NCBI GenBank assembly: GCA_054772095.1
Contig: BAAGAE010000033.1
Location: 4,128,326-4,192,325, forward strand
From: Chamberlinius hualienensis
Taxonomy: Eukaryota
Reading direction: 5' to 3'
Length of the DNA stretch: 64,000 bases
Shown: positions 1 through 64,000 of the stretch, piece after piece
How positions within the stretch are numbered: the first letter of the stretch is position 1
Layout: each line of letters begins with the position of its first letter
Position numbers and translations under genes: made by a program
The notes under the pieces: generated by a model
What the model was told of the DNA's origin: nothing
What the model saw: only the letters and a program-made list of their open reading frames with translations
Databases searched by the model: none

Positions 1-3000
1 CTTTGATATCAAAGTAAAGGAAGTTATAAGCAATATTTTTAGTACAGAATCTAAACGATCAACGTTTTTAGCACCATTGTTAGCAATGCTGGAGAAGTTG
101 GTCGTCAATGGTGTAAGTTCGCATATAAAGTTGTTAATTGCAGTATCTTGCATTTCATTTATTGCATTTTTAGATGGACAAAGGCGAGATTGCCACCAAT
201 TTATTTTTCTTTGACATTATGTTGGACAAATGCAGGTCAATATTTTAACGTTAATTGTTTGTTTTTTTATTAATAATTATTACCTTTCAGAAATTTGAAA
301 CCGGATATGAAGTTTTACTTGTTTGTCATTGCAATTCGCATTTTGGGCATAGATTTAAATGATCAGTCTAACACGTTCGGATCTTTTAAATTTGAAATTG
401 ATGTAAGAAACATTTTTAACTGTCTTGATAATGATAATAGTTTTATATTAAGCATATTTTACACTGAAAGTAAGTTTTGTACTTTTTACACTTAAATAAT
501 AATTAATGTCTTTTTATGTAACCAATTCATTATCGTTCTTTAAGTGTTAGAAATGTGTTGTTTTGAATGGAAACCGCCATTTGCTAACTTATTGATTGTA
601 ATATTGGTTTTTTAATTGATAATAGACGGAGTTTAACGATAATGAAGCTTCTCTTCAGAGTCTTTGGTGCTTATTAGAAGCTGGAAAATATAATTTCTCA
701 CTTGTAATGACTGATGATCATTTCATTATTTCTCCAATTGTTTATTTCCAATCTTTATTACGATACTTATTGTCAACGGTTAAAACCAGGTATTTATACT
801 AGAGTTGTTTGTATATTATTTTACTAATAAATGTCTTTAACTAGGTCTCCAAATTGGTACAAGTGTATTCAATCGCTATTGCTTATTCACTGCAACATTG
901 TTTTCCCCAGTTTGAGAAAATTGCTAAGAGTGGCTTTAGACGTTCGTTTTGATGTATGTATTGTTTAAGTATACAGTATTATATCTTCGTTTTATTAAAA
1001 TTGTCTAATTTACAGGAATCTAACGCTGAAATAGCTACTGAACGAATTAATTTATTGTGCGATCTGATTGATACATATGGTAAACTACGTAGTGTTCCAA
1101 AATTCTTAGAAAACTTATCTTCAGCTGTATGTGCTGATGATCTTCGTCTTTCAGTACGATCATTTTCCAGGAAATGCAGTAAAAAGTATTTTACGCTATT
1201 TTGCTATGTTAAATGAATTTCTAACATTAAAATTATTTAGATTTGCAGAAATCGTTGAATCTATGACTTTAAAATCTAGCTTTGAACTTTGGTTACAAAC
1301 TATGAAATGGATTTCTCAAATTTCAAGTAAGTGTTTTAAGTTATGCTTTGGGACATATTATCACTTTATTTTGCACATTTATTTGTATATTTTAGATCCC
1401 AGAGGTAATGTAGTATTGATTGAAATTCTCAACTGCGTCATAAGCAACGTCCGTGTCCTGCATTCGAATTCATTACTCTCAACTGAAGATATTAAGCAAT
1501 TAGTTAATTTAAGTTATGAAACTTCTACCAAGTGTATTGCTAACTTGTTTAACATGGGGTATGAAGATAATCTGGTAAATAATGCAAATGTGAAATCTTT
1601 TTGGTTTTGATATTAACTAAACTTTATTTTAGAGCTACATTTTGGAAAGTTCTATTCGTTTAGCTGAAAGTTGGGGTGAACTTCATCTTTGTATGCTTTA
1701 TTTTAAACCAAAGTACAGAGAAGAGTGGCATAAGCAACATGAACACGATTGGTCATTATCGAAAGATAGAGATGTGTCTTTGCTTCATTTTTACTTGTCA
1801 CCTGTTATGTGGAAGAAAATTTTGAAACTTGGGAATAGTTCTAAATCCAATAGTAACAGCATCGCATTCCTATATGTAATTTCTCTATATAATTAAGTTT
1901 AATCATTTAATTATGTTGATTCTTTTATTATTTATTTTTTAGAACCGTTTATTGTTGCAGAAATTTAAAATGATTATGCTCTTTGGTGACACTTTGTTCA
2001 AGTCACAAAGTTTACTGCCTGGAACAGAGTTAATCATTGATTTTAATAAAGCTAATATAATGGATTATGTTAAAGTGAACGACTATTGGAATGAAGAAGT
2101 AAACACTTTTAGATTCATTTGAAATTTGACAAATAATACTTGCTTTTGTTTTATTTAGATGCGAGAATTTGATGATGAAAATATTGTTGCTGCAAATTGG
2201 TTATCTCTGTGCAGTTTCTTTCCAACGTTTGTGTCACAGCTAGATGCGACTTTAGCTAATACTCTGGGTGAGTTATTAGTGAATGCACTTACGGTGGCTA
2301 AAGAAAATAGCTCTCTTTTAATTTCGAGTCAAAAACTGCTCGAGTCACCAGAATTTATTGAGAGTAAATCAATGCAGTCTGCAGTAATAACCAGTATTTG
2401 TGAATACTTAATTTCATCGTTGGATGTAGTTGAAGAGAACAGCGAAGTGGAAAGGTTTGACATTTTGACCATTTTGTTTTCTTTTTTTTTTATGTTTTGT
2501 GATTGCCAGTTCTAAAGATATCGCATACTACCTAAGCAATTTAATTGGAAAATTAGTTGTAAAGCCGAATATTTGGATTGAATATGTTGACTCTGTTCCA
2601 AATGCATCGGAAGGGTTAAATTGTATGTGGAAAGCAGCCAAGAAGTCATCTTTAGGATTAAATAAAGTCATGACTGCAGTCATTTCTGGCGATGTTGTGG
2701 TTACGTGTAAAAATTCTATAGACTCACAAATTGGACAACTTGTTAAGGTTTTATAAATACTAACATTTTTATCAAAATCGTATTTTATGATAGTATTTTA
2801 ATAGATAATGCAATTGATGCCTTTGGAATACCTTTTGCCTTGTAATCAAGTTCGTTTGTTACTAGCGAATTTTGGAGTTATTTTATTAAATACTTCGCAG
2901 CAATCATTTACAAAAGAAACTGGGAATATAATACGTGATGCGATTAAAAACATAATCTGCATTTTCGACGGATTTCGTTACGTCCAGATTTTCAAGTTCG

Positions 3001-5171
3001 TCGACGCTAGCATCTTATGCCAATGGTTGTTTCATTCCTTATATCCATCTATATACAAGGTACAATTAATTAATTATTTCATTCGATTACTAGACCGTTA
3101 TAATTTATTATTATTTAGTTGGAAAAGAAAAATTTGGTGTCAACTGATGTCTGTGAAGATCTGAAAAAATATTGTAAAACATTGCTGGAAATTATGATGT
3201 CGATTTTTAAAAGAAGTAGCGATCCTTTTAAAGCCTTGTCTCCGTTTATTTCACAGGTATAAATCTGGTATAGTTGTTTGTTTGAAAGGTTATTAAACTT
3301 CTAATATTTAGATAACATTTTCTGCAGACGATTATGTTACATTTTCAAACTCGGTTACGCTTCTTCAACTATTCCAAAAGGTGAGAATTAGGTGTTTTAA
3401 TTTACTTCATATACAGTATTTATGTTCGATTTTTTTTTGTTCAAAATATCTTAGAATGATTCAAATTCTAAAGAGAATTCGAAGATGATCGCTTATGATG
3501 TCCATTGCGAACAATACCGCCTACAATTAACAAAGAATTTCAAGACTTTTTTTTCGAAGTGTGTTGACAAAGGATTATTAGACGAAATAGTAAATGACGA
3601 AATGAGACTGAGTTATTTACTAGAAGGATTAACTTGCATTGATTACGAAACTGATGGTTTAAAGACTAATTTGGTTGAAGTTGTACATCGTTTAGCCAGT
3701 GAGGTGGCGAAAACTAGTCATAACATGGATTGCCTTCGTCATAGTTGCAGTATTTTGATTCTTCCGTCTTTCCAAGATTTGAAAGACTTCAGCGATTCAT
3801 TCGAAACTGGATGGATATCTTTTACCCGACTATTTGAATTAGAAAGTGACGCTGGGTTAGAAACAGGCCACATTATATTTGCTAACTTAATTAGTAATAG
3901 CACTCCTGAACAATTTGATTGGATTATCCTAAACTTAATTGAGAAAACAGTGAGTCGAAAACATTTTACTTTGCATTCTCATGGTAATTATTAATTTTTT
4001 TAGTCACTCGTGAATGGTGAGAAGATGTTACACGTGACGATCAATTTATGGCGACTTTTGCTACTAAAGCCATTTAAAAATGAAAAATTGGCTGTACTTG
4101 AAAATCATTCCCAAGTGGTTAGTACTTATTGTATACTTGTTTACTATGCACAATTTTGTTTTTAAAATAAGTACCGTAGATAACAAGTGTTTATTGTTAG
4201 TTTGTCGAATTCTAATTGGCACAGTTATTAAATTATATCTACTTAAAACAGGTCCTCGTTCATTTCAGCATGGCTATTGAAGGACTGACTAGCATCTCAC
4301 AACACTTTAATTTAATTAGTGATATTTTAGACTTGGAGACTGTTTTTTGCAAATGTTATAAGGTTCGTTTTCAAATTGGTACGGTATTAGTATAAAATTG
4401 TAAACTTGAAATTTTTTTATTATTTATTAGCTATCTCGAATCTGTCTATCACTTTGCCTACATGGGTGTATTAGGTGCGATTTGAACGTCGTCAATGGCA
4501 CTCCATTTTACTTCAAATTAACCTGTTCTATGTTAAATCTTTTAAATGAAATGTTGGTAAATCAGAGCGCATTTATGTTAAGAGATGTAATGGCCGCATT
4601 TCTACGAGTCGTTCAACATATCCTTTTATTAATTTTTGTTTTATTTCTAATATTTTTTTTACGTATTAACTTAACTCTGTAATTACAGCTTTTAAAATCA
4701 GTTATTCAGAATTGCAATCAGGATCGTCTACTTCAAGCAAATCAGTCTCACTTTAACGAAATTTCTTACACTGCTCAGCAACTGCAACGGTAGGATTAAA
4801 TTGAACTTTAAAAAAAAAGCCTGTTACTAATCATATTTTTATGCTAGACTTTTGACACTTTTCTCCAATTACGAGACTCAGTTTTCAAGAGTTTCCTTTT
4901 GTATTGTTTTATATTACATCGCTGAAGCATCTACTCTTACTCTTCATCCATATCTTAAGGTATGTAAAAAAAAACTCTTATAAATATGTGCCTAATTATA
5001 AATTATTTTTTAAAGCCTGTTTTGTTGGAAGGCATTTATGCCTTGATGAAAAATTTGCATGCACATAATGTTGCTGAAGTTGTAGCAACCCTTAATTCAT
5101 CTGGAAGAGAAGTATTTAGTGTTCTCTATGAAACATATAAGAAGTATTATTTTTACAAAGGAAATGTATAA
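1..5171 (+). CDS. 3' portion of a large multi-exon gene (at least 18 coding exons); identity unresolved, possibly a helical/HEAT-like repeat scaffold protein. The window starts inside the gene.
   Basis: Same-strand ORF segments with no in-frame stops are separated by short AT-rich introns with GT..AG ends. Examples: 295-470, 640-790, 843-950, 1019-1140, 1240-1325, 1400-1570, 1660-1860, 1942-2098, 2159-2456, 2512-2750, 2808-3060, 3130-3260, 3485-3955, 4262-4370, 4690-4790, 4986-5171. The last ORF ends with a stop at 5169-5171 (...YKKYYFYKGNV*), and AATAAA follows at about 5215. I could not assign a family from memory. Confidence 0.55.
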
Positions 5172-6977
5172 ACCGAAAGATTTATTATGTCCTGATACCG
5201 TTTCATTATATATGAATAATAAATTTGATTTATGTGGGTTAATAATGGCGCCAAATTTAAATTAACCGAAGCGATCATAATTATTGCTGTAATCGTTATT
5301 TTGACGGTCATAGTGGCGCCTGTCCATCGAATGGTTAAGGAAAAAAAATCGTGGTGACTACTTGCATAAGATGTCGGTAATACTGTATTTTTAAGAATGG
5401 TTGATAACATTGTACTTATAACATTACAGTACACCAGCGAAAATTACTTTCGTTATTTTTTATATAAGTGGCGATTGACGCATATTTTGGGTTATTGACT
5501 TTTGACTTTATGAGATAAAATATTAGAGTGCGTCATCAACAATATTACGGAGATGGAATACGCAGCTGATTTGTGAATGAATAGATGGCTTAACGCTAAA
5601 TGACCCTCTGTGAGGGTAGTTGCCTGGATGTCTTTGTTTTCCCACCTGTCCACTTGGGGTTGACTTTTGTGAATGACTGATTGCCGGATACGTGGCGCCA
5701 CTTTGCCCTCTATACTGAGGATGGCCGTGTCCTGTCGTTCCGCCTGCATGAACCCTCCCCCTTTTATGCTTTTTAGACGGCGGCAACTAGACGCGGACAC
5801 TAGTCCTGATAAATGGGGTGAAATTGGGCGCCACCTACTTCTTTATATTTTCTTTTGTCTATTTCACAACTTAAATGTACTGTATATCAGATGATTTTTT
5901 ATGCTTTTTTTTACGTTTTGATAATATTTAAGGGGAAAAAAAGTTTAATGATTATTATTAAACTTGTGCGCGATTGGACATGATAAGGGAATGGCGACAG
6001 TCTGGCTCCATCACAAAGTTGATGGCCCACTTCCGCCGTCATGTTGTCTAATACAACACCTGTCCTCCCACTTCCTCTTTCTATCTGACCGCGTCCCGGC
6101 TACTTTTGACTCCCATATTTATAATTACAAATTTGATTGTTGTCTTTTTCCTCACTTTTACATTGTTACGGTAGATGGACATAACTTTGGCGCCAAACAG
6201 ATTAAAATATGTAGTGGGAAATTTTTGGAACAGAAATTGCTAATGGACGGATAAGATTATCACGTGATTAATTAAATGGGTACGAAGAGGAAATGTTGGT
6301 CGTCGTGACTGGTTTAGATTGCTTTTTAGGTCAGTTCAAATATTTGTGAAGTTCTTGAATCACTTTGGTTGCGCGTTTGTATTACTTTCTCTACACTTTA
6401 TATATCTTATAAAATGAACATTAGAAAATATCTCCTTCCCCAAAGTTTCTTATTAAGAGTTCATTGTAAGGACTTAATTGGAGTATTTGCTACGGTTGAT
6501 TAAACTTTTGGTGTGATACCAATACAAATTAAACTTTTGATTATAAAATCTTTTTGTGGTTCATCGTCATATTAATATTTAATTGTGAAATTGAATAGTG
6601 CACAAGTAGTTCCTTGTTCTTATCACAATTAAGTTTACGAAGTTATGTCTACAAACATCATTTTTTATAATTAGTTATTATTTAATTGTCATGGTCATCA
6701 TTTTTATTGCGACTTTTTGTACAGAAGATAAACTTTTATCAGAAGCGTAATTAACGTGAACGTTGGCATTGGTTCAAATCTAAACGTAATTTAATAGGGA
6801 AAAAAAATGTTTTGTTGGTTTATAAATGAGCTGATTCCAACTAATTGAGAAATGGAGATCAAAAATGAAGTTACATATGCTTATTAAAAACGCGCGGCTC
6901 GATGTACGTACAATCAAATGTAATTTGATCTACTATTTACGCAACGCGACCACTCGAGACTAGCGGCGCGCCGAACG

Positions 6978-6995
6978 GTCTAGACAAACCACGTG
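6978..6995. promoter_or_regulatory. Palindromic Smad-binding element GTCTAGAC (6978-6985) followed 4 bp later by the E-box CACGTG(AC) (6990-6995), in the putative promoter of the I-Smad gene.
   Basis: Read directly: ...gaacgGTCTAGACaaacCACGTGACtgttg... The motif lies about 1 kb upstream of the I-Smad ATG, in a GC-richer block (6886-7080). That block ends in a GT donor at 7079 (aaaag|gtaagaat), so it is a possible 5'UTR exon. An SBE next to a TFE3-type E-box is the known TGF-beta-responsive module of vertebrate SMAD7. Confidence 0.5.
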
Positions 6996-7974
6996 ACTGT
7001 TGCACACCAATCGGTGATCATCGCCTGGCGCCATCATAGTTGACGACAGTCAGGTCGAGTCCACATTCCACTTTTGAAAAGGTAAGAATGTTTTCGCAAA
7101 TTTTCTTCATAAATTCAACATTTTATTTTTTGTTAGCTATTACTTTTACAACTGCCGTCAAAAACACGATTTCCATGCCACATTTCTTTTTTTAGAAAAC
7201 ATTCAGGCGTGTGTATACAGCAGAAAGCGATGAAAAAATTATTTTTCGGAAATTATTGGTGAAGAGGGCGGGTTTACAGTTTGATCGATTATCCACTCCT
7301 GGCGGCGTCTGTTTGGCACCAGCCTCGATGGGCCCTTCATTTCGAGGACAGCATACTGCGAGACGCCACAGCGTGGCTGGAGTGATAATGAGAGAAAGAC
7401 GAGCATTGAGGACAGTTTTCTTCTCACGAGAAGAGGTGACCATGTTTGTGTCAACGTTGCAATGTACTTTAGTAACGAAGAAATAAGGACCGGTGATGTG
7501 GAGCAGAATTTACTTATGGTGTATAATTTCGCGCCTGTATGTTACATCCAAGGCGATCGAAGTTAATTGGACATTCGCGTTAAGCTGCTCTGCTCGAAGT
7601 TCAGCGTTCTACGCTTAATACTACGAGAATGCGCACGTAACTTCAGTGTATTTGGATACAGCTCATCCAAAAAAAAAGTTGTTTAGAATACGCCGTGGAT
7701 TTAATCGTATAATTTGGTGTAAGTGAAATTAGGATGTAAATAGGATACGAAAGTGTTTCAATTTGTTAGTGCGAAAAAGCGAAAATTAAAGCTTGCGCAA
7801 AGGCAACGTACGAGTGAAGAGGTGGCCCTGGGAAAGGCGCCACCGACACCGCCGCCACCACCACCATTGTCGCCTCCGACCCAGCAGGCGCCGTCTTCAT
7901 CATCATCTTCAGGCGGAGGAGGAAGAGATTCCTCCACCAAATACACCAGCTTATTATGCTGTAGTTCGTCGTTC

Positions 7975-10900
7975 ATGTTTCGCTCTAAGCGAAACGCTCT
8001 GGTAAAGCGCTTGTGGAAATCAAGAATTCGCGCCGACTCCATTAATAATAGTCATCATCGGCGTCAACAACAAGGATCTGATGAGGAGCATAATGAAACC
8101 CAGGGTTCGTTTGCGAATAGCACAACTGCACAAGAACAAAGTGACGGGGCGACGGTGGTGGTGGATATGGAGTTAAAATCGGTGGCTCATTCCTTACTAA
8201 AACGTTTGAAAGAAACGCAGTTATCTTTACTAGTCGAAGCTGTGGAGAGTCGTGGTGGAGGCCCTCCAACAGGCTGTGTCTTGGTGCCCAAAGGTGATAT
8301 CAGAATAGGACGGAGGATTGTTTTGCCCCACGTTTTGTGTTGTCAACTGTGGAGATGGAGTGATGTCACACAACCTTTTGAGCTTAAACGTTTGGCATGT
8401 TGTAATACTCCACTGGATGACCCAGCATATGTTTGTTCTAACCCATACCATTGGTCAAGACTGTCACAACCAGGTACAAATACGAATTGATAATTAATCA
8501 GATTCACGATCGAAATTTGTTGTGAGTAGATCTTTTACTTGTACATGCATATAACTTGGACATTCGAAGTATCGAAAGTTCATTCATTTCGATATACTGT
8601 ACAGCGGTAGTTTTGTTCGAGATTAGAACTCAATTCCGAAAGAGAAAAACCTTGATTTTTAACGGTTATACAGTAGTTAGCGGTGAACACTTGAAGTACA
8701 GTAACCAATATTCTAGTTGTTTTTGTATTAACAATAATAGTATGAATGGTATTCTACTGCCAATATAGTTTCCAGTGTCCTATAACTGTTTGACAGAGTT
8801 TGGACCAAAATTAAGGTTGGAAGTTTAAGACCTAAATGTAAGTTTTAAATCATTTTAAAAAATCAGGTTAATTTTAAATCCTTCACATATATTTGTAGTA
8901 ATTTATTAGCCGTGGTAGTTTAGTTTATTAAAAATGTATCGAGATGTCACGTTTTTATTAGGTTGGTCACTATCTATGTACTATGTAAGTTTAATTGGAA
9001 TTTTACCAACAGCTAAACTTAGCACTAACTTGTTATCAAGATCTGCATCAACGCTGCTTTCGCACGTGTCCCCTAAATTACAGTACGAAATTATTTTGAA
9101 ATTTTAAATTTTCTTGGAAGAGCACGTGCAAATTAATGGTTCGATTCAGGGAAAATACTTTGACGAACTATAAATATAAATAACATGTCAACGACTAAAT
9201 TGCAGATCGAAACAGTACTTGTATTCTATGGCAGTGGACATAAAAGATGATTTATTAACTTTTAGCTGCGTAACATTCACGAATAATAGAAAAACTTAAG
9301 TTTGAGGTTTAATTTTATTTCAAAGGACGAGTTAAATTGTTATCAACAAAAATCACTGTTGATTAATTTTTGTCAGCGGCCATAACGACGTCATGTCAGT
9401 TCACGTACTGCTTGTTTCGATAACGTGGTTGTCTATTTATACGACACTCGGTATAATAGTTAAAAATGCGTTTCATAACCTACAAGTTGAATGTTATTGT
9501 ATGCGACGTAATCCCCTTTACTTTAATAATTGAAATTTACTTTGTTGTTATACATGTCATTCTGCGTGATAATAGGACATATTATTATGGCTAACTTAAT
9601 TGTTGACCGGTGTGTTCTATTTAATTTAGATTAGGGGAGAAAAAGTTTGCCGATTTTAGATGAAAAGTTTTTGCCTTCTGCATATGAACTTAAAAGGGTG
9701 CAGAGACAAGAAGTTTCTCTCGTCTTCTCTATTCTGCATTTATTTTGACTGGTTTCATTGATAAATGGAGAATTTGATTTTCTTAAAACAGCGATAACAT
9801 TTTTTATTTCGGATGAAATGTGATCGATATTAATTTCCCAAGTTCGAAGCTAACAGATCAAAGTTGATTTTATTCGCATATCGGTGAACTTCCTGTTCTC
9901 GTATTCTGTTTGCTAGATAGTAGTTAAATGTTTTTCGTGACATATTATTAGATGACACCGTTTATACGAAATTATGTGTTGTACCGAGGAGATAGAGGGA
10001 GAAAGAGTGAGACAAAAAAAACGAATTTTTTAATTTTTGTGAAGCATAAATAGTGGTGTTTGTAGATATGAAGGGCGCTGTAGACTTTTGAGAAGGCGCC
10101 GTGTCTACTCTCTGGCGTCATTCAGTCGCTTCTCTTGCGAATGAAGGGCGAGTGAAAGAAGGCGTCTTGGAGGCTGAACAAAGAGAGCGCGAGTGGGTGG
10201 CCTATGCTTATGACCCATAGGGAAAGGAGATGGTAGGGAGGGTGAATAGCAAGGGGTCACGTGACCCACCCCTCGCAACAATAACAACTTTCGACCTTAA
10301 ACAAAATATTTGAGAAACGGCACACTAGGCAACTTTTAAGTGTACGGTGTAAATAGGACTCCAAAAAAAAATAAAAATATTCGTTATCTCTACTGTATAG
10401 CATAATTTTAAAGAATTTGTTTTTACGAAACTTTCATTATATGAAGTTACTTATTCAGGGAAATGTTTTCTTAAGAATAAACAAAAATCGGCTGATGCTT
10501 TGCCTGACTTATCTTGGCTCCATTCAAACCACTTGTAATTCGTCTACTGTCGGTGCTGATTTTAGTTTCAAATTTGAATAAATTTCTCGAAGATGTTTGG
10601 AAAAGTTCTAAGAAATTGAAAATAAAGTTGAAACATCTTATTTCTAGTAAAATCTGAATTTTCAGCGTTTCACATGTCGGTGTTGTGGTTATTTTTTTAA
10701 ATGAAATTCTGAAAAGTAGGTTAAATGTGGTGTATCAGGTTGAAAGGCTAATTTTGATCGGTCTCTTTTCGAAACTTTAATCAAGTGTTGTAATAATAAT
10801 AGTATTTACTAAATGAACTTTGTTCTGTTTTTGTTTCGCAGAGTCTCCACCACCGTACACCAGGTGTGCTCTCGATTGGATAGCGCCAGAAGGTGAGTTT

Positions 10901-12579
10901 CTTGCGTACCTACAGACCCGCAATTTCAAACAATACACACGCAATAAAATACAAAAAAATAAAATATTATTTCCGTGAAATTTTATTTTTAAACTTGTTG
11001 GACGTACTTTTCGAAGTTAAATGGAGTTCTTAGTAAGAAATTAAATTAGTTCGAGCAGTACAAATAATTTCATTGCACTGTTTGTAAATTATTTTGGAAA
11101 CTTATTTTGTCAATTTCAATGTAAAAGTAATTTTTTTTATTAAAGTGCAATGAAATGTGATGTGTATTATGTTTGCAAGCGAATGTGTGTAAATTATGCA
11201 ATTATATTTAATTTTAATAATATTTTTGATTAATTTCAGATGTAGGAGAGTTAGATCCGGTGTCAGTGGCCACGGGTGGAACCAATCAGTTCGCTTCCTA
11301 CAGCAGCAATCCTCAAGGTAAAGATAACAGAATAATACCATTTCTATACACAATACAAAACGTTTGAAGGACCATGTGAAGGGTTTACTTAAAAATTCTT
11401 TTGAAATCTCTCTCCTGAACTTGAAAAGGAACTGCGTGTAGAAAATGGTCTTTTCCGACATTGTCATTTGTAAATAATAACTATAAAGGTGAGGTTGAAT
11501 ATAGATTTACATTTTACAGATAGTCTGAGATAGAGCTTGTATTTTTGCTTATTTAAGAGATGAAAGGTAGAGAATACAGGGTGAATACACAACTGCCTTT
11601 AGTTTCTTCAAATCGTAATAATGTTTGAAGTTCTCCCCTTCTTTTATACCGAGTTCTTGCCTCTCCCTCACTACGAAACTCACCTTTTAATATTTTGTTC
11701 ATAATCAACTTTGGGTTCATCTTGAAAAGGAGAAAAAATATTTGCGGGAGAATGAGATTGATCGTTTTGTTTCTCCTGGATATGTCCTCCACTTCACTTT
11801 GGAATGCCAATTTAGTTCCCCTTGAGTAAGGGGAAGAGGAGTTACTTAAGTTTTTTTTTTTCTCTTCACCACCAATACCACCTTCTCGCGCTTGTCCCCC
11901 CTCGTACTTCTCCTCCGAGTTTTTCTTCCCTTTTAAAGTTTATTTACATTCGTCTGAAGTAGAAGAAAAGCCTCTCTCGGTCATTGCAATTAAAAGAAAG
12001 CGACTCTCAAAAGAGCAGACGTCATCTTAACTTCTTAAGGCTGAGCCTCACGACGCACTCGTGTGATCTAAACTATTGTTTTTTTTTCTTCCTGTAAAAT
12101 TAGTTTTATGACAGGGTTAAAAATATTCAATAAGCTTCATTTATTTTTGTTTAAAATTACATACTTTTTTTAAGCTAGTATAAAATGGGGGAGAAACATC
12201 GGTGGGTCTTTTTATTATGTTCAGTTTATAAGAGAAGATTGGAACTAAGCTCCGTTTTCAAGGGAATGCGCAAAGGGTGAGAGGGGAAAGGGTCGAATAC
12301 GTCAAGGATTTCAACTTGTTTATATAAATTAATAATTTTGTCATCTACAACGATAGCACTTTGCGGAATATCAAACGATTTGATCACGTGATCTCCATCT
12401 TTGTATTTCCACTATTACAGTACGTGTTCAATTAGTGACATTACTACTTAAATAACCTCTACGAATATTTTATTGACAACATGATGCGCTATTTGTGACC
12501 AATGTCGAATACTGATGTAATTTCGTACGTGTAACATGACCTCATAATGTTGGCATTTTCAAGACTTTAATTTTTTTTG

Positions 12580-12611
<32 letters not shown>

Positions 12612-15600
12612 GCTTTTCTTCCTCTTAAAGCCAAGTTCCGGTTCTAACGTCATTTGTGAGCAAATTTTTATTTACTAGACAAAGTCTATTTTGAAACTTT
12701 GTACGCTTCTATTGTCGTCATCACTGGCAATGACAGCTAAGGACCGTTCCGATAGCAATCTTGACAAAAAGCATATGGTTTCCAAACATAGCGTCACCCA
12801 ACTTTTCAGCTAACTGCTTCGTCTTTTATTGATTGATCGATCTGTAGTGTTTGATATTGATTGTTGTTGGAGTGCTTTGAGGAAGCGCACAAAGGCTCCA
12901 CAAAACAGATGATCAGTGTAAAATCTGTTCCATCCGTGTAAATCAATGACAGAACTCATTTCGGTAAATTTTTCACTGCGTATTTTAAATTGAATATCAA
13001 AATCGAAGTGAAGAAGGAAGGGATAATTCAATTTTCCGTCTGATTTATTAGCATAGACTTTTATTATGCGCGCAAAGTATACCTGTTATTTAGTTTTGAT
13101 TAATTTTTGGACCTATATACAGTATAATATAAATTTACCCTCCTTCCTCCGAAAAAAAAATATTGAAAGACTGAAAGTCTTGCTAATTAAGACAGTTGTT
13201 AGAGCCCCCTGGTGAGTAGATGCAACAAACTGTACTTCCCTTCGCTCTGTTAAATAGCCGCCTGAAGGGATTTTACCTTTGCTGAATACACATTGGCCAC
13301 CATGGGGGAAAAGAGTGGTTGGCAATGGTGATGATGATGGAGGATTTATAAAAAAAAAAAAAAAAAAAAAAAAAAGTATTTTCTCTCATTATTGCTGCTT
13401 TTTTTTCTCTTTCTGTTGATGCGTTTAACGTGTTTCGATGCAAGTGGCACTAAAAATCAAGTATGAAATAACATTCCTACCAGTGTAAACTGGCAATTTT
13501 GGAAGAATTTAGCTTGCGCTTTTCACGCTGTTGTCTAAATGACTACTTATACTCGGAGCCACTTAGTAAAGGCATATGTAAATTTATCATTGACTTTTTG
13601 CCTTTATAAAGTGGCCCAGTGCATAATAATTGTTGAGTAAAACCTTGTAATAATTTTTAAGTGGCTGTTTTTTTTTATTGTGCTTTTACATAAAATTACA
13701 AATTAGCAATGAATCAGTAGAAATTGTTAGCTTGGACATTGAATGCTATATTTATTTATAAATAATTTGTTTATCAATTTAACAGTTTGTTACGTAACTT
13801 CATACTATATTACTGCGATGTGTGCATTTTATCATTGTGATAAAAATAACTTTTAGAAACTTTTTGTAAAAGTTTAATCTTTGTTAATTTGTGTGTAGGC
13901 AATAGTATCTGCAGCCAGTATAATTAACTACAGTTTGTGTGTGTGGTTGAGATTTTATGGTTATGTTGTGGTTAATGCGGTGAACACCTAAATTAGGTTC
14001 ATGTCTTGTTTGGTATAAGTTTGTGTTTTAGTTGAAACATCGACTTTTTTCTCCCTTTTTTATTTATAAAGTGCAACTTAAAAAGGGAAAGAAAAGGCGG
14101 TGAATGAAAATTGGATTTAGTTGTTTGCCGCCATTGTAGATGTATCTGTAGAAGCAAATTGATTCGAAGGGAAAAATTGGCAGCCAAACATGGCGTCAGC
14201 GACTTTTAAGAGTGGTTTTTATTAATGGTTTTTGGGTTGCGTCGCCTTTAGGTGGCGTCGAATGGACAGACATGGCTTTCATTTACACACGAACATATAT
14301 AAGCTTGTTTGTATTGGCGTCCAGCAGGCACCCACCCACTCTGAACGCAACGCCAGCCAATGCTTTATTGCAGATACATATGACGCGCCAACAACAAACA
14401 AATTGCAAACAAAAACATCTAAAATTGGATGAGGGAAAAAAGTTTTTCAAATGCGATTTCCTGTTGACGACGCCACTGAGTTTTCGATGACGTCACATCT
14501 GTCGTCTGGCAAGCGTAATTTGAAATAAATTCAACGCGATTTTGACGCCATCGGAACCACTTTATGGAAACTTTTGGAAGTTGGTGCGTTATTTGCTTGA
14601 CGTGCTGTTAGCATTGCAAATTTATCGTTGAGGATCAAATAGAACTTTTTGAAAGCTTTATTTATAATGATTTCTCTAGATCATTGCCATATTAAAGCTT
14701 TTTATTTTTTTTATAAAATAAGTCGACGAAAAGTTAATTACTCCGATAAAAAAAAAACATTGCTTAAAACGATCGCCATTTATGTAATGTGAGCAAAATG
14801 ACAAAATTTCATCTTGTTTGCGATCAGAATTTTTAGTTATTGGAGATAACGATGGATTTATGATGGGAACATTGAGTGTGGGTGTTGGGAGGTCAGTGAT
14901 TACCCATGTGACGTCGTTGGCGTTTATATTATTGTGTGTGGACAGCGAGTCGTCGTTGCTGCCGCCACCAGTCCTCCTTCTCACTTGCTTTTTGGCGCCG
15001 ATTTAGATGGCATTTGGTGATGCTGGCGGCTGATGACGCTCATACTGGTTTTACAAGCGCTCAGCCATCACCATGTCACGTCGACACCATTGAAAATTGA
15101 TTCTTAATGAGTTGGTTTCGTGTCGTCGGGGTGTCGCTTAGTTAAAGTTGAAAGAAAAGCATTCAATAAATATTTAACAGTTTAAGCAATTGTGAAATTA
15201 TTCTGATTATTTTGATCTTTGCCAATCGAGTGTTGAGTCTGTAGATTTTATGTGAACTTTTCTCCCTCTAAACTTGCAGTACGTAAAACTTGGTAAATAA
15301 AAAAATAACAATCGAGTTTTTCGACGACCGTTTACAATTCATATATACTGAATATGTGTGGTTTGTATGAAAAATCGTATATAAACGCTCCGGTCGCTTG
15401 GCGACCATTCCGAGATCAGTTAACAATGGTCGGTAGTTAGTAAAGGTAACAACCAAAAGAATCGTTGTATAAGCAGAAAGGGGGAAACGGTCTGCATTCA
15501 TTTTCAAAAGTGGAATCACTTTTTAATGAAGTTGCTTTTGCTCAAGTGCACTTCCATTGTGATTGTGAAGTGGAGGAAAGTTTTTTTTGTTATTATTTTG

Positions 15601-17546
15601 AAAAAAAGAAAGAACACGCAAAGGAATTTCGAGTTGAGGCCTATCCAAGCGACTCCCTGTAGGACAATCCAATCATTCACAAAATGCTTGTTTTTCCCCC
15701 ATTGATGCTTTATTCCTCTCACTAGAAAAGTTGTTATTCTATCATTGAAGGCCTGCTATTGATTGTAAACAGGGAATCCGTGTTCGGTTGTTGACAAAGG
15801 AATTTTAAAGGATTAAATAGTGGATTATCTTTTCTTCTTTTTTTTCCCGCTCATCCTTTCTCCACTCCTTCTTACGTTATAGGTTGTCATCATCTACATT
15901 TTCGACGTGACCCACATAACTTCTAACAATTTAGTTCGGATTTAACGTTGCGTTTGAAAGGGTTTAGGAATTCACTACTACAAAATTATGTAAACATTAG
16001 GATTTCGAATTATGTGTTAACGTACGGAATAATAATCAGCAATTCACTCAGTAGTCGTATCGTGGCTTTATTTCGTAACAAAAAAAAAGTTTTTCAGTGC
16101 GTGCAATTTTAAATTTGATAAAGTTTTTAATGAGTTTAAAAATTTCTGAATAGTTAAAATATCGCTTACGACATCGTAATGTTAGGTATTTTAATAATTT
16201 CTATGCTTAAAATTGGTTGTTGATGTAACAGTGAATAATATAATGGCGGCCATGTGGAATGTAGAAATTAAAACTTTTAAGCTGAAATTTGTGTGATGGT
16301 ACCCTAGTGTACAAAAGGATGGGGTGGAGTGGCCAAATACCTGTTTACCTAGCTACCACCTCATCATTCTCGTTTTTTCTTTACGTCGGTTTGTTTTGTC
16401 TTCAAACAAGTTTTTCTTTCTCCTTTATTTTCCTCTTCAAGTGTTTTTGTCTTTATCATCACTCAAAGGTATTCTAGATTGTAATCGGAGAAGAAATCTT
16501 AATAGTCGTTGACCACTCCTTCGGCTATTAACTCCACCTCTGTAGACTCATGTTTAGATCGAAACAGTCAAACAAACGTGCGTTTAAAACATATTTTCAG
16601 TTGAACGGATTGACAATTGGATTTTTTTGTGAAAATTATTCGATTTTTATACTCATTCCCCATGTTTCTAAGATTCTAATTTCGAGTTTTTACAGTGCAG
16701 TATTTGGGGAATTAAAAGATAGTTTTCTTATCTAATCGTTATATTTGTAATCAGTCAAGAGTGGGGAATTTTTTTGGCTGAGGAATTTGGTCTTAGCCGA
16801 GCTTTACTCTAATTTTACAAACATTGACACGAGTCTTCTAAAAATAAATATTTACAAGTTTTACAATAAAAAAAAATAAAAATAGTTTTAACTGCTTTTG
16901 TAATTAAAATGTTTTTTTTTTTTTTTATTTATTTATGTATTTTTTTTTTATAGGTATAAATGGTGAAATTGAAAATTCGAAAAACTACTGGTGTTCCTTG
17001 GCCTATTGGGAGCTGCGAACTCGGGTTGGGCGACTTTTTCCGGTGCATAAAAACATGATCAATGTGTTTTCCGATCTTCCTCACGGTGAAGGCTTATGTT
17101 TGGGAACTCTTGCCAAACAGAACCAAAGGATCAGTGAATCTGTTCGTCGGACAAGAGAGAAAATTGGACTGGGTCTTAGTATAAGCAACGAACCTGATGG
17201 TGTTTGGGCGTATAACCGATCCGATAACGCCATATTTGTGAACTCGCCTACCTTACAACCCCCTTCTCAAACTTTACATGCTCCATTATCAAGACCATCT
17301 TTCACCGTATACAAAGTCCCTCCCGGTTACTCCATCAAAGTTTTTGACTTTGAAAAATCTCGTCTGTACCAAAAGATGGACAAAGAACTGAGTAAGAAGA
17401 ACGATGGAGAAGCTACCACCGATGGTCCTTTTGATCCCAACTCTGTCAGAATAAGCTTTGCCAAGGGATGGGGACCCAAATACTCTAGGCAAGTCATCAC
17501 TTCGTGCCCTTGTTGGCTGGAAATTCTTTTGATTCCACCGAGATGA
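7975..17546 (+). CDS. Smad6/7: Inhibitory Smad (Smad6/7 orthologue). CDS join(7975..8473, 10842..10892, 11240..11317, 16954..17546), about 406 aa. An alternative in-frame upstream ATG at 7753 would add a 74-aa Pro/Ser-rich extension.
   Basis: Exon 1 encodes [17 protein letters not shown] (compare vertebrate Smad7 MFRTKRSALVRRLWRSR). It also contains [29 protein letters not shown] and [10 protein letters not shown], which are hallmarks of the I-Smad N-domain. Exon 2 encodes ESPPPYTRC, the PY motif. Exon 3 encodes ...[10 protein letters not shown]. Exon 4 encodes an MH2 domain ([17 protein letters not shown]... [13 protein letters not shown]), close to Smad7 WCVVAYWEEKTRVGRLY...CPCWLEVIFNSR. 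All junctions are GT/AG with phase 1: 8474 gtacaa; 10839-41 cag; 10893 gtgagt; 11238-39 ag; 11318 gtaaag; 16951-53 tag. The summed CDS is 1221 nt, divisible by 3. Confidence 0.9.
10256..10265. promoter_or_regulatory. Perfect palindromic CLEAR/E-box motif GTCACGTGAC in I-Smad intron 1, inside a GC-rich island (about 10060-10290).
   Basis: Read directly: gcaaggGGTCACGTGACCcacccc. Related palindromic CACGTG sites lie at 6259-6266 (aTCACGTGAt) and 12376-12385 (gaTCACGTGAtc), plus CACGTG at 9066 and 9124. Confidence 0.35.
12577..12612. repeat. Poly(T) homopolymer of about 36 nt in I-Smad intron 3. A poly(A) of about 25 nt lies at 13351-13376.
   Basis: Direct reading of the sequence. Confidence 0.9.
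13530..13612. repeat. Copy of a short dispersed repeat family. A second copy lies at 60455-60512, and a partial match to its 5' end lies at 60161-60180.
   Basis: 13548 tatactcggagccacttagtaaaggcatatgtaaatttatcattgactttttgcctttataaag against 60449 tatactcgaggtcacttagtaaaggcacatgtaaattcgtcattgactttggcctttagaacg, about 88% identity over about 60 bp. The gtctaaatgact motif recurs at 13530 and 60167. Confidence 0.5.
14200..15100. promoter_or_regulatory. GC-rich island inside the 5.6-kb I-Smad intron 3. It contains a perfect CRE, TGACGTCA, at 14486-14493 and further TGACGT(C) sites at 14905 and 15070. Candidate intronic enhancer or alternative promoter.
   Basis: Base composition shifts clearly relative to the flanking AT-rich intron. 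Overlapping junk ORFs occur on both strands, which is typical of a GC island. The motifs were read directly. Confidence 0.3.
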
Positions 17547-20500
17547 CATCAGCCAGTATCAAAATGGATACATTAAAATGATTTTATGTTTTCGAAAGTG
17601 AGTATGCCGCTCGCTGTCTTGAGACGTACCAAAGTCTGGACAATGCCACAGCTGACCAACTTTATTTTTGTGGCTGGCGATTCAAGTTAACGCTTTTATA
17701 TGCGTTTTTAAGTACAAAAATTTGTCGTCTAAATTGGAACCAAAAGATTTAAAAACAAGAAAAAAAAAATGAAGTTGGGCCAGTTACACGACGAATCTTG
17801 TCTACATTTTTTTAAATTTTTTTTTATCATTTTTTTTTGTTTGTTTCTTTGGTTATTTATCGTTTTATACGATAGCTCATTGAATGCTACAGGACATTTA
17901 AAACGATGCAGCTGAATTTTTATTTTACTGTATTTGGTTACAGTCAGTGTATTTTACTACGTCAGTGACATGAAAAACACATTTCTTTTTTATCATTACC
18001 TCAAATATTTCGTATTGTTGCGAAAAGAGCCCACCTCCCCAACTTTCAACCGAATTTTTTAAATTTCTTGTTTATTAGTTCTGGAGTTTACTGCGTATTC
18101 TTTAGCGCTGTGTTTCACTGGACGTTACTTGTTGGGAGGACGCTGAACGAATGCGCATCTAATTTCAACCTCGTTCCAAATTAAACAAAGTCTATTGTCG
18201 ACGTCTGAATGTTTTTAAATAATGGGGTTTTAATGGTAAAATAATTTTAAACAGGGTCGAAACTTTTTCAAAGCCATTAGTGCCGTTTTTATACACATAC
18301 ACCGATTGGCGGACGGCATGTGACGTCGTTGGGTTCCGTTTTTATTTATCCACTGCCAAAATCCGTCCTTTTTCAGTTGTCAACTCCCATCTATCTCGAT
18401 GTTTATTCGTTCTTATAAACTGTTTTAAAGACAGTTTTATACGCCTCGAAGTTGCGGCGCCAAATCAATTACAATTTGAAAAACACTTGTGTGCTAAAAT
18501 TTCTGTTTAAATGACCATATAAGGGGGATCCGATTATAAACTAAAACTTAACGATTAGTACATTTGCTCTTTTATATATTTTTTTGGAGTTTGGGTGGGG
18601 AGAAGGAATGTGATAAAGTTCCTCTTTTTAAAATAAAAAGGAGAGAGAAAATATATAATAATAACGTTGTTGAAAAGCACATAATATAGGCAATGTGATT
18701 TCGCCTATTAATAATTTTGAGTTGAATAATGGTATGTCTGCTGGCGCCATCTAACTGGCTCCACGCCAACTTATGTACCCTCTTTGGTTCATTCATATAG
18801 GCGGCTCAGAAACAAGGAATGACATACAAAATAACTATAACCGAAAAAAAATGAAATCAACATTTTTTTCTTTAAAAGTTCTAAGTGAAATTATAGCATT
18901 AAAATGTTCACTCTAAATTTTTTCTAAACCCAAATTGTGCATTTACGCACTTAAGTCTTTGCAATGAGGAGACTCAACCTTTCTCTCTTCTTCACCACCA
19001 GACATAAAAAAGATATGTAAGAAATATTTTAATGGGTTCTGTAGAGTTTGTGTTAAAGCATCGGTGTTGATATTGACTTAATGACTTAAAAAAAAAAAAG
19101 AAGCAAAATACAAAAAAAAAAAGTTGTTTTAAACGCTTAACGTTATGTGTACGTTTCCTATAATGCTGAATGGTGGGGTGGGAGATCGAATTTGAACTTG
19201 AGAAGAAAAAAAATGGGTGGAATTTTTTACAGAGAAGTAAAATTCAGGGCTGCTATATATTATATGAGCTTTGTCACAAAAAACAAAAAAAAAAAACGGT
19301 GATGATTTACATGGAGCAACTTGTATATAGTTATAAATATTGTAATTTTTTCAAAAGTCAAGACAATTTAAAATATAAATATATAAAGTAAGTATATGTA
19401 TATAGATTGGAAAAGTTCACACAAACTATACAATTGATTTTGTATCGACTTAGTTCAGATGTTTCAGTGTTGTGTATATGGACTCCCATGTGTGTATATA
19501 TAAATGGTGTGGTCAATTTATGTACAGTACATATTTTTTAACAAAGACAAAAAATACAATAAAAATTACTCCTTACCTAAAATCACCACCACCCAATCGT
19601 CATTTCAATTTTCTACTTCAATCATTTCAATTTTAAGCCGCATTGTTTTCCGATTTCATTTTTTTCACATTCGTAACGTACCTGTCCGTTAAAATATGTT
19701 GTTAAAATTGTAAAAAGTGAACAACCGAAATGAAATTAAATGTTAAAAGTGTAAAACTAAGATTTAAAAAGTGCCTTTTTTTCGCTCATCTGATGGAAAA
19801 ACAAAAAGGGTACAATTAACGAATTATTCTATAAATGTGTAAATATTTTGAAATTATTTATATTTAAAATGTAATTAATCAATATGAGTGAATTTGTTGT
19901 CTTAAGTGTGCAAACAACGCATTGTCTACCTCGTTAATTCTTTTATTGTAATCTTTGTCCTTAATAGACGTTTCAGAGTCCAATCTGACTTTGAATGATA
20001 ATAACGTAATGAAGTCTTGTTTTTTTCCCTTTTTTCTATTAAGTAATATTATGTGATTGTGTTGGGTGAGTGGTGTAGGTCACGGGATTAACTACAAACC
20101 ACGAGTACGAAAGTGCTTCTATAAAAATCTTTGTTTTAATTATTTGTCTCTGAAAAGCCGATTAAGAATTATTTGTACAGTTAGATTTTAAATCTACTAT
20201 TAATGTGCGATTGTGTGTCGTTGAGAAAATGTTGACGAGAGTGTTAAGAATTTTTTAAAGAAAAAAATAAAAACCTTTAAAATTTATTTTTGTTTTACTA
20301 TCGCCAAGTACTAGTTCGCTTTAACATGAGAAGATAAAGGAACAAGAAGTGGACGCCTTTGTGAAGAAATGAAGGACAGATTGATGTACAGCACAATGTC
20401 GATTGTGTTTGGACGATTAAATGCAGACATCAAATAGATACCCAAATTCGAGCAGTTCCAACCACAGTAAATTTTGGTACAGTCATTTTTATTTTTTAAA

Positions 20501-21502
20501 GGATCTAATTTATTTGGTTTTTTGTTTGTTTTAGGAACTGTAAAAGGAAAGCTGACGAAGATGTGCGAATTGAGTTAAATAAGTATTTTAACCAACTATG
20601 TGTCTTTAGTCATGTGTAAGCACTTTTTTGTGGAACCGGAACAAGTAGTTGCTTCACTATACTAAGACCGAATCCGGAAATAGAAGTGACGGCACGGCCC
20701 AGATGAGCGTGCTTTAATATCAAATGAGGTGCTGATTTGAAAAGTGATCCAAGTGACATTTAGATAGTTTTGTGTAAATCGCAATTAAAGTTCAAATGTT
20801 AATTTAAAAATCTGTGATAGCTGAAAAGATCTACCCCCTACGTAGCGCAAGTAGTGTAATGACATTGTATCACTTAGCCCAATTCTGTTCTTTTAATTAT
20901 AATTATTAGAGAAATACAGTAAATTTTATCACACCATTGCAGGCTGTATTTCATTGGTCAGCCATGTCTTTTAGGGGGAGGGTTTTATATTTTTGAGTAC
21001 GGTATCACCTAAATGCACTCGAAGAGTGTCCATAAGGTGATTTATGGTCTTTGACATTTTTTTTCTTCTTCAATTACACAGTAAGTGTCCTGACAGCAGT
21101 CTCGAACTCGCAACATCTGCTTGCTATATGCCGCGTAGGAGAATTATTATTTGGGATTTCACGACTACAGGAATCACCAAAATCAGCGCTCACGATCATC
21201 CTGTTGGCTCTATCGGGGTTGTATATTAACTAACTATAACTAGTATTAGTTAGGAATGTTATTATAGTATTAGTTCGATATGTAGAAGTCCAAATGGGAA
21301 GAAGTTGTTGAGCTGTATAACTGATAATTGTGTGGCTATGTGGGATGTTTTACTCGGTGAATGTAAACAGATATACCGATTTTACACATTCGTCCAAGAT
21401 CTGATTAACAGCTTTTACTTGGACTTAAGGTCAGGGACGTCATTTCAGTGTTTTCCAGAACGGACAAAACCAAAAATTTAGGGGTTTTTTAGTTTTCTTA
21501 TA

Positions 21503-21645
21503 AGATGCAGGATTTAGCTGTTTTGGAGGAAGTGTTACGAATGGTTTTGAAAATAATTAATTCATGTCTGTGTAATCGACTCATTCACAGTAATCATCTT
21601 ATTTACACACTTCTATACAAGAGAGGTCTGGAGACCGATTTATGG
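21503..21645 (+). pseudogene. Inverted partial copy of the 3' exons of dymeclin. Exon A of the real gene is fused to the end of exon B, and the fragment lies about 6 kb from the real exons on the opposite strand.
   Basis: The + strand at 21507-21627 reads [46 protein letters not shown]|gtaaac. This is about 94% identical at the nucleotide level to the reverse complement of real exon A (27540-27690) plus the last 25 nt of real exon B and its GTAAAT donor (27296-27332). Frame integrity is lost after KR. Confidence 0.8.
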
Positions 21646-24371
21646 TAAACAATTGGGCATTCGTTTCGTAAACTGCATTATAACAATTGACATTGTAAGT
21701 TATTAACCAGGGCTGCTATATTAGACAAAATTGTATACCGTTAATGCTCGCATTGAGTACGTGGTAATGCAGATCAGTCATGACATCGAAACATGCTTAT
21801 TGTATTACTGTATCTAATATCTTTAACATTGATGATACAAATTAATACGCGAAAGAGATTTATCGGTAGTTCAGATAGACAGAAAACGGTTTACATTAAG
21901 TTTAGTTTAGAACTTAAAGCAGCATACTATATACTTGTTTTGTGAGTGCGTGCAGTACACCCATCTCAATACAAAGTTACAAACAGTTGAAACATTCAAA
22001 CAGCGAGAGATGGATCTAATCACAGCAGAAGATCAGTTGTTAAAAGTTTACACCGACATACATTTCCTTTCCATTAACGTTTGATGGATTTCTGGATATC
22101 TTTTGGTTTGGCATATCCCCTTCGTTATAAAGGTAAACGAGAACATACGAAGTAAAACGAATTATAAGGAATAGTGGTAGGGCAAACGATCACAAATAAT
22201 GAATTCGTTTATTAATCATCTTTGATGGAGCACTGTGAATAATGGGTTTATGAATGTAGTGCTACTTCCGGGTACGGCAAGTTCCCTAAATCGAGCCTTG
22301 AAACGACCAAAAAACCGCCCTCTCCTGGTGACGTAAGATAAAGGCAGGAAAATGTTGATATCTCGGAAAATTAATTAAGATATCGAAAAAGTTCTTTTAT
22401 AATTAGCTTAATGCATTCAATTTTTCGTCTAGATATCCATAAAAAAAAAGTAGCTCAATTTTTGATAAAGTGAGAATGCCTTTCTTTGTTTTTTTATAAA
22501 ACCCAAAACAAATTGAAGGAAATAGGTGTTCCAAAACGACTAAATTTGGAAATTTTATAATTAAGATTCCGTAGGTAATTTGACGTAGAAATATCCAATA
22601 AAATACAGTGGATACCTAAATGTTTAGTCTTTTTTTTGAAAACGTGGAGAAGGCCTTTGGGTTTTTTCAAAAAATTGGAAAAAAAATAAAAGTTCTCAGA
22701 AATAAGTGCCTGGTCTAAATTATTCATTGCTGATAATTGTAGCTACTTCCGATTCCTGCAACAGGTCCAAATAGAGCCTTGAAACAGCAAAAAATATCAA
22801 TAGCTATATAATGCCATCTATAAAACTATTTTTAAAATTTAATGTAAACTAGAGGAAGAAGTTTAATGACCAATTATTCAAAAAAGTTGTACACAATATT
22901 TTGGCGCTTGTATTAATGTAAATATCCGAAATGTTTTTTTATTAATTGTAAAACATGATACAATTCATTATATAATATGACTCAATCATGCATCGGCAAA
23001 CTTCTAATTTATTTATTATATTTACTGGGTGAAATTTACTTTTAATAAAAATTTTCTTTTTTAAAAACAATTATATTAAAAGTAAAGCGAGAGTGTAAAA
23101 GATAACTAATAATATTGTTTGCATAATATTTTTTTTTAAATGTATGCAATCCAATGTATACATTTAATACAATACAATGTAGGAGTGATTCGAGACTGCT
23201 GCTGGACATTTATTTCCAAAAAATAAATGTCAAAATGTTGGAAAATCAAACGTGCCGAAGACCACATTGATAACTCTAGAGTGGCATATGTAAAGGAGCT
23301 ATACTCCTAAAAATCTAAAACCCTCTAGCTGAAAGACATGGCTGACCACGAAAGACAGCAAGGGGATTTTAGCTTGAGCTCCCAACATCCAAGTATTATT
23401 AAATAGCTAGAATTTTAGTAATTAATTTAGTTTTGTGACTTAAAAAAAATAGATGGACTTTGACCTTAGTCTAAAGTCTAATTTTTGCTAAGTGATGTTA
23501 AGTTGTGCCAGGTTTGGACTTTGACCTTTAACCATTGGACTAAGGTCCAATAGTCTACACCTCATGTCTAAACCTCATAAAATCACCTAGCAAAAATTAG
23601 ACTTTTGAATAAGGGCAAAGTTCAAAGGTCAAAGTCCATCTTTTTTTTTTTAATACAATTCTTTTTTTTTTCAGTTACTAAAATAAATTCTGAAATCTTA
23701 GCTATTTAATAATACTTGGCTGTTGGGACCTCAAGTTAAAATCCCCTTGCTGTCTTCCATAGTCAGCCACATCTTTCAGCTGGACGGTTTTGGATTTTTA
23801 GGAGTATAGCACCCTTTACATATGCCACTCTAGTATGTGGTCGTACATGGTTTTACACCATACATGATACGTTTGTTTTTCCAACACTGCGACATTTATA
23901 TCTTTGGAAATAAATGTCCAGCAGCAGTCTTGAACCCACGTTCCCTGCTTTCATGCTACTGCTTTAGTGCGCTCGACCACATTTCTAACACCCTTCTAAT
24001 ACCGTCTTAACTCCTACATAAGAATTGGATGGCAAACAATAAACTTTTATAATCTTTTATACTCTTGCATTACTGTACTTATAATAGAATTGCATATAAA
24101 AAAGAAAATTTTTATTTAAAAGTAAATTTCACCCATTTATATAATAAAGGCATTAGAATTTTTTCGATGCATGATTTAGTCATATTATTTAATGAATTGT
24201 ATCATGTTTTAGCTATTTACATTTTTTCCTGTTTTAAGTCTCTATTTGTAACAGTTGCAGGAACCGGAAGTAGCTACAATTAGCAAAAGTGAATAGCTTA
24301 GACTCGCATTGATTTAAAAACCTTTTTAAGTATTTCTGAGAACTTTTGTTTTTTTCCATTTTTTGAAAAAA

Positions 24372-24451
24372 CAATACGTACCTCAATTTTTGGCCGCTTT
24401 TTGAAAAAACAAAGGCTTTTTCAAAAAGCGGCCAAAAATTGAGGTACGTAT
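24372..24451. repeat. Perfect hairpin with a 36-bp stem (aatacgtacctcaatttttggccgctttttgaaaaa / tttttcaaaaagcggccaaaaattgaggtacgtatt) and an 8-nt loop, inside the right palindrome arm.
   Basis: Read directly. The second half is the exact reverse complement of the first. A diverged homologue of the hairpin lies in the left arm at about 22620-22700. Confidence 0.85.
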
Positions 24452-24849
24452 TTTATTGCATATGTAGACATAAAATTAAATCCAAAAGCTAATTATAAAA
24501 TAAATTTTTCGATATCTTAGTATTCGAGATATCGCCATTATTCTGCCTTCTTTTTTTTTATTTCACAAGCAGTGGGAATTTTTTGGCCGTTTCAAAGCTA
24601 TATTTAGGGATCTTGGAGGATCCGGAAGTAGCCGAAATTCACATAAATGAATAATTCAGCTAAAAAGGAAAATGCATACTGTAACATTCATAAACCATTC
24701 ATAGTGCTCCATCAAAGAGGATTAACTATGGAAACACACTTCCAATCAAGGACGTCATTGTGTATCAAGGCATATAAAGTTAAGTTAAGATTGTGTATAG
24801 CCCCCAACCTGTAACCATTGATATACCGGTAGTCCATGAAAATAAGTAC

Positions 24850-25400
24850 AGTGATACCTCTTATAACGAGTTTAATTCGTGACTAACTCTTGCTCGTTAT
24901 GTGAAACAATTTTTCCCATAGGAATCAATGTAAAACGCGATAATGCGTTCCATGACAAAAAAATGCAAATTTGTTTTTCATATGTAACGTTTCAAATACA
25001 ACTAACATTAACAACAAACTGTTAAAAACTTAATTGTATTTGACTGTAACGCTGTTAAGAGTCATTTGTTTTTGCCGTTGCTTCAAAATTTGGTGAAAAT
25101 GTAACACAGCATTGTCTTTTCATTTTGTAGTGTCTTATGGTAGTCTTTTTTTTTGATTTTTTCTTTGGGGACATTTTTGCAAACGTTATTCAACTAAAAA
25201 CTCTAATGACTAAATTTAAATGTAAAAAAAAATTTCCTTTTTCAAAAAATTGTGTGAGAATGGCGCCATAAGTCTCGCGAGTGACAGAAAGTGGGGATTT
25301 CCTCTGCCAAAATCACTCGTTATGTGGAATATTGCTCGTTTTGAGAGCAATTTTTGTACAATTTTTTTTTGCTCGTTATGTGGATTACACGTTATTAAGA
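24850..25400. mobile_element. MITE-like insertion of about 550 bp, present only in the right palindrome arm. It is bounded by imperfect inverted termini: tacagtgATACCTCTTATAACGag at the left end against the reverse complement of CTCGTTATgtggattacacGTTATTAAGAGGTACcactgta at the right end.
   Basis: Left-arm homology stops exactly at this point: left 21940 ...atactatatac|ttgttttg against right-rc ...atactatatac|agtggtacctctt. The internal ctcgttatgtg motif is repeated four times. Confidence 0.4.
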
Positions 25401-27093
25401 GGTACCACTGTATATAGTATGCTGGTTAAGTTCTAAACTAAACTTAATGTAAATCGTTTTTTGTCCATCTGAACTACCGAAAAGTCTCTTTCGCGTATTA
25501 ATTTGTATCATCGATGTTAAAGCTATTAGATACAGTAATACAATAAGCATGTTTCGATGTCATGACTGATCTACATTACCACGTACTCAATGCGAGCATT
25601 AATGGTATACATTGTCTAATATGGCAGCCCTGGTTAATAAATTATAATGTCAATTGTTATAATGCAGTTTACGAAACGTACATACAAACGTTTTCGTTCA
25701 GATAATTACACAAAATGGTATCTGCAAGTTAACTGTGAACATAAATAAAAACGCTTATGGCCATTTATTAAAGTAATCAAATCATAATTATAATAATGAA
25801 TAAATAAAAAAACGAATGCCATTCCTTTGCTTTGATTGCCTTTAAACCTTTTGTCCACAGATTTTCACAGCAATTACAATTTTAAACTGCAATTTAAACA
25901 GTCCCAATTCTCGATTATTCCCACCAAGTTCCTCACAAATCAGTTAGAGCTGTTACACCCAAATACATCATGAATTTCGTTTGAAAACAAAATAAAAATT
26001 ATAAGAAGCAATTAAAATGAGTTATACATAAATTAGATGATCATAAAGAATATGAAATGAATCAGACCGATTGATATTCGGGAATGCAACGGGATTCACA
26101 ATAAAAATGAAACGAATAGTTTACATGAGGTCAACAAAAAGGAGAACATTTACACGTACAAGTACAGGTATCGGTACAACCATATGTTTTGGTTATTTAC
26201 ACTGAATACTTAACAATAAGTGATGATAAACTATATTCTGTAGTTCTTTTTTAAACTATAGGCGGTAGTATAATTCTCGATCTCCCCCGTGAATCACGTC
26301 AGTTGAATGTACTTGCAAATTATTAATTCATAAAGCACAACACCTCACAAGCCAATGATGTAAAAAATCCAGTGATTTTTGTACAAAATATGTATTCATT
26401 CTTAAATTCGAATAAATGCTATCTGAAAAAATAATTTACACCTATAGTCTATAAATGTAATTTGAATTCATAAAGTAAATAAAGCCATAATTTCGTTGAC
26501 TACTAATATAATAAGCTAATATTTCTATATAATTGTTTCTTTTGTGGCAAAACGTTACAATCACAATACAGTATCAGGGGAGGATAAATACTGAACCTAG
26601 GAAAAAGTATTAGCAAATTGCAGTCACTTTTTCCCATTGATCTCACTAGGAGGTTTTTTCTTAGGCGTTCTAAACCAACCAAACTTCAAACGCATTTATT
26701 AAAAATATACCGTGCAATAAATCACAGTGAAAGGTTTCGACTATGGCAAATAATGTGAAACATAACGTCCTAATTCTGTACAAAAAAAAGCCATTTATTA
26801 GTCAATAGCAACGATTTAAATAATTCTATAGTGATTCAAGTTTACATCATTTGTAAATATTTAAAGTCGATCTATTTCGACATTAGATTAAACACTTTAA
26901 ATTTACCCTCGAAAAGTTTTTAAATATTGTCGGCAAAAACGCCATTAAATCAACCAAGAGTGCATGTATCGACTAGCACCCAGATGCCAAATAATAATTA
27001 TTCAGTAATACAGTATTGCATTACTTAAAAGTGCAGTATCCTTCCACAAGTAACATGTTCAACCAGAAAGCAGTTTTTATTTTAAAAACAACG

Positions 27094-29861
27094 CTATTGA
27101 GAAAAATTATTTTTTGAAGCGTTAAACAGCCTAATGTTTTCGGCGTTCCAGTACAAGTTGGAGGAGTTGTATACAAGTGACCAAACATATGGGATAAAGA
27201 ACTCTTCAGGTTGATCTTCTTCTACATACTTAAACTTTAAATCAGGGAATTTCTATAATAAAAATGCTACCGGTAATTGTGATGACCCACTAGAAAATAT
27301 GCCCAATTATTTACCATAAATCTGTCTCCAGGCCATTGCATCGAGCCTTCCTGAATAATTTGAAGCACATCATCTGCGGACAAATCTTTATTAGCAGCCT
27401 CCAGTTTGCTAGAGAAATAAGTGAGTACCTATACCGATAAAAATTGATCACACAAGAGAGCATAAAAAAGATTTTATTAAATGTCCACTAACTGTTTCAA
27501 TGTTTTGGATGATGTCCTGAAACGTCGGATGATTTCTGAACTGCTCAAAACACTCTCTCTTGTATAGAAGTGTATAAATAAGATGATTACTGTGAATCAG
27601 TTGATTACACAGACATGAATTAATTATTTCCAAAACCATTCGTAACACTTCCTCCAAAACAGCTAAATCTTGCAACTTAAAAAAAAAACAACAAATTGAT
27701 GCCAATTTTTAAATTGCACACTTAAAATGTACCAAGTCAGCAGCCAGATTTTCTTCGTCTGGATCTTGCGACTCAGTGGCAGTTTGCAGCTGTTCCATTG
27801 AACGATGGTGTCTCTTGGCCAAGCTTTCAAAAAGTCCAACTATCCTCTGAGCCACATAAACATGAAGATCTCGAAACTGGCTGGACATATTTGCTAATGC
27901 GGCCAAACAGTTGGTATGCAAATATTTATCCTTTAACCCAGGCGAATAAGATTATAAATCATTTAAAAGAAATTTTTAAAAATAAAATGTACCCGCATTC
28001 TAGTCATGTTAAACTGGATGGTTCTTATCACTACTAATATCAGAAGCCCACCTAGAGAGACTGACGAAAGACTTCGTTCTGTGTACCACGTGACTCCTTT
28101 TAAAACCTAAATAAGATTATATGACCATTTTGCTTTACCAAAAAAAAGTAATAAAAAATTTGCTACCATACCGATTGATGAACTGCCTTGTTAAATAATT
28201 CATCTTCTGAAAGAATCAATAATATTATAAGGGCCATATAAATGTGATGAGAATTGCGATCGTTAGCTTGATATAAAATTTTTAGTATTGGTACAACCTA
28301 TAAAAGAAATTGTATTTTTATACAAATATTAATATAAAAGCATGTTTGCAAATGCCAACCAACCAGCTCTTCTATATCGGCACGAGATAATATATATGTT
28401 CTGAAATGTTGATTACGATGTAATAGTAAATATAGCAGTAGAGTTGTTTGATCATCTTTCATTGTGCTGCATAATGTGGTAAAAACTTGGGAGTAATCAA
28501 TTTTAAATGTAGCCACCGCTTGCGTTGGACTACCACTACTCGAATCCTGCGAATTAGTAAACGAAAATAGTGCCTGTCGATAAGGGTTGTGGCAAGATTT
28601 TTCGTTTGTACAATGATTTGTTAAAACCAGAATCAACAAAAGGCTCTGATTGGCAAGTAGAGCGTCATCATGCTGCTCACTGTTGGGACGTCCTCTGTAA
28701 CCTAACGTCAATATACTCCATATTCCAGCTATAAATCAATAGCTTATTCATTAAATGATTTGAATTTCATATTTTAGGTTACGGCATTACAAGCAAGACC
28801 AAGCACAAAACTTCCACTTCCAGCATTTCTCTGAAAAGTTGGTGGGCATTTCAGCTGAAGAATATAATTATGAAGAAGCGTTTTCATCAGAAGGCACGCG
28901 TGAATTGCACTGCAAATCAATCGGAACAATTAAAAACTTAAAAAAATAACTAGCAAGTAACCCGCTACAATTTACCACTTTCCCATCATCATCGATTTAT
29001 AAATATGCGATTTGACAGCCAAACTTTGAGTGAACATGTGCACTGATAGCAACACTAATAAAGCGTTGATTGCTTCTAAATGGATAGCATAAGTAATTTC
29101 TCTAAAATAAAATAAATAAATGTTAATGGGTATATATTTGCATACATATTCGACCAAAGTCAAACATATTATTACACTACTGGGACGTCGACGAGCAGTT
29201 CCAATAAAGCATTCTGGAATAATTCCAACATTGATTCTGGTTCTTCAGTTACTTCTCCTACATTTTAAATGTAAACATCTCGACAGCAAAAAGATATTTG
29301 CAAAGTAATACCATCTTTGGAGGTTGAAGAAACTTGAAGCTGTTTAATAAAACTGTCTTCCGTAATGGTCTCTAAGAAAAATTTGCAAACACAACGCAAT
29401 ATGAAAAGAGCATTGTATGTCTGCCAGATGAAAACAGAGCTTAAAAATTGATATTTTATATTATTTTTAATAATCTCAGCAAAACTAAATTAACCAGTTA
29501 CTTGAAGCATTGAGTGGACGTCTTCAGCTCGCGAGCTCGAGTCAAAAATACTTTTAAAAGTGAAGCTACATTTCCTGTTTGTAAATTATTTGTGAGCAGA
29601 ATTTTGCATAAAGATAGGGTGCTCTCTTCTAATAAGCGATAATCAGCGCTGTTGGTGAAATGGATTTAACATGATACAATTAGATCATTTTAGAGCATAC
29701 GTTTTAATTTCACGGTACCTATTCTGTGGAGGGAGAAAACTAAATGACAACAGCTGGTTCCAAAAAGGGTCATTAAACGAAATAGCTTCTCGTCCAACAA
29801 ATCTTCTCAAATATTCATTATCCTTAAGTTCTCCTATACTTGTGCTACTGTTTGCACCCAT
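27094..29861 (-). CDS. DYM: Dymeclin (DYM) orthologue. It is a compact gene of about 10 or more exons. Mapped exons (minus strand, + coordinates): exon 1 29718..29861 ([42 protein letters not shown]...); an exon within 28972..29163; an exon within about 28366..28711 (...[13 protein letters not shown]...[10 protein letters not shown]...[28 protein letters not shown]); an exon within 27709..27921 ([19 protein letters not shown]...); exon A about 27450..27675 ([21 protein letters not shown]...[10 protein letters not shown]); exon B 27315..27407 ([31 protein letters not shown]); last exon 27094..27252 ([43 protein letters not shown]...*).
   Basis: Each exon translation matches vertebrate dymeclin segments, for example MGSNSSRIGDLPKNEYL...[28 protein letters not shown]...[49 protein letters not shown]...[26 protein letters not shown], and [30 protein letters not shown]. 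The N-terminal MG... fits an N-myristoylation start. A polyA signal (AATAAA on the minus strand) lies at about 27076-27081. Confidence 0.85.
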
Positions 29862-31558
29862 TTTTTTCACGGAAGTGTTCGAAGTGGTCCCAATAATGGT
29901 ATTGATGTTATGCCAACACCTACAAACAGATAACTTAATTGTAAAAAAAATATGATCAAGTTAATCTTTCTGTAAACTACGATTTTTTAAGATCATTTAT
30001 TCAAATCGAACTTAATGCAAACTTTCAGAGACTTACGAGTAATAAGACCGTGATTACGTTTACATTGACTAGTATTTAAACAAGTGAGACAGTACATTTA
30101 AATTCATATGCAACTTCAGCTTAAAGTATTCCACTTTTTTTTTTACACAGGTTTCACTTCTAAATATGGTTACGTCCAACATCAATGAGTGCCTAATCAC
30201 TGACGTCTTTAAGATCTTATGCCATATGAACTTAAAATGACTTGACATAGTTCTAAAAGTATTTTAAAGCAACTTACTAAAGTTGAGTGAAATGAAAATA
30301 CGCCATCATAAAATAGCATCATCACTTTTTACGTGCTGTTAACAGCAGATGGCGCTTCAGTCTTCACTAAGTTCACTGTTATAAATAGAATGGCAATAAG
30401 TATACGTCATACGTAAGCAACTTTACAGTACAATGAAATACAAATAACTTTTAAAGAACTATTTTTAATTTACAAAATAACTCATTTAATATTGTAGTTT
30501 TTTCTGAAATAAGATTTCCAAAAGTCGATTGTTACATTTCTCAATGGAAATGAAAATAAGCCGGCCCGCCTTTATTCTAATGATGACTGTCTTGTAAATC
30601 AATGTAGGCTAGATCTAAGGTCAAGGTGCCGACAGTGGCCACACAGCGGCTATTTTTTTAAAAATGGTAAACTGCTGTAAAATCTGTAATGGTATAAACA
30701 GAAAGTCAGGGACAGTTGAGATTGAGTATAGGAAAAGTTTATTTATCTCACTTTTGATGTGCGCCAGTGTTTTTCCTAATATATAAGAATACAAAAACGG
30801 GATGATTTTTTTAATAATGGCGGATGTCCCACTGTGGATAGGGTGGAGGAGTAGTTTATAGTGGACCACTGTTGTATACATAAAACTGTAGCGCAATTTC
30901 GCAATAAGATTTGGCGACAGAGACGTATTAAGTTTACGGCCCATTTTTTTTATTATTTAATACTCCAAAGTGCCGCCTTAGACAATGGTTGCACTGACTC
31001 ACCGCTAATGACTAATAATCAAATAAACTTTGTAAATAATCTCATTAAACGGGATCAATCACTACCTCAATTATTAATAGAAGGGCATCCTTCTAGCAAG
31101 GTTGCTTCTACAGTAGTTACAGTTACTAAAAGTAGATGGCATCGAAAAAAGCAAGGTTAAATAGTTAATGCAATCATAACCTTCTGGTGTACTACTGTAT
31201 ATGCTGTTGAACTATAATGTAACTTGAACATTTTGATTTCGGCGAACTTGGCAGTTATTTAAAACTTCATTTATTGAAAACTCATGGCAAACATTTTCGT
31301 CGAAATTTCTCAGTATTCATTATCTAAGCAAACATTTTAGCATTCTAACTATCATCATGATTTTGATTTTTAATCAAACTGCAACAAATATCAAATAAAA
31401 CAGTAAAAATTACGCCGAGAAATGTCGACACCTGCGAAACCATATGCAGATAAGTTGAGATTTTTCCAAATGCACTTTTCGTAAAATACGAACACTGAAC
31501 TTCACTGTGAACTACACGATATTCAGTACCAAAACAAAAAAAAACTATTTTCATTACA

Positions 31559-33987
31559 TTAGTAGTCTTTATCGTCCTCCTTTGCAGCCATAAAAAGTTT
31601 CTGAGTAGCAACTGTTACTGAATCTGAAACATCAAATTTGGGTTAATTGCAATTAATTCTATAAAGTTGAAAAAATAACTAAATTTGATTAGACTTGACA
31701 GTTTGAAATTGAAATTCAGCTACTTCAGACTACACGTTACAATTTGTGTAGTATTCGATATTAGCAGATTATCATTCAATATTTTTACTATTCTGATAAT
31801 GGCAATTATCTGCATTATTTATTGCAGACAAGAATAATCAAACTAAGATATGAATATAAAAAGTACCCAAAAATCTTAATAGTCCTGCTGGTTTATTCGT
31901 CCAATATATAAAAAGATAATAAGCTGGTACACCAGTTGCAATGATAGCCAACCCCATTCCTACTGTCAACGGTTCAGCATATAACGGCAAACAGATCAGA
32001 AATGCACAAATTATTAAAAATGTGATTGGCACCACCGTCATTACCTGCAACGAATACTTGGTTAAAAAATGTATACTTTTAAATAATTCATACAAACAAA
32101 CTTTAATTGGACGTTCTAAATTGGGTTTCTTCCATCGAAGATACAACAATCCGGCCACTGACACAGCAATAAAAAATGATTCGACAAAACTACTGTAATT
32201 AATCAGTACAATAATATCGCCAGTCACCAACATAAGTAATGACATGAGTCCCTAAAAATTAAAAAAAATTAAAAAAATATATATCAGACTAAACATGCAA
32301 GTTTATTGTATACTAAAAATATTAAAGCTGGAGTTGGAGTTAGCTTAGTCATGCTTATCATAGCAAGGCTGGAAGGAAAATGCCCTTGACGTGCTCCAAC
32401 AAAACAAATTCTAAAAGTAAACAAAACCGTTCAATTAATTTATTTTAATTAGTGGTACTGTACACCCAACATGGAGTGTAGCATAAATAATTGTAAAAAA
32501 AAACAATACTAATAGTTCCCTATTTTAACTAGCTATTTATAAGCCATAAACCTGATGTTTAATAAATTACCTGGCTGAAGTGAATATGTGGACCGTTAAG
32601 CCTCCTATTGTAGAACCAGCAACACAAACTGGAATAATCCACCATAAATATGACGGTAGCTTTTCACCAAACGTCTAAATAATAAAAAAGCAGCTAAATT
32701 TCAACATGTTTTAAAATTAAACCACCAAATATTACCACTGCTACAGCTGCAGAAGAAAGAACTTCATACGGAGATAATAGAGTAAAATAAGCTACGTTGG
32801 CCAAAATGTAAATACCCGTTATAATCGGCATAGAAATCCATATGGCACGAGGCAAATTTCTGTTAATCACTGATTAATGAAAACGTTGTCGTCAATTTAA
32901 AAAGTATTTAATATCGAAAATAATTACACGTAAGGATCTTTCATTTCTTCCGTGACAAAATTTAAGTAATTCCTGTTAGCAAGGATAAAAGAATATTTTT
33001 AGTTGTCATATCGATACCACATATACTGTATATAAACCAGGAACTTACCATCCTGTAAACGAAAATATTCCGGAATAAAAAGCCACTGATATGCTTCCAG
33101 GATCCGTGATTGTACCATGGAAGCTATTGTGAAAGTACTCAGTTTTTCCTATTCATCGTGCAGATAAAAAACGTTAAAATTTTTTATTATAACATTGCAT
33201 TTCTAAAAACCTTGTCCAATATAAACCATGCCAGCTATGATGATGAAACCCAACGCTACAATTTTGAAAATCATAAAGCCGTCTTGTAGTTTGGTAGTCC
33301 ACTTTACGTTATAGCAATTCAAAAACGTCAATAAACCTAAGTAATTAAAAATATGGTTATAGTAAACATCAAACGTTTAAACATTTACGGTAACAATACT
33401 TAAATTTTGAAATTTAAATGTACTTAAGTAATCGATAATTACAATTGAAACTTACAAATAACAATTGCTGCTATTAACCGCACTGCTTGATCAGGTGGTA
33501 AACAAGTTCCATAAAATGGCTGCAAAATGTAGTTAGCAAATGTCAAAGCCGTAATGGCGTTAGTGCAAGGTATAAACACCAAACTGGCCACCCAAAGATA
33601 AAGAAAAGCAGGTAATGCGCCAAAAGCTTCTAGGATGTAGACATAGTCTCCCCCAGATTTTGGAATTGTTGTTCCCAACTCAGCATAACATAGAGCTCCA
33701 AGGGTAGATAAAAGCCCACACAAAACCCAAATGATGAGAGATAATCCAACAGATCCAGCTGACTTAAGAACACCCTTAGGTGTGATGAAAATACCTGAGC
33801 CAACAATTATGCCCACAATAATTGCTACACCCTCCAACAAGCCAATCTCTTTTTTCATCCTGACAGAAGTTTCATTCTGATTTCCAGATTCTTTATTCCG
33901 CTTGTTTAAAGGTTCTATAACCGACAATTCGGTATCTGGTTCCATGATAGTCTTATTTGATATTGAATCTGAATAAATATAAAACAT
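31559..33987 (-). CDS. SLC7-family heteromeric amino-acid transporter light chain (LAT / y+LAT / b0,+AT-like), with about 12 or more exons. The start is at 33987 or 33945 (MEPDTEL...). The last exon is 31559..31623 (...[20 protein letters not shown]).
   Basis: Minus-strand ORFs carry several transporter signatures. ORF 33439-33987 has [88 protein letters not shown], the canonical SLC7 TM1-TM3 signature. ORF 31838-32245 has ...ELERPIKV / [22 protein letters not shown]...[11 protein letters not shown] 56-nt intron (donor aag|gtttgt, acceptor ttgcag|gta) interrupts that ORF at about 32050-32105. Additional exon-sized coding blocks at 32560-33320 were not individually mapped. Confidence 0.85.
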
Positions 33988-36900
33988 GTAACCATTCTTT
34001 TTTTTTTAAATTCATTACATGCACTTCGATGAAATTAGAATTATTGTATACAGTATATTACATTCTATCTGTATAGTTCAATAACCGACACCATTCGTGT
34101 GTCGAAATAGCTTTAAGTACTTATTTAAAGGAATTTTACAAATAAACAACTCCAAATGTTAATTTTATTTCATATACTAACAACCCCTAATTAATTACTA
34201 CAAGTGCATAGTCCACTGGAAACACATGTACCGTACTGCATTTTAAACACATTTAAGATTAAAGTTGAATATTTAAAGACACTTTTAAAAAATGATATCT
34301 TGCCCCTTTTTGATAGACAAGTCACATGCAATTCAATGTACACTAGCTATTACATACTCTACAGAAATCAAAAGTCAACTGAAACTTAGGAATTTACATA
34401 CTGCATTGCAATTAACTTCATATGGAAATTTTAATGAATGCTGTATGAGCTAAATAAAATATAGTCAAACTTTAGCCAAATTTATGAAAAAAATCTTCAT
34501 TCAAAATTCGCATTAAAAAAAAATCTGTTTTGGTCACAGTTCCAGAAGTTATAATACAGTATTAATACAGTACGTGTACTATAATATGCAACTTCTTTCA
34601 AGTACAAGTTCGGCAAGTCAATATTACAAAAATAAAAACTTAATAGCCATTTTCAGACTAAGGAAAATTAATTAAAAAATTTTAAACAATTATTTTTTTA
34701 TGTTTCAAAAAAGTGTTTAAGGACATGCAGCAAGCTCCCCCATCTTTTTTTTTCACCAAAGTAGCACTGCCAAAAGTTATGATAGTTTCAATGTATAGAT
34801 GATAAGTACAGTGTATTTAAATTCAAATTATACCAAAGATTAATGCCAATGAATGCACTACCTTTTCTAGTTAAAAGCATCAAATTATTTTTTTACGGGT
34901 TAAATAAAGTGACATGTCGCATGCGTACTGTATGCTGAACAATCAAATAAAAATAGAGCTAGAAAACCATATATTAACGTTTCCTTTAGAAAAACAGATG
35001 CTTGTAATAAAGTAGTAATTAACCGCAGTAAATTATACGCGGGGTTAAAACCATTTAGTAGTCCAATAAAATTTGAAATGCTACTCCTGCTGTGGAGTGT
35101 CATTGGAGTACGTCATGTACAGTATATCACGTGTTTTCGTACTAATAGGGGTTTTATATTAATGGTTCATAAAGTCCATAAAAAAAACTGATGTTTAAAC
35201 AAATCAAATGTACCGTCTTTTGTCAAATATTAATTAAATTGGATAGATATTGTAAGTATTTATCAATTGTGTAATATTTAAAAAATAATACTTGTAGAAA
35301 ACAAAAGTTGTAAGTGAAATGTTTAGCTAGACTATAACATTTTAGCATGACATAATATACAGTATTATTACTATTATGACAAAAATAACTTTCATTTATA
35401 CTAAATGTAACCAATAATTTAATATAAAACATTAATCGTTAATACTTTAAATTAATTATATGTGTAATAAATTCTGTTTCAAATAAGTAATGTATACAGA
35501 AGCAATTTGTACCTTGAAAAACACTTTAAAAAAAAGCAATGATATCTGAGATTTTGTCAAATTCGTGCGCTTAATACAAATCCACGTGTGAAACTTTTTC
35601 CAATAAAAAAAAAAACACTATTAAATTCACTTCACGTCGTATGATTTTAAGTTATTTTGGTGACACGTTATTTTTAAAACAGGTAATAAGGTCACAATCA
35701 TATACAGTATGGTATAAACCTGAACTATGCCGAAAATAGTAATAATTTTTTTTTTACCAAATTGCAAGTGTTGTCACAGCAGCCCGATGAAGTAGTTAGT
35801 CTTCTTAATAAAAATGCTTGTTAGTTTTAGTCTTTAGACGATGAATATATGATACTGTTTTCAAGTACAATTCATTGAAGGAAAACTATAGTATTTTAGA
35901 GTTCAACAGCGATTAAATTACATAGCTAATAACTTGATCTTCCTGATAAAGCGCGCCAACGGATGCTGAATTGTCACATGGCCTCCTACAGTGCAAATAG
36001 CGTCCACTGGGTCTTGAACATAGCCAGATGGGAGGTGCATCAAGAAAATGATGATGCAACTCTTGGCAACACTGCGCAAGCGTAAATGCGTAATTCAATA
36101 AATTCAATTGGTCAATTAGGTGAAGGTTACGAATTAAAAAGCAGCAACAAAGAAATGCAATTTTTAGATTTATTGGACGTGATCAGGCAGCTTTTTGTAA
36201 GCAATAAAGTTAATGCGTCAATATGAAAACAAATGTTAGTTTATACATTATGATCAGCATCTAAACGAACTAGAGGCTCTAGAGCCACATTTAATACTAT
36301 GCGAAATTAAACCACGTGCACGCAAATAGAGCTAATAAAATTGTAAGACTTCCATCTTCACACTCGCACTACAGTATGTGTCTCGCTTTTTGATGTTGGC
36401 ATTTAAACGTGCAAATATTTACTTTTAATTCAGTATCATTTCTTATCTTTATCCTACTGTACTACAGAATCAGCGCAGCTGTCGCCAGGCATTTTTCTAA
36501 GTTAAATAATAAAAATATAAGACATACCAATTGTAACTAATAAGCTGCCAAATAGACGCCTCTGGCTGCAATTCATGGAATACGGTTTCTGCGCACACTG
36601 TATTCTAGCATCGTATTTCTAACAATTAATGTAAAGTAAATTTGTAGATACTGCATATCCTTGCGAGCTGCCACAAAGACAGACGACTCACTTTTGAAAC
36701 AGTAACATTTCATTAAATAAAAATAGGCATTGGCATTGGCATTGTCACTGATTACACGTTTCAGAAGTGTAATGACCTTTGAAATTTTTTTAAATTTAGA
36801 AACGGGGTTGTGAACGCCAAATTGTACATGATTGTTGCTTAAAGCCTCAAACATCGATCGTTGTTTAACTGTAAACGACTGTATTGATGCTTTTTAAACA

Positions 36901-37271
36901 AATCATCGATAGTGCTTCAACGGCATACATATTACAAATAATAATAATACTTATTAGCATTCAATAATGACTAATTAGTAAAAATTTGAATTTTACCGCT
37001 GAATGTTATGACATCAGATTTTTACAATCCGTAGCTAAAAATAAAGTATACATGTACTGTTAATAAAGTAAACAGCTAATGTTTTTCAACATGTTTTTCC
37101 GCAACTTAAAAAAAATCAAAACCAATTGATTCAAATCAAAACCAGCCGTCGATAGTTTCCTTTAGCCATCGATGGTTTGCATCGAACAAATACTATCGAT
37201 GTTTAAACAACACTATCATGAAATGAATATGGCGTTATGAAGTATGACTATGAATTAAAGACATACTTTTA

Positions 37272-38382
37272 TTGTCAAATTATCTCATATACGTAGATGA
37301 CATGTTTCAGTTCCTAGGACAAACTTGTTTTAAACTTTTAGTTATTAGCTTAATTTTTGCAAACATTAGTTGTAAAAAATTTAAAGATGAAGAGAAACCA
37401 GTCTGGGCTAAGAAAGATATAAGAGATTACTCAGAAGCAGACTTGGAAAGGCTGCTTGATCAATGGGAGGTATTCAAAATTTGCTTAATCTCTTAACTGC
37501 CAATTTATACTATTGTAACTAAAGGAAGATGAAGAGCCCTTACCAGAAGATGAGTTACCAGAATATTTACGTAAACCAGCTCAAATTGATATGTCAAAAT
37601 TGGATTTTAGTGATCCAGAAACTGTTTTAAAAATGACAAAAAAGGGGAAAACATTAATGGTGTTTGTCACAGTTATTGGTAAGTACGATAAATTCTGTAC
37701 ATTAAATTGCTTGTGGTCAAGACTATTCATAATTAAGGCAAACCAACAAAAGCTGAATTGGAATCTGTTACGTCGTTATGGCAAACGAGTCTGAATAATA
37801 ATCACATCCAAGTTGAAAGGTACCAAATGCAGAGATTTTTCGGCTTGCCATTTGAAATCGATCTACCAATGAAAAGACGATTTTAATTTTTTTGTTAATT
37901 GTATAATAATAGGTACCTTATAGACGATCACCGAGCGATATTTATGTTTAAAGATGGTTCTCAAGCGTGGGATGCTAAAAATTTCTTGGTTGAACAAGAA
38001 GAATGTGACGAAGTTGTTATAGAAAATAAAACATACTATGGGAAAAATAGTGAAAAGGTTTGTTGTTTTTAAATAATGATCATTATGCAAAAAGTACCCG
38101 ATAAAAGGGTGGCTACCTTTGATAACTGACTAGTTCCCAAGATAGAAGTGCGGTTGAAATATTTTCGATTGGTAAAAATAAGTTTATAAAAATGTACAAT
38201 CAAATGATTGATTTGAAGATTACCTTTACGAAACTTTAAATGATTTGAGGAACTACAGGAGCTATGTTAACACTAGGTTCTTTTCATTCCTACCAAATTT
38301 AGCTTTTATAACTTTGACTTTATCTAAGTAGCCTTTTATTATTTTCCAGAATGAAACTTCCAAAAACAAAGAAGAATTGTGA
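37272..38382 (+). CDS. MESD: MESD / Boca (LRP5/6 chaperone) orthologue. CDS join(37272..37469, 37525..37678, 37738..37819, 37913..38057, 38350..38382), 203 aa, with signal peptide and C-terminal KEEL.
   Basis: The spliced product reads ...KKDIRDYSEADLERLLDQWE|EDEEPLPEDELPEYLRKPAQIDMSKLDFSDPETVLKMTKKGKTLMVFVTVIG|KPTKAELESVTSLWQTSLNNNHIQVER|YLIDDHRAIFMFKDGSQAWDAKNFLVEQEECDEVVIENKTYYGKNSEK|NETSKNKEEL*. Compare vertebrate MESD: KDIRDYNDADMARLLEQWEKDDD...ILKMTKKGKTLMMFVTV...SLWQGSLFNANYDVQRFIVGSDRAIFMLRDGSYAWEIKDFLV...REDL. All junctions are GT/AG and the phases are consistent. The total is 612 nt. Confidence 0.85.
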
Positions 38383-39595
38383 AATGTTTAACTTTTTTTT
38401 TTACTGATGATGTACGTTGTTAACCTTAATTAAAAATGGATAAAGAAATAATTAAATGACAATTTTTTTTATTTTGATAAAACGACAATATGGGATGAAA
38501 ACCTGAAGCGCTGGAAGGCGTGTTTAAATGTGTGGGCAAGTCGATAGAGTTTGACTGCTTGGTGATAAATTCGTTTCTCGTAAAATAAATTCCCGTAATC
38601 TGTTCTTTTAACATCCTTTACGGCCTTCTGAAATTTAAAGTTGCTTAACAAAACTTGAAGTTGCAAAACCTAAAGAAGTATTATAAAACAGGTTCCATAT
38701 TCTCGTGTTAGATTATCTTAAAAACTTTGTATAGTGAAAGTCAACCTTTTTAAACTGTCAACTTATATACGCCTAAAAGAATTTTTTTTTCTCAATGATT
38801 GAAATTTCTTATAAAAATAAGAAATGTTAAGACAAAATTTGTAACGTCACTTGCGTGTTCTACGCTTACATAAACGTCTATAATATACCATCTTAATTAC
38901 ACCTGATCACCATTATTTTGTACTTGTGACGTCTTGAGCTCTCCATTTTAATTGAATTCCCTACAAGTGGGCATCATTATCATAACATTGTAGAATATGC
39001 AACCTCTCAAGTTTTAAAATTTATAACGAATCGAGAAATAAAAGACTGAAATGTCTTCTACTAATTACAAAATATTTACACACCTACAACTTTTTTTTAA
39101 ATGTTATCCGATACTGTATATAAAACACACCCACACATGAAACAATGAAATATGCGAGAATAAATTTAGAAAACAAAAGAACCATGAAGAGGAAAATGAG
39201 ATGACTCGTCAATGATAGTCTTTACATTTTTCGTCTTTCGGACGTACTACAAAATAATGTACGGAGAGAAACACAAGAGACACTGTTGATGTGTGAGAAG
39301 AAACTGTACAATTGGTTGGATCTTGGGGTTTCGAACTTACGCATCATATTCGTTTTAGGCATCACATTTCATGTAGCGTTGGCACATCACTATCCCACTG
39401 TTTAGGCACAGGCAGCTTATAGAGGTCGATTAGAGACCGTCGCACTTTTCGTCAATAACCAGCATATTTACGCGTTCATCCTAGACATGCTTTTCACGCA
39501 TTATTTCGCACCATCCCCAATGCCCAAAGGAGCATTGTATTTAGAACAGAATTAATTACAGCTGACTACAACTAATCAGCCTTTTACGTAACGTC

Positions 39596-42500
39596 TCATG
39601 TTTGTCTTTCTAACCATTCGACTCGATACCTACTGTAAGGATGATACGGTGGTCGCGCTAAGTCATTATCCCTGTGAAGAATTGTATTGTTCTCTATTTG
39701 ACCATCACACTTCCCCATTAACCATTCGTTATTCTGTCTCTGCTGTTCATCTGTCACGTGACTTCGAACCCATTCTTTATGCCAACGACCAAATTTAGAG
39801 TACAGCTTGTCAGAAATTTTCTTGTGGCACTGCAAATAAGTAATTATAGATAATTGCTTGCAACACGCAAAAACCAATAATACCGTTCTAGCTCTTGCTA
39901 AAGCTGTTTTCTTAACCAAAAAAGTTTCACTCTTAACTACATAAACCATTTTAATATTGCTAGGATTAATTTTGCACTGCGTATTGTCTGTAATTTCCAT
40001 ATCTCGTGGATATTCATCTTTCTTGTCTTGACTACCAGCACTGTCATCTCCAGTGCTACTGTCTTCTTTTTCATTGTTCTGCTTAATTGCTGCGGGCCGT
40101 CGCCGGCAGTTTCTACAAACGTCAAAAATAAATATAAACACTTTATAACATGAAACATAATCAAAGGTCTTATTCAAGATTCGCTTTTATTAACCTCTTT
40201 AATAATATCGGTTTCTGGTAAAGATGTTCTCGAATCACTTCCGACATGGATTCATCATTAGATGCGGAAGTAAATTTCTCAATAAAGTTATTATAGTTGT
40301 TAAACTTTTCCATTTCCAACACATCTTCTGAGTTGTTCGTTTCAGTGCCAACGAGCTCCACAGTAAGTCTACACTCTGGCTTATACTGTGCGAAATGCCT
40401 ATATTAATCGAATGTAGCAGAAAACACAAGTTGCAAACATTTTACCACAAAAATCTTAAAGCAGTTCTCCTCGCTCAGTATCTGTTCCATCTTCTTCTGG
40501 TAAGCAGTCTCATTTACTGCTCTTTGCGTACTTGTTGCGACAAGTCCACCTGTAGCATTGTTCTTCTGCTCCTCCAGAAATACTTCCGTACACTGGATGC
40601 AAGTTTCGTCGCACACAATGTGTTGAAGCTAAAATTGCATACCTACATTTTACATACATGCCACATACAGTACACTGTTTTAATCCAAGACGTACCTGCC
40701 GCACAACACTCTGCACAACTTTATCTAAGGTAAACGCTATGTAAGCATGAATACCAAACATTTCTCTTAACGTGTCTTCGTATGTGTTACTTTCCATATT
40801 GCCATCTAATAGATTTTTCACCATATCAATAAAAGAAGGATAATACTCCTCAATGTCAATATCGCCTACAGAAAAAAATCTAATATAATTGTAAACTTCT
40901 AAAATCTCAAATCAGTTTTTACATTTCGGTTTAAGTAACAGTGATTCAGCTATTGATTCTTTACGGTCTTTTCTATCTCTTGCTTCCTCCGAAGCAATGA
41001 TCACGGATCTCCTATAGATTGTGATCAATCTTTCACAAAGGACCTGATGGAGCCGAAAAAACAGATACCAATTGTTGTTAGCCATAAATAGTGTATATGC
41101 TTCTTCCTAAAAAGCAAAAAAAAAAGTTTTTAAAAAATGAGCAAATTTACTTCTACAGTTTTAGTAAAGAATTCGTGAATTACATTATCTTTTTCAAGTA
41201 AGTTTTTAGAGTTACTGTCGCAATTTCTAACATCACCATTAGGTAGCATGGTGTTGACATCTTCAGCATATTTTCGCAATGATTTATAAACATCATCTAC
41301 AGATTTGGCAGTTTCTTTATAGTCCTGTGACCTTTTCGAATCAGATGATCCATCAGAAGTTGCGTGATTCGATTTAGTTTCATTAGATTCTGGTTCTATA
41401 ATAAAAAACTAAAGTAGCAAGATAAGAGCAATAAAACAAAAGTTATTACCTTCCTCATCCTTTTCGTCATCAGATAAATCTTGTCGTGCATGGAAAAACA
41501 GGTCAGGAATAAACTGCTTAATCAAGTGCTTTATCTTCCTCTTGTCATCCTTATGAATTCCCGTCTGCCTCTTCACATGGTGAATAATAAGATTGGCGGC
41601 ATCATCCAAAATCGATTTGTCCTTATATACAAATGCAATATGGGGACCACACTGCACATCGACAGAACCTTCATCTGACTGTTCCCGTCGCTAAAACAAT
41701 TACATTATTAAAAGTGAGAAATGGAGAGGTTAATAAATACATTTTTCAAAATCTTTTAAAATTTATCTTAAGGCCAACATTTTTATCATCGAGATCCAGG
41801 TACTGTATATTTTCAAAAATCAAACTATTTTCTAACATTTCTTAACTTAATAAAATAGAATAAACAATCAAACAATTTAATTTTGTGGTTAAAATATTAT
41901 GAATTATTCTATGATAATAATAATAAACTAATTTTAAGTCACGACTTATGCTAGTCAAAGCAAAACTATACTAGTATGCGATAATTACCTCTTCACAGAC
42001 GGCTTCAATGTCATTAAGAAAACTCTTTGATCTAAGTGATTTGACGTCATTCTGCTTAAAATTTATCCCCTGGTGGTCCAAAGACTTAAGATAATATTTT
42101 TCATTTTGATCTCTCCATATTTTATTAAAATTTTTTTGAGCTTCTCTCCACTCTTCCTCTTTGGCTTTTAATCGTCTTAAAACAAGCGGCACTGCGACTG
42201 CAGGATTTCTCTTCAAACCATCGATAATATCAGGAGCTTTGTCACCATAAATTCGTTTTACAGTTCGGTGATGAATCACCTGAGACGTGCCACCTAGCGA
42301 ATCGTCTAACCGAAACTTCGTCAACTCATCGGGAGTCATTCTAGACATCTTCTTTTGCACACCTTCTAACACGCGAATAGTCGCCAAATTTGATTCCAAA
42401 ACCACATCCAACTCAAATCGCTCATCTTCGCACCGATAAATATATTCTTCATATTGTGTTTTTCTTGAGCTGACAAACGTAGAGTCTTCAGACCACGAGG

Positions 42501-45500
42501 GAAAAGACACCCAAGTGTCGTTGAGCACTTCTCTACACAACTGAGTACGCCCGCTACATTTTGGTTGAGAGCAAGTCTTCGGAAGAGCACAATAACTTGC
42601 TCCAAGACGTCTACACGTTGAGTAATCTAATAATACAAACAGATAGTCATTAACGACACAGACTACATTTTAATAGAATTCCACTTGCCAATTTCCATGG
42701 CGAGATCGCCACCAATTCTTTCCTGATTTGCTACTCTCGAAGGTACAGGTTCAACGAGAGGTCCACCTTCTTTGTGACCCAGGAAATCTTTGAACCACTT
42801 GAAAATCTCCGGGTATTTTCTGCCATACGAAATTAACAATGTTTACACAAATTTAAAATAGAATTTTAAAATAGCGACTAACCCCAAAAATGGCGTAATA
42901 AGTTGCACCAACTCACTACGAGATATGATTTCATTATTAAATAATGTTACACAACGAAGAAAATTATCGTAAACTTCTGAACTTTTAAAAGCTTTTTTAA
43001 CCTGCAAAAAAATATTAATGAGATTAATAATCATTTTAAAAACTAGGACTGGTACTAATAAAAATTTTATTGTTCGATTAATCGGGTAATTTTGAATCAT
43101 GTCTTTCCATGATTAAAACTTCATACTCAACCATTACTGACTGCATACAAAGTATTAAATTTGTTATATACAAAACTGACTTTAAAACAAACAGTCGATT
43201 GTGTATGGATACTTTTTCCCCATTGAAAAATGTTACTTTGTTGGTTTCAATATATAGTACTAATATTGTTTTAGCCAATTTATTTTTCAGTGTAAGTTTA
43301 TTTTTATGACTTATAATTATATTTTAAAAAATCAGTTAAGTTCAGCTGTACATAAAATTATTATCAAAAAACATGATGTAAGAATACTTTTTTCACCACT
43401 GTATAGCTTTTAGCTGATCTACTTGCACTGCAACTCTGCATTAGTCAGTGTAAATGTAGTTTACTATATACACAACACTAGTTAGTTCCAACTATCAGTT
43501 TTGTTTACTGTCTGAACGGAAATAGAAAGCTGCTAAGCTAAACACGAGTGTTCAAGAAAATAAGCAACCAATATACGAAAAATTACTAATTAATGAAAAT
43601 TTAACCAATGAAAATTTTTTTTATGATCAATCGATTAATTAATCATTAATTTCCGCAGCCATGAAAGCAAATAACTCACTTTTTCAAAACAAGTAAACTC
43701 GTGTATTGTGCCATATTTTCCCGCCTCCGCCAAAGTTATATCTTTCAAAGTTCCCAATTTAGGCTTCTAGAAAATAACAATAATTAGACAACTGCAAGTC
43801 CTGTATCCAAATGTAATTCAAACACAAGGTAAAACAAGAATCCACATTCTTCAAAAAAGCTCCCCCACCAACGGCAAGTACTTACCTTGGATGGTGGCGA
43901 GCGATTTCCAACAGATGAAGAAGGACGTTTAATGGAAGAGATCACCTTGGTCTGGCCAAATGGAGGACCGCTACTACTAACCTTATTAGGCAGCGAGGGG
44001 CCAGAAACTGTGGGCCTCTTCAAAGGAATCACATGTTTGGTTTGGTTATTACTACTACTGCTGCTGCCGCCGCCAACACTGCCACTACCAGCAACAGCAG
44101 CGTTACCACTACTTCCACTGTTCGAACTTAGATTGTTACATGGTTTGCTGATCAGAGGTTTCTTTACCGCCGAAGTGTGGTCATTATTGACGGTTTTCAT
44201 AGGCTGGTTGATGATAATGTATAAAAATCACAAATATTCCACAAAAAAACGTTAAAATTGCAACTTACCTTTCTTGGTGTCTTATTATTAATACTATTCC
44301 AAACGTCTCCCTAAGATAACACAAAACGGTAAGAGCTGCCACTTACCAAAAACCACATAACCATATACTTACGGTCACTAAAGTAGCAGTTGTTCCATTT
44401 GCGTCAGGTAAGAACTGTCCAAACTCCTGTAAAAGATCTTCTTGATTCTGAAATAGCTTAGCGACCTGCTGGTAGACTTCTGCTTCTGTGAGAGGCTTTG
44501 TTCCTGAAGTGATGCCTTCTTTTAAGTTCCGCTGTTCTTTTTGGTAAGTATGAAGAATCTCCAAAAACTGTTTGTATATATCTGGCTGCCCTTGAAAACG
44601 ATTCTACCAAATAAAAAATATATTAACCTATTCCTTGATCATAGCACTGAAAATTACTTTTATTTTATTGACATAGTTAATCGCATGATTAAATTCGACT
44701 GGTTGATTTGCCGTAGGAGGTTGCGAATGAATTGGCGATGAAACGCTGCTAGATGACAGTTGAGAACTATGTTGCTGCTGTGGCGGCTGATGGTAAGAGT
44801 GCTGAGGAGTTGCAGCTGACGGTTGTTGAGAATGACTAATCACTGGCGAAGATTGAACTGCTGATGGTGGTGCATGATGACCACTCGTCTGCAACAAAAA
44901 TATGCCATGACGAAAATTTTAAAAATTGGGTTAAGTATTAAAACGTTATTACATATTACGTAATCAGAACTAAAAAAAAATTTAAATACTTAGGTTGATC
45001 GATCAACTTGCCAATGTACAAAAATATTACACTTGATATGCAATATATTAATATCTAGTTAGTAGTATATCGTGCACCAATTAATGATAATTCACCTTCT
45101 GTGAAGATGACAGCGGCAATGACGGAACCGATACATTTGTGGAAGGCGGATGAAGAATGGTGACTGTTGATGATCCAGGAACACAAACGTTAACCTGATC
45201 ATTAGCTTGAATTTCAATTTTATAGCCAGGAGGAAGGAATGTATTGAATCCAACAATTAGCTCTGGGTGTCCTTTAAACAAATGAGATACTCGTTGAATA
45301 ACTCCCGGAGTATCGATGCTAGAATACGCAGTAAAACCAATAATTACACTTTAGCAAGCAAGAACAAATCAAATTCGAATACTACCTTTGAGATTTAAAT
45401 TCCTTCATAATATCCAAAAAGTCGTTATAAACTTGGGGATTATTACCGAATTTGAACTTCACCTGATCCAAGTAAGACAACGCATCTTCAACTTTTAATC

Positions 45501-45984
45501 TTTGAAACTGCTGTTGAGGTATCTGCTGCTGTTGAGCTCCAGATGGTGAATGAACAGCAGTAGGTGCCGCAACTGAATTAGTGTGTCCCGTAATCGGGGT
45601 CGATGCATGATGTGATGCTATAGTTAACGAATGGTGCTGTAAATGAACAGCCGAAGAAAGAGATGTTGATGTTTGACCACCAGTTCCAACTACTCCCCCA
45701 GCAGTAATATTCCCCCCTCCACCACTACTACTATTGCTGCTACCACCACCACTACCTCCACTTTGCGATATACCAGTCGTAATCTGGTAACTCTGCATGG
45801 GGTACTGAATACTACTTTGCATGTTCCGAGGCTTAGATTCACTACCAGTCGATTTAGTCACAATGTGGGTAGCTGCCACCGGTGTTACCAGACGGCAGCC
45901 AACTTCTTTACCAACCCCACGGATCGCGTAATTAAATGAACTACTTGCAATAATGTCGTGATGGTCGTCAAGGCGACGTTTCAT
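39596..45984 (-). CDS. SIN3: Sin3 (paired amphipathic helix co-repressor, SIN3A/B orthologue). ATG at 45984 (MKRRLDD...). Domains by position: PAH1 about 45082-45480; PAH2 about 44343-44897; Ser/Gly-rich linker 43784-44200; PAH3 about 42843-43100; HDAC-interaction domain 41971-42540; Sin3a_C/HCR 39596-41660. There are at least 15 exons.
   Basis: Minus-strand ORFs match Sin3 along its length. Examples: [40 protein letters not shown] and [22 protein letters not shown] (PAH1); [14 protein letters not shown] + [15 protein letters not shown]...[27 protein letters not shown] (PAH2); [30 protein letters not shown] (PAH3); [58 protein letters not shown]...[20 protein letters not shown] (HID, near-identical to human SIN3A); [31 protein letters not shown]; [29 protein letters not shown]; KMVYVVKSE...C-terminus. 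A 53-nt intron at about 39835-39887 is read through in-frame by the ORF track. A 5'UTR exon at about 46215-46275 is indicated by the donor caggtgagttt on the minus strand. Confidence 0.9.
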
Positions 45985-46929
45985 GCTTCACTCACATGGA
46001 ACTACAAAGGTCAAAAGAATTCAGTTAATGATAACGGAAATATTTCTTTGAATTGTTTTCACAAGTCAATTTTCAAAACCAGTCCGGTTCTACCTTGTTT
46101 ATATCTAGCGTACAAATAGATCAATAAAAGCGACTATAGTAACTAATTGCAAGTAATATTTAAATACTTAACAAGTAATAGAAAAAATTAAATAACACTG
46201 CTTAGAGTGTGAAAACACCAAACTCACCTGACATGTGAGACCACAGTAAGTTGCTCGTGCAACCGACGATGACACCTGAAACAGAAAAAAAAACAATCAC
46301 GCTCAGATATTGCTACGTAGAAAAAGCAGCTGAAAACCTCCATTCTATCGTCACATTGATGCGGTCACTGCCATAACGCCATTAATGCCGCCAAAACTCT
46401 TACACTACTATGCAAGACATACAACCGATTCAATCAATTTCTATTATTTTCGTTTTACCGCTTACTGGAATAACCAAAAATCATCGTGTTGGTCGTTAAA
46501 TTTGAATCAGGAGAGAGAAAGAGGGGATTTGTTTTGCTGATTAGGCTTAAACGGTTCTTCAGCAAAAAGTGGTTTGGAGACATATCAACGTTTAATCCTT
46601 CCAATATCACAGATTTCAAACACCCACAAACTTACCATTTCAATTTATCAGGTTCAGTTGTATACTTTTACCATTCACAGACAGAAATTCCAGACAATTT
46701 AGAAGTCTTGGTAGACAAGCAACACTAGCACAACACGGCGGCACTTCTGCGTTCACGGTTCACCTTTATGGTTTCCCCTCCCTTAACTGCACCTCCCTCA
46801 TGTTGATTGTTAGCGCCCAAAAACATCCACCCCTCGCATAGATGGCACGCCAAATAGCATGGAACATTCCAAACAAATGCGCATCCGATCGCAATAAAAG
46901 CTAGGGGTACACTTGACAAGTAGGATTGG

Positions 46930-47160
46930 TGGTATCGAAAAAAGTAGTGAAACTGTACTCATTAAAGATATCGACTAAACGTATCGATACAATGAAGTAT
47001 AGTGTGCTTTTCCGCGTAAAGAATAACCGATTACTTGTTTTTAAATATACCCACATTTCAAATAAAAAACCTCAGACGTTTGTAATAATGAATTTAAAAA
47101 AAAAACAATAAATGTATCGATGCCCGAGAAGTATCGCAGCATCAAATACTATGTATCGCA
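46930..47160. promoter_or_regulatory. Cluster of six TATCGA / TATCGATA (DRE-like) motifs about 0.65-0.9 kb upstream of the Sin3 transcription start.
   Basis: Read directly: ggTATCGAaaa (46933), agaTATCGActaaacgTATCGATAcaatg (46969-46996), gTATCGATgcccgagaagTATCGCagc (47113-47140), gTATCGCaaac (47152). Confidence 0.3.
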
Positions 47161-50100
47161 AACACAGTATATATTCTCCAACCCAACCACCAACGGGTTA
47201 CAATAAATTTGGAAAACATATTGCGTGTTAAATATTATTAAAGAATTCATTCATAACGACCGCCAAATTTCAACTGTATATGCCATTGTAATTTAAAAAA
47301 GTATTTCAATTTAGTTTTAAACTCTTATTCAAGTGCTTATGAAACGCTGGAATGTCATACTTTGGTAATAATACTCAATCATTTCAATGCCATCCTTTAA
47401 ATTCCAAGTGAACGTAAATTTAACGGGAGTAAATTTCTATTTTCATAAACTTTCATTAGAATTGTAAGACTGGGACCGAGAGAAGATTCATTTTATCATT
47501 AAATAATACTAAACTTTCCCGAACAATAATAGAAAATTCGCAAAACCATTATATCATTGTGATTTAAGAATATTCGAAAACATTTCACCCGACTTAATCA
47601 ATTACTTTTGGGAAAGCGAATGGCAAACGTAAATGTAGCAGTTTGAACAACTTTTATCAGTTCGAACAACTTCTAATAATTTATTTCGCCCATTTATTTC
47701 ACGCTGACATCAATGGAATCACTTTTTAAAAGCTATAAAAGCAAAACAAATAACTTGCAAGTGCATTGATATTATGTAAAAGAACACTAACTTTTTAATG
47801 AAATGCAAAGTATAATCTACACTGCTGTATAAAAGTTTCATTTTCCATAAACTGTACAATATATGTATTGAACTAAAACTTATCGTTTATTTTTAATTAG
47901 GTGATAATTAGTTTTATTTCTTTGCAACGGAATAAACAGTCTAGTGCTTTGCAATGCACTTTTTTTTTACTCGTGTTGACTAATATCATTTGTGTTACGT
48001 GAAATTTTCGATTGGTGCAATAAATTGTCAGAGCTTCGTTTTCTAGTGTATTCTAAGCTTACGAAGGTCCTCCCTCGCGGTAGAAACATGATGGACTGAC
48101 CCGCTGCGATAAGCAACAATGCACCGCCATAAGTTTAAGGCGCGCAGCTTACGACCTGCAATATTTACGTAATGATGGGTCATGCTAATTTTTCTAATAA
48201 ATACAGCTATTGTCTAATAAACTACTGTCAATGACTGATTTTCTGGTACTAATATTAATGAAAAACTCCAAAAGTAATTGATAAAGGGGTTAAATTATGA
48301 AAACAATGTCTGAAAGTAGAGTTGGTAATTCATTTCCCATGAACATGTACCACTTATACCACGGTTACACCACAACACCGTCGAATTTATTACATTAATG
48401 GTTTCAAGTTATAAAAAAAAATTGTTTACTCATTTGTTACTCATTTATTCAGAGCTGATAGGAAAAGTGGGTGTCGCTGGCTGGCCAGCATATGAACTGC
48501 TGCAAATTTTAGCGCGTCCGTCAGACGAGTCCATTTCAATTCTCTTTCAAAGTCAGCATCGTCGTCAAAATAATTTTGGTTCAAACAAAATTGGAATTAA
48601 GTATTTTTAGCTTACCTTATCTCGAATTTAGATTGCCAAACTCGGTCGCTGATTCGGTCACAGTTAATTCATCAATTTGTCAACTATTTTTAAGTACTTG
48701 GAGCAAAAGCGCGCACACATACACAAACAAACACTGATCAGATGATCGTCTATTAGCCGAGCTCCGTCCCGACTACATCCCGGACGCTCGTTGCTTAACG
48801 GTGATCACTAAATCTTTCAAATAAATTCACATCTATGACGATGAGACATTTAGAAAATTATATGTCACCAAATACAATTAAAATTATTACCGATGACAGC
48901 GAAATTTCTTCGATTACGATACCGATCAAATCATTACCCTTCCGAGCTCCATTAAAATTTCTCAAACTAACAGTTTTTAGATACAGCTGTGACGTAAGTC
49001 GTTGGAACCCGATTATCTACCAATGGCGTAACTAGAAAATTGGCGGCTTTGAAAAATGTACGTAACAACGCCTACTTTCGACCTTTGACGGGAAGTCTAA
49101 ATTAAAAAAGCCGACAGTGTGCCTGTACTCTACAGTAGGCTACTCAGCACCAAGTTCAGTGGATTGTGTTATACAGTGGACCGGGCTGTTACAGAGGACC
49201 ATTTTTCTTTAACGTGGATCACTTTCACTTTAAAATAAATTATGTTTGATCCATTTGTTAGTTTTTTTTTTATTTTTTGAAAAAAGCAATATAAAATTAC
49301 TCCTTACAAAGTCTGGTATGATTGTGACATGCATTAGTTTTATTTCTCTATTGACTTACCTGTAGTTATTTGAAACATTCATCGAAATTTAAAAGTACCG
49401 GTTCTCCGATAGTTCATTTTCTGTTAGTTACCGTTGGTAATTACAATACAATATATCAATTTAATCATTATTTAGATCGAATCGGATTCAAAGCTAAAAC
49501 ACATTTTAAATCCCAAAAATGTAGGTACTATATTTTATGATTAATTCTAAAAAGTAAACCCTCCTAAAAAGTAAAAATTGTAAATTGTATGGCAAACGAC
49601 AAAGATGGCAATCAACTTGTCTTGGTTTAATTATATATATTTATATATGTTTTGATTTACAAATTAACTATTGCACTTCTGGGTAGATTAACCCACTGCC
49701 AAAAATGCCAATTGTTCCCTTTTACATATTAATCTTTTTGCGTTATTGAATTTAATCAATTAATACAGCATAAGCATGCTTCTGTTGTTAATTACTAGAT
49801 AGCGACACTTGCTAATTGCGTTACCAGTGACGTCTGACGCGAGCACAGCTGTTTTCTGTATATTTAGTCAAAATTGCTTACGGATTTAATCCCTAGATGA
49901 CGACACTTCCTGGTCATTTACACGTGACAAAAAACAAACAAACAGTTAATTGAGATAACTACTGTATATAAAAGCACTTAAAACCACTCAGTAAAGATAA
50001 ATGAAGAATTGACATGTGCTTCCATTATTCCACAGATTAATTTGTTCATACATGAAACTAAATACCAAGTTCTAAAGTCGTCTTATCGATTCTACAGGAC

Positions 50101-50732
50101 TTTAGAACAACCTTTTGTCAATGAAATTTATTAATGTGTACAGTATACCGTACAGTAAGAATAATCCTTTTGCAATAGAATTCCGCTTTTGGCAAATTAA
50201 TAGAATACACCTTTTCGCAAATCGAATTCTGCCTTCGGTAGATCAAAGTAGTATCAAATATTTGCTTAAGCTTTGAATAATAATAATAAATCTAATGTCA
50301 AGTTACTATTATAATTAAACTTTTTAATGTATTCACGATGACCCTAGATGAAAACACTTACTAGGGAGTTAACACCAGAAACTTCAAAGCAATTAGCAAT
50401 GCCATAGTCTATAGATACTATGGTCATGCCACTTCAAAATGCAGTACATACAAACCAATGGGAGCGGAGATTTTAATGACAAACTTTGCCACCAGCAGGT
50501 GCTGAGGTTTCAATGTGATTGTAAAACACTTTGATTTTAACATTTTAGTGCTATTTTGGATACAACAGTAGAGTATTTTGAATCGATTAAAAATACAGTA
50601 GTGGAAATTATGCCCATAAATTATAATTAATTTGTTTTACTATTTTTATGAGTTTAAATTAGGCATTGATGTTGATGTACAGCATGATTTTGACATTGCT
50701 TTTGATATATTTCATTTGTTTTGGTTTTGATT

Positions 50733-51200
50733 AGGGCTGCAAATGATTCAATTTTTTTTGGTTGATTAATTCTAATGCAAATATAGATTCAACTAATAAA
50801 AGTTTTAAAAAATGTAAAGAGTTACAGATATTTTCATTAGTTATACTCAAGACATAATTTATAAAGTTAAAGAGTTCTACTATCATAAGTATAGAGTCAT
50901 ACTGTTGTTAGCTAGTACAGTATATTAGTTATACTGACAGACAAATAGACACAATGTTTATTTCCAAATCTTGATTACAGTGAATTCAGTCAACTTTGTC
51001 GTAATCTTCTATTTCACCATAGGTATTTAGCTTTAAAATGAAATATGTTCAACTTTTCGGTTAAATGATTGACTTAAAAGTTACTTTCATTACTAGAATA
51101 GGGAGAACTGATTTATCACTGATTAATTTTTTAAATCAATTAATCAATGCAAAAATGTTGATCGATTAATTAATCACAAAAAGTTAACTTCTGCAGCCTT
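50733..51200. mobile_element. Putative MITE-like element of about 470 bp with GGCTGCA-type termini. It is nested between a longer inverted-repeat pair at about 50380-50520 and 51560-51700. A related fragment lies at 43590-43660, inside a Sin3 intron.
   Basis: Terminus 50733 gggctgcaaatgattcaatttttttt...gattaattc against terminus 51165 aattaatcacaaaaagttaacttctgcagcc, which reads ggctgcagaag... in reverse complement. Compare 43621 gatcaatcgattaattaatcattaatttccgcagcc with 51150 gatcgattaattaatcacaaaaagttaacttctgcagcc. Outer inverted repeat: 50401 gccatagtctatagatactatggtcatgccact against the reverse complement of 51608-51640. Confidence 0.35.
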
Positions 51201-52985
51201 AGTTTTGATATATAAATATTTTTTACTTATTATATTTTGATAAAAGCTTGTATATGAAATTTGATTTAATTTAATTTATTGCTAATAATATACAGTACTG
51301 TACATACACACGAAATTGAGATAATTTTATGTAAAAAGTGCATCACTTGAATGAAACGAAGCAATGCACTAACTTTATGTATCATTCCCTTTGCATAAAC
51401 AAAATGTCCATAACATGTAATGAGTTACTGTACTAAATAAAAAATGATAGTAAACATATAAATCTAAAAATACCTCAAAAATAAAATTATAATATCATCA
51501 ATAAGTTTATAAAAAGTTTTCATTAGCATACAGTAACATGACGTACAAGCTTATTGTCAATCTCACTACACCACTGCGCCACTGTTGGTGTAGCTTGTCC
51601 CTAAAGATTCTTTTGAAGGAGTGGCATGACCATAGTATCTATGGCAATGCTTTGATTTACAGTGGCCGTTTGGAGCGCTAGAGGCAGCATGGCTAGCCGC
51701 TATGGTGTCCTCTAGTTCGTCTCGCGAATTGAAATTTTGGACGAGCACTTCCGATTGAAATTTTGGATGATCACTTAAAAAATTATTAGAATGTCTCGGA
51801 ACTACGGTATTATAATGATATAAATAGCTGCAATTGTGTTGAAAGTGAGATTCTGAAATCATTATATACTTACTATTTGTACATACTATACAAAATGTTA
51901 CTTCATATAATTATGCTAATTACTTACATGTTAATTAAGTTATGGGATTTCTACTATCCATTTGAAAATTATTATAACTAAAAAAATAATGATTTTCTAT
52001 TTTTAACGCCTAACTGGTGTTTAAAATGATTTTTTTTAACAATGAGCACGTTACTCCTTATATGAACGATGAATTGAAGTTTTTGAACAAGATTCTCTAA
52101 ATTGGACGCATGTCCGAATTGCCCGTTTCGAGCACGAGTACTCGAGTAGCGATGATGAAAGAGCGTACATAATTGTCAAAGTGAATGGCTTCTTTGTTCA
52201 GCTGGAAATGTTGCTAGCCAATTACAGTTGCCACTGCTAAGTTCGCAATCGAAACCGTAATATCTATTCGAAAATTTATAAACTGGTTAATAACACTTTT
52301 AAATTTAAATTACTCTGAAGTTATCAATAAGGATTGACGTTGGTACATAAAGTTTGCCGTTGTGTGTATTTGCACATGGAGTTGGAATTCATGTATGCTT
52401 AAAATTAGACTACTAAGCTACAGTTTGTTATGGCAACACCTTAGATTGCTAGTGTGATATTGAAAGATTTCGAGACACGTAAGTAGTTGAAGAATAATTC
52501 AGTTTTAACTAGCAAATAATAGATAACAAATTAAGCCTAAAATGGGGAAAAATTAGTCATCTTTGTAACGCTGAAGTTAAATGTATATTATTCATTTATC
52601 GTAAATGTTCCGAACGCCATTGTTAGGTAAATGCTAGATTAACTTCAATTGGTATCAAACTGCTGAAAAGTATTTTTTGCGATATTCTTAATTGAAAGAT
52701 CAGTTTTATTTGAAAGGTCTTAGATGAATGTATCTAAAACTAAACGAAACAGCAGACAGTAAATTCAAATTGTATGCGATGCATTGGTAAATAGCAGCCA
52801 ATGTGAAAGGTTAGACGCAAATCATTTGAGCTTTAAATTCAACGTTGACACAAATAACTGATTGCGCAATGTACTACGTTTTCGCAACAGTACTGCTTGA
52901 AGGCACTGTTGGTTGGATGTAAATTTAATAAAAAAAAATTTAATTTTGCAGGTCTTTAAAATTTGAGCAGATAATTAAAGTTTGA

Positions 52986-56751
<3,766 letters not shown>

Positions 56752-58564
56752 CTTCGTTTTGTTTTGGGATTATATTCATTTTAGTAAGACATGAATTGGT
56801 GTTTTAATTTTTATTTTCGTTTGTTTACCATTCATTTGTAAATTCTAATTTTGACACTGAAAGAAGCTGGAGACTTTCTCATGCGTAAGTTTAAATAACA
56901 GTGTATTTTTAGAGGGGCGTTTTGTATTTGCGATCAAATATCAGGAAAGCTGATGCCACTGCCGAAAGTTTAACGCATGAAATTCTGTATTGTTGTTTAC
57001 TATGAAAGGTAATAGTGATAAGTTCTACATTGAAAAGTTTATTTGCAATTTTTTCTATACTTATAACTATAAAGCTGGTTTTTACTTTATATTCAAATGA
57101 ACTGTTTTTATTGAATGCTGTAATTTGTAACGGCTCACTTCAGTCTATACGTGTATACTGTATATATCAGTGCCAATGCTATAAAAATTTAATTCTGGTT
57201 CCTTCTAAGTTACGTTAATCATTGTATTTGCACATATTTCGAAACATTTTACCAATTATGCTTACGAGACACGTTAACGGAAATTTAACTTGATTTTACA
57301 AGTACAGTATCTTGCTCGGCGACCGGAGTTTCGTTGATTTACTGGGCCATAAAGGGCGTTACATTGATTCATTCTTGTTGAAAATAGATGATGCTGCCAT
57401 TTTGAAGTTCCACTGTAAATGATCCATATGAAACTCGTTCGAGTTCTTTAATTTGGTTGTCAACTTCACCTAAAGTTCGAATATATTCAACAATATTAAA
57501 ATGACAAGTTTGCCATAAAGTTTATTAATTTAGTTTTAAACCTATAAGATTCTGACATCTTTGAATAATGGATGGACTATATTTAAAAGGCAATTAAACA
57601 TAAAGTAATACGAGTTGAGCGATGAAATCTCTACTTGAGGTTTCTCCTGGAGTGCAACAGGCAGCACTTCAGCCATATTTATTAATAATACAAGGTACAA
57701 TTGTCAATATTAACATATTTTATCTGTGCTAGACACAATGTTGGCAAGCCCTTTGATCACTACAGCCTTTTTGTTCATATTAACACGGAAATTGATTTAT
57801 TAATACATACTGTATTACGGTCTTTCTTATAATCAAATCGATGGATTATTGGATTAACGTATAAAGTCAATTGATTCTACAGTATTTAAATTAGAACACA
57901 ATTAATCATACTACGAATTGTATACGTAAACTAAAAAAAGGATTTTAAACTTTTCGGAAAATTCCATTTCTGAATGATTTTTCTTAGCGTACAGCAAGGT
58001 CATGACGTAATAAGCCATGTTAACAATTAACAACTGTTGCTAGGTGTTTGCAGTGTGTTATTACAATATGTTATATCGAATTTCGTTGCACTACGAGTTA
58101 TTATAGATGCTAATTTAATGTTATAAAAATTTGAACAAATAAGTTAGTGACAACACCGTTTCTTATTTGGAGTGAAGTGTATGTTAGTGTAATTATGGCT
58201 TAAAGCTGATATAGGCGTATAGAATGGTAAATGACAACAGAGGAACTCAAGTGATTATATAATACTGTTCCATGTTACTTTTTTGTTGCTGTAATAATTG
58301 ATGTATGCTGACAGCATGTTAATTTAAAACTATAGGAACATTTTAATTGAAGAAGTATAAAAGCACCTAGAAATGTGAGTATTCTAACAACGACAGATGA
58401 TTGACCTTCACATATGGTTTTCAGTATACAGTACACTGTAGCTACTTGATAATTGAGTGTTTTCACAAGTGTATAATTTCGTACATTTCAGTCATTACAC
58501 TTGGATCGTATTTGGTCTAGGATAGAATCAATTAAAAATCTGGACTGACTGAAGTTGAATACAC

Positions 58565-59606
58565 ATGGCTCTAGTCGAAGGAGTCGGCGACGAAGTGCTC
58601 TATGTAATAGGAGGAACTTTGATCTTGTTAATTTTATTGTTTGCTTGGTATTCAACGTTTGTAAGCGACCAGCCCATATTTAGGGCTTCTGTTTTTGTGA
58701 TTGAAAGACGAAGGACTAATCATAATAGTAATGTGACTGAATCTACACGTAGAGTTATTGTGACATCAGGCTCGTATCAACCTCCTACAGTCACCAACGA
58801 AAACGTTTCGCCAAGAAGCGATGGCCAAATCATTAACCAAGACCAGCAACTGTTGCAGCAGAACACGACGACTCCACTAGAAACAAGTGATAATAATAGG
58901 GATGAATTTAATTCTGCGTCAACTAATTTATCGGCGAATGAAGTGAAAGAAGAGACAGATGACCAGAACCAGCTGCGACATAGATTACGAGCGAATGTGA
59001 CGAATACGGAAACCCAAGAGGAGCAACAGTCGGTTTCCAGTGATTCAGTTCAGTCGAATAGTGAGGGTAACATAAGAATTCGTTTAGTATTTCTAAACGA
59101 TACTCAGAGACTAGTAGAAGCCAAACTAGAAGATCGCCTAGGTCAATTTAAGCAGTGAGTAATTTATTTGGATTTCACAAAAATTAATTTAAAATTCTTA
59201 TACTGTTGATTTATTGATTAGAAATCATTTTAGAGAAGAACTGGCTAATCATCGAGTGGTCCGATTAATTTATAATGGTCAATTACTTCAGGGTGATCAA
59301 GAAACGTTACAGTATTATGGCCTTTCTGACAACTGTGTTGTTCACTGTCATATCTCTAGCACCGCATCTATTCCACCACCGTCCCCATCTTTTTCTAGCC
59401 ACTCTGAGGATCTTGATTTAGGACGATTAATGTTGCCATTGTTTGGTTTGATACTAGGGCTTATTTGGTGCTGTCGTATGCATTATCGCCAGTATTTCAA
59501 TACTGCTTCAACGTTTGCTCTTGTTGGAATCACAGGACTATTTGTTATATCAGTTCTTTCGGTTTGTTTGACGGCTAGAAATCGAATGGTTGCAAGAAGA
59601 CAATAG
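58565..59606 (+). CDS. TMUB-like protein (transmembrane and ubiquitin-like domain-containing). CDS join(58565..59154, 59222..59606), 324 aa. It has an N-terminal TM helix, a Ser/Thr/Gln-rich linker, a UBL domain and two C-terminal TM helices.
   Basis: Exon 1 begins MALVEGVGDEVLYVIGGTLILLILLFAWYST (hydrophobic helix) and ends ...IRIRLVFLNDTQRLVEAKLEDRLGQFK. The donor is gtgagt at 59155. The acceptor is tag at 59219-59221, phase 2, completing CAA (Q). Exon 2 reads NHFREELANHRVVRLIYNGQLLQGDQETLQYYGLSDNCVVHCHIS (ubiquitin-like beta-grasp), then LMLPLFGLILGLIWCC...ALVGITGLFVISVLSVCL (two TM helices), then *. This architecture fits TMUB1/2. The family assignment comes from domain order, not from a remembered alignment. 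Confidence 0.65.
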
Positions 59607-60551
59607 TGGTAAAAGTTCAGCTAAAACAGCACGTTACTGTTCCAACCAAAACATTGTTAACTTTAATGCTGACTGAACATGATAACATACTTGCGTTGAA
59701 TGGAGGATTTCCAAATTAGTAGTCAATGAAAAAAATGTTTGATCAATATTAGATTTGTATTTTAATTGTACAGTGCTGACTTTTAATTATAAATATTGAG
59801 TGCTATAAATTAGTTGTAGCTATAACCAAAGTTTTACGTAAATACAAGTCAACGGTATATTGCAAATTTTATGATTATGTGGTTCGTTTAAGCAAGTGTA
59901 TTGATACTTTTCAATTTGACGCAGGAATAAGTAACCGTTAACAGACCATGACCAAATGTAAACTTAGTTGCAGTACAAGACGAGAAAATATGGCTAAAAT
60001 GATTTAATTTTTAAAAACAAAGTTTCAATATAAAAATCACGTTTGACAGTCGTTAAAAACTAACATTAAAATTACTAATATGGTAAAACATTAAAAATAA
60101 ATCTATATTTCGATCAAAAAATTAAGTGAACGTATTGCCGGTTTGACTTAAATGTAGTCTAGTCTAAATGACTTATTAGCGTGTGCGCGCGAAAAATATT
60201 CGGTTTAGAAATACTTTGTGAAGAGATCGATAACCCGCTAGTACAACTACAACGTAATAGTTAATTTCTAAACTTCACCAATTTTGAATACATTTTAAAG
60301 AAATAAATTAATTTTTAAGCAAACGGGTCGTTAAGATAATGTAGGTATCACTAGTATACAAATCTCGCAAAAAAAAGTAATTTTAAGAATGTACCAATTA
60401 ATTATATACGGTTCTTCATTCATGCACGCGAGTCTACAGTTTTATACTCGAGGTCACTTAGTAAAGGCACATGTAAATTCGTCATTGACTTTGGCCTTTA
60501 GAACGTGACCCCATATATAAACATGTTCTCTGTGCTTTATATAATTTTTTT

Positions 60552-61850
60552 TCATAGTTTGGTCTGGGATATAGCTGGAATTAGCTGACGTTCCACAGTA
60601 AACAAAAGATGCTTGTCAGTTTGAATGGTGACAGTTGTTTTTGTGAAAGTGTTGGATGTGCTGACCAACTTTCCAAACTCAAGTCGTTGATTTTCTGTTT
60701 AAAAGAGACAAACTTATCAAATTAGTATCATTTGGAAATATAGAATAAAAGCTTTAATTTATGTAATACTCAAGTTCCATTTCAATCCGTCGGTTGTAAC
60801 ATCGCAGCATGGTTCACCTACAGGTATTAAACCACAGCAAACGTTTAATGATTCATGGGGAATTTCGATCACATGATAGCCCTAGTGAGATGGTTAAACA
60901 AGAGCAATAATTTAAAAATAAAATAGTTCATACATGTTTCATAAAAATAATACCGGTTGTAAAAGAAAAGTCAATGCATAGTCGGATACCAAATAAATAG
61001 GAAATGGACTAAACTTTTCCGCTAAAAATAATGTGTTAACGTTACCAAATACATGGTCAAGGCGTTCACCCAAAGAGGTCAAAGTGACTATAGCATCAAC
61101 CTATTAATAAAGATCAACATAGTCTAGTATATTAATCAAAGTTCAAATGTAAAGAAAACCAACGGATTGATTGCTGTCTTTCAGTCTGTTTACAGTAAGT
61201 ACCAAAGCTTTTGTGAAGTCAGTAGAATCCTGATTTGGTGTAGGAATCACTTCCACTCCCTGGTTAAAAGTGGCTTTGTAATGATAATTTTTGCTATTTC
61301 TTCATTAAAAAAAACCTTGTCTTTATAGTACTGAATAATATGTTGATGGACCGAGTCAAAGTCTCCACTTATGATGTGCGGAATATGTTGATCTAAACAG
61401 TTGCTTTCCTTGCAGACACTATGAAGTATATTGGCTCCCCCATCGACAGCCACTCTCAGCACACCTCATTTGTAACAATTTTGGTAAAACTTAGAATATG
61501 CAAAGTTACAAACTACTTCAACCAATTGAATACTATTTGTTTCAATCAATAATGCATTGACATTGAAGCTGAAATAGGTACTGCACATGCAATGGTGCAT
61601 GCTTCTTCGTACATAAGATATTTAATTGGATTGTAGTAGTGACACTCGTAACCTTTTCTGTCATTTTAAAAGATTTTTTGTGCCGTAGAAAATAGGCGGT
61701 AGAAGTATTTTCACAACACCGCAGACAAATATTTGTGACAGAAAAAGTTATTAAAAAACCACTCTAATACTTTGATCCCATAAAGATTTTAGACTCTCTT
61801 TGCACGATGTTGACTGGTTCAATATCATAAGAGCTATAGTGCTAGATCTG
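60552..61850 (-). CDS. TPK1: Thiamine pyrophosphokinase (TPK1) orthologue, at least 6 exons on the minus strand. The stop (tga) is at 60552-60554.
   Basis: Minus-strand translations match TPK1 across five blocks: about 61760-61850 ...TIALMILNQSTSCKESLKSLWDQS (human [22 protein letters not shown]); 61305-61462 LRVAVDGGANILHSV...HIPHIISGDFDSVHQHIIQYYKDK (human ACADGGANRLYD...GDFDSIRPEVREYY); 61208-61262 GVEVIPTPNQDSTDFTKAL (human ELISTPDQDHTDFTKCL); about 60800-60900 ...CCGLIPVGEPCCDVTTDGLKWNL (human [23 protein letters not shown]); and 60552-60700 NQRLEFGKLVSTSNTFTKTTVTIQTDKHLLFTVERQL.. (human [34 protein letters not shown]). Confidence 0.8.
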
Positions 61851-63091
61851 GAACCCTTTGGATTATTTGCTACAATAGAAAAAACTTGTGGCATTTGACT
61901 GATATAAAAAAATTGAAATTTCATTAGGTGCACATAAATTAATGCTGCGCCATAGTAATGCGTGATGCAATCTTATAATACCACAACATACTGTACTTAT
62001 TCGCAAATTACATTTGTAAACATTAATAATTGTGCAACAAATTTCAAATCAGCTGATTAATAGTATACCAACAATGATTCAAATGAATAAATGGATTCCA
62101 ACGATGAACGTCCATGACATACGCCATTTATTAATTTTCACGAAAGAACAATCTCATATATACTTTCAGTGATCGTAAGATTTTAATTAAAAATATCTAA
62201 TTGGAAAAGTGTCAAGTCGTCGACACGAAGTTCAAGGTAGCGTTTCATTATCCACACCAGTAGATAACTGCTGGGAATTTGGAGGCGATATGGTCATGTG
62301 ACCGTATTTCATTGATTAAAAAAACGCAAAATGCTCTTGCGATACAAATGGCGGCGCCCTTTCGAAATTATATAATTGAATTACTTATGCAGTTTTCATT
62401 ATTTTAGTGAGATTTTCCTGTGTATCGACTTCACATTTAAGTTAAAATAAATCCACTACGTCTGCAATTCGACTGGGTCTACCAATACCTGACAACTCAA
62501 ATTGTCCGGTATTTGTATTTTAAATCTACCGCCATTTCACATGCTATAAACCACTCCGCTTCAGTATTTGCTTTCAATTGAGACCCTCTTTTCGTTGAGG
62601 ATAATAAAACGCTCCGGGAAATAGTGGGCGACGGTAAAAAAACGAATTTTGCTACTCAGAATCCTCAGCATTTTGCGGCGGGCATAAAAAACACTACCCA
62701 ATTTTGGTTCATAACTTCATACTGGATCATGAATTCTGTATGACGTCATGCAAAATCAGTTACCTCTTTGTAAGCAGGAGGCACCGTGTACGCGCGGCTT
62801 GGTGAGGACCACGATAAGAGGCCCACATCTTTAGTACTTTATTGATATTTCCAGTTAGCATTAATATTTTATAAAACATTAATATTAATTTTAATTAAAT
62901 GTAAACAATTAATTAAGATTACATTTTTTGTTGATCAAATGTTAAACCAATACAGTACAATATTCAAAATTACAACGCATGCGTAGATCATAATCCATGA
63001 ACATACCATACCAACTTGAAGCAGAAGCAGAAGAACGAAGTTAGGCTGCGATGTAGTGATGTTTTATCAACGCAAACATAATTTTTAGAAA

Positions 63092-64000
63092 ATGAAGAAA
63101 TATCAATTATTACCGTATTTCTTATCAATATTATTACATCTTTGGACATTTGTTGATGGTAAGTTTTTGTTAAAGACTATTATAATAGAAAAAATAGAAA
63201 TAATGTCGGATTTTAATGTAAATGATTGAAAGGGTAACCACGCCTAGTTTAGGGCGCGGATGGCCAGCGCTAAGATTTTCAGTTGTTTATGAAATAATAA
63301 CCATTTGCATACATCATTAACTAAATTAGGATTGTAATGTATTTAAATGAGTTATCACTGAAAATGGTGAATCTTTACATTTTAATGAAAATACCGGAAA
63401 TTTTGTTTTAATTTAAGAGTAGGGAAGGTAGTGTATGATGAGTATCGCAATGCGTCATCTATTGCATACCTTTGCTTTGTGAGTTTCGTCAAATAAAAAT
63501 GTCTATTTTCTAATTTTAGGGCAATGTGATACACCATTCTTTGATATTGCGAAAATTACCGCCACATCCAGTCTTTCATCTGACCGTGGTCCATCTAGAG
63601 CCAAACTAAATGGTAAGTCAGAATTTATCTTAAGACACCAAAGTGGGACTATGTATAAAAGCCAGATCTAATCGGCAAATCACTTCATTTCACCTGGTAA
63701 GAATGGATATGGGCCGTGAATAGCATACATTTTTAGTTGTGAAATGATTTTAATTTGTACCAATGATTGTTTTGATCTGTGAATTTGTTACTTGTTTATA
63801 AATGCATGTGGTATGTAATTAATATCGTCGCGTGAGAGTGTAATCCGTGAAATGTCCATGTACAGAATTGCATTTTATAATTCTTATTTGATTATCATAC
63901 TATAGTAAATGATCAAAAATAGGATAGCAGTGGAGGAGTATATAGTATTTGTATAAATAGGTTTAATTTGCTTGCCAGTCCAGGGCATCGGAGAGCTTTA
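63092..64000 (+). CDS. 5' end of a secreted discoidin (F5/8 type C) domain protein. Exon 1 is 63092..63158 (signal peptide MKKYQLLPYFLSILLHLWTFVD). Exon 2 is 63520..63612 (GQCDTPFFDIAKITATSSLSSDRGPSRAKLN). The gene continues beyond the window.
   Basis: An ATG is followed by a hydrophobic signal-like stretch and the donor gtaagt at 63159. The acceptor is tag at 63517-63519. The exon 2 translation fits the N-terminal consensus of discoidin domains (C..P.....I.D.QITASS......A.LN). The second donor is gtaagt at 63613. Confidence 0.45.

What the first reader, a model, noticed from the sequence alone, without database searches (positions are those of the whole stretch)
6886..7080. Vertebrate-type TGF-beta autoregulatory module (palindromic SBE plus adjacent E-box) upstream of an invertebrate I-Smad gene
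A perfect GTCTAGAC Smad-binding palindrome lies at 6978-6985, and a CACGTGAC E-box lies 4 bp downstream at 6990-6997. Both sit in a GC-rich putative first (5'UTR) exon and promoter block about 1 kb upstream of the Smad6/7 start codon. An SBE palindrome flanked by a TFE3-binding E-box is the defining feedback element of the vertebrate SMAD7 promoter. Finding the same grammar here suggests the negative-feedback wiring, and not only the protein, is conserved. The 8-mer is very unlikely by chance in about 33% GC sequence: it is expected fewer than 0.1 times per 64 kb and occurs only here.
Basis: partly seen in the sequence, partly recalled or inferred. Interest (0 to 1): 0.65.

Follow-up and report, generated by a model that had tools for sequence, protein, structure and literature searches.

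The report
Ancient Smad-responsive promoter block of I-Smad
About 1 kb upstream of this invertebrate's inhibitory-Smad gene lies an ~80-base stretch that aligns with the well-studied Smad-binding/E-box element of the vertebrate SMAD7 promoter, so the DNA that lets TGF-beta/BMP signalling switch on its own inhibitor appears to have been kept since before protostomes and deuterostomes split.

Summary
GTCTAGAC lies at 6978-6985 and CACGTGAC at 6990-6997, 997 bp upstream of the Smad6/7 ATG (7975).

The 8-mer alone is expected 0.36 times per window, not fewer than 0.1.

The pair sits inside an alignable ~80-bp block: bZIP-like TTACGCAA, AGAC, a GC-rich Smad site, exactly 5 bp, GTCTAGAC, 3-4 bp, CAYRTGA, then CCAAT.

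- The same block lies upstream of I-Smad genes in sea urchin, three unnamed invertebrates and ten metagenome contigs. A scorpion locus keeps only the core.
- It is also the catshark and cetacean SMAD7 promoter element, and it matches the published human SMAD7 SBE probe.
- A profile built without the window finds 6927-7017 at E = 1.2e-11.
- The core pattern hit 10 contigs among 241 million metagenome records. All carry the full block, and all eight contigs long enough also carry an I-Smad exon downstream.
- It hit nothing in 596 Gb of prokaryotic DNA.

Most likely this is a Smad-responsive proximal promoter that drives negative feedback. Three things remain unverified: function in this organism, the transcription start, and the "first exon" idea. 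Frith & Ni (2023) list a bilaterian-conserved "Smad6" segment that may be related.

The parts
6920..7013 (+). Conserved I-Smad proximal promoter block. It is orthologous to the vertebrate SMAD7 SBE/E-box promoter element.
   Evidence: nhmmer with a profile from six other species hits 6927-7017 at E = 1.2e-11. Alignments A1, A2 and A3. This is the only part of 6000-10838 conserved with the other loci.
6934..6945 (+). TATTTACGCAAC, a bZIP-type site (C/EBP/PAR-like TTRCNNAA). In other species it reads TATTTGCGCAAC, TGTTTGCGTAAC or TGTTTGCGAAAC.
   Evidence: Near-invariant T..TTT.C..AA columns in 13 of 14 sequences. The factor assignment is inferred from known bZIP consensus sequences.
6957..6960 (+). 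AGAC, an upstream SBE half-site.
   Evidence: AGAC is present at this position in most invertebrate sequences. It reads AAAC in catshark and is replaced by a T-run in the cetacean.
6965..6972 (+). GGCGCGCC, a GC-rich Smad site. The conserved part is CGCGCC at 6967-6972, which reads GGCGC (a 5GC motif) on the bottom strand.
   Evidence: The G-C-G-.-C columns are invariant in 14 of 14 sequences. The 5GC definition GGC(GC)|(CG) is from PMC11907993.
6973..6977 (+). Spacer of 5 bp (GAACG) between the GC site and GTCT.
   Evidence: The length is exactly 5 in all 14 aligned sequences while the sequence is free. A 5-bp spacer is required for BMP-responsive composite motifs (PMC11907993).
6978..6985 (+). 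GTCTAGAC, the palindromic Smad-binding element.
   Evidence: Only copy in the window. All 8 bases are invariant in 14 of 14 sequences. Smad3/Smad4 MH1 domains bind this palindrome (PMC3185416).
6986..6989 (+). Spacer of 4 bp (AAAC) between the SBE and the E-box.
   Evidence: The spacer is 4 bp in the window, L002, L004, L005 and L011. It is 3 bp in sea urchin, L012, the L013 group, scorpion, catshark and cetacean.
6990..6997 (+). CACGTGAC, an E-box with a conserved 3' A flank (CAYRTGA).
   Evidence: CA..TGA is invariant in 14 of 14 sequences. The variants are CACGTG, CATGTG and CACATG. TFE3 synergises with Smad3 on SMAD7 (Hua 2000, cited in PMC11063908 and PMC5889486).
7007..7013 (+). CCAATCG, a CCAAT box (NF-Y type).
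   Evidence: CCAAT is present in 12 of 14 sequences at a similar distance from the E-box. It is degenerate in the cetacean (CCACT) and absent in the scorpion.
7026..7033 (+). TGGCGCCA, an extra palindromic GC-SBE that is specific to this lineage.
   Evidence: Read directly from the sequence. It is not aligned or conserved in the other loci. It does not fit the Drosophila AE pattern GGCGCCA-N4-GNCV on either strand.
7082..7195 (+). Putative 114-nt intron (GTAAGA...TTTTTTTAG). Unverified.
   Evidence: GT/AG boundaries with a polypyrimidine tract. GC is 28%, against 50% on the upstream side and 46% on the downstream side. There is no transcript evidence.
7662..7974 (+). 5'UTR, contiguous with the coding exon.
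   Evidence: The spliced RNA contig L001 (Logan SRR29905061, about 90% nt identity, related species) is collinear with 7662-8473 and then jumps to 10839-10892 and 11238-11300.
7975..8473 (+). Smad6/7 coding exon 1 ([14 protein letters not shown]..., MH1 domain).
   Evidence: Pfam MH1 at E = 2.2e-25. Homologues found. The splice donor is supported by L001.
16935..17546 (+). ORF holding the last Smad6/7 exon (MH2 domain, ...[13 protein letters not shown]).
   Evidence: Pfam MH2 at E = 2.3e-49. Homologues found. The exact acceptor site was not determined.

Best explanation
Window 6920-7013 is the proximal promoter module of the single inhibitory-Smad (Smad6/7) gene. It is orthologous to the SBE/E-box element of the vertebrate SMAD7 promoter.

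Proposed mechanism:
- Receptor-activated Smad/Co-Smad complexes bind the palindromic SBE (GTCTAGAC).
- They also bind the GC-rich site held exactly 5 bp upstream. This is the spacing typical of BMP-type Smad1/5-Smad4 composite elements.
- A bHLH-Zip factor of the MiT/TFE (or USF) type binds the adjacent CAYRTGA E-box and cooperates with the Smads.
- A bZIP site (TTACGCAA) and an NF-Y CCAAT box flank the core and supply basal promoter activity.
- Signalling therefore induces the pathway's own inhibitor, which is negative feedback.

Inferred: which proteins bind, which pathway branch (BMP, activin/TGF-beta or both) drives it in this animal, and where transcription starts.
For: 1. The motifs are at the stated coordinates, 997 bp upstream of the ATG on the same strand.
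2. One GTCTAGAC lies 0.36-1.8 kb upstream of the I-Smad ATG inside the same block in three unnamed invertebrates (L002, L004, L005), Lytechinus pictus, catshark and cetacean SMAD7 and, core only, Centruroides. Alignments A1-A3 show GCG.C, the N5 spacer, GTCTAGAC and CA..TGA invariant in 14 of 14 sequences.
3. A profile built without the window hits 6927-7017 at E = 1.2e-11, with the next best hit at 0.54.
4. The core pattern CGCGCC-N5-GTCTAGAC-N3/4-CAYRTGA hit 10 contigs in 241 million metagenome records. All 10 have the full block, and all 8 long enough have an I-Smad MH1 exon 0.2-1.3 kb downstream on the same strand. It had 0 hits in 596 Gb of prokaryotic DNA.
5. The human SMAD7 SBE probe AGCGACAGGGTGTCTAGACGGCCACGTGA (PMC5889486) is the same element. 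An E-box mutant construct is used in that paper, and TFE3-Smad3 synergy on SMAD7 is cited from Hua 2000. The SBE/E-box is described as highly conserved across vertebrates (PMC4321984).
6. The 5-bp spacing of GC-SBE and SBE is required for BMP responsiveness, and a palindromic SBE binds two Smad2/3/4 MH1 domains (PMC11907993).
7. In sea urchin, smad6 is induced by BMP4 even when translation is blocked, and it acts in negative feedback (PMC3009687). A sea urchin locus carries the block.
8. There is no support for a conserved RNA structure: consensus energy -1.05 kcal/mol, covariation term -0.1.
Against: - No binding, accessibility, inducibility or transcription-start data exist for this organism, whose identity is unknown.
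- The SBE-E-box spacer is 4 bp here, against 3 bp in vertebrates, urchin and scorpion. From my own knowledge (paper not held), Hua et al. 1999 reported that a 3-bp spacer was critical in the PAI-1 element.
- The GC site is CGCGCC, not the canonical palindrome GGCGCC, and vertebrate SMAD7 has GCGAC. The BMP-type reading of that site is therefore an inference.
- CACGTGAC is generally enriched in this window, so the E-box factor could be a common promoter factor rather than a Smad-specific partner.
- A hemipteran locus (Homalodisca) shows no block within 10 kb upstream, so the element is not universal.
Confidence: 0.8

Rival explanations
1. The block is purely a BMP response element. Smad1/5 (Mad) plus Smad4 (Medea) bind the GC site-N5-GTCT composite. 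The E-box and the palindromic second half-site play no TGF-beta/activin-TFE3 role in this invertebrate. The TGF-beta/TFE3 use in vertebrate SMAD7 would then be a later co-option.
For: - The GC site-N5-GTCT spacing is invariant in 14 of 14 sequences.
- A 5-bp spacing is the hallmark of BMP-responsive composites and of the Drosophila SE (PMC11907993).
- Sea urchin smad6 is a likely direct BMP2/4 target (PMC3009687).
- Invertebrates keep GCGCC (5GC), whereas vertebrate SMAD7 has GCGAC.
Against: - The full 8-bp palindrome and the CA..TGA E-box are as invariant as the GC site in all 14 sequences. That is hard to explain if only GTCT were used.
- Palindromic SBEs are the preferred Smad2/3/4 double site.
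- High doses of urchin smad6 also antagonise Nodal targets.
Confidence: 0.3
2. The block is a conserved basal promoter core (bZIP, E-box and NF-Y sites), and the SBE palindrome is not a signal-responsive element in this animal. It could be unused, or serve constitutive Smad4/Ski-type repression.
For: - CCAAT and bZIP-like sites flank the core.
- CACGTGAC is common in this window.
- Frith & Ni note that bilaterian-conserved promoters are rich in CCAAT boxes and E-boxes.
- A Smad4-c-Ski repressive complex on the SMAD7 promoter is reported (PMC11063908).
Against: - The most invariant columns are the Smad sites themselves (GTCTAGAC 8/8, the GC site, the N5 spacing), not CCAAT or the bZIP site. The scorpion has lost both flanking sites but kept the core.
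Confidence: 0.1
3. The conservation reflects an RNA-level function, because the block is transcribed as part of a 5'UTR first exon. On this view it is not a set of DNA-binding sites.
For: - A GT...AG pair at 7082/7195 could define a short intron after a first exon containing the block.
- Frith & Ni raise RNA function as a general possibility for conserved promoters.
Against: - RNAalifold finds no conserved structure and essentially no covariation.
- The conserved pieces are palindromic or known transcription-factor motifs with fixed spacing but free spacer sequence.
- In vertebrates the element is described as promoter DNA bound by Smads.
- A CCAAT box normally lies upstream of the start site (general knowledge).
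Confidence: 0.04
4. GTCTAGAC next to CACGTGAC is a chance co-occurrence in a GC-rich patch.
For: The 8-mer alone is not rare: 0.36 are expected, and 30 of 100 shuffles contain at least one. CACGTGAC is frequent in this window.
Against: - The expected number of composites is about 0.0016 per 64 kb.
- A profile that excludes the window gives E = 1.2e-11.
- 10 of 10 metagenome hits carry the full block and, in all 8 contigs long enough, an I-Smad exon. There are 0 hits in 596 Gb of prokaryotes.
Confidence: 0.01

Closest known systems
Vertebrate SMAD7 proximal promoter SBE/E-box element (Nagarajan 1999, Denissova 2000 and Hua 2000 from my own knowledge; human probe sequence in PMC5889486)
   Same: - Perfect GTCTAGAC followed by a CACGTGA(C) E-box, upstream of an I-Smad gene in the same orientation.
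- The flanks are alignable: TTTGCGnAAC upstream, a GCG.C site exactly 5 bp before the SBE, and CCAAT downstream in catshark.
- Same proposed logic: the pathway induces its own inhibitor.
   Different: - The spacer is 4 bp here and 3 bp in vertebrates.
- The GC site is CGCGCC here and GCGAC in vertebrates.
- Mammals have a T-run insertion and a degenerate CCAAT.
- The distance to the ATG is 1.0 kb here, 0.84 kb in catshark and 1.8 kb in the cetacean.
- The gene here is the single pro-orthologue of SMAD6 and SMAD7.
- Binding and inducibility are untested here.
BMP-responsive Smad composite motifs (Id1-type GC-SBE-N5-SBE; Drosophila silencer element GNCGNC(N)5GTCT; activating element GGCGCCA(N)4GNCV)
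   Same: A GC-rich Smad site separated by exactly 5 bp from GTCT, invariant across 14 lineages. The 5-bp rule is from PMC11907993.
   Different: - The 6-mer before the spacer is CGCGCC, which misses the first G of GGCGCC/GNCGNC.
- GTCT is followed by A, not G, so the Schnurri-recruiting GTCTG is absent.
- The AE pattern is not met at either GC site.
- Here the SBE is a full palindrome coupled to an E-box.
Drosophila Dad intronic BMP-responsive enhancer (Dad13, Weiss 2010; my own knowledge)
   Same: An I-Smad gene directly induced by its pathway through Mad/Medea sites, giving negative feedback.
   Different: Dad13 is intronic and uses AE motifs. No alignable similarity is known. Frith & Ni found none of their conserved segments in fly. 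I could not fetch the fly locus.
PAI-1 PE2 element (SBE plus E-box bound by Smad3/4 and TFE3; Hua 1999, my own knowledge; listed in PMC11063908)
   Same: An SBE adjacent to a CACGTG E-box, with TFE3-Smad3 cooperation as the model for how the pair works.
   Different: It belongs to a different gene and is not homologous in sequence. The 3-bp spacing was reported as critical there, whereas the spacer is 4 bp here.
Bilaterian-conserved regulatory segments of Frith & Ni 2023 (PMC10735318), including one near 'Smad6'
   Same: Promoter-type DNA conserved between vertebrates and protostomes, rich in CCAAT boxes and E-boxes. One of their 25 segments lies near chimaera smad6 and octopus smad6.
   Different: Their segment is assigned to vertebrate SMAD6, not SMAD7. 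Neither 'smad6' nor the block's hallmark strings occur in the retrievable supplement text; 'gtctagac' occurs only in the Znf503/703 figure. Identity with this block could be neither shown nor excluded.

Membership tests
SMAD7-type SBE/E-box promoter element | Perfect palindromic Smad-binding element GTCTAGAC | tested here: met
   6978-6985, the only copy in the window. Invariant in 14 of 14 aligned loci.
SMAD7-type SBE/E-box promoter element | CACGTG(A) E-box immediately 3' of the SBE, with a 3-bp spacer in human SMAD7 | tested here: inconclusive
   The E-box CACGTGAC is present at 6990-6997. The spacer is 4 bp (AAAC) rather than 3 bp (GGC) as in the human probe. The 4-bp state is shared with four other invertebrate loci.
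SMAD7-type SBE/E-box promoter element | Located upstream of, and in the same orientation as, an inhibitory-Smad gene | tested here: met
   997 bp upstream of the ATG at 7975. MH1 and MH2 exons are confirmed. Orientation is the same in all loci.
SMAD7-type SBE/E-box promoter element | Sequence homology of the flanks to the vertebrate SMAD7 promoter | tested here: met
   Alignments A2 and A3 with catshark and cetacean SMAD7. A profile including them but not the window gives E = 1.2e-11. Identity is 57% and 49% over about 80 columns.
SMAD7-type SBE/E-box promoter element | Binding of Smad3/Smad4 and TFE3; induction by TGF-beta/activin/BMP | not testable with these tools
   This needs EMSA, ChIP or reporter assays. 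The only indirect support is sea urchin smad6 being a likely direct BMP target (PMC3009687).
SMAD7-type SBE/E-box promoter element | Position just upstream of the transcription start (about -180 in mouse; my own knowledge) | not testable with these tools
   The only transcript evidence (L001) reaches back to 7662. The start site is unknown.
BMP-type composite Smad motif (GC-SBE-N5-SBE) | GC-rich Smad1/5 site (GGCGCC, or 5GC GGCGC/GGCCG) | tested here: met
   GGCGCGCC at 6965-6972 contains GGCGC on both strands. The bottom-strand GGCGC abuts the spacer. The canonical palindrome GGCGCC is not present at this position.
BMP-type composite Smad motif (GC-SBE-N5-SBE) | Exactly 5 bp between the GC site and GTCT | tested here: met
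   GAACG at 6973-6977. The spacer is 5 bp in 14 of 14 sequences.
Drosophila silencer element GRCGNC(N)5GTCTG | Full consensus, including the first G and the terminal G of GTCTG | tested here: not met
   The sequence is CGCGCC-N5-GTCTA. Both the first G and the G after GTCT are missing.
Drosophila activating element GGCGCCA(N)4GNCV | Full consensus | tested here: not met
   GGCGCCA at 7027-7033 is followed by TCAT then AGTT. On the reverse strand it is followed by GGCG then ATGA. Neither fits GNCV.
Frith & Ni 2023 bilaterian-conserved 'Smad6' segment | The same DNA segment as the one they aligned between chimaera smad6 and octopus | tested here: inconclusive
   'smad6' and the block's hallmark strings are absent from the held supplement text ('gtctagac' occurs only in the Znf503/703 figure). 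Some figures lost their captions or sequences in conversion.

The most novel reading that the evidence does not exclude
An ~80-bp I-Smad promoter module has stayed alignable since before the protostome-deuterostome split, and possibly since the cnidarian-bilaterian ancestor if the divergent L013-L020 group is cnidarian. The module is a bZIP site, AGAC, a GC site, N5, GTCTAGAC, N3/4, CAYRTGA and CCAAT. The textbook TGF-beta-responsive SMAD7 SBE/E-box element would then be the vertebrate descendant of an ancestral Smad-to-I-Smad feedback element with BMP-type GC-N5-SBE architecture. This would be one of very few signalling feedback loops whose actual cis-regulatory DNA can be traced over more than 550 million years, and it has not been described in this form.
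Probability: 0.45. Interest if true: 0.75.

Novelty: new member of a known kind. Interest (0 to 1): 0.6.

Why it matters
Regulatory DNA that can be aligned between vertebrates and protostomes is extremely rare. About 25 segments are listed in the most sensitive published survey (PMC10735318).

In this case the conserved DNA is an element whose function in vertebrates is well dissected: it is the SMAD7 autoregulatory SBE/E-box. That turns a general idea, that feedback inhibition of TGF-beta/BMP signalling is ancient, into a testable statement at base-pair level.

- The Smad sites, their 5-bp spacing and the adjacent E-box are the invariant parts across mammals, shark, sea urchin, scorpion and this animal.
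- This gives a natural mutagenesis table for reporter experiments.
- It gives a probe (profile or 19-base pattern) that finds I-Smad promoters in unannotated assemblies with essentially no false positives.
- It offers a way to ask how one ancestral element was partitioned between SMAD6 and SMAD7, and why it was lost in some insects.

Tried and rejected
- Significance of the single 8-mer: rejected. It is expected 0.36 times per window.
- Rfam scan of the window: no matches.
- Conserved RNA structure of the block: none found.
- Organism identification: failed. The closest proteins are unnamed Logan contigs (98% for MH1, 87% for MH2). The best named MH2 hit is the centipede Strigamia at 61%, with vertebrate SMAD6 at about 60%. 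The phylum is therefore unresolved.
- Fetching a shark SMAD6-like locus (P0329) and a termite locus (P0339): both 'not on record'. Whether vertebrate SMAD6 carries a paralogous block is therefore untested.
- Bird SMAD7 locus L006: it contains 5,009 N, and neither the composite nor the profile was found there, so it is uninformative.
- Homalodisca locus L008: no GTCTAGAC and no profile hit within 10 kb upstream.
- Frith & Ni supplement: five string searches and two part-reads did not recover a Smad6 alignment.
- Benchabane & Wrana 2003 (PMC193708) and Hua 1999 (PMC23912): not held.
- Literature searches for an invertebrate I-Smad promoter SBE: none found.
- A Markov simulation of the composite timed out. 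It was replaced by an analytic estimate.
- The intron-1 E-box cluster (10080-10270) was compared with the other loci: no conservation.
- The dymeclin ORF was searched in the other loci: no hits within their flanks.
Full report
**1. Observation**

- GTCTAGAC is at 6978-6985 and is the only copy in 64 kb.
- CACGTGAC is at 6990-6997, separated from it by AAAC.
- The block 6886-7081 is 50% GC, against 32% just upstream.
- The I-Smad start codon ([14 protein letters not shown]...) is at 7975, so the SBE lies 997 bp upstream on the coding strand.
- Pfam confirms MH1 in 7975-8472 and MH2 in the ORF 16935-17546.

- Dinucleotide-preserving shuffles give 0.36 GTCTAGAC per window, and 30 of 100 shuffles contain at least one.
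- CACGTGAC is over-represented in the window: 8 strand hits at 6 sites, against 0.83 expected.
- The 8-mer alone therefore proves nothing.
- The composite (SBE within 10 bp of CACGTG) is expected about 0.0016 times per window.

**2. What is there: a conserved block, not just two motifs**

A homologue search with the MH1 exon let me fetch orthologous loci.
- Three unnamed invertebrate contigs from ENA assemblies (L002, L004, L005) were fetched. Their MH1 domains are about 50% identical to the window's. A Lytechinus pictus Smad6-like locus (L007) was fetched as well (43% identity).
- Each contains exactly one GTCTAGAC, 0.7 kb upstream of the ATG.
- In each it is embedded in the same string: TATTTGCGCAAC-AATCA-..AGAC..-CCGCGCC-N5-GTCTAGAC-N3/4-CAYRTGAY-...-CCAAT.

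Both carry the same block.
- Catshark: TGTTTGCGTAACAATCACTTTAAACCGGGGGCCGCGACTCAGTGTCTAGACGCACACGTGATCCACCGCGCCAAT.
- Cetacean: ...TGTTTGCGAAACACAATCGC(T)n..AAAGCGACAGGGTGTCTAGACGGCCACGTGACG.
- The cetacean string contains the published human SMAD7 SBE probe AGCGACAGGGTGTCTAGACGGCCACGTGA verbatim (PMC5889486).

The scorpion Centruroides sculpturatus is a named protostome. It keeps the core, TAGCGCC-CGTCG-GTCTAGAC-GGT-CACGTGAG, 355 bp upstream of its Smad6-like ATG, but not the flanks.

In the 14-sequence alignment A3:
- These are invariant: G-C-G-.-C of the GC site, the 5-bp length of the spacer, all eight bases of GTCTAGAC, and CA..TGA of the E-box.
- The SBE-E-box spacer is 4 bp in the window, L002, L004, L005 and L011.
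- It is 3 bp in urchin, L012, the L013 group, scorpion, catshark and cetacean.
- The window is 48-68% identical to the others over about 80 columns.

**3. Statistics and specificity**

- An nhmmer profile built from the six other species, without the window, finds window 6927-7017 at E = 1.2e-11. The next best hit is 0.54.
- Between 6000 and 10838, the block is the only sequence conserved with the other loci.
- The 19-base core CGCGCC-N5-GTCTAGAC-N3/4-CAYRTGA was scanned against 241 million metagenome records and gave 10 hits.
  - All 10 carry the whole block, including the bZIP-like site and CCAAT.
  - All eight contigs long enough have an I-Smad MH1 exon 0.2-1.3 kb downstream on the same strand.
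- The same pattern has no match in 596 Gb of prokaryotic genomes.
- In the 379 kb of window and fetched loci combined, the composite occurs only at the block, at most once per locus.

**4. Gene model around the block**

- A spliced RNA contig from a related species (L001, Logan SRR29905061, about 90% nt identity) is collinear with window 7662-8473.
- It then jumps to 10839-10892 and 11238-11300.
- The 5'UTR is therefore unspliced at least back to 7662.
- A GT...AG pair at 7082/7195, with a polypyrimidine tract and 28% GC, could be a 114-nt intron. No transcript covers it.
- The CCAAT box at 7007-7011 would normally lie upstream of the start site (general knowledge).
- I therefore regard the block as proximal promoter.

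**5. Mechanism**

In vertebrates:
- The palindromic SBE binds Smad3/Smad4 MH1 dimers (PMC3185416).
- The adjacent E-box is needed for full activity and is the site of TFE3-Smad3 synergy. PMC5889486 uses an E-box mutant, and Hua 2000 is cited there and in PMC11063908.
- The SBE/E-box is described as highly conserved across vertebrates (PMC4321984).

The invariant GC site-N5-GTCT arrangement matches the rule for BMP-responsive composites. [quoted passage not shown] The conserved GCGCC reads GGCGC on the other strand, which is a 5GC Smad motif as defined in that paper.

The E-box varies only within CAYRTG and keeps an invariant 3' A. From my own knowledge of bHLH-Zip specificity, that is the MiT/TFE spectrum (TCACGTGA/TCATGTGA) rather than Myc/Max. 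This is an inference.

[quoted passage not shown] Another urchin, Lytechinus, carries the block.

RNAalifold finds no conserved RNA structure.

My best explanation is therefore a Smad-responsive proximal promoter module that hard-wires pathway-to-inhibitor feedback, probably receiving BMP-type and possibly activin-type input.
- Shown: sequence, position, homology and specificity.
- Inferred: the bound proteins, the pathway branch and the start site.

**6. Comparison with what is known**

- The closest known element is the SMAD7 promoter SBE/E-box. Every sequence-level membership criterion is met except the 3-bp spacer, which is 4 bp here.
- The block does not satisfy the strict Drosophila SE or AE consensus.
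- Frith & Ni (2023, PMC10735318) report 25 regulatory segments conserved across bilaterians. One lies near chimaera smad6 and matches octopus DNA next to its smad6 homologue.
- I could not recover that alignment from the held supplement. Neither 'smad6' nor the block's hallmark strings occur in it, 'gtctagac' occurs only in the Znf503/703 figure, and several figure captions or sequences were lost in conversion.
- I could not fetch a vertebrate SMAD6 locus.
- It therefore remains open whether their segment is a paralogous copy of this block.
- I found no paper in the held library that links the SMAD7 SBE/E-box to invertebrate I-Smad promoters.

**7. Verdict**

- The window holds an invertebrate orthologue of a known cis-regulatory element, that is, a new member of a known kind.
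- Deep conservation of I-Smad regulatory DNA may already be partly published.
- Interest is moderate to high, because alignable regulatory DNA with a known function across Bilateria is rare and directly testable.
- The organism is not identified. The best named MH2 match is a centipede at 61%.

Noticed in passing
window 4031, 6990, 10256-10265, 28087, 39753-39762, 49921: CACGTGAC is strongly over-represented in the window: 8 strand hits at 6 sites, against 0.83 expected, and no shuffle reached 8. Two sites are perfect GTCACGTGAC palindromes, which is the USF/MiT-TFE 'CLEAR'-type motif. This may be a common promoter or enhancer motif in this genome.
   Followed up: partly
window 10080-10270 (intron 1 of Smad6/7): This is a cluster of Smad-type motifs (GTAGAC, GGCGCC-GT-GTCT, GGCGTCT) next to the palindrome GGGGTCACGTGACCC. 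It could be a lineage-specific intronic Smad-responsive enhancer, comparable with the SMAD7 intron-1 BRE or Drosophila Dad13. No similarity to the other loci was found.
   Followed up: partly
window 28298-28711 (-): A dymeclin exon (Pfam Dymeclin, E = 4e-29) lies about 11 kb downstream of Smad6/7. In human, DYM is the neighbour of SMAD7 on 18q21 (my own knowledge), so this may be conserved microsynteny. The window also holds an SLC7-type amino-acid permease (33439-33987, -) and Sin3 (41971-45984, -).
   Followed up: partly
L013-L020 (e.g. L013 reverse strand, 1675 and 1810): A divergent group of metagenome contigs (JGI Ga01263xx and ENA OFEQ/OFHQ/OFEP/OMLO) has the full block only about 300 bp upstream of an unusual I-Smad N-terminus (MFKLLRLVSKL...; ...VCINPYHYS). 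It also has a second GTCTAGAC 135 bp downstream of the first. The source organism is unknown and may be a non-bilaterian host such as a coral.
   Followed up: partly
alignment A3 (window 6986-6989): The SBE-E-box spacer is 4 bp in the window, L002, L004, L005 and L011, and 3 bp in urchin, scorpion, the L013 group and vertebrates. This single-base insertion may mark a clade, and it bears on how strict the Smad-bHLH spacing requirement is.
   Followed up: no
L008 (Homalodisca vitripennis, GCA_019364655.1): There is no GTCTAGAC and no profile hit within 10 kb upstream of the annotated Smad7-like gene start. The block may have been lost or moved in this hemipteran. Frith & Ni similarly found none of their conserved segments in fly.
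   Followed up: partly
L001 919-942: The Logan RNA contig ends in an Illumina adapter (AGATCGGAAGAGCACACGTCTGAA). Its called ORF (P0001, 280 aa) therefore runs from upstream non-coding sequence into an adapter-truncated end and is not a true protein.
   Followed up: no
window 1131-3994 (+): Several long ORFs (118-169 aa) appear to be exons of a large upstream gene. The two tested (2159-2515 and 3485-3994) have no Pfam match. Its 3' end bounds the I-Smad upstream region.
   Followed up: no
window 6920-6930: Just upstream of the bZIP-like site is a weaker conserved motif, G(A/T)AA(C/T)NNGAT(C/A). It reads GTAATTTGATC in the window, GTAATGTGATC in catshark, GAAACCCGATC in the cetacean and GAAACTCGATC in the scorpion. 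The factor is unknown.
   Followed up: no

Follow-up and report, generated by a model that had tools for sequence, protein, structure and literature searches.

A patchwork inverted repeat downstream of dymeclin in Chamberlinius hualienensis combines an old hairpin-like repeat with a younger inverted copy of the dymeclin 3' region and a small transposon

Results

An inverted repeat lies between dymeclin and a SMAD6/7-like gene

The window, i.e. the whole stretch of 64,000 nt that was analysed, contains no Ns and includes an intergenic region of ~9.5 kb between two convergent genes, a SMAD6/7-like gene on the + strand and dymeclin on the - strand. The dymeclin gene proper is intact, and an AATAAA is present 15 nt past its stop codon. 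In searches with exons of the two genes, dymeclin yielded only fragmentary matches with at most 65% identity, and an exact look-up of the SMAD exon gave no record. The best match of the SMAD6 exon (87%) was in Logan run SRR29905063, and the nearest named ones were from Strigamia (61%) and Limulus (56%), which fits a probable arthropod source. Using BLAST of the window against itself, we detected an inverted repeat of ~4.2 kb (~21485-25693; centre ~23540) downstream of the dymeclin 3' end. In this comparison, 22949-24211 matched its own inverted sequence with 663 bits (E=0), and inverted matches were also obtained between 21662-21934 and 25410-25678 (E=1e-114) and between 21485-21625 and 27555-27695 (E=8e-53). 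An inverted repeat centred at ~23540 had been proposed in a previous sequence-only reading of this DNA and is borne out by these matches (E=0 to 8e-53) in sequence free of Ns. The arms are collinear over ~72% of their length. When the DNA directly left of the palindrome was searched for a gene, the ORFs at 21044-21481 gave no Pfam match.

The inner part is a diverged palindrome bounded by TTAA

The inner part of the inverted repeat is a 2.5-kb palindrome (22212-24725), here referred to as P, that is bounded by TTAA on both sides (22212-22215 and 24722-24725). The left arm of P (22212-23500, + strand) begins with TTAA and contains two diverged direct sub-repeats as well as a dispersed-repeat fragment (23189-23359), of which a solo copy of 180 nt is found at 20943-21122. 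The right arm (23578-24725, - strand) terminates in TTAA and has a private hairpin with a 41-nt stem (24368-24457). A 75-nt motif occurs twice in each arm, and each arm consists of two diverged direct units. The spacer between the arms had been thought to be near zero; however, the central 77 nt (23501-23577) are self-complementary at only 30/77 positions, which is the chance level, and the only self-complementary part is a 16-nt mini-palindrome (23536-23551).

Identity between the arms of P is 77-79% over ungapped columns and falls to 62-68% when gaps are counted. Their inner blocks have 897/1144 identical positions (K2P 0.25-0.27; 31 gap openings), and even the best ungapped inner segments reach merely 81-86% identity. 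By contrast, the termini of P are sharp, with 27/29 identical positions in the terminal 29 nt compared to 78% inside. As DNA, P is predicted to fold into a single long hairpin (-367 kcal/mol). P has no coding capacity.

Using nhmmer with profiles of every block, we found no further full copy of P in the 64-kb window, and only the fragment at 20943-21122 was recovered. Pattern scans of metagenomes for the dispersed-repeat core and the 75-nt arm motif gave no match, and no homologue was identified for the pseudo-protein of 32 of the 34 listed arm ORFs; the nucleotide and protein collections searched do not include the source species. The idea that the dispersed repeat is a tRNA-derived SINE was rejected, as neither ARAGORN nor Rfam gave a tRNA match. 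Similarly, a miRNA reading of the hairpin at 24375-24450 was rejected, as all matches were well under the gathering score (44 vs 100 bits).

P resembles FB-type and other long-TIR non-autonomous transposons in that it consists almost entirely of two long inverted arms made of direct sub-repeats, lacks coding capacity, and has sharp ends with better-conserved termini; long TIRs composed of sub-repeats, which are a feature of foldback transposons, form most of P. It differs from these elements in that its arms are just ~78% identical and in that no second copy was found in the 64 kb or in collections without the source species. Moreover, the target-site duplication is ambiguous: TTAA is itself palindromic and, therefore, may belong to the inverted repeat, in which case it is indistinguishable from a target-site duplication. 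The TIRs of piggyBac elements conventionally have the form CCC...GGG, and the TIR of P does not match this convention. On the whole, the inner palindrome resembles a repeat of the foldback type that is assembled from sub-repeats and a fragment of a dispersed repeat.

The outer part is an inverted copy of three pieces of the dymeclin 3' region

The outer layer (21485-21941) is 91-95% identical (K2P 0.05-0.09; 418/445 identical positions in sum) to three collinear right-hand pieces, i.e. 24839-25693 minus the MITE described below, 27299-27333 and 27555-27695. The leftmost part of the copy (21485-21625, + strand; source 27695-27555) comprises 20 nt of intron 3' end and 121 nt from the start of exon A, and is 92.2% identical to its source over 141 nt without gaps, with the dymeclin sense sequence on the + strand; the source piece (27555-27695, - strand) spans the intron 3' end together with the 5' two-thirds of exon A (27675-27493). 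It is followed by a copy of the exon B end (21626-21660, + strand; source 27333-27299), which comprises ~19 nt from the end of exon B and 16 nt from the start of the intron that follows, has 32/35 identical positions (91.4%) and is fused out of frame to the preceding piece; its source (27299-27333, - strand) runs from the end of exon B (27428-27315) into the last intron. Finally, a copy of intergenic DNA (21662-21941, + strand; source 25693-25411 and 24846-24839) has 95.2% ungapped identity (K2P 0.05), includes the empty site of the MITE and continues to be homologous for 8 nt beyond the TA target; the main part of its source (25411-25693, - strand) lies 1.4 kb past the dymeclin stop codon.

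The copied pieces form a collinear series of three in a common orientation, each lying farther from P than the one before. The three internal junctions of the copy were mapped to within 1-2 nt; microhomology is 0-2 nt at 21625/21626 and at 21660-21662, and a T-tract obscures the outer junction. The inverted copy is close to its source (24839-27695), and the spacer between the two consists of P and 383 bp.

The sequence-only reading had recognised dymeclin exon fragments at the left end of the repeat. This is confirmed by the 92.2% and 91.4% identical pieces as well as by the 47-aa ORF of the copy (21505-21648), which matches positions 541-579 of the Pfam family Dymeclin (E=5e-11). The same reading held that the duplication captured part of dymeclin and that the copy omits 1.6 kb with the last exon. 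Consistently, parts of the penultimate exons are present, the intron, exon sequence and the 1.6 kb are missing, and the last exon of dymeclin (27252-27097) is inside the skipped 1.6 kb. A retrocopy origin was rejected since 20 nt and 16 nt of intron are kept and one junction falls within exon A (27555) rather than at the exon A donor (27493). Because intron bases are retained, the copy is of DNA and not of mRNA origin. As judged from its sequence, it is best read as a frame-shifted dymeclin pseudo-exon.

A MITE interrupts only the right arm

The earlier suggestion that one arm alone carries a transposon-like insertion proved correct: a Tc1/mariner-like MITE of 562 bp (24849-25410, + strand) is present in the right arm only. 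It has TIRs of the form CAGTGRTACCTCTT(A)ATAACG, i.e. CAGTGATACCTCTTATAACG and CAGTGGTACCTCTTAATAACG, and is flanked by a TA duplication (24847-24848 and 25411-25412). The left arm has the empty site, ...CATACTATA-TA-CTTGTTTT, with a single TA and without a footprint, and this site matches the right-arm sequence on either side of the MITE. In its length, its ~20-nt TIRs starting with CAGTG, its TA target duplication, its lack of ORFs with homologues and the clean empty site in the paralogous arm, the element is like Tc1/mariner-derived (Stowaway-like) MITEs; it differs from them in that it is seen as one copy in the window.

The two layers differ in divergence and are separated by unrelated sequence

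Divergence differs significantly between the inner and the outer layer (Fisher p=2.7e-15), and substitutions differ 3- to 5-fold. The layers are separated by 270 bp private to the left arm (21942-22211) and 113 bp private to the right arm (24726-24838), which are unrelated to each other. Local alignment of the left-only 270 bp with the right-only 113 bp, the MITE and the skipped 1.6 kb gave scores at the shuffle level. Two such unrelated stretches are expected if they represent the original flanks of P. Contrary to the earlier claim, homology between the arms is not continuous, and the arm identity of 92-94% reported earlier applies to the outer ~460 bp only, the inner ~1.3 kb per arm being 77-79% identical. 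The 3- to 5-fold difference and the unrelated sequence between the layers also speak against the single duplication of uniform age that was previously assumed. The locus as a whole is made up of three components, namely an old and decayed hairpin-like repeat, a younger copy, in inverted orientation, of ~460 bp of the dymeclin 3' region, and a small transposon.

Discussion

The locus is best explained as a non-coding composite structural relic for which no function can be demonstrated. It looks like an ordinary genomic scar without signs of function and points to no new kind of biological system.

With about even confidence, we favour a history in which a foldback-like palindrome was already present before a fold-back or template-switch event placed an inverted duplicate of the dymeclin 3' region beside it. 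The starting point would be the 2.5-kb TTAA-bounded P, whose structure is evident and whose origin as a foldback-type repeat is putative. A break or a stalled fork just left of P could then have been repaired by fold-back or template-switch synthesis, with the hairpin-prone P drawing its two flanks together. The 3' end would have copied the opposite flank in inverted orientation while heading away from P, taking up 24839-25693, 27299-27333 and 27555-27695 either with two forward template jumps or with later deletions. Rejoining of this end at 21484/21485 would have given rise to the younger outer repeat and the frame-shifted pseudo-exon. Later, the Tc1/mariner-type MITE entered a TA of the right-hand original only; this step is shown by the TA duplication and the empty site in the left arm, and the preceding repair event is inferred. 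The two age classes (K2P 0.05-0.09 vs 0.25-0.27) argue for this history, as do the unrelated stretches between the layers, the sharp TTAA ends of P, its repeat-built arms and its folding into a single hairpin, and the collinear pieces in the same orientation that move away from P with microhomology of at most 2 nt. By contrast, the copy is not flush with P and 113 bp beside P were not copied, which argues against simple fold-back priming at P, and the minimal microhomology at the junctions counts against this history in that it does not pin down the repair pathway. The divergence gap could partly reflect gene conversion between the arms or a raised mutation rate in the hairpin-prone core.

Foldback inversions close to breaks have been documented to be favoured by long hairpin-forming sequences (Li, Putnam and Kolodner 2020, PMC7467729), and fold-back generates inverted duplications with spacers (Hermetz 2014, PMC3907307). 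The locus shares with fold-back inversions (PMC3907307; PMC7467729; ODIRA, PMC4689423) an inverted copy beside its source, little or no homology at the junctions and a spacer between copy and source that holds a hairpin-forming sequence. It differs from them in that the copy is tiny (~460 bp kept), interstitial and without loss of distal sequence, is patchy, being composed of three pieces with 1.6 kb and 220 bp left out between them, is evolutionarily fixed rather than de novo, and does not abut the hairpin. Gene capture by Pack-MULEs or Helitrons likewise fuses fragments of neighbouring exons and partly retains introns. Upon inspection by eye, neither MULE TIRs with a 9-bp TSD nor Helitron 5'-TC...CTRR-3' ends were recognised; moreover, all fragments stem from the adjacent 6 kb and are collinear, and, therefore, local repair fits better than transposon capture.

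Two other histories were considered. The order of events may have been the reverse, with an outer fold-back duplication that had a spacer of ~383 bp and a foldback-type transposon, P, that later inserted into a TTAA of this spacer, P being a non-autonomous element with intrinsically diverged arms. We consider this order possible, if unlikely. The TTAA at both ends of P, its well-conserved termini, its sub-repeat architecture and its dispersed-repeat fragment all fit such an insertion, and the unrelated stretches of 270 bp and 113 bp would be nothing more than spacer; however, palindromic TTAA looks the same as the end of an inverted repeat, no other copy of P is present in the 64 kb or in the searchable collections, from which the source species is absent, and insertion into 383 bp of a ~9.5-kb intergenic region amounts to a coincidence of ~4%. 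The model of the sequence-only reading, i.e. one inverted duplication of ~2-4 kb that included part of dymeclin and was followed by indels and uneven decay, seems to us decidedly unlikely. It would explain why the arms are collinear across ~72% of their length and carry numerous private indels, and the loss of 220 bp and 1.6 kb from the copy is plausible as pseudogene decay. Nevertheless, it requires a 3- to 5-fold divergence gap between contiguous parts (p=3e-15), that all three separate outer pieces happen to be the young ones, and that the 270-bp and the 113-bp stretches are both replacements by unrelated DNA.

An assembly artefact, whether from a chimeric read, a hairpin read or the inverted joining of haplotigs, is unlikely, and we give it hardly any weight. 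Palindromes are a known class of artefact, and in a very heterozygous species the outer divergence of 5-8% and the presence or absence of the MITE might conceivably be allelic. However, an assembly hairpin has near-identical arms without private variation, and the arms here are 78-95% identical with a private MITE and unrelated segments. Moreover, divergence between the arms is 5-25%, dozens of indels are private to one or the other arm, there are no Ns, the left copy lacks the last exon of dymeclin and has exon fragments joined out of frame and, thus, is not an allele, and the inner arms are much too diverged to be haplotypes. The sequence-only reading is supported in its preference for a genuine old inverted repeat over an assembly hairpin.

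It is very improbable that the locus functions as a hairpin or antisense locus in which read-through or antisense transcription of the left arm gives dsRNA and siRNAs that regulate dymeclin. Uninterrupted matches of 39, 27, 23 and 19 nt do persist between the exon A copy and the real exon, the duplex has a predicted energy of -190 kcal/mol over 121 nt, and known hpRNAs stem from inverted duplications of their targets, often mixed with TE sequence (PMC10317233). As in Drosophila hpRNA genes, an inverted duplicate of part of a coding gene lies amid TE fragments near a transcription unit (PMC10317233); however, both arms of an hpRNA are target-derived and highly complementary, and the locus has one such arm. 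Dymeclin sequence is confined to 21485-21660 and is absent from the right arm (23578-25693), and, therefore, the locus lacks the architecture of known hairpin-RNA genes. The partner of the copy would be dymeclin's own exon, 5.9 kb away and past the AATAAA; the hairpin-forming inner arms are 78% identical and unrelated to dymeclin; and Rfam yields only sub-threshold, generic hairpin matches. As for a long duplex within one transcript, the inner arms form a single hairpin as DNA but have many indels, and the outer stretches of 280 bp, at 95% identity, are separated by 3.5 kb. A nascent cis-acting RNAi trigger, in which the inverted exon A copy pairs with the real exon A to give siRNAs that tune dymeclin, is equally far-fetched or slightly more so. 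The gene itself would then serve as one arm, and the RNA would, just as doubtfully, come from dymeclin read-through or from antisense transcription that begins in the palindrome. Plants have analogues of hpRNA genes in Mu killer and in proto-miRNA inverted duplications.

Hairpin-seeded inverted duplication has been studied mostly in yeast, tumours and human copy-number disorders. If the two-layer history holds, the locus would be a small, fixed natural case, resolved to the base pair, in which a hairpin repeat seeded the inverted duplication of flanking sequence, and the duplication so seeded would also have made a gene-fragment pseudo-exon. For similar loci, divergence along a 'palindrome' needs to be measured block by block. 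For annotation, the dymeclin-like 47-aa ORF at 21505-21648 should not be named a gene.

The inverted repeat and its surroundings

The DNA of the window is metazoan, with a G+C content of 33% and zero Ns. It contains two convergent neighbours, a SMAD6/7-like gene (7753-17546, +; MH1 exon 7753-8490, last MH2 exon 16935-17546) and dymeclin (27094-29860, -), the latter with ORF pieces between 29860 and 27097 that match Pfam PF09742 at profile positions 1-47, 269-397, 477-542, 541-606, 601-645 and 648-673. The bounds of the 3' exons of dymeclin were read off the sequence, giving exon A at 27675-27493, exon B at 27428-27315 (donor ATG/GTAAAT, boundary after ATG) and the last exon at 27252-27097, with the stop codon TAG at 27096-27094 and AATAAA ~15 nt past it. 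The inverted repeat is located in the ~9.5-kb intergenic space, and its right edge lies 1.4 kb past the dymeclin stop codon. Over window positions 1-64000, the cumulative GC skew climbs to the palindrome and then drops (peak ~22000-24000); this turn matches the change from + strand to - strand genes, with the palindrome at the convergence point. Upstream of dymeclin and on the same strand, putative exons of an SLC7-type amino-acid transporter-like gene (31838-33987, -) were recognised by eye in ORF translations.

Human SMAD7 and DYM are likewise neighbours, on 18q21; given this pair, the adjacency seen here would point to an ancient microsynteny. No paper stating a SMAD7-DYM linkage came up in a literature search.

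In a self-BLAST of the window, 22949-24211 matched itself in inverted orientation (663 bits, E=0), as did 21662-21934 and 25678-25410 (93.8%, E=1e-114) and 21485-21625 and 27695-27555 (92.2%, E=8e-53) each other. A more sensitive search added the pairs 21625-21660/27334-27299, 22236-22536/24658-24361 (71%) and 22552-22806/24501-24210 (66%). These significant inverted matches bear out, in outline, the inverted repeat and dymeclin pieces proposed in the sequence-only reading. Just two further repeats in the 64 kb share these sequences or reach significance, i.e. a 180-nt fragment at 20943-21122 and an unrelated 70-nt pair. This direct pair (13547-13617/60442-60511; 71 nt, 84.5% identical, E=9e-14) is the one remaining significant repeat of the window and probably represents a further short dispersed element.

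An assembly artefact could in principle produce a palindrome; here it is very unlikely, because the arms have diverged, each has private indels, and the left copy is without the last exon of dymeclin. We conclude that the inverted repeat is genuine, old and composite, and that it carries a captured dymeclin pseudo-exon.

Anatomy of the inner palindrome

The inner palindrome, P (left arm 22212-23500, right arm 23578-24725), is bounded by TTAA at 22212-22215 and 24722-24725; homology ends exactly at both, and 27 of its 29 terminal nt are identical. The near-zero spacer described earlier is not what we found: the centre is a 77-nt spacer (23501-23577) with self-complementarity of 30/77, the chance level. 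Each arm consists of two diverged direct units with a common 75-nt motif, TAGCTACTTCCGG...GAGCCTTGAAAC...AAAAA, which occurs four times and within the window is confined to the P arms (chance expectation none). Moreover, each arm contains a fragment of a ~180-nt dispersed repeat (23189-23359, +; 23749-23930, -). These two copies are symmetric in the inner arms, and a solo copy lies 2 kb leftward (20943-21122, -; nhmmer E=9e-11); the repeat bears a B-box-like GGTTCGAGACTGCTG motif. Searches of the P arms and this repeat for tRNA and Rfam families gave no match.

As single-stranded DNA, 22949-24211 is predicted to form one long hairpin (-367 kcal/mol). A smaller, near-perfect hairpin private to the right arm (24368-24457; 41-nt stems, 95% complementary, 8-nt loop) gave several generic sub-threshold matches to miRNA-precursor models (best 44 bits versus a gathering score of 100), most likely reflecting hairpin shape alone. 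Altogether, the anatomy of P fits a foldback-type non-autonomous element and a very old local inverted duplication alike.

The outer layer and its dymeclin pieces

The outer layer (21485-21941) is an inverted copy of sequences on the right side, and its junctions were placed to within 1-2 nt by register-by-register comparison. Its dymeclin pieces are as described in the sequence-only reading: 21485-21625 corresponds to 20 nt of intron followed by 121 nt from the start of exon A, 21626-21660 to the final ~19 nt of exon B with 16 nt of the next intron, and from 21662 onward the copy follows 25693 downward. The first junction shifts the reading frame, so that the ORF of the copy, which matches Dymeclin profile positions 541-579, ends with GLETDLW* after the junction that follows 40 residues. 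In the exon A copy the first Leu codon has become ATG through a T-to-A change; the resulting ORF (21505-21648, +) comprises 47 aa, of which 39 are dymeclin-like, and ends in the frame-shifted tail; an automatic annotator could wrongly call it a gene. The coding part differs from the real exon by three synonymous and three non-synonymous changes, too few to test constraint.

The transposon-like insertion noted earlier in one arm proved to be a 562-bp Tc1/mariner-like MITE (24849-25410), present in the right arm only, with TIRs CAGTGATACCTCTTATAACG and CAGTGGTACCTCTTAATAACG and TA on both flanks. At the corresponding site the left arm reads through a single TA and stays homologous for 8 nt past it (21934-21941 versus 24846-24839). 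Thus, the left arm preserves the empty site cleanly, and insertion of the MITE most likely followed the outer duplication.

Two layers, probably of different age

Each homologous block was aligned separately, with identity taken over ungapped columns. The outer pieces were 92.2% (exon A, 130/141, K2P 0.083, no gaps), 91.4% (exon B tail, 32/35, K2P 0.092, no gaps) and 95.2% identical (intergenic, 256/269, K2P 0.050, two gap openings). By contrast, the three inner blocks were 77.3% (I1, 242/313, K2P 0.270, 11 gap openings), 78.9% (I2, 195/247, K2P 0.247, six) and 78.8% identical (I3, 460/584, K2P 0.251, 14), falling to 62-68% with gap columns counted; even the best ungapped inner stretches reach just 81-86%. 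The difference between layers (418/445 versus 897/1144) is significant (Fisher p=2.7e-15). The 92-94% arm identity reported earlier therefore holds for the outer pieces and not for the inner blocks. Nor are the arms reverse-complementary throughout: between the layers, the left 270 bp (21942-22211) and the right 113 bp (24726-24838) were no more similar to each other, to the MITE or to the skipped 1.6 kb than shuffled controls.

The 3- to 5-fold divergence gap, the low divergence common to all three physically separate outer pieces, and the unrelated DNA between the layers point to two events of different age. A single inverted duplication, as first proposed, we rate lower because it requires uneven decay plus two replacements. 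As to order, we favour that P was present before the outer copy. Long hairpin-forming sequences, proximal or distal to a break, promote foldback inversions (PMC7467729), fold-back yields inverted duplications with spacers (PMC3907307), and short inverted repeats that are interrupted induce strand switching at forks (PMC4689423). With P already in place, its stem may have positioned 21941/21942, the site of a break or of fork stalling, beside 24839; a 3' end would then have used the opposite flank as template, moving outward through 24839-25693, 27299-27333 and 27555-27695 in that order, before being rejoined to 21484. The skips of 1.6 kb and 220 bp may reflect either jumps along the template while synthesis was under way or deletions at a later time. 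Junction microhomology is at most 2 nt, too little to point to a specific repair pathway. A weakness of this fold-back model is that the outer copy is not flush with P. A serious rival is the reverse order, in which the outer repeat formed first and its 383-bp spacer then received P by transposition into a TTAA. The locus is a fresh instance of already known processes.

Possible effects on dymeclin

This analysis gave no sign of function for the inverted repeat, and the real dymeclin gene is intact. In known hairpin-RNA genes, target-derived sequence sits in both arms (PMC10317233), whereas here it is in the left arm only. Because the + strand of the exon A copy has the same sense as dymeclin, antisense RNA could arise only if the left arm were transcribed on the - strand; dymeclin read-through is one conceivable source and would have to run 5.5 kb beyond a poly(A) signal lying almost directly after the stop codon. 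Judged from the sequence, an antisense or RNAi role of the exon A copy on dymeclin is improbable. The idea is nevertheless testable, since the raw material exists: the copy and the real exon share perfect runs of 39, 27, 23 and 19 nt, with a predicted duplex of -190 kcal/mol.
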